A program made the position numbers and the translations under genes. Under the pieces are notes generated by a model, which was not told where the DNA came from, made no database searches, and saw only the letters and a list, made by a program, of their open reading frames with translations. From an uncultured Desulfobacterales bacterium (GTDB lineage Bacteria > Desulfobacterota > Desulfobacteria > Desulfobacterales > CAJINA01): DNA of 64,000 nucleotides. Below are positions 1-64,000 of the stretch, one piece after another; the first letter of the stretch is position 1; the number at the start of each line of letters is the position of its first letter. The stretch is from positions 25,831 to 89,830 of the forward strand of contig CAZYGG010000006.1 of assembly GCA_964647585.1 (NCBI GenBank). The letters are read 5' to 3'.

Positions 1-1
1 G

Positions 2-616
2 CTCTTCTGGGCCGTGGGTTGGGCCCTGGTGGCCATGGCAGGCGCCTATATCCTCAACCCGATGTGCCTGTGGATCTTCCTGGCCGGTTGCATCCTTGAA
101 ATCATCTATTGCCTGCTGGGCAGCGTGACCCCCCAGCGCGCCCTGGTCAACGGGGTTGTGAAAACCTGCGGTCCCCTGGCGGCCGTGTACGCGGTCACCC
201 CCAGCCCGCCACCCGTTTTTCTGCTGTGCCTGTTTTTGTGGATTTTCTTCTGGGAGATCGGCGGACAGAATATTCCCGCGGACTGGACGGACATAGAGGA
301 AGACCGGCGGTTCAATGCCAGGACTATTCCCACCAGCCTGGGGCTCCCGCGCGCTGGCCTGTTGAGTCTGGTCTGCCTGTTGATTGCCACGTTTCTGGCA
401 TTTGTCGTTTTCTGGGTCTCGCCCCTGACGTTCGGCCTTTTCTATCTTTTAGCGGCCCTGGGGATCAACCTCTACCTGTTACTGATCCCCGCCATGTACC
501 TGGCTGAAACGCGCCGGCGTGAAATGGCCATGGCCCTGTTCAACCGGGCCAGTTATTATCCGCTGGCATTTTTTGTCCTGGTGCTGGTGCGTATGGTGGA
601 ACAGGCACTTCACTAG
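2..616 (+). CDS. UbiA-family prenyltransferase, C-terminal part (5' end lies outside the window)
   Basis: The frame is open from the window edge. The sequence is very hydrophobic and multi-TM, with an Asp/Glu-rich block DWTDIEEDRR typical of the second UbiA motif. Confidence 0.6.
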   Translation, partial: LFWAVGWALVAMAGAYILNPMCLWIFLAGCILEIIYCLLGSVTPQRALVNGVVKTCGPLAAVYAVTPSPPPVFLLCLFLWIFFWEIGGQNIPADWTDIEEDRRFNARTIPTSLGLPRAGLLSLVCLLIATFLAFVVFWVSPLTFGLFYLLAALGINLYLLLIPAMYLAETRRREMAMALFNRASYYPLAFFVLVLVRMVEQALH

Positions 617-818
617 AAATATCCGGCACAGAGCTTCTTTCCAGTATCCCTATTTGAAAAACCTCTCAGCCCCAATATGTGGTGGCTGGCTTATAAGAAC
701 CAGGCTTTACAATAGTAACGATATTCTTGCTCCTTAGTACCCATTTATCAGTAGCGTACAGATGGTCGTTATGTTGCCAGTTTGGTTATGTTGCGGGTTT
801 TGCCCCATATAATTCCTT

Positions 819-962
819 TCAAGAAGTGTAACTTCTCCATATCATTACTTTCCCATCACCGGTATTGACAATGACAAACCCGCGGTCGAGCTGCGCATTT
901 TTTACCCTTTTGCGGTGTTTCGCCTGGCTCTTTTTCATTTCTTCTTTATGAGTATCTGGCAT
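819..962 (-). pseudogene. Remnant of cob(I)yrinic acid a,c-diamide adenosyltransferase (CobO/BtuR-like), N-terminal 47 codons only
   Basis: Hand translation gives MPDTHKEEMKKSQAKHRKRVKNAQLDRGFVIVNTGDGKVMIWRSYTS*. This matches the CobO N-terminus (...ERGIIIVFTGNGKGKT...) up to the P-loop and then breaks off. No continuation is visible in any frame. Confidence 0.4.
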
Positions 963-1018
963 ATTGATCCCATTAAACCTTATCGATGTTGTGTTCTGAG
1001 GTACCTATTTGAAAATAT

Positions 1019-1468
1019 CTATCCGGCTATCAGGATAATGCTGATAGCCGCCATCCCGATGCCCAGTACCTTTTTGGCATGAACAGCTTCACCCAAAAAT
1101 ACTATTCCAAGAATGGCACCGCCAATGACAAACATGCCGTAAATTGGAACAACAGTGCTTGCCGGACCGAGTGACAGTGCCCTGAATAGCGAACCAACAG
1201 CAACTGTAAGGGCTATACCGGCCGCATAGCTCCATAAGGCGCTGGTATTTGCAAAGTCTCTACTCGTTAGCCCTTGAAAGTCACCACGATATATCGCGAT
1301 ACTCACTGCTGCAATTGCTACGATTACGGTTGCTATGGCAAGCACAAGGAAGCTTGAGAATTCACCATTACGGGTAGCGAGTTTTACCAGCAAAGTGACT
1401 ACAGAATATCCCGCCATCCCAAGTAGAGCCCAATATATATAGTGCATCTTATTATTTTCCTCGTTCAT
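1019..1468 (-). CDS. Small EamA/DMT-like membrane protein (single EamA domain)
   Basis: 149 aa with 4-5 hydrophobic helices and a Gly-rich C-terminal helix as in EamA domains. Its start overlaps the stop of the upstream gene by 4 nt, so it is in the same operon. Confidence 0.6.
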   Translation of the reverse strand: MNEENNKMHYIYWALLGMAGYSVVTLLVKLATRNGEFSSFLVLAIATVIVAIAAVSIAIYRGDFQGLTSRDFANTSALWSYAAGIALTVAVGSLFRALSLGPASTVVPIYGMFVIGGAILGIVFLGEAVHAKKVLGIGMAAISIILIAG

Positions 1469-2562
1469 TTCAATTGAGCGTACGCCAGTTTGGTACCCTG
1501 GATGCGTGCTGTAATTTTCGAGAAGGCTGTATCGCGACTTGTTGCCACATCATCACTGAAAGGGGAGAAGCCGCAGTCATCCGTGGTGCCAAGTTGATCA
1601 AATGGAATATACTTGGCCGCTGACAAAACGCGGTCACGCACTGTATCAGTAGATTCAACCAGTTCGTTGGTGACATCGATTACCCCCACATATATCCGCT
1701 GGTTCGGGTGCAGGTTGTCTCCAACAATCCTCAATAGTCTCTCAGGGTCCTTTTCGCTGGCCATTTGTATATAAAAATTACCTGAATTCAGAGTCAGGAG
1801 CATGGGTATGAGCTCCCCGTAATCGACATCAGCGCTATGGGTCGAATCATGGTCCCCGCCCGGGCAGGTGTGAAAACCAATCCGCTGGCGTTCAGCTTCC
1901 GTAAAATGGGACAGAACCTGGTTGTTGAGATCAATGAATTGCTGCAATAGCTGCTTCGAAGGGTCAAGTTTGACGGCCAGGCGGCCTTCGGTGAAATCGA
2001 TCTGAACCTGATAGGCACCATTTTCAAAACAACTGCGGATATCCGCTACGGCTTCCTGGACGAGGTCGGCTATAAACTGTTCCCGGGAGTAATCAGGAAT
2101 CCCTTCCTCAGGATAGAGCAAACTCATCGCCGAAGCCGAGATAACGGCCTGCTTTAACGGACGAGTGGCAAATTTTTTAGCACGCGGTAAGTAGGCGCCG
2201 GCGTAGGTGGCATATTTGAACGGTCCTTTAGTCAAACGGGGCAACTGGCGGGTATGCCCATCCTCGAAAGGAATAATGACACCATCCGGTGCAGTGTTAT
2301 CCAAACCCTCCAGGGGGTATGTGGCAAAGCTGGGTTTCGTCTGTTCCCCGTCACTGACCACAGGCGAACCGGTTGCTTCAAATCTTGCTATGGTATCATT
2401 GACGGCCTTATCAAACAGGCGGTCCAACTCCACCGTCGTCATATCACCATTTGAATGAGACACCAGTGCGTCCTGTAACTCGCGAGGACGCGGTATGCTG
2501 CCTACCGGTTCAGTGGGAATCCCAGGCAAAGCGTGGCTGTTTTTATTATCTGGACTACTCAT
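1465..2562 (-). CDS. Cobalamin-independent methionine synthase (MetE C-terminal / Meth_synt_2) family protein
   Basis: 365 aa. It shows VGSIPRP near the N-terminus, HTCPGG and a C-terminal DDCGFSP, which are typical metal-ligand blocks of the MetE-like family. Confidence 0.7.
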   Translation of the reverse strand: MSSPDNKNSHALPGIPTEPVGSIPRPRELQDALVSHSNGDMTTVELDRLFDKAVNDTIARFEATGSPVVSDGEQTKPSFATYPLEGLDNTAPDGVIIPFEDGHTRQLPRLTKGPFKYATYAGAYLPRAKKFATRPLKQAVISASAMSLLYPEEGIPDYSREQFIADLVQEAVADIRSCFENGAYQVQIDFTEGRLAVKLDPSKQLLQQFIDLNNQVLSHFTEAERQRIGFHTCPGGDHDSTHSADVDYGELIPMLLTLNSGNFYIQMASEKDPERLLRIVGDNLHPNQRIYVGVIDVTNELVESTDTVRDRVLSAAKYIPFDQLGTTDDCGFSPFSDDVATSRDTAFSKITARIQGTKLAYAQLK

Positions 2563-2647
2563 ATATCAACCCTGCGATATTCAGTTAATTGAGTTCTGTA
2601 TTTTTCGGTATCCTTAAACCCACAGGAATTACTCTCGGGGCAAAACC

Positions 2648-3538
2648 CTACTCGCTTACCATTTCATCTATCAATTCCCGGACGGCAGGTACGCTCGAAA
2701 TCAAACCGGAAACCTCTCCAGCCGGTAATACGCCCGCCTCAAGGTCTCCTTTGAGCCAGGACGCTTCAACTGCCTCATTCGTGAAAACCTGATCTTTATT
2801 TTCCGTTCCCTGGATCAGGCCTTCAGCCAGTTTTGTCTGCAGCGCCCTGATACGGAATCGTCCCAGATCTATAAGACTGGTCCCCGTTTCGAGTGATTCA
2901 ACGATCGTGTTCTTAAAATTATTGTGGGCGATACACTCCTTGGTGGCAATAAACCGCGTCCCAATCTGTACACCCTGAGCGCCCAGAGCGAAGGCGGCTT
3001 TGTATCCACGCGAATCGCCGATTCCTCCGGCTGCGATAACCGGTATCTTTACCCGATCGGCAACCGCCGGGACCAGAACCAGGGTAGAAGCCCCTTTGAA
3101 TCCCTGCATCTCACCCGACTCAGACCCTTCGGCCACAATTGCATCGGCTCCAAGCGCTTCGGCTTTTTGGGCAACGTCAGCCGTAGGGACGACAACCAGC
3201 GCTTTCATGTTCTTTTCATGGAGCATCGGGACGATCTTCTTGGGTGAACCGCCTGAGACGGTGACAGCTCGGACCCCTTCACCGGCTAAAATCTCGATTA
3301 TATCCGGTACCAGTGGATTCATTGCAAAAATGTTTGCACCGAAAGGTTTGCCGGTCAGCTTTTTGGTTTCCTGGATCTGGCCGCGCAACACATCCACATT
3401 CTGTAAAAATGCTGTAGCCAGCAGACCGTATCCACCCGCCTCGGAGACAGCCGCCACCAGCTTCGGGTTACAGATAACACCCATGGCACCGAGAATAACT
3501 GGGTGCTGACAACCTAAGATTTTTGTCACTGGATTCAT
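2648..3538 (-). CDS. Nitronate monooxygenase / FabK-like FMN oxidoreductase (NMO family)
   Basis: ILGAMGVI, GADAIVAEGSESGE, IPVIAAGGIGD and GAQGVQIGTRF are classic NMO TIM-barrel motifs. Confidence 0.8.
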   Translation of the reverse strand: MNPVTKILGCQHPVILGAMGVICNPKLVAAVSEAGGYGLLATAFLQNVDVLRGQIQETKKLTGKPFGANIFAMNPLVPDIIEILAGEGVRAVTVSGGSPKKIVPMLHEKNMKALVVVPTADVAQKAEALGADAIVAEGSESGEMQGFKGASTLVLVPAVADRVKIPVIAAGGIGDSRGYKAAFALGAQGVQIGTRFIATKECIAHNNFKNTIVESLETGTSLIDLGRFRIRALQTKLAEGLIQGTENKDQVFTNEAVEASWLKGDLEAGVLPAGEVSGLISSVPAVRELIDEMVSE

Positions 3539-3733
3539 CGGAAGTCCTCCTTATGTTCGTGCGGATTTACAAAAAAATGGGTAATGGATATTCAGGCTTC
3601 ATCTCATCCCTAAATATCAGGGCTCCTGGCCCCAGATATAATCAAATACAGCAAGTTCAGCAATGGGGTGGTTGCTTAACGATATGTATTTTGCACGGAG
3701 GTCAGGAGCCCTGTATACACAGTGGACTTAAAA

Positions 3734-4249
3734 TTACGCCAGGACCTCTCTTGCACACGCTTTGGCGGCGGCCACATCTTCTTCGTTGGGACGCCCGGTC
3801 ATCGCTTTGACCATATCCGCCCACTGGTCGTCAGGCATACCCAGCTTCTTTTGTACGGCGGCGTGCATGGCCTCTGCTAAATACCCCTGGCAGTCAAAAC
3901 AGCCCACGTATTCAATCCCTTTTGCCTGGCAGGCTGTTTTTATCGGGTCTGCAAATGCTTCCATGTCCTGTTCCGGGTAGGCCGGGGCCATGTGGGTGAT
4001 GAAGCCGGCCATTTTCTGGCCAGTGCTTTCCTGAATTACACCTAAACACTCCTTTACCGGCGCTGCCAGGCTGCCGGAGTGCAGGGGGGAGCCGATGAAA
4101 ACGACATCGTACCCCGCCACACCTTCGGGCGTGATATCCTCAAGCTTTTTACAATCTGCTTCATTCGCCTGGGATGCTTCCTCGTAAATGGCCTTTGCAA
4201 TTTTTTCCGTGTTTCCGCTCTGACTGTAATACGTTACCAATACTTTCAT
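3734..4249 (-). CDS. Flavodoxin-family protein
   Basis: The N-terminus MKVLVTYYSQSGNTEKIAKAI is the flavodoxin FMN phosphate-binding loop. Length is 171 aa. Confidence 0.8.
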   Translation of the reverse strand: MKVLVTYYSQSGNTEKIAKAIYEEASQANEADCKKLEDITPEGVAGYDVVFIGSPLHSGSLAAPVKECLGVIQESTGQKMAGFITHMAPAYPEQDMEAFADPIKTACQAKGIEYVGCFDCQGYLAEAMHAAVQKKLGMPDDQWADMVKAMTGRPNEEDVAAAKACAREVLA

Positions 4250-4315
4250 GATGTTTCCTCCTTGAATTAAGTTACGTTCAATACCAAATGTTTATAATGG
4301 TAAATGATATGATAC

Positions 4316-4987
4316 CTATCCCTGTATTTCGATTACTTCCTGAACCAATTCAACTAAACTTGTTTTATTAATATCCGGCTGAAGGTAGTATGGGTTGAAT
4401 ATTTCCTCTTTACGTTTAATATAGGCTGTTTTAAGGCCGGCTTTTTTGGCACCGAACAGATCCCAGTCGTGAGTAGCAACCATAACAACCTCAGCCGGTG
4501 ATAGATTTTCTTCTCGCGCTACATGCAGGTAGATATCTTTAAACGGTTTATATTTTTTTACGGAATCTACTGAGTAGTAGGCGTGGAACAGATCGATGAT
4601 ACCTGAATTGGTAAGCTGCTCTTTTATCATTTCCAATGACGAGTTTGATACGGCGATCGTTCTGGTGTTATTGTGCCTGAGGATTTTGAGTGCTTCAGCA
4701 ACATCATCGTATGCAGGCATTTTCCTGAAAGAGCCCAGGATTTCGGCTTTAGTTTCTTCCGATAATTGTTTGCCGCTTTCATAAAATATGTTTTCCAGGA
4801 CAACCCCTGCCAGTTCACCAAAGTTTTTATATTCATCCATAATGCCGGTTACCGTTGATGTATGCAGCAATTTGGTAAACCAGTACTTCATGGCATGACC
4901 GTCGCCAAAACTATTTTGGAAACTCTTTTTAAGGGCACCCAGGTCAAGCAGCGTTTCGTTCATGTCAAAGAAAACGGCTTTTATCAT
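4316..4987 (-). CDS. HAD-superfamily hydrolase, type II 2-haloacid dehalogenase-like
   Basis: Contains FFDMNETLLD (DxxxT-type motif I), SNS, KPFKDIY and HDWDLFGAKKAG (motif IV). Confidence 0.8.
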   Translation of the reverse strand: MIKAVFFDMNETLLDLGALKKSFQNSFGDGHAMKYWFTKLLHTSTVTGIMDEYKNFGELAGVVLENIFYESGKQLSEETKAEILGSFRKMPAYDDVAEALKILRHNNTRTIAVSNSSLEMIKEQLTNSGIIDLFHAYYSVDSVKKYKPFKDIYLHVAREENLSPAEVVMVATHDWDLFGAKKAGLKTAYIKRKEEIFNPYYLQPDINKTSLVELVQEVIEIQG

Positions 4988-5029
4988 TTTAGTTCTCCTT
5001 TTAATTAAAGGCTCTTACTGCATGTGCTA

Positions 5030-5668
5030 TCATTCAGCTATCTTGCCGGCAATCTCCCGTCCCAATGCTTTAGCTTGCTCCCAGGTTTCCGACTGGTCCT
5101 CAACCCGGGCGTATCCAATTTCGGAACATTTTGCGTCCGGGCCATAATACTTCTGGACACCACTCGCTTCACACTCATCACCGTTTTCACAAAACACACA
5201 GGGCACGGTCCCCTGGATGGTCAATTGCCCCATAAGCTCCATGCGCTCAACGGCCCTCATCTCGTATGCCAGGGAGGCATTAACGGCCTTCAACACTACG
5301 GGATTCAGGCCCGACAAAACAGTAGCGCACAATTTGCCTTCAAGCAGGTTGTTTTGATGATGAAAAGACCAGAATCGCTCAAGAAGAGCCTTGGTAAATC
5401 CGTCGATCTGGCTGTAAGGGGTATAGGCTCCGATAATCAATGCGGAGGCGCTTTTGATTTTTTTGGCCAGTTCCTGGAAATCGTCCTTCGCTTTGCAGAT
5501 GTTGTCCGGAGCGCATTTTTTACAAGCAAAACATGGCCTGACATTGATTCGACTGAGTTTTACAAATTCCGTTTCCAGCCCGCTGGATTCTAAAGTGACT
5601 TTAATTAGTCGATCGGTATTACTGTTTTTAATTGGGCTACCCGAAATTCCGATTAGTTGAGGTTGCAT
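5030..5668 (-). CDS. Iron-sulfur flavoprotein (Isf-like NADPH-dependent FMN reductase fold)
   Basis: Contains GISGSPIKNSNT plus the compact Cys cluster CFACKKCAPDNIC characteristic of Isf-type proteins. Confidence 0.75.
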   Translation of the reverse strand: MQPQLIGISGSPIKNSNTDRLIKVTLESSGLETEFVKLSRINVRPCFACKKCAPDNICKAKDDFQELAKKIKSASALIIGAYTPYSQIDGFTKALLERFWSFHHQNNLLEGKLCATVLSGLNPVVLKAVNASLAYEMRAVERMELMGQLTIQGTVPCVFCENGDECEASGVQKYYGPDAKCSEIGYARVEDQSETWEQAKALGREIAGKIAE

Positions 5669-5712
5669 GATTTTCGTTCATCTCCTCTCTCCGGGGTTGT
5701 TGATCCCCTGGT

Positions 5713-6012
5713 CTATAGGACCTTGTGGCAAAGTTTATTGCTACACTGCCAAATTGAATGATCGATATACCCGAATTCGGAAAAAGCACTGGCCAATTGC
5801 AGGCCCAGTCCGCTTTTGTCGTTCGAAGGCACCGCACCGTTCCAGTTGATCAGGATGCTCAGTTCGTTCTCAAGGTTCGGGCTTTTAAGCAATTCGATTT
5901 CCCGAAGGCTCTCATCCGGTGACGGTGCAGAAAGTTGTTCAAAAGCCCTCTCGGCACTGTCCCTGTCCCGGCCGGTGAACGATTTAAGTTGTATGATCTC
6001 TATCCAGTTCAT
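5713..6012 (-). CDS. Conserved 99-aa hypothetical protein, paralog of 12574..12873
   Basis: The start at MNWIEIIQL is preceded by GAGGTGAAA. It is about 78% identical to the second copy, with mostly conservative replacements. I do not recognise the family. Confidence 0.6.
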   Translation of the reverse strand: MNWIEIIQLKSFTGRDRDSAERAFEQLSAPSPDESLREIELLKSPNLENELSILINWNGAVPSNDKSGLGLQLASAFSEFGYIDHSIWQCSNKLCHKVL

Positions 6013-6060
6013 TTTCACCTCATTATGTTTTCGATCAATCATGGCAGTCACCTCTGTGAC

Positions 6061-6423
6061 TTATAGGCTCTTTATAAGGGATGCCTGCAACACCAGGGGT
6101 TCATCTCCAACCGGTTTTACCGAATGCTCCAGGCCACTCTTGGTATTTATGACATCACCCGGATTAATTTCGTACGCCTGTCCTTCAGTCGTGTGAAGCC
6201 CCTTACCGGACAAAACCACATAAAGTTCCTCCGCACCCTTATGCACATGCTCACCGACAGAAGCATCTGCGGGTATTGTCATCCGCATACTGGACAGCAC
6301 TCTACTGCCTTCTTGTGTAGGGACTCCCCCAAAACCGATTGCAGCCCGAAGTTCGATTGTTCCTTCACCTTTATAAAAATGATCTTTCTTCATAACCTTT
6401 TGTTCGTCTACAGTGATGTGCAT
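6061..6423 (-). CDS. Cupin-domain protein
   Basis: 120 aa with GEHVHKGAEELYVVLSG ... GDVINTKSGLEHSV, the two cupin motifs with His ligands. Confidence 0.75.
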   Translation of the reverse strand: MHITVDEQKVMKKDHFYKGEGTIELRAAIGFGGVPTQEGSRVLSSMRMTIPADASVGEHVHKGAEELYVVLSGKGLHTTEGQAYEINPGDVINTKSGLEHSVKPVGDEPLVLQASLIKSL

Positions 6424-6491
6424 GACTATCCTCCAGTTAATTTACGATTAATAATAGAACGCTGTATTTGAAAACTGTCTTTATAAAGCGG

Positions 6492-7010
6492 TTACCAGGC
6501 CTCACGTTCCAGGCGCTGGTATAAAAATGCCTTTTCACTTTCCGTTATGTCGTCGGCATTGTCATTGACCCATCGCACATCACCCGATGCGATGGCGGCT
6601 TTGGCTTCACTGGAAAGCTTGAATTGTGACAATGCTGCAGAACCGTTCTCAAGGAGTTCGAGCCGAAAGTCCGGATTATCGATGGCCTTCTTCAACACCT
6701 TTTTGACGATCTGGCCCTGGTCAGCATTTGTATCCGTAGAGGCGTTCTCTTCAATTGCTGAAGTGACAGTTTCTTCGACATGGGCCGTCACTTCATTATC
6801 GAAGATCGTTCTAACCTGATCGCTCGACACAGGATGTTTATAAAATTCAGGGACAAAAAGAACACCTAGGACAGAGCTTATTTCATCGACGTTACTGCCG
6901 GCTTCAACATGGGCGATGTCCTTCTTAATTCCAAGTTTATCTAAATTCAGGTGCAACCCGGGATTAAACCGAGTAGAAGCAGTATCGCTATATTCTTTTA
7001 TTTTAATCAT
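6492..7010 (-). CDS. Hypothetical protein with LigA / NHLP-like C-terminal helical domain
   Basis: The C-terminus AIDNPDFRLELLENGSAALSQFKLSSEAKAAIASGD resembles the LigA-subunit/NHLP-leader helical repeat. I chose the start at MIKIKEY (GGAG 6 nt upstream). Upstream in-frame starts fall at or before the predicted sigma-54 transcription start. Confidence 0.5.
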   Translation of the reverse strand: MIKIKEYSDTASTRFNPGLHLNLDKLGIKKDIAHVEAGSNVDEISSVLGVLFVPEFYKHPVSSDQVRTIFDNEVTAHVEETVTSAIEENASTDTNADQGQIVKKVLKKAIDNPDFRLELLENGSAALSQFKLSSEAKAAIASGDVRWVNDNADDITESEKAFLYQRLEREAW

Positions 7011-7080
7011 GGTCATCTCCTCTATTTTGAGATTGTCAGAGCTATGTCTCATTTTTTTATTCATCATAACAATCACTACA

Positions 7081-7096
7081 GCGAATTGCGTGCCAA
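7081..7096 (-). promoter_or_regulatory. Sigma-54 (-24/-12) promoter of operon A
   Basis: The minus strand reads TTGGCACGCAATTCGC, with GG and GC exactly 12 nt apart (consensus TGGCAC-N5-TTGC). It lies about 60 nt upstream of the first ATG. Confidence 0.7.
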
Positions 7097-7146
7097 GTTA
7101 ATAAAAATAGATATATCAATGTGTTGGGAAAACCAGGGGTTGAATT

Positions 7147-7184
7147 CTGATAAATTTGAAAGTTTTGTCTGTTGTATTTGTCAG
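7147..7184. promoter_or_regulatory. Palindromic upstream activator site (CTGATAAAT-N20-ATTTGTCAG), copy A
   Basis: This is an inverted repeat centred about 70 bp upstream of the -24 element. A near-identical site sits at 12982..13019. Confidence 0.6.
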
Positions 7185-7445
7185 CAGGGTGGTGTCGCTT
7201 ACATATTTAACAGTTATTTTTTCCGCTGAGGGTAGTGGCGACCAGTGCGGTCACCTATGAGATGCAAACATCGATGCCTGCTCTGGAAATGGGGCAAATA
7301 CACAATGTCCGAGATTAAAATGATTTATGGTGGGTACGTCACACCCGAATCGGTTGGAATAAACACGTCTAAAGATCAGTATGAGGCAGTTCTCCAAGCC
7401 TATAGGCTTGGAGAAAAGAGGGCACTTATTTTGTATAAAACTGAT

Positions 7446-7835
7446 TTAAATGTGGGCAATACATTTTATTTCAATCTTCAATTCGGGAAGTATCAAAGCA
7501 GCAACCTGCACTAATGTTTGACTAACTTCCGGCAAGCCGCCATAGGCTTCGGCTCGTGATTCAAATATTGTTTCAGCGTTAGCCAAAATTTCGTTTACAT
7601 CAGTTACGAACCAGGTTTCGTCTACAACATTTTTCATTGTTGCGCCAAATTCGGAAAGGACCTTTCGAATGTTCGCATAAGCGAGCTTGGCCTGTTCCGT
7701 TACGTCGGCTCCAGGGTTGCCTGCCTCGTCGATGCCCACCTGGCCGGCAAGATATATAATGTTGTCAGTCTGTACACCTTGCGCGAAGATACTTTTGTAT
7801 GGGCCGGTACGATACGATTTTTTTTCGATACTCAT
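7446..7835 (-). CDS. ridA: RidA/YjgF/TdcF-family reactive intermediate (enamine/imine) deaminase
   Basis: 129 aa with YLAGQVGID and a C-terminal ...ELKIEIKCIAHI. AGGAGA RBS precedes the start. Confidence 0.85.
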   Translation of the reverse strand: MSIEKKSYRTGPYKSIFAQGVQTDNIIYLAGQVGIDEAGNPGADVTEQAKLAYANIRKVLSEFGATMKNVVDETWFVTDVNEILANAETIFESRAEAYGGLPEVSQTLVQVAALILPELKIEIKCIAHI

Positions 7836-7871
7836 AGTATTGTCTCCTATCAGGGTTTGGACTGCGATTTA

Positions 7872-8675
7872 CTAACCATGCGTTGCCGTCAACTTTTTAA
7901 ACATATTGGCCAACCCTGTAGTGAGGCCATAAATGTTTTCAATTGGCAGGTTTTTGTCAGCCGTGGTATCGAAAAAAAGATTCAAATCCGATTCCAGACC
8001 GTCCTCGGGATTATTGTAGCAGATGAGTATGGGCAAACGCGGCAGCGGTTTGATGATCAGGGCGATATCTGCGGCATAATGATTTTGGACCTGTTCCCCG
8101 TTGAAAAGCTCAATGATATTTTCAAAAAAATTGGGACTTGAGTCTGCAACTTTTTTAAGAAGTTTAACGGATTGATGTTCAAAAAAACGGGACCAATCCT
8201 TGGCAGTCTCAAGTTCCCGGAACGGTACCCAGGTTTCAGTCAGTGCCAGGCCTTTGCATGACAGAATATAATTGAACACAGGGGGTGTAATCCAGCGATT
8301 CACATGAATATCGGTAGAAACCTCACCATTTGCGTCAACGCTGAAATCTTTCCCCATGATTTTCAAGGTAAGTCGGCCCTTTGAAAATTTTCCGCCCAGC
8401 ACACCAGCTCTGGACTCAAGGTCTGTCTGCTTTATATTTTCTTTTAATTGGTTTATTGCTTTGAGATAATCCTGCTCGAACGGAGATTCTTTTTTTTCGT
8501 TTTTATCACCGTAGGTGTTAAGGGTGTCTTGATCAATATACGGGCATTCGCTTAAAGAAACCTGGCCCTGAAATACCGCTGCGGCAAATGCAAGGCAAGT
8601 CGGCTTGTTGCATTTGCGGCAATTTGTTTTTGGCAATAATTTGAATACATCCATGGCGTTGTTGAATTTTGCCAT
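7872..8675 (-). CDS. DUF3786-like protein with N-terminal CFeSP-gamma-type Fe-S domain
   Basis: The N-terminus NAMDVFKLLPKTNCRKCNKPTCLAFAAAVFQG...CPY matches the 'putative Fe-S cluster' domain of the CODH/ACS gamma subunit. I chose the start at MAKFNN; the ORF could extend to 8720. Confidence 0.65.
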   Translation of the reverse strand: MAKFNNAMDVFKLLPKTNCRKCNKPTCLAFAAAVFQGQVSLSECPYIDQDTLNTYGDKNEKKESPFEQDYLKAINQLKENIKQTDLESRAGVLGGKFSKGRLTLKIMGKDFSVDANGEVSTDIHVNRWITPPVFNYILSCKGLALTETWVPFRELETAKDWSRFFEHQSVKLLKKVADSSPNFFENIIELFNGEQVQNHYAADIALIIKPLPRLPILICYNNPEDGLESDLNLFFDTTADKNLPIENIYGLTTGLANMFKKLTATHG

Positions 8676-8784
8676 ATCACTAAGGTCCTTTTTTTTATTA
8701 ACTCCCCTTTCGGGTTTCATGAAAGCTTAGGTTAAATATCGGTATCGGCTGAAACCCGAAAGCAGAGTCCCAAACCTATAAGAT

Positions 8785-9381
8785 TCAGGCAAGCAGGATG
8801 AGGCCGGCTACCCAGCTATTGGCGTCCTTATCCATTGAATCCGGTTTTTCCGCTTTTTGTGCCGCCCATCCGGAAGAGAGCATCAACCGGGTGGCATCGA
8901 TGCCAAAACCCGACATGGACGGGCGGGCGACCTCTATGTGGCGGCAGGGTTTATTTTCCGCCACGACACAGCATTCTTCCTCATCGTTACAAAACAGCTC
9001 TTTACACGAGCCGCCGGCGAACGCTTTTGATTTCTCAAATCCTGCCTCGACGGCTTTTTGCTCCACACCGGCCACAACCTGATGAAGCAGCTGCATAACT
9101 CCTTTGCGTTCATCAGAAAACATGACCGATGTCGGAAGTTCTATTTTTACGGTAATGGAATATCCACTCTGCGCCTGCCACCTTCTGAATGCTGCCGGGC
9201 CCCCCACATGTGGCGGGCAGCTTGCACCAAGGCCATAATTCGGACAGGTATATTCCCCGTTACATAAAGCGGCTAAATTATCTTCAACCTGAATTTCACT
9301 GGAAAATATGCTTGCAGAAGAAGTCGCCCCGAGTCTTCTGGCTTCTTGAATCAACTCTTCAAGCTGCTGTTTCGATACCAC
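8785..9381 (-). CDS. DUF2284-like predicted metal-binding protein
   Basis: Contains CPNYGLGASCPP and the Cys-rich SCKELFCNDEEECCVVAENKPCRH. Confidence 0.65.
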   Translation of the reverse strand: MVSKQQLEELIQEARRLGATSSASIFSSEIQVEDNLAALCNGEYTCPNYGLGASCPPHVGGPAAFRRWQAQSGYSITVKIELPTSVMFSDERKGVMQLLHQVVAGVEQKAVEAGFEKSKAFAGGSCKELFCNDEEECCVVAENKPCRHIEVARPSMSGFGIDATRLMLSSGWAAQKAEKPDSMDKDANSWVAGLILLA

Positions 9382-9395
9382 CTTATTTTCCTTTT

Positions 9396-9752
9396 CTAAT
9401 CGTTTGACTCTGGTGCCAGCATATTGAGGGTGTCTACGAACAGTGTCACCATGGGGCCAAAGGCCAGGCTCCCGCCCATCAAAAGCCCCACTGCGGCCGT
9501 CTCAATGAGTTCCTGGCGGGTGGCGCCGGCCTGAACAGCCTGTGAAGTGCGCGACGCAATGCAGTATTCACCGCCATTAGCGACGCCAATGGCAACACAC
9601 ATCAATGCCTTGGTTTTCTCGTCAATAGCCCCAGGTTTGAGTGCTGTTTGGTTTAAATTTAAAAACGCCTTCATGGTCTCTTTATCGACCTTTGAAAAAC
9701 CTTTGAGCGAGTTTTGCAGCTTTTCCAGAAAAGCCTTTGTATCTTCTGCCAT
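9396..9752 (-). CDS. Carboxymuconolactone decarboxylase (AhpD-like) family protein
   Basis: 118 aa with KTKALMCVAIGVANGGEYCIASRT in the AhpD-fold core. The CxxC motif is degenerate, with a single Cys. Confidence 0.75.
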   Translation of the reverse strand: MAEDTKAFLEKLQNSLKGFSKVDKETMKAFLNLNQTALKPGAIDEKTKALMCVAIGVANGGEYCIASRTSQAVQAGATRQELIETAAVGLLMGGSLAFGPMVTLFVDTLNMLAPESND

Positions 9753-9790
9753 GGTATCCTCCTTCGAATTTTGGGGTTAAAAATACCTTG

Positions 9791-10360
9791 CTATCGTAGC
9801 AGTTCAATCAGATTGGACCTGAAACAATCAAGGCTTATCGGCTGTATTTCAATTGGTACCTGGATCAGGTCGTAAAACTCGAGTATTTCTTCTTCGGATA
9901 GGGGGTTGATGCCTGTATCCATCAACAAAAACCGATCGTAAAAACCGAATTTTTGACGAATGTCCACTTCATCATACCCTGCCGCATCCAGCATATTAGC
10001 TGAAGCACGGATCCAACCGGGTGTAATCAACATTGTGCGGTTTTGTTCTAATTTATCAACGCTTTCTTGACAGAAAGCTTCCACACAGTTTTTGGCCCCA
10101 AGAATTTTTCCGCCGTGACGATTGACGATATCGCACATATCCGGATGACAGCCATTACCAAATAGAAATTTCACCTCTGCCCCTTCTGCCGCCACGTCTT
10201 CCAGGGTCTGTTTCAGGGTCGCTTCAAGTTTATCCAGATCCCAATGCAAGCCGGCATCCAGCCAGGTAACGTCAATATCTTTGTATTCTTCCGGCAAAAC
10301 GGCAAAAAGCTCATTGGCGAAAACCTGGCAACCAATCATTTTTATCTTGTTTGAGGTCAT
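9791..10360 (-). CDS. DUF1638-domain protein (copy 1)
   Basis: Reads MTSNKIKMIGCQVFANEL...WLDAGLHWDLDKL...FGNGCHPDM. It is a paralog of 11979..12542. AAGGA RBS precedes the chosen ATG. Confidence 0.7.
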   Translation of the reverse strand: MTSNKIKMIGCQVFANELFAVLPEEYKDIDVTWLDAGLHWDLDKLEATLKQTLEDVAAEGAEVKFLFGNGCHPDMCDIVNRHGGKILGAKNCVEAFCQESVDKLEQNRTMLITPGWIRASANMLDAAGYDEVDIRQKFGFYDRFLLMDTGINPLSEEEILEFYDLIQVPIEIQPISLDCFRSNLIELLR

Positions 10361-10381
10361 CTCTTTTCCTTCCAAAGGCAT

Positions 10382-11269
10382 TCAAGTTTTCTGACTGGCG
10401 ACAAAAGAATCCCAGGTTGTTTCTCCGTAGGTTGAGCGTTTCCATTTATAAGGCAAGTCCACCAGGATCCCGGGTTGCCTGGCCGTCTGCAGCAGCAACA
10501 GCAGTTCACGCAAGATGGTCATCTGCTGAAGGCGATTGTCAGGCTCCCCAAACGAGGCCCCGTGCGGAAACTTAACAAACGCAGCTCTTGGTGCCAAAAG
10601 TTTCTCCGATATCTGGCGGTTAATAGAAAGCGAGACTGTGGGGATACCGCTTGCCTCGATAACGCGAGAGATCAGGCCGCCGGCCCGATTGCAAAGCGGT
10701 CAGGCCGGAACCATAAGGACGCAATCAACTTTATCCTCTTTAAGTTTTTGGACGAGCTGGCGAGCACTCCCATCAGGCTCTCCAATAAACTCTTGAACCA
10801 AATCACCCCCGAAGCCAAAGCTGTAAAAATTGGGTGAAAGCCTTCCTATAACCTTGGCTTCAGCAAGTTCGCTGAGGCGATCAATAGGGAAAAGCACATT
10901 GATATCCTGTTTCACGCGGGCATGGGCATAGTGGGTATGGGCAATTTTCAGCTTTTCTCTGGCAACATCCGAGGGAATGGTGCGAAAGCTGGCATCTCCC
11001 CGCGCGCTGTCAACATCAAAGGGTTCATCGTCTTCAAGATAAAATCCAGCTGTGCTGACAATAGCCAGGCAGCTTTCTGACAGAGGCTTTTCAAACTGTG
11101 CCCAGGGGATATCATCATTATTGGTGGATACGGCCTGACTTGCCAGCCAGTTGACCTGTTGGCCTATGGCATGACTGATTGAAGAACCGATTCTGGTATT
11201 AAGAAAACAACCTATTCCCCGCCAAAATTTTACTGTTTTAAATAAATCCATGAAAATTCCCTTTATCAT
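10382..11269 (-). CDS. PrdB/GrdB-family (glycine/sarcosine/betaine/D-proline reductase component B) selenoprotein; in-frame UGA (Sec) at 10700..10702
   Basis: ORFs 10700..11287 and 10382..10597 are in the same frame and separated only by TGA plus open codons. Read-through gives VDCVLMVPA-U-PLCNRAGGLISRVIEASGIPTVSL, a UxxC motif in the position of Sec in PrdB/GrdB. The start is ambiguous (11287, 11269 or 11251). Confidence 0.75.
10671..10689 (-). other. Candidate bacterial SECIS hairpin
   Basis: The mRNA reads UGA-CCGCUUUGCA-AUCGGGCC-GGC-GGCCUGAU. This gives an 8-bp stem (one G.U pair) starting 11 nt after the UGA. Confidence 0.4.
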
Positions 11270-11970
11270 ACCCCTAATTTTTGGCACAAACCTTCAAAAT
11301 CCTCGACTTCGATGTCGAAATTGGTCTCGCTCGGGGATTCGAAGCCTTGATCCATGTTGTCTTCCTCCGGAACGCTGACTAACGCCGTATGTAAACCCGC
11401 AGACCGGGCTGCCGCCAGGTCCCCATCATGGGCCGCGACCATCATGGAGTCAGTCGGTTTCAGGCCCAAAAGGCGGGTCGCTTTCAGGTAGGCCTGCAAA
11501 GAAGGTTTATAATAGCCGAGGAATTCGCAGGACAGGATGCCGTCCCATTGCACCCCGGCCCTTTTCGAGCTGCTTACTATGCTCTCCCAACTCAGGATCG
11601 TGAGCACGACGACCGTGTAGCGATTCCGCAAACGGGTAATCGCTTCGGGTGCGCCGGCAAAGACATTGAGATGATGCCAGGTCGATCTGATGAGGGCCGC
11701 GTTGTCAATAGACTTTAAGATCGGATAATCGGCAGCCATCTTTTCCAGAGCCCGCAGGTGCATGTCATCCGAATTTATCCAGGGGAGATTGCCCTGCCTC
11801 ACCTGGGTATGAATTTTGAACATTTCTCCCCGCCAGTCATTGGCAAAGGCTTCACTGTCTATAGACTCACTGTTTTGATCTGCCAATTTCTGGATGTTCT
11901 CGCGGGCGGTGTTCTTCCAGTCGAACACGGTCCCGCCGACGTCAAAAAATAGTCCCTTAACGTTTTCCAT
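11266..11970 (-). CDS. HAD-superfamily hydrolase, haloacid dehalogenase type II-like (second copy in locus)
   Basis: Contains FFDVGGTVFDW (motif I), YKPSLQAY and AAHDGDLAAARSAG (motif IV). AGGAGG RBS precedes the start, and the stop overlaps an ATG of the next gene (ATGA). Confidence 0.75.
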   Translation of the reverse strand: MENVKGLFFDVGGTVFDWKNTARENIQKLADQNSESIDSEAFANDWRGEMFKIHTQVRQGNLPWINSDDMHLRALEKMAADYPILKSIDNAALIRSTWHHLNVFAGAPEAITRLRNRYTVVVLTILSWESIVSSSKRAGVQWDGILSCEFLGYYKPSLQAYLKATRLLGLKPTDSMMVAAHDGDLAAARSAGLHTALVSVPEEDNMDQGFESPSETNFDIEVEDFEGLCQKLGV

Positions 11971-11978
11971 ATTACCTC

Positions 11979-12542
11979 CTATTGAAGCACATCAGTCAGC
12001 TTTGCCTTAAAATGATCAAGGCTTATTGATTTTATCTCAACCGGCACCTGTGTCCGATCAAAAAACTCAAGTATTTCTTCTGCGGACAAAGGGTTAACGC
12101 CCGTATCCAATAACAGAAATCGATTAAAACGGCCAAATCTCTGTCGAATGTCCACTTCATCCCAACCCGCCGCCTCCATTTGGCGGGAAAAATGACGGAC
12201 CCAGCCGGGCATTACAACCATGGTACGGTCTTTCCCCAGTTCATCATAACTTTCCGGGCACATAACTTCGACGCTGTTGTTAATCCCGAGAATTTTCCCG
12301 CCCTGGCTGCTGACGATATCACGCATATCCGGGTGGACGCCATTGGCAAAAAGAAATATCGCATCGGCCCCTTCTGTCGCGGAATCTTTTAAGCCCTGTT
12401 TTAAAGTTGTTTCCATTGCATCTCTATTCCAGTGCAGCCCGGCATCAAGCCAAGTAATATCGATATCTTTATAGGCATCCGGTAAAACAGTAGGAAGTTC
12501 ATCTTTGAAAATTTGGCAAGCCATTATTTTTTTCTTGGTCAT
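11979..12542 (-). CDS. DUF1638-domain protein (copy 2)
   Basis: Reads MTKKKIMACQIFKDEL...WLDAGLHWNRDAM...FANGVHPDM. GGAGG lies 8 nt upstream of the chosen ATG. The longer tracked ORF (to 12698) runs through the upstream gene and is rejected. Confidence 0.7.
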   Translation of the reverse strand: MTKKKIMACQIFKDELPTVLPDAYKDIDITWLDAGLHWNRDAMETTLKQGLKDSATEGADAIFLFANGVHPDMRDIVSSQGGKILGINNSVEVMCPESYDELGKDRTMVVMPGWVRHFSRQMEAAGWDEVDIRQRFGRFNRFLLLDTGVNPLSAEEILEFFDRTQVPVEIKSISLDHFKAKLTDVLQ

Positions 12543-12573
12543 CGTGATATCCTCCCCTTCAAGGCTTATGATT

Positions 12574-12873
12574 TTATAAGATCTTATGGGAAAGCCTATT
12601 GCTACGCTGCCAGACGGAGTGATCAATGTACCCGAACTCGGAAAACGCACTGGCCAGCTGCAGGCCCAGTCCGCTTTTGCCGTTGGGAGGCACATCACCG
12701 CCCCAGTTAATCAGGATGCTCAGTTCGTTTTCCAGATTTGGACTATTGAACAAGTCAATTTCCCGGAGGGTGGCATCCGATAAAGGTGCAGAAAGCTGTT
12801 CAAACGCGGCCACGGCGCTATCTTTGTCCTGACCCGTAAATGATTTAAGTTGTATAATTTCAATCCAGTCCAT
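12574..12873 (-). CDS. Conserved 99-aa hypothetical protein, paralog of 5713..6012; first gene of operon B
   Basis: The start at MDWIEIIQL follows a GAGGT RBS. It lies directly downstream of the sigma-54 promoter. Confidence 0.6.
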   Translation of the reverse strand: MDWIEIIQLKSFTGQDKDSAVAAFEQLSAPLSDATLREIDLFNSPNLENELSILINWGGDVPPNGKSGLGLQLASAFSEFGYIDHSVWQRSNRLSHKIL

Positions 12874-12916
12874 TTTTACCTCATTTTGTTTTCCATCAAT
12901 CATGACCAGTAATATA

Positions 12917-12932
12917 GCGAAATGCATGCCAA
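12917..12932 (-). promoter_or_regulatory. Sigma-54 (-24/-12) promoter of operon B
   Basis: The minus strand reads TTGGCATGCATTTCGC, with GG-N10-GC spacing correct. It lies about 45 nt upstream of the ATG at 12873. Confidence 0.7.
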
Positions 12933-12981
12933 GTATATTTTTACCGTCTTATCAGGGGGTTAAAAACAATGGGATCGGTTT

Positions 12982-13019
12982 CTGATAAATATGCAAGTTT
13001 TATCTGTTGTATTTGTCAG
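12982..13019. promoter_or_regulatory. Palindromic upstream activator site (CTGATAAAT-N20-ATTTGTCAG), copy B
   Basis: It has the same half-sites, the same 20-nt spacer length and the same distance to the -24 element as copy A. It lies in the divergent region next to the activator gene. Confidence 0.6.
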
Positions 13020-13100
13020 CTGCGTGCTATTTCTTACATATTTACCAGATACCTTTTTCGCCGATAACAGTGGTGACCAACCAAAGGAAAGTGTATCCCC

Positions 13101-14666
13101 ATGAAAATAGATGAAAACGAATTTTTCCGGCAGGTGACCCTTCGGATCTTCAGCAGTCTTGATATCAAAACTGCGATGAAAAACTGCATGAATTATCTGC
13201 AGCAATTCATCCCCATCTCCGGCATGTACTTTCTTCTGTACGATCCCGAAATGAATGTGGGTCACATGCTGGCCACCATCTTTCCCGGGGATATACCGAG
13301 CCCTGACCCAACAATCTCTTTTCCGGAAAAGCACTGGGATGAGTTGAAAGAGAGATTTAATGAAGCGTCACAGGTAAGAGTTTTCAATGACCGTCGTGAT
13401 GAACCTGAATTCATACGGGAGGCGATAACCCAAGTATTTGGCGCGGAGACTTCCCTGATGGAGATGCATTTACATTTGGAAGGCGAAAGGCTCGGCCAGT
13501 TTGGAATAGTTACGGAAGGCCAGCATAGCTACTCCGAGTTGCATGTTCATCTCGTCTCCTTGCTACATGAACCTTTTGCGGTGGCCATATCCAATATCTT
13601 GCAGCACCAGGAAATTCAGAGGCTCAATCAAATTCTATCCGATGACAATCGTTACCTGCACAGGGAAATGATGCATTTGACCGGGGATACGATCATCGGT
13701 GCCAAGTTCGGGCTCAAGGAAGTCATGCGCATGGTGGAACATGTGGCGCCGACCGAAAGCCACGTGATGATCATGGGTGAAACCGGCACCGGCAAGGAGG
13801 TGATTGCCAACGCCATCCACTTCTCATCGAGGCGCAAGGGCACGCCTTTTATCAAAGTGAACTGCGGGGCGATACCCGACAATTTGATCGACAGCGAACT
13901 GTTCGGACACGAAAAAGGCGCCTTTACCGGCGCCATTTCGAGAAAAAGAGGACGCTTTGAAAGGGCACATAACGGAACGATCTTTCTTGACGAGATTGGG
14001 GAACTACCCCTGCAGGCCCAGGTAAGACTCCTTCGGGTTCTGCAGCAACATGAAATCGAACGGGTCGGCGGTTCCGAAACGATTCCGGTGGATGTACGCA
14101 TTATCGCCGCAACCCACAAGAATCTGGAAGAGATGGTGCGTATCGGGCAATTTCGAGAGGATTTGTGGTTTCGGCTTAATGTGTTCCCGATTATGATCCC
14201 CCCATTACGTCAGCGGGCCATTGATATACCAGCGCTGGTAGACTATTTTCTCGAACAGAAATCCAAGGATTTGAAGATTCGCAAACGGCCTTCCCTGGCA
14301 CCGGGTGCTATTGATAAATTGCAAACCTATAATTGGCCCGGGAATGTACGCGAGCTGCAAAACCTTGTGGAACGAACGCTTATTCTCAACCAGATGATGG
14401 ATGACGGAAGCCAGTTGTCATTCGATCCACTGCCGGCTGGTTCGACTCCCGCGGAGAATATCGTTTTAGAAAAAGAAGATGACGGGATCATTCGTCCCTT
14501 GGATGAAGTCATGGCCAACCATATTCAAAAGGCCCTGGATAAGGCGAACGGCAAGGTGGAAGGCAAAGATGGCGCTGCAAGTATGCTCGGGATTAACCCG
14601 GGGACCTTGCGGGGGAGGATGAAGAAACTGAAGATTGCATACGGACGCGGTGCACATAAAAAGTAA
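13101..14666 (+). CDS. Sigma-54-dependent transcriptional activator, GAF-like sensor + AAA+ + Fis-type HTH
   Basis: Contains GETGTGKE (Walker A), ESELFGHEKGAFTGA (GAFTGA loop), FLDEIGEL, WPGNVRELQN and a C-terminal HTH (AASMLGINPGTLRGRMKKL). Confidence 0.9.
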   Translation: MKIDENEFFRQVTLRIFSSLDIKTAMKNCMNYLQQFIPISGMYFLLYDPEMNVGHMLATIFPGDIPSPDPTISFPEKHWDELKERFNEASQVRVFNDRRDEPEFIREAITQVFGAETSLMEMHLHLEGERLGQFGIVTEGQHSYSELHVHLVSLLHEPFAVAISNILQHQEIQRLNQILSDDNRYLHREMMHLTGDTIIGAKFGLKEVMRMVEHVAPTESHVMIMGETGTGKEVIANAIHFSSRRKGTPFIKVNCGAIPDNLIDSELFGHEKGAFTGAISRKRGRFERAHNGTIFLDEIGELPLQAQVRLLRVLQQHEIERVGGSETIPVDVRIIAATHKNLEEMVRIGQFREDLWFRLNVFPIMIPPLRQRAIDIPALVDYFLEQKSKDLKIRKRPSLAPGAIDKLQTYNWPGNVRELQNLVERTLILNQMMDDGSQLSFDPLPAGSTPAENIVLEKEDDGIIRPLDEVMANHIQKALDKANGKVEGKDGAASMLGINPGTLRGRMKKLKIAYGRGAHKK

Positions 14667-14725
14667 AATATACTTTTTATGCCTGCTCAACCTAATCCAG
14701 AATTGTAGATATGTTAAGGTTGCCG

Positions 14726-14843
14726 GGACCAAGGACTTTTGCCAAGTTACAACTATAGTGCAATTTTGCTGGAATTTTAAGCACTTCAAATGGTATTCCT
14801 CAGTTGTCTCAAAATCAGGAATACCATCTGAAAATGGTCGTAG
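14726..14843 (+). repeat. Intergenic repeat element, copy 1, containing a perfect 10-bp-stem hairpin (TGGTATTCCT-N16-AGGAATACCA, 14791..14826)
   Basis: It aligns by eye to 19369..19445 plus 19547..19592. It lies just downstream (minus-strand sense) of the activase stop. Confidence 0.55.
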
Positions 14844-14917
14844 TCCGGCAAATGGCTTCATTCGGAAATTGCTGCTTTAACTGATCAAGAGTCATGATTA
14901 CCTCCGGTAAAACGAGG

Positions 14918-17900
14918 TCACGCATTGGATGCCTGTCTTACCCGTTTCCCCGCCTTTGCCCGGGGGTATTTCAAATAGGGCACGATGGCATCATTTTTGT
15001 TCCCGCCGGTGCCGTCGTATGTGATGGATACGATGGGGACCCCTGTTTTCCGTTCGATCCGGCCCGCCATGGCCTCGGTCACCAGGGAAGGACAGCAGAA
15101 GGCCGGGATGGTCTGGACGAACAGGGAGATGTCCGGGTATTGTTCCAGAAGATAGGAGATTTTCAAGACACTCTCGATGGATTCCCCTGTGTTTTCGCTG
15201 CGGATGTCGTATTGTCGAAAGATTTCTTCCGGGGATCCGGTATAGTCCGGTTCGGGGTCCGTAAGGATCCGGGAAAAAGCTTTGGTATAGGTTTTTTCCA
15301 TCTGGTGGGCTGTGACCAAAAGGGCCTTGGTGGAAAGGACGTTTAAGTAAAGGCCCTCTCTGAACCATTTTTTGAGATAGGGATTGGCGATCATCCTGAG
15401 ATAGGAGCTGTACGGGGTCACCACGGCTTCCCCACCGTTTTCCTCGATGAAGCGAACAAGATTATCATTCATCATCTCGTTGTCCCTGACATAGAGGTCT
15501 CCGAAAATTGCGACTTTCGGACGCCGAACGAATCCGGGCTGCTGTTCGATAGCCTCGAACAGGGTGATGACTTCCGCCAGGGCCGAGTCCTTGGAACGCT
15601 TGCCGCTGAAGGCATGACTCAGTATGTTGATACTCTCTTCGATCACCGCATCGGTCTGCCCCTTGATAGTTTCATAGGGCCGGATCCGGCAGCCCATCTT
15701 GCGGATGAGACCGCCGAACATATATGAAAAATAGACATTGATGGGTACCTTCATGGACAGATCGAGGAAGGAGAGGCTCCCGCCATAGACACCGACTTTT
15801 TCCATGCCCTGGCCGTAGTCGCTTAAAATGCTCCGGATATGATGGGGAAACAAGGCCAGGTTGCAGGCAATGGAGGATTCTGCATTCCACAGGACGGTCT
15901 TGGCCGGATCGAGGTCATGGTTCTGGATATAGTCGATGCATTGCTGAGCGATGATGTTCAAGGGGATGCACTGCCCCGTGTTTCGCCGCAGGCCTTTGGC
16001 CGTCGTATCTTCGCTTTCTTCCAGGAGCCGGACATCGAGGCCTTCCCGTTGCAATGCGGCGGTGGTCAACCGGAGCGTCAGGGGATCCCAGTTGGGCAGA
16101 AGCAGGGTGTGGCCGTCAATCTGGCGTTCCCTTTTGGGGATCAGGGCCGGCACAAGACTCGGGGCGGCTGATGTGCGCGCCCCGGCATAATGGTTTTGAA
16201 AAGCCCTGACCGCCGCTTCGATCCGGGTTTCATAACCCACGCTGGAATCGTGATCGTCGAGCTGGAGAATCAGGTAGGGCTTTTTGTGGGATTCTATAAT
16301 TTTTTTGAAGTATTCCGCCACAAAGGAATCGGGTGTACATTTAAAAGAGGTGATGAATACCGGATAGGCCCCCGGTGTTTGGGCCGCCGCATGGGCAGCC
16401 GAAAGTATTTTGGCGGCATAATGCCAGTGTATTTCAGTCAACAAAGGGGCCAGGGAGCGGTCCGTTTCGGATGGATCGGGAAGCTGGTCCTGGAAAAAGG
16501 CCTTGATGCCCAGGGTCCCGAAAATTTCCGGAATGCGTTTGTTCATATCGGAGCTCAGGACGGTGTAGGGGCGACCCAGGAGGATGACATGGAGTTCATC
16601 CCGGACGACTTTTTTGTGGTAGATTTTTTTCAGTTCTTTCCGGCCTGCAGACATGAATTCCGTGGCCGCATCATAGGCGGATGAAATATCGAAAAACCCG
16701 ACCTTTTCCGGAAGGATGGATTTCAAGAGCCGCCAGAGTTCCATTTTGATATGGAAACTGCTGTAAAGATACCTGGCCAGGGGCATGAGCAGTCGCTGGC
16801 GGTCGTTTTCCGGGATTACTGCGGAAACAACCGTGGGCGAAAACTGCGTATAATAACAATACTGGCGCCGGCCCTCCTCTTCTGTCTTCTGTTCCAGGTA
16901 AAAGGGCAAAAAGACGAAGTCCGCCTTTTCCATCAGATGGGCCACATGGCCGTGCAACGCGGACATGGGGGCACAAAATTCAGCACCGGCCATGTGTTTT
17001 CCGAGTTTGACGGCTGCTTTGACACGTTCGCTCGTGATGGTGGGAATGGAAAGGGCGTGGAAAAAATGTTTCCAGAACGGCAAGTCCGCGTGCATATGGA
17101 GCGCCGCCGGAAGACCGATGGTGACGGGGCCGCCCTCACTTTCGGGGGCGGGCGTCTTGAAAACCCGTTTTCTCGTTTTGATCAGGTCGACCCCGGACCG
17201 GTTATTGTTGACATAGCCGCCGGTGTCATAATCCCTTCCGCACAGAAATCCGTAGGCCACTTTTACCCGATCCACAGCGGCCACCGTAATTTTGCAATGG
17301 TTGGTGCAAAGCTGGCAGACTTCCGAAGTGATGGGAATTTTTTGTTCATACAGGCCGATCCCCTTGAAGGTCGTCTTTAAGGCAGGCTCATCCGCCAGTG
17401 ACAACGCTGCCCCTATGGCCCCGGTGAGATGACAGAATTCAGAGACATGGATGGGCTTTTGGAGCCGTTGTTCGAAAGCGGCGACAAGGGCCCTGTTTTT
17501 CGCTGTGGCCCCCTGGAAAAAGACCGCATCTCCGATGTGATGCTCGGTGGCCACCTTGGTCAGATAATTTTCCACGATGGAATGGAGCACCGAGGCCAGG
17601 GCATCGTCGATATCATACCCTTCGCTGAGCAAATGATTGATATCCCGTTCCATGAATACCGTGCACCGGTCGCTGGATACCGGCGCTCTGCGGTTTTCGG
17701 TCCGCACGGAATATTCGGCCAGCGGACAACCCAGTTTGCGGGCCTGTTCCTCGATAAAACTCCCGGTTCCCGCGGCGCAAACCGTATTCATGGTGGAAAA
17801 TGTGACCCGGCCGTCTTTCAAGGTGGTGAATTTCGAGTCCTGTCCCCCGATTTCAATGATTGTATCCACCTTGGGATCGATTTGAACGGCCGCCCGGGCA

Positions 17901-19120
17901 TGGGCCGTGATCTCATCGAGGACAAGATCAGCCCCGATGATTTTTCCCACGAATTTTCGCCCCGATCCGGTGGTTGCGGCCCCTGATATTGAAAGGGTGG
18001 CGTTGTTTTCCACAAGGGTGGTGTGGATGGCAGCCAGGATTTTCTGGAGTGCCTCGACCGGGCGTCCGGCCGTCCGGGTATAGAATCCGGCCAGTACTTT
18101 CCCGGATGTGCCCAACAGCACGGCCTTGGTGCTGGTGGAACCGATATCGACCCCCAAAAAAGCCTCTTTAGCGGAATCTTGCAAGGGCTCATAAATGTCA
18201 ATCTCCACATCATCGTGCAATTGACTCGAGACGGATTCAAAAACCGGGTAGCGCGATTGCTTCAGGGCCAGGGGTGGATAGAACCATTTTTTTGCGACGC
18301 GTTTGGCCCGGATGATTTCATCCGCCGACCGGATGTGGATCCGGTCCTTTATCAACAGCTCATCCAGAAGATTCAAGGCGGCCCCGGCCGCACCGTAATG
18401 GGATGTTTCGGTGACGATGTTCTGATCGACAAGGGCCTGGATATGCCGGACCACAGCCCTGTTTTTCGATACCCCCCCGGCAAAGAGAATGGGCCCGGCC
18501 ACGGCTTCCCCGTCGAAGAGTGTATCCACGATATTTTTGGCCAGCCCCAGGCAGAGGCCATCACAGATCTGGGCCAAGGAATAGCCCTCTTGCTGGGCGT
18601 GGATCAGATCCGTTTTTGCGAAAACCGCACACCGGGATGCAATTTTCGGGATTGGGTCTGAATTTTCAAAGGCAATCCGGCTTAATTCTTCGATCCCGGA
18701 AAGCCCGAGCCTCCCCGCCTGCTGGTCGAGAAAGCTGCCCGTGCCCGCCGCGCATGAAGTGTTGGACTTGAAAGCCAGATAATTACCCGCCGCATCGAAA
18801 CGAATCAGGCCGAACTTTTCCCCCCCCACGAAAAGGATGCCGCCGATGGCCTCATGGTTGGCATGGGCCGCTTTCATGATGGCGATCCGGTTGTCGTAGC
18901 GGCGATTTACTTTTAAAACGGGAGGGGTGGATGTGGTGGTGGCGATACCGCAAATTCCGGGCAGATCGAAATCCCCAAGAAGGGTCCTGACTGTCCGGGT
19001 GATGTTTCCATGGTGGAAGGCATAGGCCGTGTTGACCGTCTGTTTTTCCGGTGTGACTTCCACCATGGAAACGGATACAGAACCAATATCGATACCGAGG
19101 ACATTCGAATGAAGGATCAC
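14918..19120 (-). CDS. Acyl-CoA dehydratase activase-related fusion protein (two BcrAD/BadFG-type ATPase modules + large C-terminal DUF2229-like region)
   Basis: It has two actin-fold ATPase repeats (LGIDIGSVSV...; LGVDIGSTSTKAV...) each followed by CAAGTGSF. Total length is about 1400 aa. I prefer the GTG at 19120 because of the AAGGA RBS; the tracked TTG start is at 19159. Confidence 0.85.
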   Translation of the reverse strand: MILHSNVLGIDIGSVSVSMVEVTPEKQTVNTAYAFHHGNITRTVRTLLGDFDLPGICGIATTTSTPPVLKVNRRYDNRIAIMKAAHANHEAIGGILFVGGEKFGLIRFDAAGNYLAFKSNTSCAAGTGSFLDQQAGRLGLSGIEELSRIAFENSDPIPKIASRCAVFAKTDLIHAQQEGYSLAQICDGLCLGLAKNIVDTLFDGEAVAGPILFAGGVSKNRAVVRHIQALVDQNIVTETSHYGAAGAALNLLDELLIKDRIHIRSADEIIRAKRVAKKWFYPPLALKQSRYPVFESVSSQLHDDVEIDIYEPLQDSAKEAFLGVDIGSTSTKAVLLGTSGKVLAGFYTRTAGRPVEALQKILAAIHTTLVENNATLSISGAATTGSGRKFVGKIIGADLVLDEITAHARAAVQIDPKVDTIIEIGGQDSKFTTLKDGRVTFSTMNTVCAAGTGSFIEEQARKLGCPLAEYSVRTENRRAPVSSDRCTVFMERDINHLLSEGYDIDDALASVLHSIVENYLTKVATEHHIGDAVFFQGATAKNRALVAAFEQRLQKPIHVSEFCHLTGAIGAALSLADEPALKTTFKGIGLYEQKIPITSEVCQLCTNHCKITVAAVDRVKVAYGFLCGRDYDTGGYVNNNRSGVDLIKTRKRVFKTPAPESEGGPVTIGLPAALHMHADLPFWKHFFHALSIPTITSERVKAAVKLGKHMAGAEFCAPMSALHGHVAHLMEKADFVFLPFYLEQKTEEEGRRQYCYYTQFSPTVVSAVIPENDRQRLLMPLARYLYSSFHIKMELWRLLKSILPEKVGFFDISSAYDAATEFMSAGRKELKKIYHKKVVRDELHVILLGRPYTVLSSDMNKRIPEIFGTLGIKAFFQDQLPDPSETDRSLAPLLTEIHWHYAAKILSAAHAAAQTPGAYPVFITSFKCTPDSFVAEYFKKIIESHKKPYLILQLDDHDSSVGYETRIEAAVRAFQNHYAGARTSAAPSLVPALIPKRERQIDGHTLLLPNWDPLTLRLTTAALQREGLDVRLLEESEDTTAKGLRRNTGQCIPLNIIAQQCIDYIQNHDLDPAKTVLWNAESSIACNLALFPHHIRSILSDYGQGMEKVGVYGGSLSFLDLSMKVPINVYFSYMFGGLIRKMGCRIRPYETIKGQTDAVIEESINILSHAFSGKRSKDSALAEVITLFEAIEQQPGFVRRPKVAIFGDLYVRDNEMMNDNLVRFIEENGGEAVVTPYSSYLRMIANPYLKKWFREGLYLNVLSTKALLVTAHQMEKTYTKAFSRILTDPEPDYTGSPEEIFRQYDIRSENTGESIESVLKISYLLEQYPDISLFVQTIPAFCCPSLVTEAMAGRIERKTGVPIVSITYDGTGGNKNDAIVPYLKYPRAKAGKRVRQASNA

Positions 19121-19178
19121 AGAATTTTTCCTTAAAATAACGCAAATACCGCGCCGCAATTATCGGTTGATTCGCCTT

Positions 19179-19215
19179 TTACAATATTTTTACAATTCTT
19201 ACAAAAATATTACAA
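19179..19215. promoter_or_regulatory. Four helically phased TTACAA (minus strand TTGTAA) repeats upstream of the activase gene
   Basis: TTACAA occurs at 19179, 19190, 19199 and 19210 (spacing 11/9/11) in an AT-rich tract 20-95 bp upstream of the candidate starts. Confidence 0.35.
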
Positions 19216-19368
19216 AAGTAGCAACAGCATTTTAATCAATGATTGACTCCGGTATCCAGGAACTGGCTTTGCATTGAAAGGGTCGAATTGAAACCAATGG
19301 AAAGGAAAAAAGGGGTCAGAATAGAGGCAAGCCTATTTTACCCAAAGTGCGATATGATGAAAGCATCT

Positions 19369-19592
19369 GGACCGAGCACTCTTGCCACGGAACAGCTATA
19401 TTGCGTTTTTCCTTAAATTTAGGGTACTTCAGGTGGTATTGCTCTCTCCCATTCCCAGCTGACTCCCCCGCCAGTGGCCAAGCCTATAAATTGAAAGACC
19501 GGGAGGCCAAAATGGTCACCCCGGCCTAAACACCATTTTCGATATTTCTCAGTTGTCACAAAATCAGGAATACCATCTGAATATGGTCGCTA
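19369..19592 (+). repeat. Intergenic repeat element, copy 2, interrupted by a ~100-bp insertion (19446..19546)
   Basis: The left part aligns to 14726..14800 and the right part (TTCTCAGTTGTCACAAAATCAGGAATACCATCTGAATATGGTCG) to 14798..14840. The insertion splits the hairpin. Confidence 0.5.
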
Positions 19593-19863
19593 TGCTCAGT
19601 GTCGAAAGTATGGGCTTGTGATTTATCGCAGGTATCACAGGTTTTCAACCCTGCGATATGTACGAGATAATAGGAGTTGTCGCTGGACAAACCCATGAAC
19701 TCGTAAAAATCCCTCGGTTTCAAGAGACAATAAGTTGCCGTCAATAGTTTTCATTTTTTTGCCATGGGACTGCTCCTCTGGGTGTTTCCACTATACTGTT
19801 GAAAATGAGCCTTTCAACAATTTATAGGCGCCCTTTGCTTTTCCGGCACATCCTGAGACCAGG

Positions 19864-20649
19864 TTACCCCCTCGATCCCAGGCGAAGACCGCCATGAATA
19901 TAGAAAACATCACCGGCAAGAGCCTCATTGCGATAGAGTTCCCCGACAAGTGAGGCCACCTCCTCCGCATCAATCAATCGACTGATCGGCACATTCGCCA
20001 AAATTTTATCCAGGGCCTTCGGATTCATACTTTCCAATATCGGCGTTTTGACATACCCGGGCGCGATCGCGACGCACCGGATTCGATCGGACAGCCCCCG
20101 TCTGAAAAACTCGGCGGTCAGAACCTTCGGCATGACGGACATGGCCGCCTTGGTTGAAGAATAATTAATCTGCCCGGCCGTACCCAGTGACCCGGTCGAG
20201 GAAACCAGACAGATTAACCCCCGGCAGTCATTGTTTATCATCCTCTCCGTGCATTCACGCACGGTGAGAAACACACCGGTAAGGTTGATATCCACAACCT
20301 TTGTAAAGCTCTCCAGGGGCATCTTGTGTTTGACTTTACCGGTATCCCGGTTGGTTGACAACATGAGCCCGTCCATAATGATACCGGCAAAAGGCGCCAC
20401 CATATTAATTTTGCCGAACGTTTCAACAGCCGTATCGGCAAGCCGGGCACAGTCCTCCTCGCTGGTGACATCGCATACTACCGGTACAACCGTGCCGCCT
20501 ATCTTATCGGCAGCCGTTGCCAGGCTCTCTTCAGAAACGTCCCCGATAACAACCTTGCCGCCCTTTGCGACCCAATATCTGGCTAAAGTCAACCCGATGC
20601 CGCTGCCCCCCCCGGTGATTACCGCCACGGAATCCTTAATCCTCAACAT
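19864..20649 (-). CDS. Short-chain dehydrogenase/reductase (SDR)
   Basis: Contains VAVITGGGSGIG (TGxxxGxG) and the YSSTKAA catalytic YxxxK. GGAGG lies 7 nt upstream of the ATG at 20649. Confidence 0.85.
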   Translation of the reverse strand: MLRIKDSVAVITGGGSGIGLTLARYWVAKGGKVVIGDVSEESLATAADKIGGTVVPVVCDVTSEEDCARLADTAVETFGKINMVAPFAGIIMDGLMLSTNRDTGKVKHKMPLESFTKVVDINLTGVFLTVRECTERMINNDCRGLICLVSSTGSLGTAGQINYSSTKAAMSVMPKVLTAEFFRRGLSDRIRCVAIAPGYVKTPILESMNPKALDKILANVPISRLIDAEEVASLVGELYRNEALAGDVFYIHGGLRLGSRG

Positions 20650-20862
20650 GTAGAGTCCTCCTGTTCGCATGGTTGCGCTATGAGTTCCGGTCTTTTTACC
20701 GTCTGGCTATCATCCTGCCGATAAAGCTCCCCTGATCAACTGCAAACTTTATACCGACCCCGAACGACGGTTTGTGGATTCTTGAAAACAGCAGCATGAA
20801 TTTCATTGCCATGCGGAAAAGGATGGCACCTTGACGGCGGTTTTCCCGGGACAGGCACAACA

Positions 20863-20878
20863 TGGCATTAAACTTGCT
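20863..20878 (+). promoter_or_regulatory. Sigma-54 (-24/-12) promoter upstream of the CoA-transferase gene
   Basis: TGGCATTAAACTTGCT is a near-perfect match to TGGCAC-N5-TTGCW. It lies about 78 nt upstream of the ATG at 20956. Confidence 0.65.
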
Positions 20879-20955
20879 AATTTTCTCAGGCAAAAACAGA
20901 CGGGCTGCGTTTCCAACTGCTGCCTTTAAAAAAATTATACCGGAGGTATCGGAGA

Positions 20956-22968
20956 ATGGACCAACCAGAAAACTCAGGCCCCGCCCCCCGGCCCCACCCA
21001 ATGCTTTCTTCACTGACACCGGAAAAAGCCAAAAAAGGGAAAATCGTTTCAGCCGAAGAGGCCGTGCGAATTATTCGCACCGGGGATACCATTGCCACCG
21101 GGGGATTCGTTGGGATCGGATTCCCGGAAGAAATAGCTGTCGCACTCGAATCTTATTTTCTTGAGACCGGGGGCCCCCGGGATTTGACCCTGGTCTACGC
21201 AGCCGGTCAGGGCGATGGTGGCGCGAAGGGACTCAATCACCTGGGGCATGCCGGTCTCGTCAAAAAAGTTATCGGGGGCCACTGGGGACTCGTTCCCAAG
21301 CTGCAGAAACTTGCCATGGAGAACAAAATCTACGCTTACAACCTCCCCCAGGGGGTCATCTCCCACATGTATCGCGACATTGCCGCTAACAAGCCGCGGA
21401 CGATTACCACCGTGGGGTTGGGCACTTTTGTGGACCCGCGCAACGACGGGGGCAAGATTAACGATTTAACCACGGAAGATATTGTCGAACTGATACATTT
21501 TGACGGGAAGGAATACCTGGCATACAAAACCAGGCCCATTGATGTCGCTCTCCTCCGCGGAACCACGGCCGACACGGACGGCAACATCACCATGGAAAAA
21601 GAGGCCTTGACCCTTGAATCTCTGGCAATTGCCACTGCTACCAGCAATTCGGGCGGCCTGGTGATTGTCCAGGTGGAACGGATCGCCCAAGCCGGCAGCC
21701 TGAACGCCCGGCAGGTGAAAATACCCGGAATTCTGGTTGACTGCGTAGTGGTTTCCCGGCCTGAAAATCACTGGCAAACCTTTGTCGAAGTCTACAACCC
21801 GTCGTTCAGCAGCGAGGTGAAAATGCCCCTGCAGTCCACTCCAGCGATGGGTATGAGCGCCCGCAAGATCATTGCCCGGAGGGCTGCTTTTGAACTTAAG
21901 CCCAACAGTGTCGTGAACCTGGGTATAGGCATGCCCGAAGGGCTTGCAAGTATCGCCGCCGAGGAAAAGCTCCTGGAATTTCTGACACTCACAGCGGAAC
22001 CCGGCGTCATCGGAGGCATCCCGGCGGGTGGATTGAATTTCGGAGCAGCCGTCAACACGGATGCGGTTATCGACCAGCCATCTCAGTTCGATTTTTATGA
22101 CGGCGGCGGGTTGGACATGACCTTTCTCGGCCTGGCCCAGGCCGACCGGCACGGGAATTTAAACGTCAGCAAGTTCGGCCCGAAGCTCGCGGGAGCCGGC
22201 GGTTTCATCAATATCAGCCAGAATGCCCAAAAAGTTGTTTTCGTAGGCACCTTTACAGCATCCGGAATGGAGGTTGCCTGTGCTGAAGGAGAGCTGCTCA
22301 TCTTAAAAGAAGGGAAAGTTAAAAAATTCCTGAACCTGGTCGAACACGTCACCTTCAGCGGTCAATACGCATTAAGCCGAAAGCAGCCGGTGCTTTATGT
22401 TACCGAACGGTGTGTGTTTTCTCTATCGACGCAGGGGCTGAAGCTTATCGAAATAGCACCGGGCATTGACCTGGAAGAACATATTCTGAAACATATGGAT
22501 TTCAAACCGGTTATGGCCGAATCTCTATCCGTAATGGATAGCAGGATCTTCCGGAATGAACCAATGGGGCTGAAAGAAGACCTCTTGTCTCTCAGCCTGA
22601 CTGAACGCCTGATTTACGATCCGCGCGAAAATATCTTCTTTGTTAATCTTGAAGGCTACTCAGTTCGCAGTGAAAAAGAGATTCGGGAAATATACACAAC
22701 CGTTGAAAAGATTCTCGCTCCCATGGGCAAAAAGGTCTATACCATCGTCAACTACGACAACTTCGCCATTGCACCCGATCTGGTGGATTCCTATTCTGAA
22801 ATGGTAAAAAGCCTGATGGAAAGATTCTATTCCAGGGTGACACGCTACACGACGAGTGCTTTTCTAAGGATAAAATTGGGAGTGGCCCTGCAAAAAAGGG
22901 ATGTGGCCCCCCATATATATGAAAGCCGCACGGAGGCCCGCCGGGTGCTGAAAACGTTTGGCCGGTGA
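20956..22968 (+). CDS. Family I acyl-CoA:acetate/3-ketoacid CoA-transferase (fused alpha/beta, YdiF/Pct-like) with ~130-aa C-terminal extension
   Basis: Contains [31 protein letters not shown] and ...GIGMPEG... EPG (the catalytic Glu region). An alternative start exists at 21001. Confidence 0.8.
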
Positions 22969-23103
22969 CCGCCGGCTTTAAAAGGTTCCGAAACCGGTCA
23001 GGCGGGTTTACCGCCATCCAGATGATGTTCACGGCAGGGCAAACGGCTGAAAGCGAAGGCCGGGGACAAGTGTATCCAATTTGATACATCCACCCGGCAC
23101 TGA

Positions 23104-24495
23104 CTATTTGCCAGCGTTCAGCGGGAGGCCATACTTTCGTATTTTCTTATACAGCAGGGTCCGATGTATGCCAAGCAGCTCGGCCGCCCTGGTTTTGTTG
23201 TTGCCGCTCTCTTTAAGCGCGAGCTTCACCATGTCCTTTTCCGCCTGCACCTGGGCCTCTTTTAGAGAATACGCCCCTCCCCCGGTTATCTCCTCCTGCC
23301 CCCGGCGCAGATAAAACGGGAGATCGTGGTGACGGATCATGTCTCCATCCATCGAAGCAAGCGTTCTTTCAAGGACATTGGAAAGCTCACGGGCATTACC
23401 GGGCCATTTGTAGTTGACCAGGATTTGCAAGGCTTCGGCATCGATATTTGTTTCCGCCCGGACCGCGTCCGGATCGAGCTGCTTCAGCATGTGCCGGGCA
23501 ATAGGTACAATATCATCCCGGCGTTCTCTCAGCGGCGGTATATTGAGCGATATTACATTCAGCCTGTAAAACAGATCCTTACGAAATTCCCGTTTATCCA
23601 TCATCTCTTCCAGGTTCTGGTTGGTTGCCGCTATCAGGCGGAAATCGGAATGGATCACCGCATTACCCCCTACCCGCTCAAACTCTTTTTCCTCCAGTAC
23701 CCGCAGGAGCTTGGGCTGCATCTCCAGAGGGAAATCCCCGATTTCGTCAAGGAAGATGGTGCCCCTGTGAGCCAGCTCAAACTTGCCCGGCTTGCCCTTG
23801 GGGCTTGCTCCGGTAAAAGCACCCTTTTCATATCCGAAAAGCTCCGCCTCCACCAGATCCCTGGGGATGGCGGCACAGTTTATCCTTATGAAAGGATGAA
23901 TGTTACGGGGGCTGCTGTGATGAATGGCCTGGGCAAACAGTTCTTTGCCGGTGCCACTCTCCCCAGCGATAAGTACCGGGAATTGATTTGAAGACGCCCT
24001 GCGGGCCTCTTCTTTTATCCGTTTTATTGATTGGCTTGGCCCTATGATACTTTCAAAAGTATACCGGGTTGACCTGAGGTTCATGAGTTCTTTTTCGTAA
24101 AATTCCACCTTGGACTCCAGAAGGGAAAGCACATTGGCAAGCCGGCTGACATCTCTGACATCCTTGAACATCACCTGACCGAAGACCGCAATCACCTTAC
24201 CGTTCTTTTTTATGGGAATCCGCTGGACCACCATGTTTTGCCCCTTGACCATATGGGGTTGATTGATTTCGGGTTTTCCGGTTTTGGCTACAATGTGCAT
24301 GCGCGTGTTTTCCAGCACTTCGGTACAATGCCGACCGATCTGGGCATCCGGATCCACGCCCAAAAAGACTCCATACGGTTTGTTAAAATGGGTTACATAT
24401 CCGTCGGCATCGGTAACCAGCACCCCATTGTAGATATTGTTAAAAATCATCTGGTACATTTCAAGTTGCTCACGTATGACCTTTTCGGAAGCCAC
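23104..24495 (-). CDS. Sigma-54-dependent transcriptional activator, PAS sensor + AAA+ + Fis-type HTH
   Basis: It has a PAS-like N-terminus (MIFNNIYNGVLVTDADGYVTHFN), GESGTGKE, ELFGYEKGAFTGA, WPGNARELSN and a C-terminal HTH (AAELLGIHRTLLYKKIRKY). GTG start. Confidence 0.9.
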   Translation of the reverse strand: MASEKVIREQLEMYQMIFNNIYNGVLVTDADGYVTHFNKPYGVFLGVDPDAQIGRHCTEVLENTRMHIVAKTGKPEINQPHMVKGQNMVVQRIPIKKNGKVIAVFGQVMFKDVRDVSRLANVLSLLESKVEFYEKELMNLRSTRYTFESIIGPSQSIKRIKEEARRASSNQFPVLIAGESGTGKELFAQAIHHSSPRNIHPFIRINCAAIPRDLVEAELFGYEKGAFTGASPKGKPGKFELAHRGTIFLDEIGDFPLEMQPKLLRVLEEKEFERVGGNAVIHSDFRLIAATNQNLEEMMDKREFRKDLFYRLNVISLNIPPLRERRDDIVPIARHMLKQLDPDAVRAETNIDAEALQILVNYKWPGNARELSNVLERTLASMDGDMIRHHDLPFYLRRGQEEITGGGAYSLKEAQVQAEKDMVKLALKESGNNKTRAAELLGIHRTLLYKKIRKYGLPLNAGK

Positions 24496-24583
24496 AATCC
24501 CTCTTCTTTCCTTCCCCCCTTGGATGGGCAGCTTTCTCAGCCGGCACCGGGGAAAAGCAATAGTGTAAACGGTTATTGAAATT

Positions 24584-24760
24584 AGGGGCTGTTTCTAAAT
24601 TGTCTTTTGGCCCAATCTCTGAGTTGGGCGCTCGGTCCCAATCCTCGAAATACTCGAGTATTCCTCCGGTTGGAACCTCACGGCCGACTTGCCTGCCGGG
24701 CGTAGCTCGCAGAGCGAAGACTGGACCTTGAGCCAAAACCCTAATTTAGAAACAGCCCCT
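24584..24760. mobile_element. MITE-like element: 177 bp bounded by perfect 18-bp terminal inverted repeats AGGGGCTGTTTCTAAATT (extending imperfectly to ~32 bp)
   Basis: Left arm is 24584..24601 and right arm is 24743..24760 (exact reverse complement). There is no credible ORF inside, and it is a single copy in this window. Confidence 0.45.
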
Positions 24761-24932
24761 ACCTTATGCCCAAAAAGCATCAACCAAAATGACTTCTATC
24801 TTGTTCCTTTAAATTTTTATCCTGTATATCAAGTCAGTTAAGCAGAAAAATATCAATTCGACAATTGGCTTGAAACCTGTAAAGCCGGAATAGTCCTGGT
24901 GCGACCATGTGTCCTTAATGCCCCCACAGGAT

Positions 24933-24968
24933 TGTATCAAAAATTCTACATGTATAAATATTGATACA
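24933..24968. promoter_or_regulatory. Candidate activator binding site TGTATCAA-N20-TTGATACA
   Basis: This is a perfect 8-bp inverted repeat about 150 bp upstream of the sigma-54 promoter at 25098. It lies between the PAS activator gene and the SDR-TRAP operon. Confidence 0.45.
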
Positions 24969-25097
24969 TTTTTTTATGGAAAAAGTCCAAGAAAATCATA
25001 AGTCCCTAAAGCGATGATTCATGATGCAAATAATAATCCCTTATCATTCAGCCGTTATCGCCGTCTTGAACGGAGTCGACCCGGCTGTTGATAATTT

Positions 25098-25113
25098 TGG
25101 CCCCATAATTGCT
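25098..25113 (+). promoter_or_regulatory. Sigma-54 (-24/-12) promoter of the SDR-TRAP operon
   Basis: TGGCCCCATAATTGCT has GG and GC 12 nt apart. It lies 84 nt upstream of the ATG at 25197. Confidence 0.65.
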
Positions 25114-25196
25114 ATCAATTAATTAATGAATTGCGTTCATGTCAAGCATGCTTTTAAGCAAAAAGGCTAAACAGCTGAAAACTCTGGAGGGCGTTC

Positions 25197-26036
25197 ATGG
25201 ATATTAAGGAGCCGGAGATCCGGGCAGAAGAGGTACTCAAACTTGATGACAGCGATTTCTCACCTGACAACGTCTGCATAGTCAGCGGCTGCGGTACGGG
25301 AATCGGGAGAGCAACGGCTATTGCGGCGGCGGCAAACAACCTGATGACCGTTGGACTGGACATTAACGCGGAGGAGGGAAAAAAAACCCTGGAAATGGCC
25401 AGGGCAATGGGCGGTCAGATGATCTTCATAAAAACCGACCTGACCCGGGATGAAGATATTGAGCATGCGGTCACGGAGGCCGCAAAAATTGGGAAAATAA
25501 GGTACCTTGCCAACATTGCCGGGCTCCAGCATATCGACTCTGTCGAAAATTTCCCCATGGAAAAATACGACCTCATGCAACGCATCATGCTGCGGGCCCC
25601 GTTCTACCTTTCCAAGCTTACCATCCCCTATATGAAACAAGGCGGCCAATGGCGAGGCGTCATTGGCAACATGGCTTCTGCCCATGCTCACATCTGCACA
25701 GTCAACAAGCCGGTATACAATATCGCCAAATTCGGCCTCAAGGCGCTGAGCCAGTCCATATCCGCTGAAGGCGAAGGTAAAATCCGCTCATTCACCATCA
25801 GCACCGGCTTCGTAAAGACCCCTCTGGCATTGAACCAGATTCCGTCGCAGGCAAAACAACGCGGCATGTCTCCGGAAAAAGTTGTATCCGAAGTCATGAT
25901 GGGCCGATCACGCGTAAAGGAAATGATGGCGCCTGTCGACGTAGCTAATCTTTATATGTTCGGCTTTTCGCAGTTCTCCCGTTATCTCGTTGGTGGAGAT
26001 TTGCTGTATGACGGCGGGATGGTGCTGACATATTAA
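25197..26036 (+). CDS. SDR-family oxidoreductase (3-hydroxyacid/3-hydroxybutyrate dehydrogenase-like)
   Basis: Contains VSGCGTGIGRA (Gly-rich NAD loop), NIAG and YNIAKFG (YxxxK). Confidence 0.8.
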   Translation: MDIKEPEIRAEEVLKLDDSDFSPDNVCIVSGCGTGIGRATAIAAAANNLMTVGLDINAEEGKKTLEMARAMGGQMIFIKTDLTRDEDIEHAVTEAAKIGKIRYLANIAGLQHIDSVENFPMEKYDLMQRIMLRAPFYLSKLTIPYMKQGGQWRGVIGNMASAHAHICTVNKPVYNIAKFGLKALSQSISAEGEGKIRSFTISTGFVKTPLALNQIPSQAKQRGMSPEKVVSEVMMGRSRVKEMMAPVDVANLYMFGFSQFSRYLVGGDLLYDGGMVLTY

Positions 26037-26101
26037 AACCAGATTTACGGGCAACTATCGTCATGTTTGGAAGTATCAAAAACCCATTAAGGAGGAAAGA
26101 G

Positions 26102-27181
26102 ATGAAAAAGAAAACACTGGTTAGAGCTATCGCGGTTGTTGTGGCTGTCATCTTTGTATTGTCGGTCACACCGGCCATGGCAAAGGAAAAGAGAGTTCTC
26201 CTGAAAGTTCCGATCTGTTTTTCCACTTCCCTGCCGGGGCTCGGTTCCACCATTAAGTGGATCGAGGACAGAATTGCAATTGTGAGCAATGGTTCTGTAA
26301 AAATGAAAGTATACGAACCAGGCAAACTGGTCGCGCCTTTCGAAATTCTAGATGCGGTTAACAAGGGCAAAATCAACGCGGGCTATTCCATATCCGGATA
26401 CTGGGAGGGGAAAATCCCCGGGGCCTCGATTTTTTCAACAGTTCCCTTTGGACCGGAAACCGGTGAATTTCTGGCCTGGATGTATTATGGCAACGGCAGA
26501 AAGCTGTACCAAAAGATGTATGACGATGCCGGGTACGATGTACACGTCATTCCCTGTGGCATTATTGCCCCTGAAACTTCAGGCTGGTTCTCCAAACCCA
26601 TCAACTCGGTTGACGATCTCAAGGGGTTGAAAATGCGATTCTACGGCCTCGGCGGTAAAGCCATGCAGAAACTGGGCGTGTCGGTCAGTCTCATTCCCGG
26701 AGGGGAAATTTTTCCGGCCCTCGAAAAGAAGGCCATCGATGCGACCGAATTTTCCATGCCGGCCATTGACTCCCGCCTCGGGTTTTACAAAATCGTAAAA
26801 GACAACTACTTCCCCGGCTGGCATCAGCAGGCGACCCTGTTTGAACTGCTGATCAACAAAAAGGCCTGGAATAAGATGAGCAAGAGCCAGCAGATGATTA
26901 TCGAAATGATGGCCAAGGCCGCCACGGCGGACTCATTTGCCTACACCGAAGCCATTCAGGCGGCAGTTTTGAAAGAGAACGTCGACAACCGCGGCGTGAC
27001 CCTCCATTACTGGTCGGATGATATGCTGAAGGCATTCAAAACCGCATGGGAAGAGGTTGCCGTAGAACTTTCGGCTTCTTCACCGATGTTTAAAGAGGCT
27101 TATACGGATTTGTCTGAATTCCGCAGCACTTATGACCTCTGGGAATCCCACGCATTCCTCCCGCGGGCCAGAGGCAATTAG
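26102..27181 (+). CDS. dctP: TRAP transporter substrate-binding protein (DctP family, COG4663-type)
   Basis: It has a signal peptide (MKKKTLVRAIAVVVAVIFVLSVTPAMA) after an AAGGAGG RBS, and EFSMPAIDSRLGFYK...YFPGWHQ. Confidence 0.8.
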   Translation: MKKKTLVRAIAVVVAVIFVLSVTPAMAKEKRVLLKVPICFSTSLPGLGSTIKWIEDRIAIVSNGSVKMKVYEPGKLVAPFEILDAVNKGKINAGYSISGYWEGKIPGASIFSTVPFGPETGEFLAWMYYGNGRKLYQKMYDDAGYDVHVIPCGIIAPETSGWFSKPINSVDDLKGLKMRFYGLGGKAMQKLGVSVSLIPGGEIFPALEKKAIDATEFSMPAIDSRLGFYKIVKDNYFPGWHQQATLFELLINKKAWNKMSKSQQMIIEMMAKAATADSFAYTEAIQAAVLKENVDNRGVTLHYWSDDMLKAFKTAWEEVAVELSASSPMFKEAYTDLSEFRSTYDLWESHAFLPRARGN

Positions 27182-27194
27182 AAACAATAAAAAA

Positions 27195-27230
27195 ACCGGT
27201 GAAACGGCGTATAAACGCCGTTCCACCGGT
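27195..27230 (+). other. Intercistronic stem-loop between dctP and dctQ
   Basis: ACCGGTGAAACGGCG-TATAAA-CGCCGTTCCACCGGT forms a 15-bp stem with one mismatch. Only two Ts follow, so it is more likely an mRNA stabiliser or partial terminator than a full terminator. Confidence 0.5.
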
Positions 27231-27247
27231 TTAAGGGAGCGCTCTTC

Positions 27248-27766
27248 ATGGAAGCAACAAAACAGGTACCCAACCGGCTGTGCGACGCCCTGGATGCAGT
27301 TATCCGGAGGATCGGCCATATAGCCATGTGGTCCAATGTTATACTGATTTTTATCATCATCCTGCAAGTGATTCTGCGGTACGGTTTCGGAAAGGGGCTT
27401 GTGGTTCTCGAAGAACTCCAGTGGCACCTGTATGCCATTGGCATCATGTTCGGCGCCTCATACGCCCAGATGCGCGATTCGCATATCCGTGTGGATATAG
27501 TTCACTCGCTCCTTTCTGATAAAGCGAAATTGCGCTGGGACGTGTTTGGCACCGTGTTTTTGCTGCTGCCGTTTGTTTTCATTATTTTCCACCAGAGCCT
27601 GGATTTCGTCTACGACTCATGGCGGGTCAACGAACACTCTGACGCCCCCCTGGGACTCCCCTGGCGCTGGGCCATCAAAGGCGTCATCCCCGCCTCATTC
27701 GCCTTGCTGGGGGTTGCAACGGCTTCCCGAGTACTACGCATCATCATCCAGTTGAGGAGGTTATAG
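27248..27766 (+). CDS. dctQ: TRAP transporter small permease (DctQ)
   Basis: 172 aa with 4 TM segments. It lies between the DctP and DctM genes. Confidence 0.8.
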   Translation: MEATKQVPNRLCDALDAVIRRIGHIAMWSNVILIFIIILQVILRYGFGKGLVVLEELQWHLYAIGIMFGASYAQMRDSHIRVDIVHSLLSDKAKLRWDVFGTVFLLLPFVFIIFHQSLDFVYDSWRVNEHSDAPLGLPWRWAIKGVIPASFALLGVATASRVLRIIIQLRRL

Positions 27767-27769
27767 TCG

Positions 27770-29155
27770 GTGGAACTTAATGATTATCTCGTAATTGGAA
27801 TGTTTCTGTCTTTTATCGGTCTGCTTTTTACCGGCTTCCCGATTGCCTGGGTTCTGGGGGGCGTCGCCTGTCTCTTTACTCTGGTGGGCTACTGCGCCGA
27901 CCTCTGGTTTGATGCTACCACCGGGCTGGATTACCTGACTCTGGGAATGTCCGTAAACCGCATCTACAAATTCATGGACAACTGGGTCCTGGTGGCGCTA
28001 CCCATGTTTATTTTCATGGGACTCATGCTGGACCGCTCCGGCATAGCCGAGGGGTTAATGCGTTCTATGCAAAACCTGTTCGGTAAAGTACGCGGCGGAC
28101 TGGCCGTTACGGTCACCGTTATCGGCATTATACTGGCCGCCTCAACCGGGATCATCGGGGCGTCAGTGGTCCTTTTAGGATTGCTTTCCATGCCGGCCAT
28201 GCTGAAACAGGGCTATGCCAAAACACTGGCTCTGGGAACCATCGCCAGTTCGGGGACGCTCGGCATCCTCATTCCGCCCAGCATCATGCTGGTTATCATG
28301 GCCGATCAACTGGGACTCTCGGTAGGGGACCTTTTCATGGGCGCCGTCTTGCCGGGGGTCATCCTGGGCGGCCTGTATATCACTTACATCCTGGTATACT
28401 GCCTGGTTAGACCGGGCGCGGCACCGCTCGACCCGGATCGCGAGCCCATTGCCATGCGGATGCTCTGGGATGTGTTCAAACACATTCTTCCGCCCGCCCT
28501 CTTGATCATTGCGGTCCTGGGCTCCATTTTTGCCGGCATCACGACTCCGACCGAGGCCAGCGGCGTAGGGGCCCTGGGGGCAACCCTCCTGGCGGCCTTC
28601 AACAAACGGCTGAACTGGAAGGTTATCGTTGAAGTCACCAAATCCTGCTTTGATACAACCGCTTACATCTTCGCCATTTTCCTGGGGGCAACCTGCTTTG
28701 CCCTGGTGCTCCGCAGCCTGGGAGGAGACGAATTCATCGAGCGTATATTGACGGGGATCCCTCTGGGAAAATACGGCATCATGGCGGTTATCCTCGGGAG
28801 CATCTTCCTGCTCGGTTTCTTCCTGGACTGGATTGAAATCACCCTGATTGTATTGCCCCTGATCGCACCGGTCGTGTCCAATCTGGGCTTCGAGATTAAT
28901 GGGTACGGCGTTATCGACAATCCCGAGCTTATCTGGTTCGTGGTCCTTATCGCCGTCAGCCTGCAAACATCGTTTTTGACACCACCGGTTGGTTTCGCGC
29001 TGTTCTACCTCAAGGGCATCTGCCCGCCCGAGGTCGAGTTGGTTGACATTTACAAAGGCGTCATTCCGTTTATTATTTTACAACTCATCGGCCTTCTGAT
29101 CGTCGCCATCTGGCCACAGCTGGTCATCTGGCTACCTGCGGTTGCCTATGGATAA
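27770..29155 (+). CDS. dctM: TRAP transporter large permease (DctM)
   Basis: 461 aa and polytopic, with GGLAVTVTVIGIILAASTG and GTLGILIPPSIMLVI, typical DctM blocks. GTG start. Confidence 0.9.
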   Translation: MELNDYLVIGMFLSFIGLLFTGFPIAWVLGGVACLFTLVGYCADLWFDATTGLDYLTLGMSVNRIYKFMDNWVLVALPMFIFMGLMLDRSGIAEGLMRSMQNLFGKVRGGLAVTVTVIGIILAASTGIIGASVVLLGLLSMPAMLKQGYAKTLALGTIASSGTLGILIPPSIMLVIMADQLGLSVGDLFMGAVLPGVILGGLYITYILVYCLVRPGAAPLDPDREPIAMRMLWDVFKHILPPALLIIAVLGSIFAGITTPTEASGVGALGATLLAAFNKRLNWKVIVEVTKSCFDTTAYIFAIFLGATCFALVLRSLGGDEFIERILTGIPLGKYGIMAVILGSIFLLGFFLDWIEITLIVLPLIAPVVSNLGFEINGYGVIDNPELIWFVVLIAVSLQTSFLTPPVGFALFYLKGICPPEVELVDIYKGVIPFIILQLIGLLIVAIWPQLVIWLPAVAYG

Positions 29156-29240
29156 ATCCGGGCCACTCCGGAAACGGTAATGGCCTCATAGCGCCCAGGC
29201 CCAGAGCCACCACACGTGAGTCAGGGAAGGGAGATTCGCC

Positions 29241-30482
29241 ATGAAGCGTAATAATCGAGGGATGTGGTTCATCGTCCCCCTGTTTATTTTCCTGACCGGG
29301 TTATTAACCTTTGAAAGCGCGTTTGCAGCCAGGCCCTTCCATCTGGGGGTCGCTCTCGGATTGACCGGCACGGGTGCGCCCTATTCCCGGGAAGCCGTTG
29401 AGGGTATTGAAATAGCTGTCAATGAAATCAATGCCCGGGGCGGACTGCTTGGAAAGCATTCTATCCGGCTTTTCATCAGAGATACCCGTACACAACCGGC
29501 CAGGGCCAGAAGCGTTGTGACTGCCCTGATTGATACAGACCGGGTAAAATGTGTTATCGGAACATATTCCAGTGCTACCGCTTTGGCCATCAAACCGGTG
29601 TGCCGAGAAAAAAAGGTGCTGCACATTGCCACCATCAGCAACTCGGAAAACATCACCAAGCTTGATCCCAGTCCCTACACTTACTCGGTAGTGCCCAACA
29701 CCTACATGATGGCCAAGGCAGTTGCCGCCGGCGTCTCAAAACTGGCCCTGAAAAGCGGCTGGTCCCGGTATGCGACCATTGCCTCGGATTATGCCTGGGG
29801 ACGGTCCAGCCAGGAAATCCAGGTCGACCTGCTCCGGAAGGTTTCCCCGAACTTAAAATTGGTCGCCACTTACTGGCCGCAGCTCGGCCAGACCCGGTTC
29901 AACTCTTTTATTGTAAATATTTTGGCGGAAAAACCGGATTTTCTCCTGGGGTCCATTGCCGGTGCGGACAACGCTTTCTGGATGAGAGACTGCCGCGACT
30001 ACCGTTTCTTTAAAAAGGTGGTCTACCCCGGAAGCCTGCTCAGCGTCACAGAACTCATTAAGGGCGCGCGCAGCATTCGCCGCGGTCTTTACGGACGGTG
30101 CCGGGCTCCCTTTTTCGCACACCCCGCAGAGCCTATGATGAACGGGCTGGTAGAAGGCTTCAGGCAAAAATTTGACCGCTATCCCAGCGACTGGGCCGTC
30201 ATGGCCTATGACGGTGTGCAGGTCTTGCGGCAGGGCGTTGAAAAAGCCGGCAGCATCGAGGTTGAACCGATCCGGAAGGCCATGCAGGGGCTGGCTGTCG
30301 AAACCTGCCGCGGAAAACTTTATTTCCGCAAGATTGACAACCAGCTGAGCTGTTCCAGCTACTTCGGCAGGGTTGCCGATGATCCCGGATACCCTTTCCC
30401 GGTCTATCATGACCTGCTGGAGCTGAAAGCACCGGACAACTGGCGGCCCGCGGCGGAGATCAGTGCAGCCAGGAAAAAATGA
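29241..30482 (+). CDS. ABC-type (LivK-like, type I periplasmic binding fold) substrate-binding protein, no cognate permease/ATPase nearby
   Basis: It has a signal peptide, and GVALGLTGTGAPYSREAVEGIEIAVNEINARGGLLGK is the classic Leu/Ile/Val-binding-protein N-terminus. Confidence 0.8.
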   Translation: MKRNNRGMWFIVPLFIFLTGLLTFESAFAARPFHLGVALGLTGTGAPYSREAVEGIEIAVNEINARGGLLGKHSIRLFIRDTRTQPARARSVVTALIDTDRVKCVIGTYSSATALAIKPVCREKKVLHIATISNSENITKLDPSPYTYSVVPNTYMMAKAVAAGVSKLALKSGWSRYATIASDYAWGRSSQEIQVDLLRKVSPNLKLVATYWPQLGQTRFNSFIVNILAEKPDFLLGSIAGADNAFWMRDCRDYRFFKKVVYPGSLLSVTELIKGARSIRRGLYGRCRAPFFAHPAEPMMNGLVEGFRQKFDRYPSDWAVMAYDGVQVLRQGVEKAGSIEVEPIRKAMQGLAVETCRGKLYFRKIDNQLSCSSYFGRVADDPGYPFPVYHDLLELKAPDNWRPAAEISAARKK

Positions 30483-30580
30483 CCGGCGGCCAATCCGCTT
30501 TTATCCTGAAAGAACGGCTACAAACTCACTGGAGGCATGACCCGTCACTCCCATAAATACAGCAAAATAGGCAACCGGCC

Positions 30581-32749
30581 CTATTTCTTCTTTTTTTTCT
30601 GCCCGGCCAGCAACTCGGCAAGGTGCTTAACTGCGACGTTGCTGCCCCGCTTGTCCAGGCCGCCTTTTAGCTGCATGACGCAGCCCGGACAATCCGTCAC
30701 CAGTATGTCGGCACCGGATTCCTGCACCATATCCAGCTTTTTTCCAAGAATCTCGGCCGAGATTTCCGGAAAGTCGACCGAGTATGATCCGCCGAAGCCA
30801 CAGCAAACTTCTTCATCCCGGGACGGGACATAGTGCCCCCCGGAAGCCTCGATGAGCTTGCGCGGCTCCGCTACTACTTTGAGTCCCCGGCAGAGATGGC
30901 AAGGGGCATGGTAGGTGACCTTCTGGTCGGATTGTTCGAAGTCCTGTGGCTGGGGGTTGAGAACATTTTGCATGAAAGAGGAGAAATCGATAAGTTTGTC
31001 GGCAAACCCGGCCGCCCGGCGCCCGGCATCCGTATCGGCGTCCAGGATCTTCCCGTAGTTATGCTTGATGTGTGAAGCACAGGAAGCACAGAGGGTGATG
31101 ATGTAATCATAATCTTCGCCACCAAACGCCACGGCGTTCTGGAGAGCCAGTTCTGCGGCGGTTTCTTCCTCGGCTGCCATAAGCGCCGGCAGGCCGCAGC
31201 AGGTTTGCTCCATGGGAAACTCCAGGCTGACCCCATGGTCATCCAGCAGGTCTACCAGGGCCTCGCCCTGTTCGGGGTAGATAAAATCCACCGCGCAACC
31301 CCCGAAGAAGCCGACATTCAAGGTGGGATTCGCAACTGGCTTTTTTATGGCCTGCCAGCGATCGCGCAGGGGCACCCTTGCGATGACCGGCAAACTGCGG
31401 AAGCCGTGGGCCTTTTCGAAAAAATTCGGTAGATGGCGAATCATTGGGGCGCCCTTGGCAAACGGCTTCTGGGCCAGGGAGGCTTTCCTGAGAATGAAAT
31501 GAAACAGCTTGCGGTTCTTCATTATTCGGGCGAGGAAGTAATTTTTGACCGGTTTTTTTCCCTCGGCATCCAGCACTGCACGATGTGTTTTCTTGACCAG
31601 GTGCGGCAGATCAATGGCCACCGGACAGACCTCCTTGCAGGCCTGGCAGTTGATGCAGTTGCGGACGATGGCCCGATCATTTTCAGCACCGTGGTAAAAG
31701 AGGGTCAGAATCAGGCCGATGGCCCCTATATAGACATGGCCATACTTGTGGCCGCCCACTTTACTGTAAATGGGGCAGACATTGGCACAGGCCCCACACC
31801 GGATACAGCGCAGGCTCGTAGAAAAAACCGGGTCCCCGGCCAGGTCCAATCGTCCGTTGTCCAAAAAGATGATGTGCATCTCCTTGTTGCCTTCCGGCGC
31901 GGCGCTGCAGGCGTTGGATCCCTTTATCCAGGTGACGTAGGAGGTAATCGCCTGGCCGGTGGCATTGCGGGGCAGCACCTTGAGAATCCGGAGCGCCGAC
32001 TCCAGATCCGGCACGAGTTTGTCGTAACCCACCAGGGCCACGTGAACTCTGGGCAGGGTCGTCACCAGGCGCATGTTGCCCTCATTGGTAACCAGCCCGA
32101 GTGTCCCGGATTCAGCAACGGCAAAGTTGGCACCGCTGATGCCCATGTCCGCTTCCAGAAAAGCGGGACGCAACTGCTCCCGGGCGACCTTGACCAGTTT
32201 GTCGATATTCTCTGAATCCATTTCCCGGCGGGTAACTTCCTTAAAAAGATCCCCCACCTGGTAGCGCGACAGGTGGATCGCCGGCATGACCATGTGCGAC
32301 GGTCCCTCCTGCCTGAGTTGAATGATCCATTCTCCCAGATCGGTTTCGGTAACGATCAGGCCTTTTTTCTCCAAATGCGCATTCAGGAAGGTTTCCTCAG
32401 CGGTCATGGATTTTGATTTCACTATTTTCCGGGAGCCGCTCTCTTTGGCTATCTGCGCAATTAACGCATTGGCCGCCTGCGCATCCGCGGCCCGGTGTAC
32501 TGTGGCGCCGGCCTTCTCCGCGTTGGTTTTGAACTGGGCAAACAGGGTTTCCAGCAGGGGTAGTGCGGCATCTTTTCCTGCGGCAATCGCATCCCGGATC
32601 CCCTCAAAATCAATTCCGGCATACACATTGGGCCGGTTCTCCCGGTAAACGGTGTTGAATTTGTCCAGGGCCGAGCGGAGAAAATTATCCGCCAGCGCTT
32701 CCTTTAACTGCTTTTTATAGGATTTGATATCCTGTGCGGTCTTGATCAT
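30581..32749 (-). CDS. lutB: Lactate utilization protein LutB fused to LutA-like CCG domains (LUD + 2x[4Fe-4S] + CCG; LldF/E-type L-lactate dehydrogenase subunit)
   Basis: It has a DUF162/LUD N-terminus (GPSHMVMPAIH), ferredoxin motifs CIRCGACANVCP and CINCQACKEVCP, and C-terminal CCG motifs (CCGLPA..., CCGFGGS). Confidence 0.85.
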   Translation of the reverse strand: MIKTAQDIKSYKKQLKEALADNFLRSALDKFNTVYRENRPNVYAGIDFEGIRDAIAAGKDAALPLLETLFAQFKTNAEKAGATVHRAADAQAANALIAQIAKESGSRKIVKSKSMTAEETFLNAHLEKKGLIVTETDLGEWIIQLRQEGPSHMVMPAIHLSRYQVGDLFKEVTRREMDSENIDKLVKVAREQLRPAFLEADMGISGANFAVAESGTLGLVTNEGNMRLVTTLPRVHVALVGYDKLVPDLESALRILKVLPRNATGQAITSYVTWIKGSNACSAAPEGNKEMHIIFLDNGRLDLAGDPVFSTSLRCIRCGACANVCPIYSKVGGHKYGHVYIGAIGLILTLFYHGAENDRAIVRNCINCQACKEVCPVAIDLPHLVKKTHRAVLDAEGKKPVKNYFLARIMKNRKLFHFILRKASLAQKPFAKGAPMIRHLPNFFEKAHGFRSLPVIARVPLRDRWQAIKKPVANPTLNVGFFGGCAVDFIYPEQGEALVDLLDDHGVSLEFPMEQTCCGLPALMAAEEETAAELALQNAVAFGGEDYDYIITLCASCASHIKHNYGKILDADTDAGRRAAGFADKLIDFSSFMQNVLNPQPQDFEQSDQKVTYHAPCHLCRGLKVVAEPRKLIEASGGHYVPSRDEEVCCGFGGSYSVDFPEISAEILGKKLDMVQESGADILVTDCPGCVMQLKGGLDKRGSNVAVKHLAELLAGQKKKKK

Positions 32750-33306
32750 GCTTCAGCCCCCTTCTGGATTAGGATGTGCAGTTCCTGCGGCCCGTGGACT
32801 CCGATGGCAAGTACCCTTTCAATATCTGCTGTGCGGCTGGCGCCGGTGATAAACGCCGTGTAAGACGGCGATGCTTCCAGTAGAATCTCGTTCAGGTGAG
32901 GTGCAATAGACTCAGCGTCGGGAACGATGCGCGACTGTGCCAGAACGGCCACATGGACTTCAGCCAGCATGGTGGCCAGGCGGATATCTTCCGAATCGGA
33001 TTTGAGGACCAGCGTTCCGGTTTCCGCAATCCCCCATTCGGCACAGGTCAAGGCGGCGTGGATCCGGGTGGGATGATCTGCCAGAGGGCTTTCCAGAAGG
33101 GTGACCCCGGCCTGCTTGCAGCCTGATGCCAGAAGAGCCCGCCGGCCGTTGTCCACTGCGGGCGCGGCCACCGTTTTATAGTTCTGGTTCCGGGCCAGAT
33201 CGATTGCATAGGCAACCGCCTCATCGAAGGACGTGATGTCAGACACGATTGCCTGGACTGCGCTCGCCTTTTCCGTCATAAGCTGTTTTATCGTCTCCTG
33301 ATCCAT
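32746..33306 (-). CDS. lutC: Lactate utilization protein LutC (LUD domain)
   Basis: Contains AEWGIAETGTLVL and ...TGASRTADIE. GGAGG RBS precedes the start, and the stop overlaps the lutB start (ATGA). Confidence 0.8.
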   Translation of the reverse strand: MDQETIKQLMTEKASAVQAIVSDITSFDEAVAYAIDLARNQNYKTVAAPAVDNGRRALLASGCKQAGVTLLESPLADHPTRIHAALTCAEWGIAETGTLVLKSDSEDIRLATMLAEVHVAVLAQSRIVPDAESIAPHLNEILLEASPSYTAFITGASRTADIERVLAIGVHGPQELHILIQKGAEA

Positions 33307-33391
33307 GTTTCCTCCGTAGGGCACCGCGCATAGACTGCGGTGTTAAAGTAACGAATCCGGGGGCTCTCGACAACGCTGGCATGTCGCTTGA

Positions 33392-33407
33392 AATTGGTGA
33401 TACCATT
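33392..33407. promoter_or_regulatory. GntR/FadR-type operator AATTGGTGATACCATT (lutC side)
   Basis: It has a palindromic TGGT-N3-ACCA core with AT flanks, matching the PdhR/LldR-type consensus AATTGGTnnnACCAATT. Confidence 0.6.
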
Positions 33408-33547
33408 ATTACAGTACGGCTGTAAACGGTGTCAAGGCTATATCAAGGAAAGCGCTTGTCAACCTTTTAACCATCTGATAGATAAATAAAATATCTTTTT
33501 AAAGCATAAAATACTCGCCGACCGTCAGGGCTTGGAACCGGCGAATA

Positions 33548-33563
33548 AATTGGTACTACCATT
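33548..33563. promoter_or_regulatory. GntR/FadR-type operator AATTGGTACTACCATT (glcD side)
   Basis: This is a second copy of the same 16-mer (14/16 identical) located 41 bp upstream of the glcD-like ATG. Confidence 0.6.
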
Positions 33564-33603
33564 GGATATACAACCCTAAATATACTGCGCGCAGGGGAAA
33601 ACA

Positions 33604-34983
33604 ATGTTCAGCAAGAAACTGCTAAAGGAATTTGAAAAATACATCGGTAAACAAAACGTGTTCCACGATCAGGCGGACCTCATTACCTACTCCTATGATG
33701 CCGCCGTGCTGGACCAGGTGCTGCCCGGATTGGCGGTTCGCCCCACCACCTCCGAGGCATTAAGCCACGCGGTCAGACTGTGCCATGAAAATGGGCTGCC
33801 GCTGACGGTTCGTGGAGCGGGCACCAACCTCAGCGGAGGAACAATTCCCATAAAAAATGGTGTGGTTGTTATCACCAACGGTTTGGACAGAATCCTGGAA
33901 ATCAATGACCGGGACCTTTACGCGGTGGTTCAACCGGGAGTGGTGACAGCTACCCTGGCGGCAGCCGTTGCCCAAAAGGGCCTGTTCTATCCCCCGGATC
34001 CTGGCAGCCAGGCCGTTTCGACCCTGGGGGGCAATGTTGCTGAAAACGCCGGCGGACTGCGCGGCCTGAAGTATGGTGTTACGCGTGACTATGTAATGGG
34101 CATCAAATTTTTTGACGTCCACGGTGAACCCGTCATCAGTGGCTCCCGGACCGTAAAATGTGCCACGGGCTACAACCTGACCGGCCTGATGGTCGGTTCG
34201 GAGGGGACCCTGGGGGTTTTCGACGAGATTATCCTTAAATTGATTCCCCCGCCGGCGCATCAGAAGGCCATGGTGGCGGTCTTTGATGAAATGCAGAGCG
34301 CTTCGGAAACCGTGGCCGAGATTATTGCCGCCCGTATCGTCCCCGCCACCCTTGAGTTCATGGACAACTTCACCATAAGGGCTGTCGAAGATTTCAGCCG
34401 GGCTGGCCTCCCCATCGATGCCCGGGCGCTTTTATTGATAGAAGTCGATGGACATCCGGCCCAGGTGGAAGAAGATGCCGGGAAGATAGAAGCCATCTGT
34501 CGCCAAAAAGGCGCGAGCTCAATTCAGGTGGCCAAAACCGCAGCCGAGCGCGATAAAGTCTGGGAAGCCCGGCGGACGGCACTTTCCGCGTTGGCGAAAC
34601 TGAAACCGACCCTGGTTTTAGAAGATGCAACGGTTCCCCGCAGTAAAATCCCGGAAATGGTTGGTGCCCTCGAGACTATTGCCGCGAATTACAACCTGAC
34701 CATCGGCACCTTTGGCCATGCGGGCGATGGCAATCTGCATCCCACCATCTTGACCGACAAACGCGACCGGTATGAGTGGGAGCGGGTCGAGGCGGCCATC
34801 GAAGAAATATTTGACCGGGCCCTGGCTTTGGGCGGCACCTTGTCCGGTGAGCATGGAACCGGTATCGCCAAATCCAGGTTCCTTGCCAAAGAGACCAGCC
34901 AAGCCACAATTGCCTATTCAAAAAGGGTTAAATCAGCCCTTGATCCGAACAATATTCTCAACCCTGGAAAAGTTTTCGATTAG
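33604..34983 (+). CDS. glcD: FAD-linked oxidase, GlcD / D-lactate dehydrogenase family
   Basis: It has an FAD_binding_4 N-terminus (RGAGTNLSGG, GGNVAENAGG) and C-terminal GTLSGEHGTGIAK and DPNNILNPGK. Confidence 0.9.
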   Translation: MFSKKLLKEFEKYIGKQNVFHDQADLITYSYDAAVLDQVLPGLAVRPTTSEALSHAVRLCHENGLPLTVRGAGTNLSGGTIPIKNGVVVITNGLDRILEINDRDLYAVVQPGVVTATLAAAVAQKGLFYPPDPGSQAVSTLGGNVAENAGGLRGLKYGVTRDYVMGIKFFDVHGEPVISGSRTVKCATGYNLTGLMVGSEGTLGVFDEIILKLIPPPAHQKAMVAVFDEMQSASETVAEIIAARIVPATLEFMDNFTIRAVEDFSRAGLPIDARALLLIEVDGHPAQVEEDAGKIEAICRQKGASSIQVAKTAAERDKVWEARRTALSALAKLKPTLVLEDATVPRSKIPEMVGALETIAANYNLTIGTFGHAGDGNLHPTILTDKRDRYEWERVEAAIEEIFDRALALGGTLSGEHGTGIAKSRFLAKETSQATIAYSKRVKSALDPNNILNPGKVFD

Positions 34984-35021
34984 CCGATATCCCTACCGGA
35001 AATACATCCTGGAGAAAATAG

Positions 35022-36347
35022 ATGCCTGACTTGAAAAAACTCGCAACGCTGATAAAGGAACTTGAAGACCAGACGATTGTCTGCATGCGCTGCGGCCTCT
35101 GCCAGTCGGTTTGCCCGGTTTTTGAAAATACCGGAAGGGAGTCCGATGTGGCCAGAGGGAAACTGGCCCTATTGGACGGTCTTGCAAAGGAGATGCTTGC
35201 AAATCCTGCCGAGGCCTCTGAGCGCCTGAACAAATGCCTGCTGTGCGGTTCCTGCGCGGCCAGTTGCCCCAGCGGTGTCAACGCAATGGAGATTTTTATT
35301 AAAGCCAGAGCCGTCCTCACTGGTTATGCAGGCTTGCCGCCGGCCAAGAAGTTGCTCCTCAGGAAAATGCTGGCCCATCCGGCAATATTTGACCGACTGC
35401 TTGAATGGGGCGCCCGCGCACAAAAAATAATCTCACGCCCGGTAAGCGACATTCTGGGAACATCGTGCGCGAAGGTGGCCTCGCCCTTGGTGGGCAACCG
35501 CCATTTTGTACCACTGGCCGCTGCGCCGTTCCACAAATCAACTCCCTCGCTGGACACCGGCAAAGGTGCCAGCGGCCTGAAGGTGGCCTTCTTTCCAGGC
35601 TGCCTGCTTGACAAGTTCTTTCCTCACATCGCCCGGGATGTCGTCGACGTTCTGACGCACCACGGGGTTGGCATCTGGATGCCCCCGGGCCAGGGGTGCT
35701 GCGGCATACCCGCGATCTCTTCCGGCGATATGTCCTCCTTTGAAAAACTGGCGATGCATAACCTGGAATTGCTGGGGTCACGGGAAACCGACTATATCGT
35801 CACTGCCTGCGCCACCTGCACGGCCACCCTCAAAAAAATATGGCCGGCAATGCTCGGCAACATCCCGTCCGAGTACAAACAACAGGTAGCCGCGATTTCT
35901 GAAAAGACCATTGACATCAACCAGTTGATTTTCACGCATATCGGAATTGAAACAGCCCCAGCAAACAATTCGTCCCCGCCGGTGAACGTTACCTATCATG
36001 ACCCCTGCCATCTAAAAAAATCACTCGGCGTTCACCGGGAACCGCGGGAACTGGTCAAAGCCTGCCGGGGATACCGCCTGGTAGAAATGGATGACGCCGA
36101 CAAATGCTGCGGTATGGGCGGAAGCTTTAATTTGCAGTATTATGAAATATCGTGTAGTATCGGCGCCCGGAAAAGGGAGCGTATTGTGGAGACCGGCTGC
36201 AGTATTGCCGCAACCGGGTGTCCGGCATGTATACTCCAAATATCCGACATGCTCTCGCAGTCCGGGCACGCCATCAGCGTCAAGCATCCGATCGAGCTTT
36301 ACGCGGAGAACATAAGAAATTATGACCGTACGTCTAAAGCCCATTAA
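35022..36347 (+). CDS. glcF: (Fe-S)-binding subunit, GlcF-like (2x[4Fe-4S] + two CCG domains)
   Basis: Contains CMRCGLCQSVCP, CLLCGSCAASCP, and CCGIPA / CCGMGGSF CCG motifs. Confidence 0.85.
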   Translation: MPDLKKLATLIKELEDQTIVCMRCGLCQSVCPVFENTGRESDVARGKLALLDGLAKEMLANPAEASERLNKCLLCGSCAASCPSGVNAMEIFIKARAVLTGYAGLPPAKKLLLRKMLAHPAIFDRLLEWGARAQKIISRPVSDILGTSCAKVASPLVGNRHFVPLAAAPFHKSTPSLDTGKGASGLKVAFFPGCLLDKFFPHIARDVVDVLTHHGVGIWMPPGQGCCGIPAISSGDMSSFEKLAMHNLELLGSRETDYIVTACATCTATLKKIWPAMLGNIPSEYKQQVAAISEKTIDINQLIFTHIGIETAPANNSSPPVNVTYHDPCHLKKSLGVHREPRELVKACRGYRLVEMDDADKCCGMGGSFNLQYYEISCSIGARKRERIVETGCSIAATGCPACILQISDMLSQSGHAISVKHPIELYAENIRNYDRTSKAH

Positions 36348-37035
36348 ACCCCAGCGGATCTCAGATCAAGTCTTTGAACAGCTCAGGGAACTTATCTTCA
36401 GAGGTGAATTAAAACCCGGCGAAAAAATGATGCCGGAAAGAGAATTGGCCACGGCCCTGGACGTCAGCCGGACAACCGTGAGAGACGCGACCAATAAGCT
36501 GGTCGCCATGGGTTTGATCGAACAAAAACAGGGTCAGGGCACGTTTGTAAGCATGCCGGACAACCGGAGCACCAGCTTTCTGGCCCAAGCCATGAAGTCG
36601 CAAAATGCCACCCTGGAAGACCTGTTGGAAGTCCGCATGGGACTTGAGTGCAACACGGCGGCGCTGGCCGCCAGACGGGCTACTGAGAAAGACCTGCAGA
36701 TCATGCGGGCGCATATCGATGCAATGGATTCGGCTGTCAGCGCCGGGGGGCTGGGCTCCCAGGCCGATGTTGCCTTCCATATGTCCATTACGTATGCTTC
36801 CAAAAACCCTGTCCAGGTTTTCGTGATGAAGCGCTTTTATGATTTTCTGTTTCTGGGGATTAAAGAGAACCTGCAACGCCTGTATGAAAAACCGGAAAAC
36901 ATTGAATCGATTATGGCCCAGCATAAAAAGATCTTCGAAGCAATAAAATCAAGAAATCCGGAAAATGCGTTTGACGCCATGCAGTATCACATTCGATTCG
37001 TCATGGACTTTTTTCGAAATCGCAGCACCGCCTGA
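36322..37035 (+). CDS. GntR-family transcriptional regulator, FadR (FCD) subfamily; LldR/PdhR-like
   Basis: It has the winged-helix ERELATALDVSRTTVRDATNKLVAMGLI and an FCD-type helical C-terminus. Confidence 0.9.
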   Translation: MTVRLKPIKPQRISDQVFEQLRELIFRGELKPGEKMMPERELATALDVSRTTVRDATNKLVAMGLIEQKQGQGTFVSMPDNRSTSFLAQAMKSQNATLEDLLEVRMGLECNTAALAARRATEKDLQIMRAHIDAMDSAVSAGGLGSQADVAFHMSITYASKNPVQVFVMKRFYDFLFLGIKENLQRLYEKPENIESIMAQHKKIFEAIKSRNPENAFDAMQYHIRFVMDFFRNRSTA

Positions 37036-37075
37036 TATTAACCCCGCAAAAAAACAACCCGCGCAGCAGCCCGGC

Positions 37076-37366
37076 ATGGCTTCTTTTCGCATACCCGCTG
37101 ATGAAATTTCCAGGCGCATATCCACTTTTCAAAAATACCTGCGTACCCAGAAGCTGACCGCAGCCCTGCTTGTTCAGCGCATCGATCTGCTCTATTTCTC
37201 GGGTACGGCCCAGTCCGGCTGCCTCTATATTCCTGCCAGGGGAGAGCCCGATCTGTTCGTTAAGCGCTATCTGCCGCGGGCGGCGGCGGAATCGCCTGGA
37301 CTACCCATATTCCCCGGCCAGCGGCTCGGGGACCGCGGTGGCGTTTCCCTGCGGGGCCGGGCATAA
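37076..37366 (+). pseudogene. Remnant of an M24 Xaa-Pro aminopeptidase/creatinase-N-domain protein (N-terminal ~95 codons only)
   Basis: MASFRIPADEISRRISTFQKYLRTQKLTAALLVQRIDLLYFSGTAQSG... is the typical creatinase/prolidase N-terminal domain. The ORF stops after 96 aa and no catalytic domain follows. Confidence 0.45.
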
Positions 37367-37706
37367 AAAACTACTGGTTTTCTATTTAGCCTTGATCCTG
37401 ATGGGTGCCTGTTAGCAGACCGAATAGATCGCACAGCAAAAAAGAGAAATTACGGGAGCAGAGAAGGAAAAGGACAAAGACCGTACTGGAGAATACCCCG
37501 GCAAAAAATGTGTCCCATTTGCGTTGGAGTGGTGTTTCTTGTTGACAGGAACCTTTTAATAGGTGCCAATATCACAAATCTGTTAAAACTGCATGTATGT
37601 TTAGGACATCTTAACCGCGAACTATTGCCAAAAGTGCTTAGTTTACCCGGAGCTTTTTCAACCGGGGAATGCGTTTGGCATTTTTTTATGAACGGAAAGT
37701 GCGCTC

Positions 37707-38117
37707 CTATATTTCCTTGAAAACCTTGGCGAGCGATTCCCCCGCCACGTGGATTTTCCATTCATTGAGGTAGCCGAACGGGGTTGTCTCAACGGTATAA
37801 CCGGTATTTTCCAGGCGGTCGATCACTTCCGCGACCAGTTCAGCGGTGAATTCCGGGGGCGCCTTGCTGGTGGAGAGATGGCCGAAGGAGTGCAGTACCA
37901 CGGTTTTGGTGCCGAACTTACCCGCCAGCCACTTGATGTTTTTTAGAGCCTTGGTCAGTACCTTCTTGCGGCGTTCCACATCCTCGGCCTCGCCGTGGTA
38001 AAAAACGATCACTGCATTTACCACCTCTTTTTCATCATGGTAGTCGGGGACATCTGCAAGGGTCTTTTCAAACGGTTTGAACCAGAAGGAGGGAGCGTAG
38101 AACATTAAGAGCTTCAA
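37707..38117 (-). CDS. Free-standing archaeal-type threonyl-tRNA synthetase editing domain (tRNA-Thr_ED / DTD-like fold) homolog
   Basis: 136 aa. MKLLMFYAPSFWFKP..., VVLHSFGHLSTSKAPPEF and TPFGYLNEWKIHVAG align with my recollection of the Pyrococcus ThrRS N-terminal editing domain (LLIHSDYIEYEV, VFVYPFAHLSS, APFGYYKAFKISCKG). TTG start with a GAGG RBS. Confidence 0.6.
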   Translation of the reverse strand: MKLLMFYAPSFWFKPFEKTLADVPDYHDEKEVVNAVIVFYHGEAEDVERRKKVLTKALKNIKWLAGKFGTKTVVLHSFGHLSTSKAPPEFTAELVAEVIDRLENTGYTVETTPFGYLNEWKIHVAGESLAKVFKEI

Positions 38118-38186
38118 GTAGTACCTCGCGAAGGATTTTATGTTGGTTATAGCGTTTTACGAAAAGATGTTCCGCTTGATTGATCC

Positions 38187-38278
38187 TGTCATTCTGAGGA
38201 GTGAAACGACGAAGAATCCCTTTCAATAAAAGATAAGCTTGGCATGAGGGAGACTCTTCGCTCCGCTCAGAGTGACAT
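38187..38278. repeat. Imperfect ~32-bp inverted repeat (TGTCATTCTGAGGAGTGAAACGACGAAGAATCCC ... GGGAGACTCTTCGCTCCGCTCAGAGTGACAT)
   Basis: The arms are at 38187..38220 and 38248..38278 in the gap between the ThrRS-ED-like gene start and the RND gene stop. Confidence 0.5.
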
Positions 38279-38295
38279 ACATGGCTGGACGCTAT

Positions 38296-41200
38296 TTATA
38301 CCGGCTCCTTACGGCTCTTTTCAAAGCCTATGAAAAAGGCCAAAAGCGACGGGATGATGAACAGGGTGAAGACTGTGGACAGGGCCAGGCCCCCCAGGAT
38401 AACGCTGCCCAGGCCCCGGTAGAGTTCGCTGCCGGCTCCCGTGGAGAGCACCAGGGGCAGCATGCCGAACAGGCTGGTGGTGGTGCTCATGAAGATCGGC
38501 CGGATGCGCGTTCTCACCGATTCCAAGACCGCCTCTACACCTACAAAGCCCAGGTAGCGGACATTGTTGAGCGCCTGGTGCACGATCAAAATGGCGTTAT
38601 TCACCACGGTTCCCACCAGGATGATGAATCCCAGCATAGTGACAATGTCCAGAGGCTGGGGCGCGATGAGCCAGTCCACCAGCCGCAGGCCGATCAAGCC
38701 GCCGGCGCCGGCCAGGGGGACGCTGAACATGATGATCAGTGGATAAAAGAAGTTCTCGAACAACGCCGACATGAGCAGGTAGATAATGACGGCCGCCAGG
38801 ATCAGGTTCCACTGGATAGCGGCAATGGCCGAACTGAGTTTGTCGGCATTGCCGCCAACGCTGACGGTCGTGTTGGGCAGTTTACCCGCGCTGCGCAACG
38901 GGTCGACTATGTCGGTAGTAATAGTTTCCAGGGCCGCCTGGAGCGGTATCGAATGCGGCGGGGTAACCTGCAAGGTGATGTTGCGTTTGCGTTCCAGGTG
39001 ATTGATCTGCACCATGCCCTGGCCGTAGGCCAGGTCGGCGACGTCGCGAATCCTGATCAGGCGGCCGTTCCCATTGGCAATCAGGCTGTCGGCAATATCT
39101 TCGGGGGTTTTGATACCGCCGGCACTGCTGCGCAGGACCAGGTCGATTTTCTTCTCCTGTTCCGGCTTGAACTCGCCGATTTTGCGGCCATCCATCAGGA
39201 CATCCACATAGAGGCCGAGATCTTCTTCGGTCATGCCATTGGCAAGCACCCGGCTGCGGTCGGGGATAAAATTCGCTTCAGGGTAGCTGTTTTCTATGGA
39301 CGGTACCGGGCGGACCTGGGCCTCGGGCATTTTTTGGCGCAGGGCCCCGAAGAGGGTGCGGGAGGCATTGATGATTGCGTCGATTTCATCGCCGGCGATG
39401 TTGACTTCCACAGTGCGACCGCGTCCCAGGCCGGTCTGGAAAATACCGGCCTGGATACTGACGCCGAAGACACCGGGGATACTGTTCATCACCCGGTTGA
39501 GCATGGGCATCATCCGGGGGGCTTCGGTTTCATGCTTACCGATAGCCCCGAAAAGAGAAATCCGGTCGGCCGAAACATAGAAAATATTCTTGATTTGCGG
39601 GACGCCGTCTTTACCATCTTCTTTGAAGTAGGGGCGGGTTGCCTTGAAGATATGGTGCCCGATGGCTTCGCGTTTGGCCAGCGAATAACCCGGTGGTGGA
39701 ATCATGATATTCAGTATCAGGTTGCGGTTGCCCTGGGGCAGGTACTCGGCCTTGGGCATCAGGGTTGCCACGGTGATAACGGCTGCCCCGGTGAGAACCG
39801 TCACCGTTATGATGCGGGTGTACCACCGGCTGATGGACAAGGCTGAAAGTGCGAACAGCCCCCGCGACAGCAGTGTGCCGAAGCGCCCGACCAGGCCATT
39901 TTTCTTTTTTTTCTTCTTTCCGGCCAGCCGGTAGAACTGGTTGGTGATGCTGGGAATGGCGCTCACCGATACAATCAGGCTGATCATGATAGCGAAAGTG
40001 ATGGCAATGGCGATGTCCTTAAAAAGCTGGCCGGCTTCTTCTTCGATGAAGATAACCGGCAGAAACACAGCCACGGTCGTGGCCGTGGAGGCGAAGACCG
40101 CGCCCCAGACCTCCCTGGCACCATCATAGGAAGCTTCAAAAGGCCCTTTACCCATCTGGCGATGACGGTCGATGTTTTCTAATACGACGATGGCGTTGTC
40201 CACCAGCATGCCCACCGCGAAAGAGATCCCGGCCAGGCTGACCACATTCAGGCTGCGCCCCATTCCCCACATGAAGATGAACGTGCCGATGATCGAAATA
40301 GGGATAGCCACTGCCGTGGTTAGCGTTGAGCTGATGCTGCGTAAAAAGATGAACAGGACTGTCAGGGCCAGCAGGCCGCCGATGACCACGTTGCGTTTCA
40401 CCAGGCCGATGGCATTGTTGATATAGGGTGTCTGTTCATATACAATTTTGATGTGCAGGTTTTGGGCTTTGAGTATATCGCGGTTGACATACTCAATCGC
40501 GGCTTTCATACGGCGGGTCAACTCGATGACGTTGGCACCCTGTTCCTTGCGGACGCCTATAACGATGACCGGCGTATCGTTATGCATGACGGACACATCG
40601 TTGACGGCATAGCCGATACGGGTGTCGGCGATCTGCTCCAGGCGCACCCGGTGGATCCCATCATCGGCCATGAGGATATCCAGCGGATCACCGGTTTTTT
40701 GGAACTGCCCGGTGGTGCGAATGCGGTAGTTTTTCTTGGCCAGCCCCAGGACCCCCGCGGAAACGTTAACATTGGCGGTTTGCAGCCGGTCGACCACCTG
40801 GCCGATGGATAAATTGTAGTGTCCCAGTCGCTCGGGATCGATGACGACCTCAAGCTGGCGGGCCGATCCGCCGAAAACAAAAAGACTGCCGACACCCGGC
40901 ACCCGGTCAATATGCTGTCGGACATCATTCTCGAAAAAGGTCCTGAAGGTGTTGATTCTGGCAGGGTCCCCTGAATCGGTTTTCATGACCATCCAGATGA
41001 CGGGACTGCTTTGGGCGCCGGAAGCTTCAATAACCGGTTTCTGGACATTTTCCGGGTACTGGCGCACCTCATTGAGTTTGTTGGAAACCGCCAGGAGGGC
41101 TGCATCCAGATCGGTGCCGACCTCAAAGGTCAGGGTCACTTCCGCCCGGCTGTTATAGCTCGAGCTCTCCATCAGGGTGAGTCGCTGAATACCCTTGAGA

Positions 41201-41409
41201 ACGCCTTCCTGTTCTTCGACGATATCTTTTTCAACTTCATAGGGGGTGGCCCCCGGCCAGATTGTATTCACTGTAATCTGGGGCCGTTCAACATCAGGCG
41301 TGAGCTGGACCGACAGTCGGTTGATGCCGATCAGGCCGAACAGGAGAAGCAGGATAATGCCCACGGCCACGGAGACGGGCTTATTGATGGCGAATTTGAT
41401 GAAGTTCAT
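38296..41409 (-). CDS. RND efflux transporter, inner-membrane permease (AcrB/HAE family)
   Basis: 1037 aa with the N-terminus MNFIKFAINKPVSVAVGIILLLLFG, 12 TM segments and two large periplasmic loops. Confidence 0.95.
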   Translation of the reverse strand: MNFIKFAINKPVSVAVGIILLLLFGLIGINRLSVQLTPDVERPQITVNTIWPGATPYEVEKDIVEEQEGVLKGIQRLTLMESSSYNSRAEVTLTFEVGTDLDAALLAVSNKLNEVRQYPENVQKPVIEASGAQSSPVIWMVMKTDSGDPARINTFRTFFENDVRQHIDRVPGVGSLFVFGGSARQLEVVIDPERLGHYNLSIGQVVDRLQTANVNVSAGVLGLAKKNYRIRTTGQFQKTGDPLDILMADDGIHRVRLEQIADTRIGYAVNDVSVMHNDTPVIVIGVRKEQGANVIELTRRMKAAIEYVNRDILKAQNLHIKIVYEQTPYINNAIGLVKRNVVIGGLLALTVLFIFLRSISSTLTTAVAIPISIIGTFIFMWGMGRSLNVVSLAGISFAVGMLVDNAIVVLENIDRHRQMGKGPFEASYDGAREVWGAVFASTATTVAVFLPVIFIEEEAGQLFKDIAIAITFAIMISLIVSVSAIPSITNQFYRLAGKKKKKKNGLVGRFGTLLSRGLFALSALSISRWYTRIITVTVLTGAAVITVATLMPKAEYLPQGNRNLILNIMIPPPGYSLAKREAIGHHIFKATRPYFKEDGKDGVPQIKNIFYVSADRISLFGAIGKHETEAPRMMPMLNRVMNSIPGVFGVSIQAGIFQTGLGRGRTVEVNIAGDEIDAIINASRTLFGALRQKMPEAQVRPVPSIENSYPEANFIPDRSRVLANGMTEEDLGLYVDVLMDGRKIGEFKPEQEKKIDLVLRSSAGGIKTPEDIADSLIANGNGRLIRIRDVADLAYGQGMVQINHLERKRNITLQVTPPHSIPLQAALETITTDIVDPLRSAGKLPNTTVSVGGNADKLSSAIAAIQWNLILAAVIIYLLMSALFENFFYPLIIMFSVPLAGAGGLIGLRLVDWLIAPQPLDIVTMLGFIILVGTVVNNAILIVHQALNNVRYLGFVGVEAVLESVRTRIRPIFMSTTTSLFGMLPLVLSTGAGSELYRGLGSVILGGLALSTVFTLFIIPSLLAFFIGFEKSRKEPV

Positions 41410-41498
41410 AGGCTCGCTTATTCAGTTTTGAAGACCTGGTCTTCAGGGGTCAGGTCAGAGATATTTGGCTAAACCGGCGCTTATATAAGCAGGTTGTT

Positions 41499-41641
41499 TA
41501 GACTGTAGGCTGAAGACTGTTAGGCAAACCATTTTACCCGGACATATCAAAACAATCTTTTCATAGTTAGTTCCTACTCCGCGACGCTTCATAAATGAGG
41601 TTAACAAGGGTTTTTCCTACAGCCTAAAGGCCTACAGTCTA
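41499..41641. repeat. Long imperfect hairpin repeat of the TAGACTGTAGGC / CCTACAGCCTA family, inside the adaptor-RND intergenic gap
   Basis: Left arm is TAGACTGTAGGCTGAAGACTGTTAGGCAAACC and right arm is GGTTTTTCCTACAGCCTAAAGGCCTACAGTCTA, separated by 78 nt. Confidence 0.55.
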
Positions 41642-41666
41642 TCAGCCTGAATCCGGCCAGGATTCT

Positions 41667-42713
41667 TTACTCCGTCTTCACAACCGTCACGGCCTGGTCC
41701 GGCCGCAGGCGCTCATTTCCATCCACGACGATGGGCATGCCCGGAACGATATACGGGTTATCGACGCCCAGGTATTCGCCGTCTACGGCAACAATATTGA
41801 TCGGCAGAATATTAGCCTTACCCTCTTTCACCGTGTAGACAAATTCCTTGCCCTGGTGACGGACCAGCGCGTCCCTCGGGACCATTTTCAAATTGGTCTT
41901 TGCGCTGACCGGGACATCTGCCCGGGCCGACATATTCTGGATGACCCCCTTGAAATAGGGAATCGCGATGCTGATTTTGAAAGTTTTCGATTTGGGATCC
42001 GCCACGGGGATGCGGTTGGTCAGTCTGCCGGTCAATTGCCGGGCCAGGGGCGTCAGGGTGAGCGAGAGTTCCAGGCCGGGCTGGACAAACGCAGCCAGTT
42101 TTTCGTCCACGGCGACCCGGACCACCAGGTCATTGATGGACCCCAGTAGGCAGACCGCTACGCCCGGGGAAATCCACTCCCCCTGGGATTTGTATTTCGC
42201 CAGAACCAACCCGTCGAAGGGTGCGCGCAGGGTGCTTTTGGCCAGTTCCAGTTCTTTTTTAGCCAGTTTGACGCGCAGGCTTTCCCGCTGGGTAAAAAGC
42301 TCCTGGAGGCTGAAGCCAAGGTCGTCAAATTCTTTTTCCGTGGCGATATTATCACTACGCAGGGTTTTGAGGCGCTGCAGGTTCTTTTCAGTTTTCTGTA
42401 TCGTGATATTTTTTTGAGCGATTTCCTGGTTGATAATGGCGATGTCCTTGCGCAGGAAATCGGTGTTCAGTTGCACCAGGACCGCCCCTTTCTTGACCAC
42501 AACCCCTTCCTCGATGGATTGACTGGCGATCAGTCCGCTGATTTCAGGTGAGAGACCGGCCGTCTTATTAAAATCGACAACCCCCACCATGGGGCGGGTC
42601 GGGGCCAACTCCTTGGCGAATACTTTCGTAGTGACCACTTTGGCGGGCGGCTGCTGGGCAAATGCGGACCCGCAAAACAGGACCGTTAACAACAGGCTGG
42701 CGAGTATTCTCAT
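41667..42713 (-). CDS. RND efflux periplasmic adaptor (membrane fusion protein, HlyD_D23 type)
   Basis: It has a signal peptide (MRILASLLLTVLFCGSAFA), a coiled-coil hairpin region and beta-barrel C-terminal domains. I chose the start at 42713 (AAGG RBS); the tracked ORF begins at 42785. Confidence 0.85.
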   Translation of the reverse strand: MRILASLLLTVLFCGSAFAQQPPAKVVTTKVFAKELAPTRPMVGVVDFNKTAGLSPEISGLIASQSIEEGVVVKKGAVLVQLNTDFLRKDIAIINQEIAQKNITIQKTEKNLQRLKTLRSDNIATEKEFDDLGFSLQELFTQRESLRVKLAKKELELAKSTLRAPFDGLVLAKYKSQGEWISPGVAVCLLGSINDLVVRVAVDEKLAAFVQPGLELSLTLTPLARQLTGRLTNRIPVADPKSKTFKISIAIPYFKGVIQNMSARADVPVSAKTNLKMVPRDALVRHQGKEFVYTVKEGKANILPINIVAVDGEYLGVDNPYIVPGMPIVVDGNERLRPDQAVTVVKTE

Positions 42714-42823
42714 AATCAGACCTTTCAATACAAGTGCTCTTAAGGCAACGATACAGGAATATTGTAGCAGGTAGCGTTTACCCATTTGAGTATCATCAAA
42801 TTGAAAATATTTAAAGGGGGTTC

Positions 42824-43588
42824 TTAGTCTTCATTAAATCCGGAGCGTTCCATTTTTGCGGCCATGGCGTCACAGTGGGACCCCCGCCAGTATATGCGGT
42901 CGCAGTCCGGACAGGTTTTAAATGTGTTGAAATACTTTTTCGTTTTTGGTTCCAGCCGGTGGAGGATGGCCTCTTTCGCCACCGGCTCCAGTATCCGGTT
43001 GCACCGCAGGCAGCGGGTAAAAAGCCGGTAGGGGCCGGCCAATCCAAAAAAATGCAGGGTTTCAGTGAGCTGGTCTTCGGGCAGCACCGCCCGGACAAGC
43101 CGGCCGAAGACAATTTTGCTTCTTTTTAACAGGGCCCGGTCTTTTGTCAGGACCACCCGGTTTTCGCCGTGGGCAAGTTCGGCTATGTCCCGGTCATCCA
43201 GACTGTTGCCGTAAGCGGTATCGAACCCGGTCAACCGTAGAAGTGCGGCCAGCCGGCCCACGTTGACATCCACAATGAACCTGACGGTCGGTAGCGGCGC
43301 GGGCCTGAGTTTTGAAGGCCGGGTAACATCGAAAGGCGGGGTAATTTCTGAAACCTGGATTTGCTGCCCCGGTTCAGGAATGAAACCAAAATCCGTCTCC
43401 CGGCCGCCTGATCGGATAGCGCCGATTTCAGTATGGGGGATGCCCAGCGATTCCACGGTATCCTTGATCGACGCCCGCCGCTCAAGCCGGTATTCGAGGG
43501 CCTCGCCCTTCAATCCATGTCGCAAAAGGTCCTGGAGACCCTTGGAGACCCTTATTGTAATGATACGCTTTTCAACCCTGTTTTCCAT
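42824..43588 (-). CDS. Mut7-C RNase (PIN-like, DUF82) with N-terminal ubiquitin-like domain and C-terminal zinc ribbon
   Basis: Contains FIVDVNVGRLAALLRLTGFD, VVLTKDRALLK and CLRCN...CPDCDRIYWRGSH. The N-terminal ~90 aa are beta-grasp-like. Confidence 0.75.
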   Translation of the reverse strand: MENRVEKRIITIRVSKGLQDLLRHGLKGEALEYRLERRASIKDTVESLGIPHTEIGAIRSGGRETDFGFIPEPGQQIQVSEITPPFDVTRPSKLRPAPLPTVRFIVDVNVGRLAALLRLTGFDTAYGNSLDDRDIAELAHGENRVVLTKDRALLKRSKIVFGRLVRAVLPEDQLTETLHFFGLAGPYRLFTRCLRCNRILEPVAKEAILHRLEPKTKKYFNTFKTCPDCDRIYWRGSHCDAMAAKMERSGFNED

Positions 43589-43690
43589 GTTCAGTGCCAA
43601 CCTCCGATAAAGCGGTACGCCAAACTTTAAGAACCGGGTTTTGAAAATCAGGCCAGAGGTTTCAGCCAAGCTTTACAACTTTTACAACAA

Positions 43691-44752
43691 CTATAAATTG
43701 TAGGTGCCGCTAAAAAAGGGTCGCGCAAGTGCTGCCGTCTCCTCCGGTGCGTTAAACGTGGCCATGTCCCCCAGCATCACTTCATACCCGGTATGGTCGT
43801 TCCGGACCCAGGGGGCATAGTTGGAGCGGGCCAGGATTCTGACACGCAGTTCCAGTTTGCTGTCTTTGGTTTCAACTGCCAACAGGCCCAGATTGTACCC
43901 GTTGCGGTTAAGGCTGCGGTAGAATGCCTGGGTGTTGAGAACTCCCTGCGAAAGGCTTTCCCAGTGGCTGTCGTCCAGATCAAAAAGGGAATAGACGTCC
44001 GGCAGGATTCCCCAGATTTCAAAGAACCCTTCCGGGGCAAAGGCCGCCAGCCAATGCCAGTCACCGGTCTGGTCGATCCCCCGGGAGTTCTCTTTGCGTT
44101 CATGGGCCAGGTAATCGGAAAAAAGACCGTGGCCGGTCCGGGTATGATACGCGGCCGTGCGGTGTTCCAGAAACCGGATATTGTTGGGCGGCTGCCGGTC
44201 CGCATGGACCTGGAGGTGCGGGTGCACCAGGGAGCCGCCGGCCGAGGGCAGGTGGTTCTGGGTGATGGCCATATAAACCGCTGCGGGATCGGAGGCGAAT
44301 ACCTTTTCCAGGTAGCGGCGGCAGTTGATAAAACTGTCCACATAGGACGGCAGAGAGGCTTTCCCGATTTCCACGAAGTGACGGTTGTCAAAGAGGCTTA
44401 CCGCCGAGTAGCGTCCATAGGGAAAGAGGTTGGGAAAGAGTACGGACGCCCCCTGTTCAAGCCGGGCTGACTTTGAAAGGTCCCCAGCTAGGGACGGTGT
44501 CCGGCGGGACAGCTGGGGGCGACAGAAAGGGCAGGTATCCCGGTCTTTGGCAGCCGGCGGCGGCTCGGGCAGGGCGGCTGTCCCGGATTCCTTTTCCGCC
44601 GCCCGGGCAAAGGTGACCCGGCACGTTCTGCCGGTCACCGGATCAAAGCGGATCTCCACCGGTTTTTCTACCGGGGTGCCGTCGGGGGCCACGATTTTCG
44701 AGGTCAGGGTTTGCACCTCGAATACGAGTCCGCTTTCGGATATATGCTCCAT
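43691..44752 (-). CDS. GalT-like (galactose-1-phosphate uridylyltransferase / HIT-superfamily) nucleotidyltransferase or nucleoside-diphosphate-sugar phosphorylase
   Basis: It has a CPFC zinc knuckle, FPNLFPY and GGSLVHPHLQV (the HxHxQ catalytic motif). GGAGG lies 4 nt upstream of the ATG at 44752. Confidence 0.7.
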   Translation of the reverse strand: MEHISESGLVFEVQTLTSKIVAPDGTPVEKPVEIRFDPVTGRTCRVTFARAAEKESGTAALPEPPPAAKDRDTCPFCRPQLSRRTPSLAGDLSKSARLEQGASVLFPNLFPYGRYSAVSLFDNRHFVEIGKASLPSYVDSFINCRRYLEKVFASDPAAVYMAITQNHLPSAGGSLVHPHLQVHADRQPPNNIRFLEHRTAAYHTRTGHGLFSDYLAHERKENSRGIDQTGDWHWLAAFAPEGFFEIWGILPDVYSLFDLDDSHWESLSQGVLNTQAFYRSLNRNGYNLGLLAVETKDSKLELRVRILARSNYAPWVRNDHTGYEVMLGDMATFNAPEETAALARPFFSGTYNL

Positions 44753-44798
44753 TTTTGCCTCCACTTAAGTTTACCGCGCAGGTCTTTTACTTTGAGTA

Positions 44799-45632
44799 TT
44801 ATTTTAAAAAGGAACGAATGGCCTGCCGGGTTGTTGCCCGGCTTTTTGAATCTGACAGGAAATGATCACTGTTTATAGCGTGGAACATTACCGGCGAACA
44901 AACCCTTGTGATGCAATCCAGGCTGGTTTTTCTCAAGAGGCCGCCGCCGAGATTCAATATCGGGTCCCGGCGTCCATAAACGCAAAGGGCCGGGGTCTGC
45001 TGCAGGGAAAAGTCTAAATGACTGTTCGCCGCGAGCCATTCAAAGAGAATTTTGAGAACCCGGGCTCGCTTCCGGCTGAGCGTGCCGAAACCTGCCAGGC
45101 CCCGGGTGATGCCGGGAAACAGGGTTTCCAGGTAGCTGTCGATTGATTTTTGCAGGCTCAGCAGCGGCCTTTGTAAATCGAACCCGGTTTTACAATAGGT
45201 GTAAAGCGAGCGCAGGAATGTCCCCTGGTAAAGGGCGGTCAACGGATTGATCAGGACAATCTTTTTAAATGGCTCGCCGGATGTCAGGGCGCCGTAAAGC
45301 ATGGGGATGGTGGCATAGCAGGCCGCAATCCCGTAAAGGGGCAGGCCGCTGTTATCCGCCCGGTTCGCGGCCAAAGAGAGCATCCGGCGGGTATCCCTGA
45401 CCGGGGCTGCCAGTGAAAATTTGCCTGATGAACCCCCGTGACCCGTGTAATTGAAAGAAAAGAGGTCCAGGTTGTCTTTAAGCAGCCACCGGAAGGCGCC
45501 CAGCTGCTGGGCGGGGCCCCCGCCGATGAGCGGGGGGATGAAAACCAGACCCTTTGGCGCGGGCAGCCGGGTTTGAACCCATTGGAGGCCGCCCCGGTAG
45601 TCCTGGGCTTTGGTTTTTAGCAGTAGATCCAA
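44799..45632 (-). CDS. Alpha/beta-hydrolase-fold protein (atypical nucleophile elbow)
   Basis: It shows GLVFIPPLIGGG (oxyanion region) and HGGSSG. The elbow position reads YGIAACYA (Cys, not GxSxG), and a His occurs near the C-terminus (SDHF). Confidence 0.5.
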   Translation of the reverse strand: MDLLLKTKAQDYRGGLQWVQTRLPAPKGLVFIPPLIGGGPAQQLGAFRWLLKDNLDLFSFNYTGHGGSSGKFSLAAPVRDTRRMLSLAANRADNSGLPLYGIAACYATIPMLYGALTSGEPFKKIVLINPLTALYQGTFLRSLYTYCKTGFDLQRPLLSLQKSIDSYLETLFPGITRGLAGFGTLSRKRARVLKILFEWLAANSHLDFSLQQTPALCVYGRRDPILNLGGGLLRKTSLDCITRVCSPVMFHAINSDHFLSDSKSRATTRQAIRSFLK

Positions 45633-45658
45633 GTGAACGCAGACCCCTCACAAAGGTG

Positions 45659-45810
45659 TTTAGGCTGAAGGCTGAGGGTGAAGGCGGTACGAAAGCTATT
45701 GAAACTAAGATTCAGCCCAATCCATTGCAGTTCTTGTTTTCAAAAATTAAATCTGACAAACAGGCCTAAAGGTTTTTCATCAGCCTTCACCTTCAGTCTT
45801 CGGCCTGAAA
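45659..45810. repeat. Long imperfect hairpin repeat (TTTAGGCTGAAGGCTGAGGGTGAAGG ... CCTTCACCTTCAGTCTTCGGCCTGAAA)
   Basis: The arms are at 45659..45687 and 45781..45810. It has the same degenerate AGGCT/GAAGG unit style as 41499 and 46441. Confidence 0.5.
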
Positions 45811-45901
45811 ACCTGAATCTGGCCACGCTACGACTGAGGGTTTTGATTGCACGCCCTTTCTTAAGGCAACCCAAATCCTGGCCTCTCCGGGATAGGATTC
45901 T

Positions 45902-46354
45902 CTACAACTGCGGCAGGATCCGGTCTATATGGGCCGCTATGATCCCGTAAACTTTTTTATAAAGTTCCAGGGAACCGCCCATGGGATCCTGAACGGCGTG
46001 CTTCTTTTTAGGTTTGTCCGGCCAGGCGCCCAGCAGGACAATCCGATCACTGTGCCAGGGGTAAAAGGTCTTGAGAAACGCCACATGCCCCGGCTCCATG
46101 CAGAGGATAAGATCGGCGGTCTGGAGTTCTTCCCCGGAAATCGGCCGCGACCGGTGTTCGGAAATGTCAATGCCGTTTTCCGCGCAGACCTGTTGGGCCA
46201 GATCCGTTGCCGGCGAGTCGTCCAGGCCATGAACCCCCATGGAAGCGACGGACCTGTCATTTTCACCGGTTTCAATCCAGCGCTGTCTCAAGATTCCTGC
46301 GGCCATCGGGCTGCGGCAGATGTTGCCCGTACATACAAAAATGATATCCGGCAT
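45902..46354 (-). CDS. Low-molecular-weight protein-tyrosine phosphatase
   Basis: The N-terminal IIFVCTGNICRSPMA is the CX5R(S) P-loop, and the DP motif (QDPMGG) is present. Confidence 0.9.
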   Translation of the reverse strand: MPDIIFVCTGNICRSPMAAGILRQRWIETGENDRSVASMGVHGLDDSPATDLAQQVCAENGIDISEHRSRPISGEELQTADLILCMEPGHVAFLKTFYPWHSDRIVLLGAWPDKPKKKHAVQDPMGGSLELYKKVYGIIAAHIDRILPQL

Positions 46355-46440
46355 AACCGATCCTTCCTACTTTTATATCAGGCTTGGCCTCCTTGTTTCT
46401 TTGGGAGGCTGGTACTGGCCTGTTAGAGGCTTTTAGGATT

Positions 46441-46506
46441 TTAGACTGTAGGCTGTTAGGGTTTGCCTGTGGATGGTTTTCCTACAGCCTAAATGCCTAT
46501 AGCCTA
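46441..46506. repeat. Hairpin repeat of the TAGACTGTAGGC / CCTACAGCCTA family
   Basis: TTAGACTGTAGGCTGTTAGGGTTTGCC-tgtggat-GGTTTTCCTACAGCCTAAATGCCTATAGCCTA lies between the LMW-PTP start and the SLOG-gene stop. Confidence 0.55.
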
Positions 46507-46518
46507 CTCTCCTATTCT

Positions 46519-47316
46519 TCATTTAACCACCCTGAGTCTATGCGTTTTTGAAAGTTTTTTCCAGAGTTCAATAATAATGGCCATTCCCGGTTCGGTTTCA
46601 CCCACGGGTTCTTCGTCCAGGTACCGGGAGCAGGCGGCCGTCAACAGGTCGTTGCCCCGGCCCAGGGCGAATTCATCTCCCAGGTACGTATCCAGGGCCT
46701 GGAGCAGACTTTTCAGCTGGTCGGCCTGTAGATGGGCGATGGCACTTTTGTCCCTGAGGCGGAGTTGCTTGGCCAGCATATCGACGGCCTGGTCGATTGA
46801 TTCGGGCCGGCTGGTCAGGCTGGCGGCAGTTTTGCGTCCGGGCATCTGGACCAGTCCGAGATAGTAGGCGCTTTCCAGGATGTCCGCGGTTGCCTTGTAG
46901 ATATGCGGATCCTGGCTTGCCCTTGCCCCGGCGACATTCAGAACCCGGATATCATATTCCGCGATCCAGTCATTGAGGCTCCGGGCGGCGTCGAAGGCGC
47001 TGGCAGTGTTGAGATCGACATGCAGCCACGGCCGGCCGTGCCGCTCGGCCACCTGCTGCGTCAGCAGGGAGCCGCCCGAAAGCGGGCCATGGGAAAAAAT
47101 GACGGTCGCCTCGGCCGACACCACATTTTTTTCCGTCCGCAGGTGGTATGCGTCGGTGGGCATTTCTGTAAGGCCGTACTTATCCGGCAGGGGACCGGCC
47201 TCGGTTTTACGTCCCCGGGGGATCCAGCCGCCATGGTCGATTCCCAGTCGCATGGCGGTATCCAGTGCACCCTGGTCAGCGCCGGTTTGTCCGCCTGAAA
47301 TGATTTTTTCCAGCAT
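46519..47316 (-). CDS. SLOG-superfamily 'putative molybdenum carrier' (YpsA/MoCo-carrier-like) protein with extra C-terminal helical domain
   Basis: The N-terminal IISGGQTGADQGALDTA...GGWIPRGR...NVAGARAS is the diagnostic GGQTGxD Rossmann-like motif. The C-terminal ~100 aa end ...MAIIIELWKKL. Confidence 0.7.
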   Translation of the reverse strand: MLEKIISGGQTGADQGALDTAMRLGIDHGGWIPRGRKTEAGPLPDKYGLTEMPTDAYHLRTEKNVVSAEATVIFSHGPLSGGSLLTQQVAERHGRPWLHVDLNTASAFDAARSLNDWIAEYDIRVLNVAGARASQDPHIYKATADILESAYYLGLVQMPGRKTAASLTSRPESIDQAVDMLAKQLRLRDKSAIAHLQADQLKSLLQALDTYLGDEFALGRGNDLLTAACSRYLDEEPVGETEPGMAIIIELWKKLSKTHRLRVVK

Positions 47317-47710
47317 GGGTGTTACCTGTTATTTAATCAGCCGACTTGTTTTTTTTACACCTCACAGAATATTGTACAGCCCTTGTATGATTGCAATACA
47401 AAAGGCGAATATTGCTTCAAGTTATTAGAAACGCGCTTCAGTTTTTTGAAATTTCTATTTTTCCATGGGTATGCTAGAGAGCCGATACCGCCACCTGTCT
47501 TATTGTTTCTAATCTGTGAATATCTATACCGTAACAAACAGGGTGGACAACTGAATTGATTCTGTTATGATTTCTCTGCATCATAGCCACCCTCCCTTTT
47601 GGATATAAATCTTCATGCTTTACGCGTAGAGGATAGCTGTGACATATCAATACAGGGTTGATTCCGGATTCATTGTGTGCCAGAAGGCATGAAAATTTAT
47701 GGAGAAAACC

Positions 47711-48853
47711 ATGACGATCCAATCCAAGCTTCCTGATGTGGGCGTGACCATTTTCACGGTGATGACCCAGCTGGCCATTGAGAACCAGGCCATCAACCTG
47801 TCCCAGGGGTTTCCCGATTTTGATCCCGACCCGCAGCTCAGAGAGCTGGTCTGGAAATACATGCAGGCCGGCCACAACCAGTATGCCCCCATGCAGGGCA
47901 TTCCGGTCCTGCGGGAAAAAATCGCCGCCAAGACGGAAGCGCTCTATGGTCGGACCTGTGATCCGGTTACCGAAATTACGGTTACCGCCGGTGCCACCGA
48001 AGGCCTGTTTGCCGCTATTACCACGGCGGTACAGCCGGGTGATGAAGTTGTCATCATTGAACCGGCCTATGATGCCTATGTGCCGGTTATTGAACTCAAC
48101 GGCGGCCGGCCGGTCTTTGTCAAAATGACCTTTCCCGATTACCGGGTAGACTGGGTGGCGTTGAAAAAGGCGCTCACCCAAAAAACAAGGATGATTATCC
48201 TCAATTCGCCCCACAACCCCACCGGGTCCGTTCTATCCGCCGAAGATATACAAAGTCTGCGCGGCCTTGTGGCCGGTACGGATATTTTCATTTTAAGCGA
48301 TGAAGTCTATGAGCACATTGTTTTTGACGGCCAGCGCCACGAGAGTATCCTCCGGTATCCCGACCTGGCCGACCGAAGTTTTGTGATCAGCAGTTTTGGG
48401 AAAACCTACCACACGACGGGCTGGAAGGTCGGGTACTGCCTGGCGCCGAAAGATCTGTCGGCTGAATTTCAGAAGGTGCATCAGTTCCTGACCTTCGCCG
48501 TGAACACCCCGGTTCAGCTCGCCTACGCCCAGTTTCTCGACAACCGGGAGGCTTACCTGGGGCTGGCGGTGTTCTACCAGCAAAAACGGGATCTGTTTCT
48601 AGCGCTCATTGAAAAATCACGTTTCAAGGCGCTGCCGTGCTCCGGCACCTATTTCCAGATGCTGGATTACTCGGCCATCACGGATGCGCCCGATGTGGAC
48701 TTTGCCCGCACGATGACCGTTGAGCACAAGGTGGCGGCGATTCCGCCGTCTGTCTTTTATCACGACCAGACCGATGCCCGGGTGTTGCGATTCTGTTTTG
48801 CCAAAAACGACGAGACCCTGAAGGAGGCCGCGGAAAAATTATGCAAGATCTAA
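47711..48853 (+). CDS. ybdL: Methionine/glutamine-family class I aminotransferase YbdL
   Basis: It is collinear with my recollection of E. coli YbdL throughout (QSKLP..GVTIFT, INLSQGFPDF, NQYAPM, SSFGKTYHTTGWKVGYC, RFCFAK). GGAG lies 7 nt upstream of the ATG at 47711; an alternative start is at 47699. Confidence 0.9.
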   Translation: MTIQSKLPDVGVTIFTVMTQLAIENQAINLSQGFPDFDPDPQLRELVWKYMQAGHNQYAPMQGIPVLREKIAAKTEALYGRTCDPVTEITVTAGATEGLFAAITTAVQPGDEVVIIEPAYDAYVPVIELNGGRPVFVKMTFPDYRVDWVALKKALTQKTRMIILNSPHNPTGSVLSAEDIQSLRGLVAGTDIFILSDEVYEHIVFDGQRHESILRYPDLADRSFVISSFGKTYHTTGWKVGYCLAPKDLSAEFQKVHQFLTFAVNTPVQLAYAQFLDNREAYLGLAVFYQQKRDLFLALIEKSRFKALPCSGTYFQMLDYSAITDAPDVDFARTMTVEHKVAAIPPSVFYHDQTDARVLRFCFAKNDETLKEAAEKLCKI

Positions 48854-49635
48854 CCGTCACCGTCGTCCAGAGCGAGCTTGTCTGGGAAGACCCGGCGGCC
48901 AACCTGGAACTTTTCAGCCGGCAGCTGGCCGGCCTGGCCGGCAAAACCGACCTGGTGGTCTTGCCGGAAATGTTTTCCACCGGATTTTCCATGACCCCGC
49001 AGCCGGTGGCCCGACCCATGGACAGCGCGGCCGTTCGGTGGCTGCAGGAAACCGCCGCAGATCTGGATGTCCATCTGGTGGGCAGCCTTATGACGGTTGA
49101 AGACGGTTGCTACTTTAATCGACTCATGTGGGCCAGCCCCACCGGTGAACTGCACGCCTGCGATAAACGCCACCTGTTCAGGATGCTGGGCGAGGAGAAA
49201 GTCTATACCGGGGGGCAAACGCTCCTGACCGTAACGGTACGGGGTTGGAAAATCCGGCCGTTTGTCTGTTATGATTTACGTTTTCCGGGCTGGTCCCGCA
49301 ACCTCGACAACGCCTATGACGTGTCCATATTCGTGGCCAACTGGCCGGCCAAAAGGGCGGAGCACTGGAAAGTGCTATTAAAGGCGCGGGCCATTGAAAA
49401 CCTGAGCTATGTGATCGGGGTCAACCGGGTGGGGACCGACGGCAACGGATTGGCTTACAGCGGCGATTCGACCGTCATCGACCCGGTGGGGAATACATTA
49501 TTTGCGATTCACGATGAGCCGGCAGTACGCACCGTAACCCTTTCACGGGAGATCCTTGAAAACTGGCGCCGGGACTTCCCGGCGTGGATGGATGCGGACC
49601 ATGATATTCTATCCCTCCCCGACACCGACTCATGA
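48841..49635 (+). CDS. yafV: Omega-amidase YafV (nitrilase-superfamily C-N hydrolase)
   Basis: Contains LPEMFSTGF, DKRHLFRM, VCYDLRFPGWSRN, ANWPAKRAEHW and ARAIEN. It matches E. coli YafV blocks including the catalytic E-K-C. Confidence 0.9.
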   Translation: MQDLTVTVVQSELVWEDPAANLELFSRQLAGLAGKTDLVVLPEMFSTGFSMTPQPVARPMDSAAVRWLQETAADLDVHLVGSLMTVEDGCYFNRLMWASPTGELHACDKRHLFRMLGEEKVYTGGQTLLTVTVRGWKIRPFVCYDLRFPGWSRNLDNAYDVSIFVANWPAKRAEHWKVLLKARAIENLSYVIGVNRVGTDGNGLAYSGDSTVIDPVGNTLFAIHDEPAVRTVTLSREILENWRRDFPAWMDADHDILSLPDTDS

Positions 49636-50534
49636 AACAGTTGTTGACTGCTTTCAACCGGACCCCGCCCTGGTTTCAGCTCACCGTTGGGGCTGTTTTA
49701 ATCAGTTTTTCAGGTGTTTATGTAAAAATTGCCCATGTCAGTCCTGTGGTCGCCGGGTTTTACCGGATGCTGTTCGGCGGGATCGTCCTGCTGGTCCTGG
49801 TCCTGCTGCGCCGGGAACTGCGCTTCAAGGGCTACGGCTATCTGGCGGTCGGGCTTTTCTGCAGTTTCTGGCTGGCGGTGGACCTGACCTTATGGCACTA
49901 CAGCATCCACATGATCGGGCCCGGCCTGGCCACCATTCTCGCCAATTTCCAGGTGTTTTTCCTGGCTGTAGCGGGGGTGTTGTTTCTGGGTGAAAAGCTT
50001 GGCCCGAAACTGATTATTTCCATCCCCATGGCGCTTTTCGGGCTGTTTCTGGTGGTGGGTATCCAGTGGGAGCAGTTGAGCGGAAACTATAAGTTCGGTG
50101 TCTATGCCGGGCTCATCGCGGCGATCTGTTACACCCTGTTTCTATTATCCCTGCGAAAAATTCAGAAAATGGAAAATCCACTTTCAACGGCGGCGACCCT
50201 CACCTATATAACCATTCTGACCACAGGGTTTGTGGCCCTGGATGTCTGGCGCCAGGGATACAGCTTCCGGATTCCGGATGTGCAAAGTTATCTATCCCTG
50301 GGGGCCTATGGGATTACCAGCCAGGCGGTGGGGTGGTTGATCATTACCCGGGCGCTGCCGAAAATCAGGGCCTCCCTGGTGGGGATGATCCTGCTCCTCC
50401 AGCCGGCGCTGGCCTTTGTCTGGGACATGCTGTTTTTCAACCGGGAGACGACCCTGGTGGGTCTGGCGGGGATCGCGATTACCCTGGCGGCCATTTACCT
50501 GGGGGTGACTGCCAAGCAGGCTTCATCCAAGTAG
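49632..50534 (+). CDS. DMT-superfamily transporter (two EamA domains)
   Basis: 300 aa with 10 TM segments. The start overlaps the yafV stop. Confidence 0.8.
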   Translation: MKQLLTAFNRTPPWFQLTVGAVLISFSGVYVKIAHVSPVVAGFYRMLFGGIVLLVLVLLRRELRFKGYGYLAVGLFCSFWLAVDLTLWHYSIHMIGPGLATILANFQVFFLAVAGVLFLGEKLGPKLIISIPMALFGLFLVVGIQWEQLSGNYKFGVYAGLIAAICYTLFLLSLRKIQKMENPLSTAATLTYITILTTGFVALDVWRQGYSFRIPDVQSYLSLGAYGITSQAVGWLIITRALPKIRASLVGMILLLQPALAFVWDMLFFNRETTLVGLAGIAITLAAIYLGVTAKQASSK

Positions 50535-50535
50535 A

Positions 50536-51417
50536 TCAGATTGTGGCATAGAGATCATTTTCAAGCGTAACCCGGCCAGTTTCCATGAGACCTTCCAGAT
50601 GTTTTTTGATAATGGCCCACTCGGCGAACCGGTAAAAATCCACAGGCTCTCTCTCCTTACGGTAGACGATCCAGGCAGCAGTGATTTCTTCACGGGATCT
50701 GGGTGTGACGAGGAATTCAAGCAGTTTGTTTTCTCTTTTAGTGATCACTGCCAGATAGTCGGACCACAGGTGTCCCGGCGGTTCTTCGAAAATTCCGGTT
50801 TCGTGACAGGTGAGCCAGGTTTGGGCGGGGCGCTTTACAAGTTTGTGGACGGAATCAATGGTATCGGTAATACTCGAATCCCGGTCGCCGTACCAGGGAC
50901 CGAAAGGGGTGAGATCGTAGTCGCCGAGAAAAAGAACGCCGTGTTCCGGGAAAAAGAAACAGAGGTGTCCCGGGGTGTGTCCGGGGGTGTGCAGGATCTC
51001 CACGGTCAGGCTACCCAGTTTCCGGGGTCCCTCTTCCAGGGTGATTTGCGGTGTTCGGGGCCGATAGTGAAACATGTCAGTGGCGATGGAACGCCAGCTT
51101 TCCCGGAAGGCGGGTGTTTCGATATCGTAGGCGTCCAGGAAATTTTCCACATCGGCCAGGGGCGGGGCATCCAGCGGGTGGATGCCCAGGGGCAGGTCGT
51201 CAAACAGGTCGAGGTCCATGAAATGATCTTCGTGCCAGTGGCTCAGCCAGACCTGCTCTACGCCTTCATCATCTCGCAGTCTTTTCAGGCGCTCCCGGTC
51301 CGAAGCGGGATCGATGAGGATTTTGGCGCCCTCGATATAGAGGGAATGACAATAGGGGTATTTCCCGCGGTTGATACCGGGAATGAAGCGTATGGGGCCG
51401 AAATTTGTCTCTTCCAT
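50536..51417 (-). CDS. MBL-fold metallo-hydrolase
   Basis: Contains SHWHEDH (HxHxDH), a later HTPGHTPGH, and a C-terminal winged-helix-like tail. Confidence 0.8.
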   Translation of the reverse strand: MEETNFGPIRFIPGINRGKYPYCHSLYIEGAKILIDPASDRERLKRLRDDEGVEQVWLSHWHEDHFMDLDLFDDLPLGIHPLDAPPLADVENFLDAYDIETPAFRESWRSIATDMFHYRPRTPQITLEEGPRKLGSLTVEILHTPGHTPGHLCFFFPEHGVLFLGDYDLTPFGPWYGDRDSSITDTIDSVHKLVKRPAQTWLTCHETGIFEEPPGHLWSDYLAVITKRENKLLEFLVTPRSREEITAAWIVYRKEREPVDFYRFAEWAIIKKHLEGLMETGRVTLENDLYATI

Positions 51418-51442
51418 GCCTCGAACTCGTGAAAGATTCGGG

Positions 51443-51868
51443 TTACCTGCCGGAGTAGGCCTGCTTCCAGGAGGCCGTCACGTTTTTCCGGCAGTCGGCC
51501 AGGGCCAGGTAAAGCGCTCCCACGGCCAGTTCGGCACAGTGAAAGTGCCCTTCCGGAAGGGTTTCGAGAAAGGCGGCCACCTGTTCCGGAGAAACGTCCC
51601 AGGCCTTTTCAACCGTCTGGCCTTCCACCAGGTGGGCCACGGTATTGGCGCAGGCGTTGGTGTTGAGACAGCCGTCTGTTGCAAAACTTACATGTTTGAT
51701 CCGGTCGCCTTCCAGCAGCAGGGAGATTTCGATGGTGTCCTGGCAGTCGCCGGTCTTCTTCCCGTAACCATCCGGGTTCCTGATCTTTTCGTGGTGATCC
51801 GTACGCAGGGCCATTTCCAGGTAGTTCCGGGAGTGGTCCTGCCAGAAATTCATGCTTTCTTCAGTCAT
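51443..51868 (-). CDS. NifU/IscU N-terminal-domain-like Fe-S scaffold protein
   Basis: 141 aa with GDCQDT, ATDGCLNTNACA and HCAELA, which are the three conserved Cys positions of U-type scaffolds. Confidence 0.7.
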   Translation of the reverse strand: MTEESMNFWQDHSRNYLEMALRTDHHEKIRNPDGYGKKTGDCQDTIEISLLLEGDRIKHVSFATDGCLNTNACANTVAHLVEGQTVEKAWDVSPEQVAAFLETLPEGHFHCAELAVGALYLALADCRKNVTASWKQAYSGR

Positions 51869-51972
51869 TTGCCTTTTTCTACCCCTTTTGATTACTGGTG
51901 TAACTGGGTGAGAAAATAGGGCGAGAGACTCATTTTGTCAACCGGGTATCCTCCCAAGTTTTATTCGACCTG

Positions 51973-53430
51973 TTATTTTTCCAGGATGACGAGCACCCGG
52001 TCCGGATCGCCAAAGACCATGGCCTGCTGGGTGCGGCCATAGTTTCGGCGGGCCGCATAGCTCATTTCCCGGTCCAGGTACTGGTGTACTTCGTTCAGGG
52101 TAATGCTGCCATCCGCTTTCCCATAGCGGTTTCGGTCGGCAGCGCCGCCGAGGGCCTGTAAAAGGTGCCGGGTGAACAGGCCGTGCTCGGTTTCCCGGTC
52201 CCAGCTGGCCATCTGGTCTTCCCGGGCGGCGGAGATGATGGTCAGCCCGCCAGCCGGCGCGGTACTGGCAACTACCCGGACTCCTGAGGCATTGCGTACG
52301 AGCTGGCCGCCCGGACTCTGTCCCGAGAAGCAGGCGTCAATAATAACAGTGGTGGTGCGGGCTTCCATTTTCGAAAGGTTGCTGTAGAGAAGCTCCAGGG
52401 GGTAGCCCTGGAGTTCGGCCATGTCCGGGTTGCCGCCCACGGGCAGCAGGTAGGCGCGTCGGTCTTTTGTCCCCGGGATCCCATGGCCGGAGTAAAAGAC
52501 AAACAGGTCTGATTCCCGCGGCCGGATCCAGCGCCAGAGCTTGCCGGTGTGGGAGCGGGCATTGCCCAGGACGGCTTCCATTTCGGCCAGTGTGGCATCT
52601 CTCAGATCGATGATGTTCCGGTCGCTGACGCCGAGGGTTTCGATGGCGAATAGGCGCCAGGCATCGGCGTCGCGATGGGCGAAATCAACCGGGGGAACCT
52701 GGCCGGTGTAGTCACGGTTACCGATGATAACGGCCACGGCATCCGGGTTGGCTGCCAGGGGCGCAGCAGCTGCCCGGGCTGGCGCTTGCTTAGATGGCTT
52801 TTCAAGATTTTTAACTGGTTTTACAGTTGGTTGGCGTGATTGTCCCAACAGGCTGGTAAGCTCCATTTCATAGGTGCTCCAGAACTTGGCCAGCCCCATG
52901 CGCAGGGCTGTGGGTGGCGGCTGCATACGTTTGAGCCGATCAGTGGAACTGTCTTTTACCCGCAGGCGCATTCCTAGCGAGACATCGATTCCTTCAGGAT
53001 TATCCTTAATGAAGACATTGCCCAGGACCTCCTTGCCGGAGGGGTCCAGGGTCACCCACCATTGATAGAAGCTCAGGTCCTGACTTACAAGGTCCCGCAT
53101 CGCCCGGGTTTCAGCGGCCTGAACCCGCTCCCACTCAGGTGCGGTCAGCGGGGTTGGCGCCGGGGCAGCCATGAAGATGAAACCGGTTTCGTAAGTTTGA
53201 TTTTCGATGACCATGCCGAGTCGACTGGCGGTTAACTGGGCCGCCTCGAATCCCTGCTGTTTGGTTGCCTTGAACGAACGCCGCCCCTCCTGGAGCAGGA
53301 TCTGTTCGTTTTCCGATTTCCAGCCCGACTCCACGTTGAGGGCTGCCTTTTTTATAGAGTGCTGGGATACACAGGCCGGGGCAATAAATGCGAGGTAAAT
53401 CACAACCGCTATACGAATGAGGGTAAACAT
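51973..53430 (-). CDS. Caspase-family (peptidase C14) lipoprotein
   Basis: It has a lipobox-like signal (AFIAPAC). The C-terminal half has VAVIIGNRDY, FVFYSGHG (catalytic His) and IIDACFSG (catalytic Cys). Confidence 0.8.
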   Translation of the reverse strand: MFTLIRIAVVIYLAFIAPACVSQHSIKKAALNVESGWKSENEQILLQEGRRSFKATKQQGFEAAQLTASRLGMVIENQTYETGFIFMAAPAPTPLTAPEWERVQAAETRAMRDLVSQDLSFYQWWVTLDPSGKEVLGNVFIKDNPEGIDVSLGMRLRVKDSSTDRLKRMQPPPTALRMGLAKFWSTYEMELTSLLGQSRQPTVKPVKNLEKPSKQAPARAAAAPLAANPDAVAVIIGNRDYTGQVPPVDFAHRDADAWRLFAIETLGVSDRNIIDLRDATLAEMEAVLGNARSHTGKLWRWIRPRESDLFVFYSGHGIPGTKDRRAYLLPVGGNPDMAELQGYPLELLYSNLSKMEARTTTVIIDACFSGQSPGGQLVRNASGVRVVASTAPAGGLTIISAAREDQMASWDRETEHGLFTRHLLQALGGAADRNRYGKADGSITLNEVHQYLDREMSYAARRNYGRTQQAMVFGDPDRVLVILEK

Positions 53431-53724
53431 AATGACACCTCCTTTTCCGGATGCGTTGGTTGCGCCCTTCTTACATTGTGATCCGTCAATTCAGAGGCAA
53501 ACGATTCGGAGGGATCGTTTTGAGCACACCTGGTCATGTGTTAAGCTTGGGCATGTAGTTGCCTATCTTTCAACATGCATGCCAGCCAACCCAGATTCTA
53601 TTAACATACTGGATTTATATATTATATTTTTCATTTGCATCGCCGCGCCTGTTGTAGTACAGGAGAACGTGTGGCATTAGGTGCCATGGCATGTATACAT
53701 ATAGTGATCTATTCGGGGGAAAAC

Positions 53725-55056
53725 ATGGGGACTTCTTATATACTTGATCCGGAAGAGCGCGATTATTTTGTCCTGGTAAACCGGGCCGTACTCACCAACC
53801 CTTTCAGTGATCAGCGGGAAAGGCTCGATAAGGAGATCGCCGGCCGGTTGTCCGGAAACGATCGGGAGCACCCGATTGACGCTGCGATCCGGGAGGTGTC
53901 GTCGCGTTTAAAGCGACTGCGAATAGAGGGTCGCCTGGATATCAGCCGCTACATCGGGGAGGATCGGCGAGTACTGGAACGCGCGCTGGCCTTTGATGTT
54001 TTTTATCGCCATGTCGATCAACTGGACCAATTAATACAGGATCAGATAGCCCGGGGAGAAAAACCCCTGAAAGTTGAGTTTGCCGAAGAGATGCTCGGGG
54101 CCATGCAGGCCGGGGGCATATCGCGGGTCGCGGCCAGGCGCTATCTGGAATACAGTTTTCAATTCCGGCGGGCCTATTTTTTCATATTCAGGGGGCTCAT
54201 CGGCCGCAGCCGGGGGATGCGCCATTTGCGGGAACGTTTGTGGAACAACGTGTTTACAATGGACCTGGATATTTATAATCGCCACCTGCGCGACCGCATG
54301 GAGGATTTTTCCACCCTGATACTGGGGGAAACGGGTACCGGTAAAGGGACGGTGGCGGCGGCTATCGGGCAGTCGGGTTTTATTCCTTTTGATGAAAAAA
54401 CCGGCCGATTTTCGGAAAGTTTCACCCGGTCATTCATTGAGTTGAATCTTTCCCAGTTCCCGGAAACCTTGATCGAATCGGAGCTTTTCGGCCATCGCCA
54501 GGGGGCATTCACCGGTGCTATCTACAATCACGAGGGGGTCTTCAGCCGCTGCAGTCAACACGGGGCCATTTTTCTGGATGAAATCGGGGAGGTGTCGCAG
54601 CCGATCCAGATCAAGCTGCTGAAGGTGCTGGAAGAGCGGCAGTTCAGTCCGGTGGGTAGTCATGATATATTCAGGTTCAAGGGGCGCGTCATTGCCGCCA
54701 CCAACCGGGCGTTCAATGACATTGTGCAGCACAAGATCCTGCGGGAGGATTTTCTCTATCGCATGTGTTCGGATGTGATCGTCGTACCGCCTTTGCGACA
54801 ACGCATAGAGGAAGATCCGCGGGAACTGGACGACCTGCTGGCTCATACCGTCCAGAGGATTACAGGTCGGCCTTCCAAAGATCTGACAGCCCTCTGTCGC
54901 AAGACCATTTCATCTGATTTGAGCCGGGCCTACCCCTGGCCCGGAAACGTAAGGGAACTGGGGCAATGTATCCGGCAGATACTGCTTAACCGCACCTGCA
55001 AGAGTATTCACCAGGTCGCCATGAACGGGGGGGGGGCCGCGCCGGGAAGGTGGTGA
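53725..55056 (+). CDS. Sigma-54-interacting AAA+ activator lacking its DNA-binding domain because of a frameshift (see 55025..55210)
   Basis: Contains GETGTGKG, SELFGHRQGAFTGA, FLDEIGEV and WPGNVRELGQ. The N-terminal ~190 aa are an unrecognised sensor domain. The ORF terminates 20 nt after a G10 run. Confidence 0.8.
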   Translation: MGTSYILDPEERDYFVLVNRAVLTNPFSDQRERLDKEIAGRLSGNDREHPIDAAIREVSSRLKRLRIEGRLDISRYIGEDRRVLERALAFDVFYRHVDQLDQLIQDQIARGEKPLKVEFAEEMLGAMQAGGISRVAARRYLEYSFQFRRAYFFIFRGLIGRSRGMRHLRERLWNNVFTMDLDIYNRHLRDRMEDFSTLILGETGTGKGTVAAAIGQSGFIPFDEKTGRFSESFTRSFIELNLSQFPETLIESELFGHRQGAFTGAIYNHEGVFSRCSQHGAIFLDEIGEVSQPIQIKLLKVLEERQFSPVGSHDIFRFKGRVIAATNRAFNDIVQHKILREDFLYRMCSDVIVVPPLRQRIEEDPRELDDLLAHTVQRITGRPSKDLTALCRKTISSDLSRAYPWPGNVRELGQCIRQILLNRTCKSIHQVAMNGGGAAPGRW

Positions 55057-55210
55057 AAAGCGGTTGGATCTGGATGCCCAGGGGCTTTTACAGCAGCATT
55101 GTCACCGGTTGTATCGTGAATTCGGCACCTATGGGGCGGTGGCCCGGCACACCCGCCTGGACCGGCGGACGGTGAAGAAGTACATCCTCAAATGGCAGGA
55201 CCGCAAGTGA
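55025..55210 (+). pseudogene. Out-of-frame C-terminal Fis-type HTH segment of the preceding activator
   Basis: The +1 frame reads ...GGGPRREGGEKRLDLDAQGLLQQHCHRLYREFGTYGAVARHTRLDRRTVKKYILKWQDRK*, a typical HTH_8 tail. It would join the AAA+ frame if the G10 tract (55027..55036) were G9 or G12. Confidence 0.7.
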
Positions 55211-55220
55211 AATGCCACTT

Positions 55221-56279
55221 CTATGCGGCACAGATGCCATACCGCGGCAGCAGTTCGTGATTGACGAAAAACCGGTGCGCCATCACCGCATCATGGAACA
55301 GTTTCCAATTGCTGGATAGAAACCGGGGTTTGTAGGTATGTACGCGCAGGTCATGGCTGACGCCCAGGGCTTTTGCTTTCCAGGAGTTCTTACCCCGCGG
55401 TTTGTAGGTGACCGTTTCCCCGCCGAAACTGAAGGCCCCCTGCCGGATCGCCTGTAGCCAGTGTTTGTGCCGCTCTTCGCCATCTTCCATCTGCAGGGAC
55501 TCAAAAAGCGTGCGTATCTGCCGGTTGTCCTGTGGCGGCAGGTCGTCAACCGTGGCTGCCGGATCACCCGCCAGGAAGCGCTGCATGGCCCGGTGCATCT
55601 GGCGGGCTGCCACCATGAACGCATTGGTGTTGTTGCGCTGAATTAGTGTGCCGTGGCCGTTTTTGTACTCCCAGGACAGAAACGGCATGTCGGGAAAGAC
55701 GTTGGCGCGGCCGTGTCCCAGGGGCGGGACGGCATCATCGAGCAGATCCCGCAAAATATCCTTCAGGGGGTTGTCGAACACACCGGAGCTGGTGGTTTCA
55801 CGGGCATGTTCGACTTCGTTGATCGGGTGCAGAACACCGGCAAAACCCTGGTGGGCCCAGGTATCGGCGTAGACATGCATGGTTACCCCGAGCCGATGGA
55901 GACCATAGGGTCGCTGGCGATTGACAATGGTGTCGGCTACCATCTGGCGGGCCACATGGCTGTCCGGGCGGCAGACGATTTTATTGATGAACTGTCCGGA
56001 TGGGTTCCGGCCGGCCGGTTTACCGCCGTTGCCGGGCAGAAAATGAAAGGGCAGCCAGACCCGGTGGTTGGCCAGTTCCTCGACATTGCGCGGGTCCAGC
56101 ATTTTATGGGCGCTGGATGTGCGGTGGTACAGGGCCTTGTTATCGAAGTAGACAGTGCCGGTGCTGGTGGCATCATCCACGTACTGCGCCGCATAGGCTA
56201 TAATGTTGGCCCTGGCTTTATCAAATCCTGCCAACCGGGCGAGAACATAGGTTACGGTGTGATGGAAGTCGATCTGCAT
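55221..56279 (-). CDS. Conserved hypothetical protein, His-rich N-terminus (possibly DUF6765-like / zinc-phospholipase-C-like fold)
   Basis: 352 aa starting MQIDFHHTVTYVLARLAGF, with several HxxH/WAH motifs. A strong GGAGGAG RBS precedes it. The family assignment is from memory only. Confidence 0.5.
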   Translation of the reverse strand: MQIDFHHTVTYVLARLAGFDKARANIIAYAAQYVDDATSTGTVYFDNKALYHRTSSAHKMLDPRNVEELANHRVWLPFHFLPGNGGKPAGRNPSGQFINKIVCRPDSHVARQMVADTIVNRQRPYGLHRLGVTMHVYADTWAHQGFAGVLHPINEVEHARETTSSGVFDNPLKDILRDLLDDAVPPLGHGRANVFPDMPFLSWEYKNGHGTLIQRNNTNAFMVAARQMHRAMQRFLAGDPAATVDDLPPQDNRQIRTLFESLQMEDGEERHKHWLQAIRQGAFSFGGETVTYKPRGKNSWKAKALGVSHDLRVHTYKPRFLSSNWKLFHDAVMAHRFFVNHELLPRYGICAA

Positions 56280-56397
56280 AGAATCTCCTCCAAAAGTTTC
56301 TTGTCAGGAAACGGTTACCGGGGAACAGATAATTATAACGATCTTAAACCGGGAATCTTCAGCACATAAACATTGGGAGTAGCCCCCCATTCAACGT

Positions 56398-56763
56398 CTA
56401 TGGCGATGTGTTCCAGACATCAATCGGCAAATGGTAGTGTTCGATAGTTTTTTTCAGCTTTATCCAGTATTTCATGTCGCTCTCTTTTTCCATGATCAGG
56501 ACGATGCCGGCCTTCCGACCGGTTTGCAGGGCGTAGTGGAGGCTCTCGCCAATGGATTCATACCACATATCGGCATAGTCGAATTCAATCACGTATTTAG
56601 GGGAGAGACAGTCATATTGATCCGATACTGACACTTCGGTACTATCGAAATATTTGGCACACCACCGCTCCTGGTACCAACGTTTGGGATACAGCCGCTC
56701 GGCAAAGGATAGAGAGGGGATCAGTAGAAAAGCCAGCAGGCTGAAGCAGATGCATCTGCGCAT
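56398..56763 (-). CDS. Small secreted hypothetical protein
   Basis: 121 aa with signal peptide MRRCICFSLLAFLLIPSLSFA. No recognised motif. Confidence 0.5.
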   Translation of the reverse strand: MRRCICFSLLAFLLIPSLSFAERLYPKRWYQERWCAKYFDSTEVSVSDQYDCLSPKYVIEFDYADMWYESIGESLHYALQTGRKAGIVLIMEKESDMKYWIKLKKTIEHYHLPIDVWNTSP

Positions 56764-56845
56764 AAATATACCTCATTCGGTTGCTCTTTTAGGTTTTCAC
56801 TTGGATCCTTGGACCCTCGGCCCCTCGAATCCTTCGGTTTCTCTA

Positions 56846-57550
56846 CTACAACACCGGCATTTTATCCATAGCGGCCATGATTCTTTTTTGCCGCCAGCGT
56901 ACGTATTCACTCGGTTTTACCGGCGACCACCGGCGGGGACTCGGTAAAACCGCCGCCAGCCGGGCGGCCTGCTCCCGGGTCAGGGCTCGGGCCGGGCGGT
57001 TAAAATAGTGGCGGGACGCGGCTTCTGCACCCAGAATTTGATTGCCCCAGTCGACCGTATTCAGATAAACCTCTAAGATTCTTCGCTTATCCCACAAAAT
57101 TTCAATGAGCACCGTGTAATAGGCCTCCAGCAGTTTCCGGATAACACTGCGGCTTGGGAGCAGAAAAACAGTACGGGCGGTTTGCATGGTAATGGTGCTG
57201 GCCCCCCGGGTTTTGCTTGCGGAAAAGAGATCGCCCAGGACAATTTTCAGTTCGATAAAGTCAAATCCGTGGTGGTTTAAAAAACGTTGGTCTTCAGCGG
57301 CGAGGACCGCCTTTTTAAGGTGGCCGGAAATGTTGTCCAGGGAGGTCCAGTACCAGGCCGGCTTTTGCCAGGTTTCACCTTTAAGAACCTGGGCCACCCG
57401 GTCGTAAGTCGTGCCGAAGGTGAACGGCGGGTTCACGAACCGCAGGGACAGTACCTGAAAAACTGTAAAGAGGAAAATCGAGGCAGCCGCCAGCGCCAAA
57501 AACCGGAGCAGGCGTTTAAAGCCATTTTTTTTCTTCTTTTTACGTGGCAC
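56846..57550 (-). CDS. mtgA: Monofunctional biosynthetic peptidoglycan transglycosylase
   Basis: It has an N-terminal TM anchor, then AAEDQRFLNHHGFD and GASTITMQTAR (GT51 motifs). Length is 234 aa. Confidence 0.9.
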   Translation of the reverse strand: MPRKKKKKNGFKRLLRFLALAAASIFLFTVFQVLSLRFVNPPFTFGTTYDRVAQVLKGETWQKPAWYWTSLDNISGHLKKAVLAAEDQRFLNHHGFDFIELKIVLGDLFSASKTRGASTITMQTARTVFLLPSRSVIRKLLEAYYTVLIEILWDKRRILEVYLNTVDWGNQILGAEAASRHYFNRPARALTREQAARLAAVLPSPRRWSPVKPSEYVRWRQKRIMAAMDKMPVL

Positions 57551-57704
57551 GCCGAGAAGTTCCTTTCAGTTCTTCAAAAAAATATAAAAATTTCATTCCG
57601 GTGTGTTGCTTTTCAGTGATCTGCTCTTACTTTGACCAGCGCCTTTGGGATACACCCAAAACCAATAATTATCAAAAGAATCTTAACGTCATTGTGGAGA
57701 AAAA

Positions 57705-58565
57705 ATGTTTGCAGGTAAAGATTTTCGCTTTTCAGTTTTATGGAACCTGTTTCTGATCACCACCGGAACCTTTTTGCTGGGGGTAGGGGTCAAGGCGATA
57801 GCCATCCCCAATGGTTTCATCACCGGTGGTATGTCTGGTATGGGACTGTTGATCTACTATTTTTCAGGAACACTTACCCCTGGGATCTGGTATCTCATTC
57901 TAAACATACCGGTTTTCATTCTTGGCTGGTTGTTTGTAAGCCGGCGTTTCTTTTTATACAGTTTATATGGTGCCGCAGCTCTGACTGCGGCCATTGACCT
58001 GATTTCTTTTACAATACCGGTAAAAGATCCGGTTCTGGCCGCCCTGGCCGGCGGAGTTTTAATCGGGGCCGGTGTCGGTATTGTCCTCAGATCACTGGGA
58101 TCAAACGGCGGTACGGATATCATTGGCATCATCTTGAACCAGCGCTTCAACATTCCCATCGGACGCTTCTTTTTTGCCTTTAACCTCGTGCTGTTCAGCG
58201 TGGGTTTCGGCATCCGGGAGCTCGACCCGATGCTCTATTCCGTGGCCATGAGTTTCTTAACCGCCCAGGTGATGGATTATTGCCTCAGCATGTTTAACCA
58301 GCGAAAGATGGTGCTTGTGGTTTCGGAAAGATCCGCTGAGATTGCGCCGCAGGTCCTTGAAAAGCTGAAAAGGGGCGCCACATTTTTAGATGGCCGGGGG
58401 GCCTATTCCGGACGGGCCCGAAATATTCTCATGACCGTGGTGCACAATCTGCAGCTCAAACGCATGGAAGAACTCGTCTTCGGCATTGATCCGGATGCGT
58501 TCATGATCACGGAAAACACCTTCAACGTACTGGGCAAGGGTTTCTCAAAAAGAAAAATCTACTGA
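57705..58565 (+). CDS. YitT-family membrane protein (DUF2179 C-terminal domain)
   Basis: It has 5-6 TM segments with GGMSG and GSNGGTDI motifs, and a C-terminal soluble domain ...GATFLDGRGAYSG. Confidence 0.8.
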   Translation: MFAGKDFRFSVLWNLFLITTGTFLLGVGVKAIAIPNGFITGGMSGMGLLIYYFSGTLTPGIWYLILNIPVFILGWLFVSRRFFLYSLYGAAALTAAIDLISFTIPVKDPVLAALAGGVLIGAGVGIVLRSLGSNGGTDIIGIILNQRFNIPIGRFFFAFNLVLFSVGFGIRELDPMLYSVAMSFLTAQVMDYCLSMFNQRKMVLVVSERSAEIAPQVLEKLKRGATFLDGRGAYSGRARNILMTVVHNLQLKRMEELVFGIDPDAFMITENTFNVLGKGFSKRKIY

Positions 58566-58677
58566 ACAGACTAAAGCCGCCAAAAGGTAAGGCGTTATCA
58601 CTTAACAGTCTGATTTTATGTTGTTATTTCTCTTAAAACTTAACACCTAAGACTTAAAACGGATGATCTATATTATC

Positions 58678-59817
58678 TCATCCCTCTTCCGGCACCCGGA
58701 TCAACTGGGTCGCGATCAGCGACACAAGGCTCATTGCCGCGCCAGCCAAAAAGACGATTCGATAGTCGACCATCCATAAGATTCCGCCTAAAACCGGCAG
58801 AACCACGGCGGCAATATGGTTGATGGTGAAGCTGACCGCCATACTCGGGGCGATGTCCCGGGGGTCGGCGATTTTCTGGAAATAGGTGCGGATGGCGATG
58901 GCAAAATTGAAAAAGATGTGATCGGCGATATAAAGCAGGGCCCCGACCAGTTTTGATTCCGTGATCGCGTATCCGGTGAAAATAAATATCAGGCTGAAGT
59001 ATTCCAGGGAGAGCACCTTTCTCTCTCCGTAGCGGATAATGGCCTTGCCGATCAGCGGGCTTAAAAAATAGTTGACGGCATTGTTGATAACAAACAGCAG
59101 GGTGACTTCCTGGACGGTATAACCGAACTTTTTCACCAGCAGGAAAACGGCAAACGCCATGAAGATCTGGCGCCGGGCGCCGGACATGAAGGTGAGAAAG
59201 TAAAAGAGCCAGTACCTTGTTCGCAGAATCATCTGTTTGCGCTGGGGCACCAGGTTCTTATCGGTGGGATCCTGGAAAAAGCCCCAGATCGCCGCCGCCA
59301 TTATCAACCCGCCAAAAAGCAGGTAAAGTTGTGTGTAACTCAGGTACGGCTCCAGGATCCATATACCGAGGCCGATGGCGATGCTGGATCCGGCGGCCAC
59401 GCTGCGCAGCTTGCCGAAAACCCAGGGGGACGTGCCCTTGTCGAAATATTGCAAGGTTAAGGACTGGTTGGTCGTTTCGTAATAGTGAAATCCAAAACTC
59501 ATGATCAGGGTGGTCATGATCAGGCCGACATAGGACGGGAAAAAACCTGTCACGGCCACGCCGAATCCTAAGACCAGGATCGACAGTGCGGAGAGCCGGT
59601 GCTCCCTGATTACCAGGATGACGTAAATGACCAGCAGGGTCATGAAGCCCGGCACCTCCCGTACGGACTGAATGACGCCGATATGGTTTCCATCCAACCC
59701 GCCGATTTCAACTGCGAAATTGTTGAACAGCGTCCGCCACACCTGAAGCCCCACCGTGGAACAGATGGTAAAGACCAACAGGTAACGGTACATGGGATTT
59801 TTCATCGCCTCGCGCAT
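58678..59817 (-). CDS. MFS transporter
   Basis: 379 aa with about 11-12 TM helices. No substrate-specific motif recognised. Confidence 0.7.
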   Translation of the reverse strand: MREAMKNPMYRYLLVFTICSTVGLQVWRTLFNNFAVEIGGLDGNHIGVIQSVREVPGFMTLLVIYVILVIREHRLSALSILVLGFGVAVTGFFPSYVGLIMTTLIMSFGFHYYETTNQSLTLQYFDKGTSPWVFGKLRSVAAGSSIAIGLGIWILEPYLSYTQLYLLFGGLIMAAAIWGFFQDPTDKNLVPQRKQMILRTRYWLFYFLTFMSGARRQIFMAFAVFLLVKKFGYTVQEVTLLFVINNAVNYFLSPLIGKAIIRYGERKVLSLEYFSLIFIFTGYAITESKLVGALLYIADHIFFNFAIAIRTYFQKIADPRDIAPSMAVSFTINHIAAVVLPVLGGILWMVDYRIVFLAGAAMSLVSLIATQLIRVPEEG

Positions 59818-60096
59818 AAGACCTGCGAAATAGTATACAGGGGGGATTATTACAACCTAAATCTAAAAGGGTTCGCATTATCCGAACAATGCCTCACAGA
59901 CGGTGAGCTATCGTTTTTTTAACCTTAAGTGTAGCCCTTTTAGATCTGAATTGGATTTGGCTCTGCGCGTGGAAAGGCGGCATTATAATCTTAACATGGT
60001 AAAACCTAAAACAGATGAATTTGCCCCAATGCAAATTCATAAAAACGTAAAGCGACACTTGACGCTTCTGGTTTTGTCTGCTTTATTGGCACCACT

Positions 60097-60819
60097 ATGA
60101 CACATCCCGCCAACAAGGAAAGGCCGGTCACGAAAAAAGGAACCCCTTTCTATAAAATGAAAGACCTCGTGGCAGCCACCAATATCCCCAAATCAACGAT
60201 TTTACTCTATGTGAACAAGGGGTTGCTGCCGCAACCGGTGCGCCACGGCTCGAATGTGGCCTATTACCACCCGGACTGCGCGGAGCGGATTGTCTTCATC
60301 AAGCGCATCCAGGCCAGCCGCCGGCTGCCCCTGGCGGCCATCAAGGGGCTGTTGAAGGAGATGGACCGGGGTAAGGATGTCCATGCCCTGATTGATCTTC
60401 AGACCGTGCTTTTTGCGGGAGAAAACGACGACCGACTCGATCTGCAGGGGCTGGTTGCGGCAACTGGACTTTCCACGGACCAGGCCGGGGCCCTGGTGGA
60501 TGCCCGGCTCCTGGTGCCCCTGGAGGACGGCTGCTTCGACCGGGAGGACGTGGCCGTCGGCAAGCTCCTGAAAACCGGGCTGGCGCTGGGGTTCGAGATA
60601 GAGGAGCTTGATTTTTACCCCCGGCTGGCCGACCAGATTGTCGCCCAGGAACTGGAGTTGCGCCTGAGACACACCCGGGACATGGCTTTTGACGAAGATG
60701 CGGCCGCTACGCTGGAGATGACCCACGTTGCCAGGGGGTTGCGGGCTTATATTATCGACAGGCTTATGCAGCGCCGGCTGATTGCTTTTAAGGGATTGAA
60801 AAATAAGGAGAAATCATGA
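60097..60819 (+). CDS. MerR-family transcriptional regulator
   Basis: It has an N-terminal HTH (YKMKDLVAATNIPKSTILLYVNKGLLP) followed by a coiled dimerisation helix. The start may be at 60157. Confidence 0.8.
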   Translation: MTHPANKERPVTKKGTPFYKMKDLVAATNIPKSTILLYVNKGLLPQPVRHGSNVAYYHPDCAERIVFIKRIQASRRLPLAAIKGLLKEMDRGKDVHALIDLQTVLFAGENDDRLDLQGLVAATGLSTDQAGALVDARLLVPLEDGCFDREDVAVGKLLKTGLALGFEIEELDFYPRLADQIVAQELELRLRHTRDMAFDEDAAATLEMTHVARGLRAYIIDRLMQRRLIAFKGLKNKEKS

Positions 60820-62819
60820 GAGACCCATTGTTTAACCCTATCAGGATCAACGGGATGGAAGTGAAAAACCGGATTTACCTGCCGGCCATGCACCTGGCCA
60901 TGTGCGTGGATTTTGAAGTGACCGACCAGATTGTCGAATTTTATGCCCGCCGCGCCAGAGGCGGGGCCGGGCTCATTTGTGTGGGCTTTGCAACCATTGA
61001 TGACATGGCCGGCAATTCCCAGAACATTGGCGCGCATAAAGATGAATATCTGCCCGGCCTGACCCGTCTGGCGAGTGGTATCAAAGAGAATGGTGCTCAT
61101 GCGGCGATCCAGTTAAACCACTCGGGACGTTACAACTTTTCCTTTTTCCTGGACGGCAAACAGCCGGTGGCCCCGTCACCCATCGCCTCCAAATTCAACC
61201 GGGAAATGCCCCGGGAGCTGACAGTTGAAGACATCCAGGCCATCGTCAGCAACTATGCCGCGGCGGCCGCCCGGGTAAAAGAAGCCGGTTTCGATGCCAT
61301 CGATGTGCTGGCCGGTACCGGGTACCTGATCAGCCAGTTTTTTTCCCCGCTCACCAATGAGCGCAAAGATGAATACGGCGGCAGTTTTGAGAATCGCATG
61401 CGGTTCGGGCTTGAGGTGATGCAGGCAATTCGCAAGGCGGTTGGCCCCGATTTTCCGCTGATCGTCAGGATGAACGGGAACGACTTCATGCCTGGTGGGC
61501 AGGGGCGCAAAGAGCTGCAGCGGATCGCCGGTGAGTTCGTGGAAAAAGGGTCTACGGACGCCCTGTGCATCAATGTGGGCTGGCATGAAGCCCGCGTCCC
61601 GCAGATCGTTGCCAGTGTTCCCCGGGGTGTTTTTGCCTACATGTCCCGGGGCATCAAGGAGAAGGTTTCAGTACCGGTGATTGCCAGCCACCGGATCAAC
61701 GAGCCGTCCGTGGCCCGGGAGCTGCTTGTCGACGATCTGTGCGATATGGTGGCCATGGGCCGCAGCCTCATTGCCGATCCCGACTTGCCCTTAAAAACAC
61801 AGGCGGGCCGGGAGAAGGAACTTGTCCACTGCATCGCCTGTGCCCAGGGCTGCTTTGACAACCTGTTCAAGCTCAAGCACGTGGAGTGCATGTGCAACCC
61901 CGAGGCCGGCTATGAAACCCAGGGGTTGTGTAAAGCCGCCGCAAAGCCTGGGAATATCATGGTGGTCGGCGGCGGGGCTGCCGGAATGAGCGCCGCGCTG
62001 GCCGCCTCGCGGCGGGGCCACCGGGTGGTCCTGTGCGAAGCAGGGGATAAACTCGGCGGACAACTTTACCTGGCCGCGGCACCTCCCGGACGGGCCGAAT
62101 TCGCGGAACTGGCCCGGGATCTGGCCACGCAGGTGGGTCTTACCGATATCGATCTCCGGCTCAACTGCCCGGTGGACGAAGTGGTGATCAAAGAAATCAG
62201 TCCGGACACAGTGATTCTGGCCACAGGTGCAAAACCCTTAACGCCGCCGATTCCGGGGGTCGAGCTGGCCCACGTGGTCCAGTCGTGGGATGTGTTGAAT
62301 GACAAGGTGCATACCGGCAAACGGGTCGTGATCATCGGCGGCGGGGCCGTAGGGGTTGAAGTGGCTCTTTTCCTGGCTGAAAAGGGCACCCTGTCCGCCG
62401 AGGCGGTGAAGTTCCTGCTGGTCAACCGGGCCGAGGATCCGGAGAGCCTCTTTGAACTGGCTACCCGGGGCACCCGGGACGTCGTCCTGCTGGAGATGAT
62501 CGACAAGATCGGCAAAGATATCGGTAAATCCACCCGCTGGGGCATGCTCCAGGAGTTGAGCCGGGTCGGGGTAAGGACCAGCATCGAGACAAAAGCCCTT
62601 GAAATCACCGCCGCAGGCGTAAAGGTGACCTCTGAACAGGGCGAAGAGCTCCTGCCGGCCGATACCGTGGTCATGGCGGCCGGGTCCGCTTCACACAACC
62701 CGTTGGAGGAGGTCCTGAAAAAAGCGGGGGTCGACTATAAAGTCGTGGGAGACGCGGGCCAGGTCGGCTTGGCCTTCGATGCCGTCCACCAGGGCTTTCG
62801 AGCAGGGTGTGCCGTTTAG
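60816..62819 (+). CDS. fadH: 2,4-dienoyl-CoA reductase-like flavoprotein (OYE TIM barrel + Fe-S linker + FAD/NAD(P) domain; FadH family)
   Basis: It is collinear with E. coli FadH blocks: NRIYLPAMH, GWHEARVPQIVASVPRG, CIACAQGC and VVGGGAAGMSAA. The start overlaps the MerR stop. Confidence 0.8.
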   Translation: MRDPLFNPIRINGMEVKNRIYLPAMHLAMCVDFEVTDQIVEFYARRARGGAGLICVGFATIDDMAGNSQNIGAHKDEYLPGLTRLASGIKENGAHAAIQLNHSGRYNFSFFLDGKQPVAPSPIASKFNREMPRELTVEDIQAIVSNYAAAAARVKEAGFDAIDVLAGTGYLISQFFSPLTNERKDEYGGSFENRMRFGLEVMQAIRKAVGPDFPLIVRMNGNDFMPGGQGRKELQRIAGEFVEKGSTDALCINVGWHEARVPQIVASVPRGVFAYMSRGIKEKVSVPVIASHRINEPSVARELLVDDLCDMVAMGRSLIADPDLPLKTQAGREKELVHCIACAQGCFDNLFKLKHVECMCNPEAGYETQGLCKAAAKPGNIMVVGGGAAGMSAALAASRRGHRVVLCEAGDKLGGQLYLAAAPPGRAEFAELARDLATQVGLTDIDLRLNCPVDEVVIKEISPDTVILATGAKPLTPPIPGVELAHVVQSWDVLNDKVHTGKRVVIIGGGAVGVEVALFLAEKGTLSAEAVKFLLVNRAEDPESLFELATRGTRDVVLLEMIDKIGKDIGKSTRWGMLQELSRVGVRTSIETKALEITAAGVKVTSEQGEELLPADTVVMAAGSASHNPLEEVLKKAGVDYKVVGDAGQVGLAFDAVHQGFRAGCAV

Positions 62820-62856
62820 CGTCTCGACGTACGGAAGTCGGTGTTATGAAAATACG

Positions 62857-62890
62857 AAAAGGGCCCGGCCAATCAGGCCGGGCCCTTTTT
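62857..62890. terminator. Bidirectional rho-independent terminator
   Basis: AAAA-GGGCCCGGCC-aatca-GGCCGGGCCC-TTTTTATT is a perfect 10-bp GC stem with A/T runs on both sides. It lies between convergent genes. Confidence 0.85.
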
Positions 62891-62913
62891 ATTGATTTAC
62901 AGCAGGGGGGCAG

Positions 62914-64000
62914 TTAACTCCCCAGCAGAACCTTCGGTAGCCAGGTGACCGCTTCCGGCCAGACACAGATAATCAAAAGGCCGAGCAACTGGATGATAAC
63001 AAAGGGAATAATGCCTTTGTAAATATCCATGGTCTGGACCTGGGGTGGACAGACGCCTTTTAGATAGAACAAAGAGAATCCGAAAGGTGGTGTCAGAAAC
63101 GATGTCTGCAGGTTGACTGCGATGAGTACCGCCAGCCACAGGGGATCGACACCCATGTAGATCATGATCGGGGCCAGGACGGGTACGTGGATGAAGGTGA
63201 TCTCGATAAAATCGAGGAAAAACCCGGCAATGAAGATAATGGACATCACGATAAACAGGATGCCCCATTTCCCGAACGGCAGGGAGGTGATCAGCTCCCT
63301 GACCAGGGTGTCGCCGTCCAGCCCCCGGAAAACAAGCCCTAATGTGGTGGCGCCGACGAGAATGATGAACACCATGCAGGTCAGGTGTGTGGTGGTTTTC
63401 ATGACCTCCTGAACGATCTTCAGGGTGAGTTTCCCATGTATAGCAGTTAAGATTGTCGCGCCCACAGCGCCCACCGAGGCAGCCTCCGTGGGGGAGGCGA
63501 TACCGGCGAAGATGGAACCCAGCACGGCAATCATGAGGGTCAGGGGCGGGACCAGGGCTTTGAAAACCCGGGCATACAATTGTTTTGTGGAGATTGAATC
63601 AAGCTCTTCCTGGGGTATCGGGGGTGCCCACTGGGGCTTTACCTGGGCGATGATCAGAATGTATATCATGTAAAGGCTTACCAGGATCAACCCGGGGATA
63701 ACGGCGCCTACAAAAAGATCGCCCACCGGGACATTCATAATGTCGCCGAGCAGGACCAGGACGATACTCGGGGGGATGATCTGGCCCAGGGTTCCGGAAG
63801 CGGCTACCGTGCCCGTGCAGAGGGATTTATTGTAGTTTCTTTTCAGCATGGTGGGCACCGAGAGCAGGCCCATGGTGACCACGGTGGCACCGACGATTCC
63901 GGTGGAGGCACCCATGAGAGCGCCCACGAAGACCACTGAAACGGCCAGTCCGCCCTTGATTTTGGCAAACACCAGGGCCATGGCTTCCAGAAGTTCTTCC
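62914..64000 (-). CDS. dctM: TRAP transporter large permease (DctM), 5' end outside the window
   Basis: The frame stays open to the window edge (…EELLEAMALVFAKIKGGLAV...). GTLGQIIPPSIVLVLLGD and the C-terminal blocks parallel the DctM at 27770..29155. Confidence 0.85.
   Translation of the reverse strand, partial: EELLEAMALVFAKIKGGLAVSVVFVGALMGASTGIVGATVVTMGLLSVPTMLKRNYNKSLCTGTVAASGTLGQIIPPSIVLVLLGDIMNVPVGDLFVGAVIPGLILVSLYMIYILIIAQVKPQWAPPIPQEELDSISTKQLYARVFKALVPPLTLMIAVLGSIFAGIASPTEAASVGAVGATILTAIHGKLTLKIVQEVMKTTTHLTCMVFIILVGATTLGLVFRGLDGDTLVRELITSLPFGKWGILFIVMSIIFIAGFFLDFIEITFIHVPVLAPIMIYMGVDPLWLAVLIAVNLQTSFLTPPFGFSLFYLKGVCPPQVQTMDIYKGIIPFVIIQLLGLLIICVWPEAVTWLPKVLLGS

Follow-up and report, generated by a model that had tools for sequence, protein, structure and literature searches.

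A PrdB-like UxxC selenoprotein gene of the PF07355 superfamily, divided at its in-frame UGA in databases and lying apart from proline reductase partner genes

A selenoprotein family named 'proline reductase PrdB' has been reported by Zhang, Gladyshev and colleagues in surveys of the Sargasso Sea (PMC1088965), of GOS (PMC2398784) and of the Olavius delta1 symbiont (PMC1976440), as well as in Anaeromyxobacter and Geobacter uraniumreducens (PMC1794560). The family was defined by homology to PF07355 together with a Sec-containing UxxC motif (PMC2398784, Table 2; PMC1088965, Table 3), and few selenoprotein families of ocean metagenomes exceed it in abundance (PMC2398784). Its members outside Clostridia come from bacteria of the sea, of soils and of sediments, Deltaproteobacteria among them, and the surveys class it with thiol-based oxidoreductase homologues. 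The surveys pool all members as 'PrdB' and do not separate true Prd subunits from stand-alone homologues. In the neighbourhoods examined in the present study, the non-clostridial members have no PrdA nearby. The protein described in the present study is encoded in a 64,000-nucleotide stretch of DNA (hereafter the window) from an uncultured Desulfobacterales bacterium. It has both PF07355 homology and a Sec-containing UxxC, which places it in this family as the surveys define it, and, as in the survey family, Sec forms outnumber Cys forms among its relatives. It differs from the survey family in belonging to a longer 289-aa subclade and in lying in an unusual DUF1638/DUF2284/DUF3786 cluster. 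The family is already known from the metagenome surveys; the finding of a split gene is correct and is not new biology.

Among individual systems, PrdB of Clostridium sticklandii and Clostridioides difficile is homologous to the window protein over essentially the full PrdB length and is of similar size (~26 kDa compared with 32 kDa), and the window Sec lies at about the position corresponding to the PrdB UxxC Sec (near model position ~150; U151 in C. difficile, PMC11229817). Both genes combine a Sec-UGA with an in-frame SECIS. However, no PrdA pyruvoyl proprotein, PrdH, PrdC, PrdD/E or proline racemase is encoded near the window gene, its wider family has natural Cys forms whereas PrdB U151C is inactive (PMC11229817), and the hosts of window-type homologues, judged by taxonomy, are not Stickland fermenters. 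GrdB, GrdF and GrdH (~430 aa) share with the window protein PF07355, a homologous C-terminal half (model positions ~209-400) and an equivalently placed Sec. In contrast with them, the window protein lacks the ~200-residue N-terminal half, scores 44-58 bits against cutoffs of 600-800, has the motif U-P-L-C-N-R-A with no UxxCxxC, and has no grdA, grdE, grdC or grdD nearby. Prx-like, Trx-like and DsbA-like UxxC selenoproteins resemble it in the strand-to-helix U-x-x-C, in frequent Sec/Cys swaps and in being encoded by a stand-alone gene, but their fold is different, as no thioredoxin-fold Pfam match was obtained for the window protein and the structural model of its family had no significant PDB neighbour.

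Translation of the minus strand revealed one gene of 289 codons at 11251..10382 with an in-frame TGA at 10702..10700. The ORF 11287..10700 terminates at this TGA, the ORF 10597..10382 shares its frame, and the 34 codons separating the two are all open, giving the read-through product ...KLKEDKVDCVLMVPA-U-PLCNRAGGLISRVIEASGIPTVSLSINRQ.... An earlier note on this DNA had described the same ORFs, frame, open gap and peptide, all of which were reproduced by translation, and had proposed that both ORFs belong to a single gene whose UGA, within a U-x-x-C motif, is recoded, a proposal supported by the comparative DNA data below. Its length of 295-301 aa needs correction. The most likely start is ATG 11251 (MDLFK...), giving 289 residues with Sec as residue 184, since the close homologues all begin MDLFK or MDLLK (183 aa), a Shine-Dalgarno-like sequence precedes this ATG, and the stop codon of the upstream HAD gene lies at 11268..11266. 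The features of the gene are as follows.

10382..11251, minus strand: PrdB-like selenoprotein gene, complete, 289 residues with U184 (ATG 11251; Sec-UGA 10702..10700; stop TGA 10384..10382), from translation, homologue starts and family profiles
11258..11263, minus strand: Shine-Dalgarno-like AAGGGA, 6 nt 5' of ATG 11251, from direct reading of the sequence
10700..10702, minus strand: in-frame TGA decoded as selenocysteine 184, from the TGA and TGC counts at this column
10691..10702, minus strand: U-P-L-C redox motif (U184, C187); U-P-x-C-[NST] is kept in all loci
10671..10689, minus strand: bacterial SECIS hairpin core, 8-bp stem AUCGGGCC/GGCCUGAU with a GGC apical loop, from bSECIS criteria and covariation
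10385..10699, minus strand: C-terminal 105 codons, usually missed by gene callers or annotated as a 'hypothetical protein' of their own; all homologues conserve them in frame

The UGA codon was compared across 61 genome loci representing some eight phyla (Desulfobacterota, Acidobacteriota, Verrucomicrobiota, Planctomycetota, Myxococcota, Neomarinimicrobiota, Gemmatimonadales and Gammaproteobacteria). Among the 58 loci readable at the UGA column, 56 had TGA and two (L044 and L057) had TGC, encoding Cys. The DNA of four homologous loci (L001, L003, L005 and L007) carried TGA at the identical column, each followed by a conserved extension of ~100 aa. Approximately 25 natural full-length Cys forms were present among at least 1,238 relatives, and none was found among the database homologues of the 289-aa subclade. 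When the extension was compared with that of a closest relative (L009), differences at the three codon positions numbered 11, 3 and 40, with 37 codons changed synonymously only and nine non-synonymously, and the constraint was at least that of the 75 codons 5' of the UGA. These patterns indicate that the ~105 codons after the UGA evolve under purifying selection as protein. A conserved in-frame UGA, a conserved continuation and a Sec/Cys pair, three of the marks by which a bacterial selenoprotein gene is recognized, were present. In this gene the case for more than a chance arrangement is made by the comparative data, namely the TGA column, the pairing of the hairpin across the alignment and the third-position changes in the extension. 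The host presumably decodes Sec; neither selA, selB, selC and selD nor any tRNA gene was detected within the 64-kb window, and indirect support comes from the UGA-containing Prx-like gene that adjoins the homologue in the close relatives L009 and L010. Screened crudely for further genes split by a UGA, the window gave no convincing candidate and no evident second selenoprotein gene; its AhpD-like and DUF2284 genes contain no in-frame UGA.

The earlier note had also claimed an 8-bp hairpin at 10671..10689 placed suitably for a SECIS, and this hairpin is present and agrees with the published bacterial SECIS model. That model calls for an apical loop of 3-9 nt on an upper stem of 4-16 bp, a G within the first two loop positions, a UGA-to-loop distance of 16-37 nt and an MFE of -7.5 kcal/mol or lower (PMC13188914). 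In the window, 10 nt separate the UGA from the first hairpin base and 18 nt separate it from the loop, the MFE is -14.6 kcal/mol for the hairpin and -11.1 kcal/mol for the core, and the hairpin agrees with the model of PMC13188914 in all four respects. The same was true of 58 of 60 Sec forms and of neither of the two Cys forms (core MFE -0.8 and -1.6 kcal/mol). Across the alignment 88.2% of the hairpin cells were paired, compared with 20-42% when the partners were slid, six pairs had changed on both sides, and none of 500 shuffles reached the observed score. Compensatory changes were seen at pair 15-31 (CG in 37 and UA in 12 sequences; compensatory in 12) and at pair 19-27 (AU in 31 and GC in 24; compensatory in 24), and in both pairs, in the codon register of the alignment, a synonymous third-position base covaries with an amino-acid-changing base of the partner codon. 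The loop base G22 is invariant. The 71-nt fold computed from the window sequence alone was not significantly more stable than shuffled sequences (z = -1.13). No curated Rfam family reached its gathering threshold anywhere in the window, and a permissive Rfam scan of the SECIS region gave a chance-level match only.

Could the TGA instead be a real stop, leaving two independent genes or a pseudogene created by a nonsense mutation? All of the database proteins end at this codon, some annotations give the downstream piece an ORF of its own, and the RNA fold of the window by itself is not significant, as such a reading would have it. Against this, a stop would have to be held at one column in 56 loci of some eight phyla and be replaced by TGC in two more, while 105 codons beyond it stay in frame everywhere under purifying selection; TTG 10597, where the downstream ORF opens, is not a conserved start, and the conserved protein resumes immediately after the TGA. 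Furthermore, the covarying hairpin goes together with the TGA. We regard a real stop as highly improbable, and judge just as poorly the idea that the UGA is read by a non-Sec route, either by a near-cognate tRNA (Trp or Cys) or by reassignment of TGA to sense. Two 'full-length' database forms with Trp and one with Gly at the Sec column could hint at such other readings of the codon. However, TGA acts as an ordinary stop in the window, where it terminates 13 of 34 long ORFs, including the selenoprotein gene itself and its upstream neighbour, which implies the standard genetic code. The Gly form was considered as a possible TGA translated under codes 4 or 25 and this was rejected, as its DNA reads a true GGA codon, with the hairpin retained. 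The downstream element is conserved and fits the SelB-type SECIS model, and the natural replacement is Cys, the typical Sec/Cys pattern. For the reading preferred here, that is, one gene with a conserved Sec codon, a SECIS element and a place in the PF07355 superfamily, we have high confidence in all of these parts jointly.

The division of the gene in databases follows a uniform pattern. The 65 N-terminal database matches all stop at ~183 or ~160 aa, the C-terminal part occurs only as 'hypothetical' fragments of 59-115 aa, and every entry found for the 289-aa subclade is truncated, as expected from the claim that automatic callers split the gene. Homologues consistently ending at this position had been named beforehand as evidence against read-through; this is literally so for the database proteins. 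It is an artefact of gene calling, since beyond the UGA the DNA goes on to encode conserved protein in the same frame. Thus this gene and hundreds of its relatives are stored as a 160-183-aa 'GRDB' fragment, sometimes beside a 'hypothetical protein' of ~100 aa, under names that imply D-proline or glycine reductase activity; JGI calls the homologues 'D-proline reductase (dithiol) PrdB'. As no curated NCBIfam model takes the family above its cutoff, automated pipelines leave the two halves apart and the Sec unmarked, a fault that a dedicated model together with a SECIS profile would repair.

The family placement was analysed with curated profiles. The search with Pfam PF07355 (GRDB) proposed in the earlier note gave 37.7 bits, above the gathering score of 22, with residues 50-187 aligned to profile positions 210-345 of 347; both the match and the profile stop ~3 residues before the Sec position (residue 190 in the numbering of the 295-aa query). 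The best NCBIfam match was the PrdB model TIGR04483 (E = 3.7e-45, 154.2 bits), which covered 218 of 238 model positions (19-236) and residues 55-278 of the 295-aa query, crossing the U. Its equivalog cutoff of 300 bits was not reached either by this protein or by other family members (123-149 bits), and the same was found for the selenoprotein B subfamily model TIGR01918 (53.8 bits against a cutoff of 65.45; other members 37-50 bits). The assignment to the PrdB/GrdB family made previously is therefore upheld at the level of the superfamily, where PF07355 exceeds its gathering score, but not for PrdB or GrdB proper, given the failed NCBIfam cutoffs and the lack of PrdA, GrdE or GrdA nearby. Since the curated cutoffs failed and no partner gene is nearby, we name the protein a PrdB-like stand-alone UxxC selenoprotein rather than calling it a D-proline reductase. 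Its 289-aa subclade has an extra N-terminus of ~45 residues and the motif UPLCNRAGG. Many charged residues distant from the motif (D79, R90, H105, D116, D124, R125, E199 and R222) are invariant and suggest a specific substrate pocket rather than a generic disulfide exchanger.

An AlphaFold model was obtained for a natural Cys homologue (P0083; pLDDT 94.3), which is ~38% identical to the window protein. In this model the U/C motif sits in a loop that leads from a strand into the N-terminus of a helix, a detail that may not transfer at ~38% identity. A sequence-profile search of the PDB gave no match, and Foldseek with the P0083 model gave no significant match to solved structures (best E = 0.025, TM 0.34), so that the PDB offered no structure from which a mechanism could be carried over.

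Pfam and NCBIfam scans placed the selenoprotein gene in a co-directional cluster at 7446..12873 on the minus strand, next to a divergently encoded activator. The neighbouring features are listed below.

13101..14666, plus strand: divergent sigma-54-dependent transcriptional activator, 521 aa (PF00158 241 bits, AAA_lid_14, HTH_8)
12917..12931, minus strand: candidate sigma-54 -24/-12 element TGGCATGCATTTCGC, a pattern match with two mismatches and GG-N10-GC kept, 44-58 nt 5' of the first cluster ORF
12873..12574, minus strand: 99-aa ORF, cluster member
12542..11979, minus strand: DUF1638, cluster member
11970..11266, minus strand: HAD type II-like hydrolase, cluster member directly 5' of the selenoprotein gene
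10360..9791, minus strand: second DUF1638, cluster member
9752..9396, minus strand: CMD/AhpD-like, cluster member
9381..8785, minus strand: DUF2284, cluster member
8675..7872, minus strand: FeS and DUF3786, cluster member
7835..7446, minus strand: RidA, cluster member

The gene order of the cluster was repeated on independent metagenome contigs (L070-L074), and from its spacing and orientation the cluster would form one operon. The position of the candidate element, between the cluster and the sigma-54 activator gene, is suggestive; the pattern evidence is weak, as matches to the sigma-54 pattern across the window were not above chance (61 found compared with 72 expected). The cluster is probably under sigma-54 control. 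Across 62 loci no neighbour was conserved. PrdA, GrdE, GrdA and PrdC families were absent from the ~50 ORFs of the window (Pfam, NCBIfam) and from the annotated neighbourhoods of eight homologues (L001, L003, L005, L007, L070, L075, L076 and L077), and the set that defines a D-proline reductase complex, prdB with prdA, prdH, prdC, prdD/E and prdF, was not found within the window or these eight neighbourhoods.

These results bear on whether the protein belongs, as a genuine PrdB, to a D-proline reductase or, as a GrdB-type subunit, to a reductase of glycine, sarcosine or betaine, with its PrdA or GrdE partner encoded elsewhere in the genome. Such an assignment would account for the PrdB equivalog model being the best NCBIfam match at near full length and for the JGI label; a sigma-54 activator adjoins the cluster, which matches the placement of PrdR in Clostridioides (PMC11229817), and the subclade in which Cys forms were not found recalls the inactive PrdB U151C. 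However, 154 bits is half of the equivalog cutoff, the selenoprotein-B subfamily cutoff is missed as well, and the activator matches the PrdR model over its generic AAA+/HTH part only (329 bits against a cutoff of 795). No PrdA/GrdE, PrdC, GrdA or proline racemase was found in 64 kb or around the eight homologues, whereas the characterized system has prdA and prdB in one cluster (PMC11229817). A GrdB-type protein is further opposed by the missing N-terminal half, with matches only from model position ~209 on, and by the motif UPLCN in place of the UxxCxxC reported for GrdB. We therefore consider a true PrdB or GrdB very unlikely, and return to the stand-alone PrdB-like selenoprotein.

On the reading preferred here, 11251..10382 on the minus strand is one gene and encodes a selenoprotein of 289 residues in the selenoprotein-B (GrdB/PrdB, PF07355) superfamily, with the UGA at 10702..10700 recoded to selenocysteine and a SECIS at 10689..10671, inside the coding sequence just downstream. 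By the established bacterial mechanism, the hairpin would bring SelB-GTP and its Sec-tRNA(Sec) to the ribosome as the UGA enters the A site, and decoding in the host is presumably SelB-dependent. U184-P-L-C187, at the N-terminus of a helix, may then act as the redox centre, cycling between selenol/thiol and selenenylsulfide. In authentic PrdB, attack of the Sec on the substrate is followed by re-reduction of the enzyme. A parallel may be drawn for U184/C187, and because the NCBIfam cutoffs failed, chemistry borrowed from PrdB/GrdB is an analogy only; by this analogy, UxxC redox chemistry would be expected of the pair. A PrdA partner is presumably absent from the rest of the genome as well. Since no pyruvoyl/carbonyl partner is encoded nearby and the gene stands alone across phyla, the most likely function is that of a self-contained selenol-dependent reductase of a small substrate and not a D-proline reductase; we hold the functional reading as a stand-alone redox enzyme, distinct from D-proline reductase, with moderate confidence.

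A broader and speculative proposal, which we think rather doubtful, is that stand-alone PrdB-like selenoproteins are not Stickland leftovers but the catalytic core of PrdA-independent selenol-dependent reductases. Here the two DUF1638, FeS/DUF3786, DUF2284, AhpD-like, HAD-type and RidA proteins might join the selenoprotein in a sigma-54-induced reductive cleavage of a small molecule, with an Fe-S or corrinoid-related electron route. The conserved cluster of the window gives a concrete context for testing function and the strong retention of selenium. In the close subclade, the gene has neighbours that encode Prx, AhpD, DJ-1 or rubrerythrin, and in the two closest relatives (L009 and L010) the adjoining gene is a second UGA-containing gene, encoding a Prx-like protein with W-U-P-Y-C.

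Translation of the window showed that the TGA at 10702..10700 (−) terminates the minus-strand ORF 11287..10700, and that the frame past it is open for another 105 codons, up to the TGA at 10384..10382 (−). The read-through peptide obtained, ...VDCVLMVPA-U-PLCNRAGGLISRVIEASGIPTVSLSINRQ..., was the same as that quoted in an earlier note made from the sequence alone. The most likely start is the ATG at 11251 (−), because all close homologues open with MDLFK or MDLLK, a ribosome-binding site (AAGGGA) is located at 11263..11258 (−) and the stop of the upstream HAD gene lies at 11268..11266 (−). The protein made from this start has 289 residues, and Sec is residue 184:

11251..10382, minus strand: PrdB-like selenoprotein gene (from homologue starts, the AAGGGA site and the HAD gene stop)
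10702..10700, minus strand: in-frame Sec TGA (from translation and homologue codons)

Of the 65 relatives retrieved when 5.8 billion proteins were searched, every one ended at ~183 or 160 aa. Homologues ending at this position were what the earlier note had named as speaking against Sec, and at face value the database proteins do so; however, this is contradicted by the DNA, which carries a conserved in-frame extension past the TGA. In four homologous loci (L001, L003, L005 and L007) the stop was a TGA at the same column, followed by a conserved extension of ~90-105 residues with the pattern U-P-x-C-N...G-I-[PA]-T-V...P-R-x-x-F...F-P-x-G. A genome scan (one genome per species), in which one of the patterns used was back-translated with a Cys codon, so that any sampling bias would be towards Cys forms, detected 61 loci, distributed over Desulfobacterota, Acidobacteriota/Thermoanaerobaculia, Verrucomicrobiota, Planctomycetota, Myxococcota, Neomarinimicrobiota, Gemmatimonadales and Gammaproteobacteria. 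The codon at the UGA column was TGA in 56 and TGC in two, and could not be read in three. When a Cys form served as the query of another protein search, at least 1,238 relatives were obtained; of the 120 matches listed, ~25 were full-length Cys proteins and the rest were mostly 160-aa truncations. No Cys form of the 289-aa subclade was found in the database protein searches.

In the 75 codons that follow the UGA, differences from the closest relatives fell mainly at third positions (11/3/40 by codon position against the locus L009, with 37 synonymous-only and nine non-synonymous codons), and the constraint on these codons was at least equal to that on the 75 before the UGA. A reassigned genetic code was ruled out because TGA is an ordinary stop in the window, terminating 13 of 34 long ORFs, the PrdB-like gene and its upstream neighbour among them. 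Thus the locus constitutes a single gene whose Sec codon is conserved. Three 'full-length' database members had other residues at the Sec column. In P0102 (L078:1501-2253) this was Gly, which is not a TGA translated under another genetic code, as the DNA has a genuine GGA codon; the locus keeps a perfect SECIS hairpin (−13.8 kcal/mol) despite this codon, pointing either to an assembly error or to a TGA that became GGA very recently. The other two, P0095 and P0103, had Trp.

The hairpin that the earlier note had seen downstream of the UGA is present as AUCGGGCC-GGC-GGCCUGAU at 10689..10671 (−), 10 nt past the UGA. Bacterial SECIS elements have been described by four criteria, namely an upper stem of 4-16 bp capped by a 3-9 nt apical loop, a G within the first two loop positions, a UGA-to-loop distance of 16-37 nt and an MFE ≤ −7.5 kcal/mol (PMC13188914, a 2026 review). 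The window hairpin, which has an 8 bp stem, a GGC loop and a spacing of 18 nt and reaches an MFE of −14.6 kcal/mol (−11.1 for the core), passes all four, as do 58 of 60 Sec-form sequences. Neither Cys form passes, the core hairpins reaching only −0.8 and −1.6 kcal/mol; these two forms encode similar residues over the hairpin (N-Q-T-A/V-C/A-L), yet without a SECIS. The local fold of the window alone was not unusual (z = −1.13), so the case must come from comparison with other sequences. In an ungapped alignment of 59 Sec forms, 88.2% of cells paired, against 20-42% when the 3' partners were slid, and the loop position G22 was invariant. Pair 15-31 was C-G in 37 sequences and U-A in 12, and pair 19-27 was A-U in 31 and G-C in 24. 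Column 15, the synonymous third base of an Asn codon, tracks column 31, the first base of an Ile/Val codon, and column 27, also a synonymous third base, tracks column 19, the first base of an Ala/Thr codon. Such compensatory pairs in codon register indicate selection on the RNA, only with the UGA present. Thus the hairpin downstream of the Sec codon is a SECIS element on which selection acts at the RNA level. Rfam gave no family matching the hairpin, with either the whole window or the SECIS region.

The protein is a member of the selenoprotein-B superfamily. On Pfam GRDB (PF07355; gathering score 22) it scored 37.7 bits, over residues 50-187 only because the profile stops just short of Sec. 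The match and the profile both finish about three residues before Sec (profile 210-345 of 347); UGA-truncated sequences appear to have supplied most of the input to this model, whose early end helps to explain why the C-terminal halves lack a domain annotation in databases. The best NCBIfam match was the PrdB equivalog TIGR04483 (218 of 238 positions, E = 3.7e-45), but at 154 bits it missed the cutoff of 300, and the selenoprotein-B subfamily model TIGR01918 was also missed (53.8 against 65.45 bits). Only the C-terminal halves of the GrdB/F/H models were matched (44-58 bits). Other PrdB-like family members likewise missed the curated cutoffs. The assignment to the PrdB/GrdB family in the earlier note therefore holds at the level of PF07355 and of the best match, and not at that of the curated PrdB and selenoprotein-B models. 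Estimated from aligned ranges, U184 falls at about the same PrdB-model position as Sec 151 of Clostridioides difficile PrdB (PMC11229817).

The family itself is already known, as 'proline reductase PrdB' (PF07355, UxxC) is listed in selenoproteome surveys as a major selenoprotein family outside Clostridia, with 42 sequences in the Sargasso Sea (PMC1088965), 235 Sec and 110 Cys forms in GOS (PMC2398784), five copies in a deltaproteobacterial symbiont (PMC1976440) and members in Anaeromyxobacter and Geobacter (PMC1794560). What is added here is that PrdB-like proteins miss the curated models, that their genes lack a neighbouring PrdA, that the 289-aa subclade is stored as fragments in every database entry found, and that a distinctive gene cluster surrounds its member in the window.

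Authentic D-proline reductase depends on PrdA as its pyruvoyl subunit, on PrdH as maturation factor and on PrdC as electron carrier, whose genes are clustered with prdB, and its PrdB U151C variant is inactive (PMC11229817). Whereas authentic PrdB has PrdA encoded alongside, the window protein has no PrdA family nearby: PrdA/GrdE, GrdA, PrdC and proline racemase families were found neither among the ~50 window ORFs nor in eight Pfam-labelled homologue neighbourhoods. Because PrdA is absent from both, D-proline is unlikely as substrate. Clustering the neighbours of 62 loci gave no conserved partner gene, and the PrdB-like gene is a stand-alone unit across phyla.

A natural Cys form, ~38% identical to the window protein, was modelled confidently with AlphaFold (pLDDT 94.3, pTM 0.93); in this model the U/C position falls in the loop that joins strand 154-158 to helix 164-177, as is usual for a redox-active UxxC. 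Sequence and fold searches found no similar solved structure. Invariant charged residues away from the motif (D79, R90, H105, D116, D124, R125, E199 and R222) suggest, from conservation, a defined pocket for the substrate instead of unspecific disulfide exchange. Following the established bacterial pathway, SelB with Sec-tRNA(Sec) would bind the hairpin and decode the UGA. If the chemistry follows that of PrdB/GrdB and other UxxC selenoproteins, U184 would act as the nucleophile and C187 would resolve the intermediate to a selenenylsulfide, which a thiol or Fe-S donor would then re-reduce.

The gene lies in a co-directional cluster with the order 99-aa ORF, DUF1638, HAD type II-like, PrdB-like, DUF1638, AhpD/CMD, DUF2284, FeS+DUF3786 and RidA, seen again on independent metagenome contigs:

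12574-12873, minus strand: 99-aa ORF (MDWIEIIQLKSFTGQDKDSAV...) opening the cluster, also annotated as a gene on the independent contigs L070-L072; no match in Pfam or NCBIfam
11979-12542, minus strand: DUF1638 gene, upstream copy, paralogue of 9791-10360
9791-10360, minus strand: DUF1638 gene, downstream copy, paralogue of 11979-12542
7872-8675, minus strand: FeS+DUF3786 gene, N-terminal domain like the acetyl-CoA synthase gamma subunit
13101-14666, plus strand: divergent sigma-54 activator upstream of the cluster (domain scans)
12917-12931, minus strand: candidate sigma-54 −24/−12 site TGGCATGCATTTCGC, 44-58 nt upstream of the cluster's first ORF
7081-7095, minus strand: candidate sigma-54 −24/−12 site TGGCACGCAATTCGC, ~70-85 nt upstream of the ORF ending at 6492
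6492-7076, minus strand: ORF downstream of the cluster, weak NHLP-type leader match

The DUF1638 paralogues, with similar N-termini (MTSNKIKMIGCQVFANELFAVLP and MTKKKIMACQIFKDELPTVLP), flank the HAD and selenoprotein genes; DUF1638 has a genetic link to B12-dependent methionine synthesis, with its function undefined (PMC5764234). Neighbours in the 289-aa subclade are redox/detoxification proteins (AhpC-TSA, DJ-1/PfpI, rubrerythrin and DUF2284). In the two closest relatives, L009 and L010 (Desulfobacteraceae and delta-proteobacterial MAGs), a Prx-like (AhpC-TSA) gene directly upstream (L009:7343-7993, L010:7230-7904) itself contains an in-frame TGA (W-U-P-Y-C) and was split by gene callers into 82-aa and 128-aa pieces, so that the two genes form a two-selenoprotein pair; in the window, its place is taken by the HAD and DUF1638 genes.

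Sigma-54 pattern matches across the window were not above chance, and the site at 12917-12931 is plausible by position and statistically weak. Two further sigma-54 activators lie at 23104-24495 and 53635-55056. Downstream of the cluster, the same-strand ORFs at 1465-7076 (−) also include a cupin, an FMN reductase, a second HAD hydrolase, a flavodoxin, a nitronate monooxygenase-like protein and a MetE-like (Meth_synt_2) protein; on contig L070 the order is kept in part, as far as the nitronate monooxygenase-like gene. Just past the divergent activator, a 1,413-aa ORF (14918-19159, −) carries two BcrAD/BadFG ATPase domains and DUF2229, which is the activase architecture for 2-hydroxyacyl-CoA dehydratase or benzoyl-CoA reductase-type enzymes.

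Follow-up and report, generated by a model that had tools for sequence, protein, structure and literature searches.

A stand-alone ThrRS-type editing domain with an altered pocket in a Desulfobacterales bacterium

Results

A small gene at the end of a minus-strand run

The window, by which we mean the whole stretch of 64,000 nucleotides that was analysed, comes from an uncultured Desulfobacterales bacterium. On its minus strand, at 37707..38117, an open reading frame of 136 aa with a TTG start encodes a stand-alone tRNA-Thr_ED protein of the DTD-like fold (hereafter ED). Reading of the sequence places a Shine-Dalgarno motif, GAGG, at 38124..38127 on the same strand, 6 nt upstream of the TTG start codon (38115-38117), and a congener carries GAGGTGG at the equivalent place. 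An ATG lies four codons downstream. The TTG is the preferred start since the homologues align beginning at residue 1 (MKLLMF). Simple searches for promoters and terminators near the gene gave no matches.

The ED gene closes a minus-strand run composed of a Mut7-C gene, the HlyD-type membrane-fusion (MFP) adaptor of a pump operon (41667..42785, minus strand; PF13437 and PF16576), an AcrB-type RND efflux transporter (38296..41409, minus strand; PF00873, E 9e-196) and ED itself, for which the transporter gene is the co-oriented upstream neighbour. The 178 bp spacer between the RND and ED genes (38118..38295, assigned to neither strand) is taken up by a dispersed repeat, about 130 bp long, that contains an inverted repeat. 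This element has 46 matches of 71-100% identity across its own genome, and it is absent from the RND-ED junction of a congener. In this congener (G002), an RND orthologue of 93% identity is found directly upstream of ED, the order Mut7-C, MFP, RND, ED is repeated, and the TGA stop of the RND gene overlaps the TTG start of ED. Locus L124 (P0015) is from the same genome as G002 and does not count as independent support for this junction. In another congener (G001), the RND orthologue is 85% identical and has no ED gene downstream.

The first-pass annotation had remarked on the neighbouring RND pump. We find that the linkage is confined to the genus and is absent from one of three congeners. Next to ED, a pump is found in none of 50 other loci, the sole RND-like gene being about 5 kb off in locus L016. 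One way to read the local arrangement is that ED hydrolyses an adenosine ester or amide that is not a tRNA, for example a small aminoacyl-nucleoside toxin or antibiotic, and that it forms a detoxification module with the pump in this genus. The overlapping genes of G002 and the shared gene order speak for this reading, as do the rebuilt pocket described below and the ligand unit of the fold, which is an aminoacyl-adenosine (PMC4491819). Nonetheless, the linkage is missing from G001 despite its closely related RND gene, a mobile repeat interrupts it in the window, the other loci have no adjoining pump and a basic helix of ED points to a nucleic-acid partner. We consider a small-molecule hydrolase rather improbable, and the RND pump was rejected as a functional partner.

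Outside the genus, clustering of the ORFs around 50 bacterial ED loci found no conserved operon partner. The neighbours are lineage-specific only and often lie on the opposite strand. For example, PilZ, multihaem cytochrome and TPR-AhpC genes are found in Nitrospirota, Usp in Desulfacinum, LysM in Anaerolineae and Mfd in Desulfohalobiaceae. Redox or stress genes (AhpC-TPR, Usp, hemerythrin) are near ED in some lineages, mostly on the opposite strand.

In three Desulfohalobiaceae/Desulfovibrionales loci, a FemAB_like gene (PF04339) is directly upstream of ED and overlaps its start. Fem-type enzymes use aminoacyl-tRNA. As a partner of ED, FemAB_like was rejected: the two do not co-occur in the order, where FemAB_like is present in 4 of 13 ED-positive and 9 of 28 ED-negative genomes. 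A 181-aa ORF overlapping the ED start in loci L126-L128 matches no Pfam family. We also looked for informative domain fusions. The first search returned nothing and the second only four singleton long forms in which ED is part of a longer protein, and these may be gene-calling run-ons.

The ED gene resembles a small accessory of the housekeeping type, one frequently appended to the ends of unrelated operons. In the loci searched, neither a conserved neighbour nor a fusion nor a co-occurring gene hints at a particular substrate.

The protein is a genuine member of PF08915

The first-pass annotation had described a free-standing archaeal ThrRS editing domain in a bacterium and had proposed a comparison with the Pfam profile PF08915 (tRNA-Thr_ED). 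The match is significant and full-length, covering positions 1-137 of 137 (E 3.2e-42) with a score of 144.3 bits against a gathering cut-off of 30.2 bits; in the genome search the score is 140.8 bits. The closest solved structures by sequence are the ThrRS editing domains of P. abyssi, M. jannaschii and A. pernix (E 9e-10 to 1e-5). The NCBIfam models for archaeal ThrRS and Ser-tRNA(Thr) hydrolase are matched over their N-terminal 130-140 positions only and far under their cut-offs. For example, the Ser-tRNA(Thr) hydrolase model is matched at positions 1-131 of 387 with 37 bits, compared to a cut-off of 362 bits. The window protein is a genuine PF08915 member.

An AlphaFold (AF2) model built on 55 homologues has a mean pLDDT of 91.3. 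In Foldseek, the top matches of this predicted structure are all ThrRS editing domains (TM 0.84-0.93), led by that of P. abyssi with TM 0.93 and an rmsd of 1.7 A, followed by DTD at a TM of about 0.6. The DTD-like fold and the archaeal kinship named in the first-pass annotation are borne out by these matches, and the host, as described below, has a ThrRS of the bacterial type.

The gene is under purifying selection, with a dN/dS of 0.067 against the congener copy. Taken together, the profile match, the modelled fold and the low dN/dS show that the gene is real and under selection, and that its product is a free-standing domain with the archaeal ThrRS editing (DTD-like) fold.

The protein is predicted to form a homodimer. 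A two-copy model scores 0.83 (best control 0.00), on a scale whose mark is reached by 20 of 30 solved one-chain pairs and by 1 of 23 single chains; since similar NTD and DTD dimers have already been solved, this score may reflect memory. The runs agree in 100% of contacts and the partner pLDDT is at least 92. The modelled interface is made of residues 78-83, 117-128 and 131-133, and K131 touches residue 78 of the partner, that is, the HSFxH motif of the other subunit, as Glu134 does in the archaeal ThrRS NTD. The model thus resembles NTD and DTD dimers, a likeness that is not independent proof of the dimer.

These data bear on the possibility that ED is a second D-aminoacyl-tRNA or Gly-tRNA(Ala) deacylase, a functional analogue of DTD. 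Like DTD (PF02580) and its animal paralogue ATD, ED is free-standing, dimeric in the model and of the common superfold, and its presumed target is the acylated 3' end of tRNA. But PF02580 gives no match to the window protein even at E 10 or below, and the TM to DTD is only about 0.6. A cross-subunit Gly-cisPro motif defines the chiral selection of DTD (PMC5802732); ED has a loop Gly-Glu-Ser in its place. A canonical DTD is already encoded in the same genome (E 1e-60; G000:C1:77392-77820). We find a DTD analogue very unlikely.

The host has its own threonyl and D-aminoacyl proofreading

The host genome (4.15 Mb, 95% complete) contains one PF08915 gene. Its single ThrRS is of the bacterial type, 659 aa long, with TGS, tRNA_SAD, class II core and anticodon domains. 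Both motifs of the N2 editing site are present, HSTAH at residue 93 (HxxxH) and CRGPH at residue 197 (CxxxH). The first-pass annotation had asked whether the N2 domain is missing from this ThrRS; the bacterial site is there.

An analogy, made in the same annotation, with crenarchaeal trans-editing proteins also fails. ThrRS-ed, or Ser-tRNA(Thr) hydrolase, of S. solfataricus and ThrRS-2 of A. pernix (4RR6) are, like ED, free-standing proteins with the ThrRS editing fold. Unlike ED, they have retained both an anticodon-binding domain and an active site of the ThrRS type, and they serve genomes whose catalytic ThrRS is without editing. The window protein has no anticodon-binding domain, its pocket is changed and the editing site of the host ThrRS is intact.

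A link to SepRS/SepCysS was considered for the stand-alone short branch to which ED belongs, and was rejected: SepRS (TIGR00470) is over its cut-off in none of 41 genomes of the order (the host and 40 relatives). The weak TIGR00470 matches in the order are proteins of about 340 aa, the size of PheRS-alpha.

The presence of both an N2-equipped ThrRS and a DTD in the host, along with archaea that keep an ED copy beside an editing-competent ThrRS (see below), argues for a non-redundant job of the ED gene.

Stand-alone forms are widespread, and the short form is a deep sister clade of the ThrRS domains

While the first-pass annotation saw a stand-alone bacterial copy as unusual, the gene is far from rare. 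We found more than 1,100 clusters of ED relatives at 90% identity, ranging from 74 to 238 aa, and many of them are named 'threonyl-tRNA synthetase editing domain-containing protein' at NCBI, in Thermodesulfobacteriota, Nitrospirota and others. PF08915 matches are present in 13 of 41 genomes of the same order and in 35 of 301 genomes of the same phylum (28 of the 260 high-quality ones), concentrated in few families. A scan of species-representative genomes returned 50 ED loci, including cultured Desulfacinum strains, Thermodesulfovibrionia, Anaerolineae, KSB1, Bacteroidota and the archaeon Methanohalobium. The family has also been described before: Mukai et al. 2017 (mBio 8:e00561-17, PMC5424206; Text S1, Fig. 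S4, Data Set S1) gave the name 'tRNA-Thr-ED' to stand-alone homologues of the archaeal ThrRS editing domain and reported them to be widely distributed among prokaryotes.

In Halobacteriota, 74 of 81 genomes have the ThrRS-fused domain and about 26 of them also have a free-standing copy. Methanohalobium and these roughly 26 of 81 Halobacteriota carry the stand-alone form beside an editing-competent ThrRS.

The family alignment comprises 105 domains, of which 54 are bacterial stand-alone forms and 30 are fused to ThrRS; the rest are archaeal stand-alone forms, 8 of them short and 13 long. The maximum-likelihood tree, which is unrooted, has one dominant split with an SH-aLRT of 100 and a combined length of about 2.4 changes per site. 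On the first side, the ThrRS-fused domains are joined by the long stand-alone forms of archaea, which carry a C-terminal CPY..CD..CPYC tail and correspond to the SepCysS-associated group of Mukai et al. The second side holds the bacterial stand-alone forms and, of the eight short archaeal forms, all but L102, which has a ThrRS-like pocket and groups with the fused domains. Within the second side of this unrooted tree, a branch with SH-aLRT 83 sets the bacteria apart, which makes the bacterial clade sister to the short stand-alone archaeal clade. As judged from this tree, the stand-alone short form is a deep sister clade of the ThrRS domains. Acquisition from archaea, as suggested in the first-pass annotation, is one of the directions of transfer with which an unrooted tree is compatible.

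Nitrospirota sequences nest among those of Thermodesulfobacteriota, and one KSB1 copy is nearly identical to one Bacteroidota copy. Together with the patchy, phylum-crossing distribution, this result is consistent with lateral spread of the gene. As a separate observation, the ED copy of a genome of the same order (G036) is identical to the copy in a Desulfobacterales MAG.

The pocket is altered throughout the stand-alone short branch

Next, we compared the pockets of 61 stand-alone short sequences and the 30 fused domains, using the numbering of the P. abyssi NTD (PabNTD) and reading the geometry of the active site from the alignment. In this domain, seven side chains lie within 6 A of the scissile bond, namely Pro80, Phe81, Ala82, His83, Tyr120, Lys121 and Glu134 of the partner subunit (Ahmad et al. 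2015, PMC4491819). The same study found that H83A inactivates PabNTD and that K121M severely compromises three NTDs, the Lys positioning the catalytic water. Glu134 holds the alpha-amino group in the archaeal NTD, and residues 117-120 make the RNA-protein interface with A76, where the PFGY segment lies (PMC4491819).

The window protein contains the motifs H76-S-F-G-H80-L, P113-F-G-Y-L-N118 and G126-E-S-L-A-K131 in its own numbering. The motif pairs quoted in the first-pass annotation (SFGHLS with PFAHLS, PFGYLNEWKI with PFGYYKAFKI) are real in the alignment. The accompanying claim that these blocks carry the catalytic residues does not hold: Pro80 is replaced by Ser, Tyr120 by Leu, Lys121 by Asn and Glu134 by Lys. 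At the seven positions (80, 81, 82, 83, 120, 121 and 134) the window protein has S, F, G, H, L, N and K, while the 30 fused domains have P, Y/F, A, H, Y, K and E in 100% of cases. Five of the seven side chains (Pro80, Ala82, Tyr120, Lys121 and Glu134) hence differ in the window protein; four of these differ in every stand-alone short member and Ala82 is variable.

Position by position, the invariant Tyr79 and Pro80 of the fused domains are His and Ser in 100% of the stand-alone short sequences. Position 81, Tyr in 30 of 30 fused domains (Phe in PabNTD), is Phe; the invariant Ala82 becomes Asn, Gly, Thr or Ala; and His83 is His in 100% of both groups. The invariant Tyr120 is replaced by Leu or Phe, and the invariant Lys121 by Asn, Ser, Cys or Leu, never Lys. 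Gly129-His130-Pro131 of the fused domains reads Gly-Glu/Asp-Ser in most stand-alone short sequences, with Ser at position 131 in 54 of 61; one subclade (order_clade2) retains His130 and Pro131. Finally, the invariant Glu134 is reversed to Lys or Arg in 100% of the stand-alone short sequences.

Other parts of the site are kept. His83, Leu84, Gly118, Gly129, Glu46 and Asp49 are retained in 61 of 61 stand-alone short sequences, as is the PFGY adenosine segment in the group, with position 117 being Phe in 54 of 61 and Tyr in 7 of one subclade. In window numbering, H76, S77, F78, H80, L81, G115 and G126 are invariant in 55 sequences. Because the same pocket changes recur throughout the branch, across phyla and across domains, this pattern indicates a conserved but different function rather than decay.

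A further difference lies outside the pocket. Segment 52-71, the second half of the long helix, has a net charge of +5 in the stand-alone short forms compared to -1 in the ThrRS-fused forms, and K59, N60, K62, W63 and K67 are invariant in the bacterial sequences. We infer that this basic helix is a putative tRNA-binding patch that offsets the absent anticodon-binding domain.

Compared with the archaeal ThrRS NTDs of P. abyssi (1Y2Q, 2HL1) and M. jannaschii (4RRF), then, the window protein belongs to the same family PF08915, has the same fold (TM 0.93) and is predicted to use the same dimer interface. It keeps His83, Phe81, Leu84, the PFG segment, Gly129, Glu46 and Asp49. It differs in that it is not fused to a synthetase, is only 23-27% identical and lies across a long, fully supported branch, in addition to the five altered side chains. 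By the measure of the invariant active site, the window protein falls outside the functional class of Ser-tRNA(Thr)-editing NTDs.

Discussion

The common family and fold raise the question whether ED nevertheless acts as a back-up for Ser-tRNA(Thr), or as a general trans-editing factor for Ser-tRNA, for instance when oxidation affects the Cys-dependent N2 site of ThrRS in these anaerobes. His83 and the PFGY segment are kept, and NTD specificity is largely based on main chain and RNA (PMC4491819). Editing by E. coli ThrRS needs C182, a residue that peroxide inactivates (PMC4041444); the window protein has no Cys at all, and AhpC-TPR, Usp and hemerythrin genes are nearby in some lineages. The substitutions at 120 and 134 are in themselves compatible with serine editing, since archaeal NTDs edit Ser-tRNA(Thr), and do so specifically, without needing the side chains of Tyr120 and Glu134 (PMC4491819).

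Against this stand the loss of Lys121 in the whole branch, when K121M alone is so damaging in three NTDs, and the charge reversal of Glu134 in every branch member. Furthermore, the long, supported branch that separates the stand-alone forms from the ThrRS domains indicates a functional shift. Archaea whose ThrRS has a proficient editing domain of the same fold also keep the stand-alone copy, and the stress genes are lineage-specific neighbours, mostly on the opposite strand. We judge a role in serine back-up editing to be unlikely.

The loss of the water-positioning Lys could also be taken to mean that ED is catalytically inactive and binds tRNA or nucleotides in a regulatory or chaperone role, and a functional context was not found among the loci examined. 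However, the pocket residues are strongly conserved across phyla, seven of them being invariant in 55 sequences, and the dN/dS is low. In addition, catalysis by this fold is RNA-assisted and tolerates the loss of side chains (PMC4491819). An inactive binder is the reading to which we give the least credence, and it seems scarcely plausible. As for position 121, the Asn of the window protein is polar and might still position a water.

On balance, we lean towards ED being a homodimeric trans-acting acyl-tRNA deacylase with an RNA-assisted mechanism and a substrate other than Ser-tRNA(Thr). The first-pass annotation had suggested a trans-editing or deacylase factor. A trans-acting deacylase is indeed the most reasonable assignment, while Ser-tRNA(Thr), the substrate of trans-editing, is probably not what this altered pocket accepts.

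In the mechanism that we favour, ED would be a single-domain homodimer of the DTD-like fold, from the 'short' stand-alone branch of PF08915, and would act in trans on a tRNA, binding its acylated 3'-terminal adenosine. Like its archaeal ThrRS relatives, it would hydrolyse the acyl ester by means of the 2'-OH of the tRNA and a bound water. The family-specific basic helix probably gives the affinity for tRNA that the anticodon-binding domain gives to fused forms. In the pocket, a Lys or Arg of the partner subunit stands where a carboxylate of the ThrRS domain holds the alpha-ammonium group of the substrate, the water-positioning Lys is replaced by Asn or Ser, and the cross-subunit Gly-His-Pro loop by Gly-Glu/Asp-Ser.

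The nature of these changes suggests what the substrate may look like. Because the amino-acid pocket is rebuilt alike across the whole branch, the substrate is probably not Ser-tRNA(Thr). The universal reversal of Glu134 to Lys or Arg would favour a neutral or anionic group at the alpha-amino site. The substrate is more likely an acyl-tRNA that is neutral or negative at its alpha substituent or in its side chain; hydroxyacyl-tRNAs and N-blocked or acidic aminoacyl-tRNAs are examples. This agrees with the hydroxyacyl-tRNA idea of Mukai et al., who proposed aminoacyl- or hydroxyacyl-tRNA hydrolysis for these homologues (PMC5424206).

We tentatively extend this view, with less confidence, to the whole branch. 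The stand-alone short forms may constitute a functional class of their own within the DTD-like fold, the fourth after DTD, ATD and the ThrRS NTD. Such a class might clear a non-canonical acyl-tRNA specific to anaerobic bacteria and methanogens, such as a hydroxyacyl-, N-blocked, acidic or phosphorylated aminoacyl-tRNA, whose neutral or anionic group would be read by the partner Lys or Arg.

Trans-acting tRNA proofreading factors define the translation errors that a cell cannot tolerate. A family that occurs frequently among sulfate reducers, Nitrospirota, Anaerolineae and methanogens, that coexists with full ThrRS editing and DTD, and whose pocket is consistently rebuilt, probably marks a new class of mis-acylated tRNA. 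The value of the finding is in this family-level question: the stand-alone family is named in databases and has been discussed earlier, and the window locus itself is ordinary.

Compared with the tRNA-Thr-ED of Mukai et al. 2017, whose account is repeated in a 2022 review from the same group (PMC8762117), nothing essential differs and the window protein is a further member. Mukai et al. noted that the residue equivalent to Glu135 of M. jannaschii is not conserved and that the aminoacyl-adenosine-binding residues are otherwise 'well conserved' (PMC5424206). In the literature searched, no biochemical study of a bacterial stand-alone form was found.

What our comparison adds is the branch-wide replacement of Pro80 by Ser, of Lys121 by Asn or Ser and, in all but one subclade, of GHP by GES, as well as the basic helix. 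The placement of the stand-alone short form as a deep sister clade of the ThrRS domains is a second addition. The SepCysS linkage described by Mukai et al. belongs to a separate ThrRS-like archaeal subgroup, not to the branch of the window protein. These SepCysS-associated proteins of methanogens and MSBL1 have a ThrRS-like pocket, a SepRS/SepCysS link and, in methanogens, a Cys-rich C-terminal tail, which the window protein lacks.

Like the tRNA-Thr-ED proteins, the window protein is a single domain without an anticodon-binding domain, in which the equivalent of M. jannaschii Glu135 is replaced, here by Lys. The likeness extends to individual motifs: two bacterial members of the set of Mukai et al., from Desulfovibrio sp. 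X2 and Thermodesulfatator autotrophicus, carry HSFxHLS, GWLNEW and GESLAKVFK motifs as in the window protein.

Genomic surroundings of the editing-domain gene

Whereas the stop of the RND efflux pump gene and the start of the stand-alone editing-domain (ED) gene overlap in a congener, in the window the two genes are parted by a copy of a dispersed repeat. This copy, about 130 bp long, lies in the spacer at 38118-38295, shortens the C-terminal tail of the pump and has 46 matches at 71-100% identity on the contigs of its own genome. On the other flank, an ORF on the plus strand (36965-37366) converges on the ED gene. It lacks a catalytic domain, and its sole match (PF01321, E 8e-8) is to the N-terminal domain of Creatinase/Prolidase.

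We also found that in G001, a congener with no ED gene, the RND orthologue is followed by a non-coding stretch of around 500 bp, beyond which a 166-aa ORF lies on the opposite strand (L129:446-946).

Upstream genes in other lineages

Fem-type enzymes use aminoacyl-tRNA. At three Desulfohalobiaceae/Desulfovibrionales loci, a FemAB_like gene (PF04339) of about 400 aa is found upstream of the ED gene: directly upstream in L022 (1921-3120) and L033 (2386-3561), and with its end overlapping the ED start by 4 bp in L028 (4802-6004). Across the genomes of the window's order, no co-occurrence of FemAB_like and ED genes was found.

A further overlap is seen at three loci of a lineage in which the ED protein shares 74% identity with that of the window. 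There, the stop of an Ala- and Pro-rich ORF of 181 aa (L126:5459-6004, also in L127 and L128) overlaps the ED start. This ORF matched no Pfam family and may be either a real partner or a spurious call.

Diversity of the editing domain

Within the window's order, we observed a very divergent bacterial subclade of the stand-alone family (L061-L067, branch length 1.5), of which one genome (G038) carries two copies. In the numbering of the P. abyssi ThrRS editing domain, these proteins keep His130-Pro131 and have Arg at position 134, Tyr at 117 and Leu, Asn or His at 121. Judging from these residues, more than one specificity may exist within the stand-alone family.

Archaea have a second stand-alone class, of about 175 aa, found in Halobacteriota (L105-L115, L117 and L120). 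Its members keep the ThrRS-type pocket (P80, K121, GHP), group with ThrRS domains in the tree, and end in a C-terminal CPY-x4-5-CD-x2-CPYC tail which looks like a small zinc ribbon. This class corresponds to the SepCysS-associated proteins described by Mukai et al. 2017.

Finally, PF08915 is also found within larger open frames in the window's bacterial phylum, in two genomes of one genus (G156:C1:1979586-1979993, G156:C1:1775727-1776143 and G194:C242:170-586). Both genomes have it in frames of 655-656 aa, which is the length of an archaeal-type ThrRS that carries its editing domain as a fusion, and G156 has an additional match within a frame of 1157 aa. These frames resemble bacterial instances of archaeal-type synthetase fusions.
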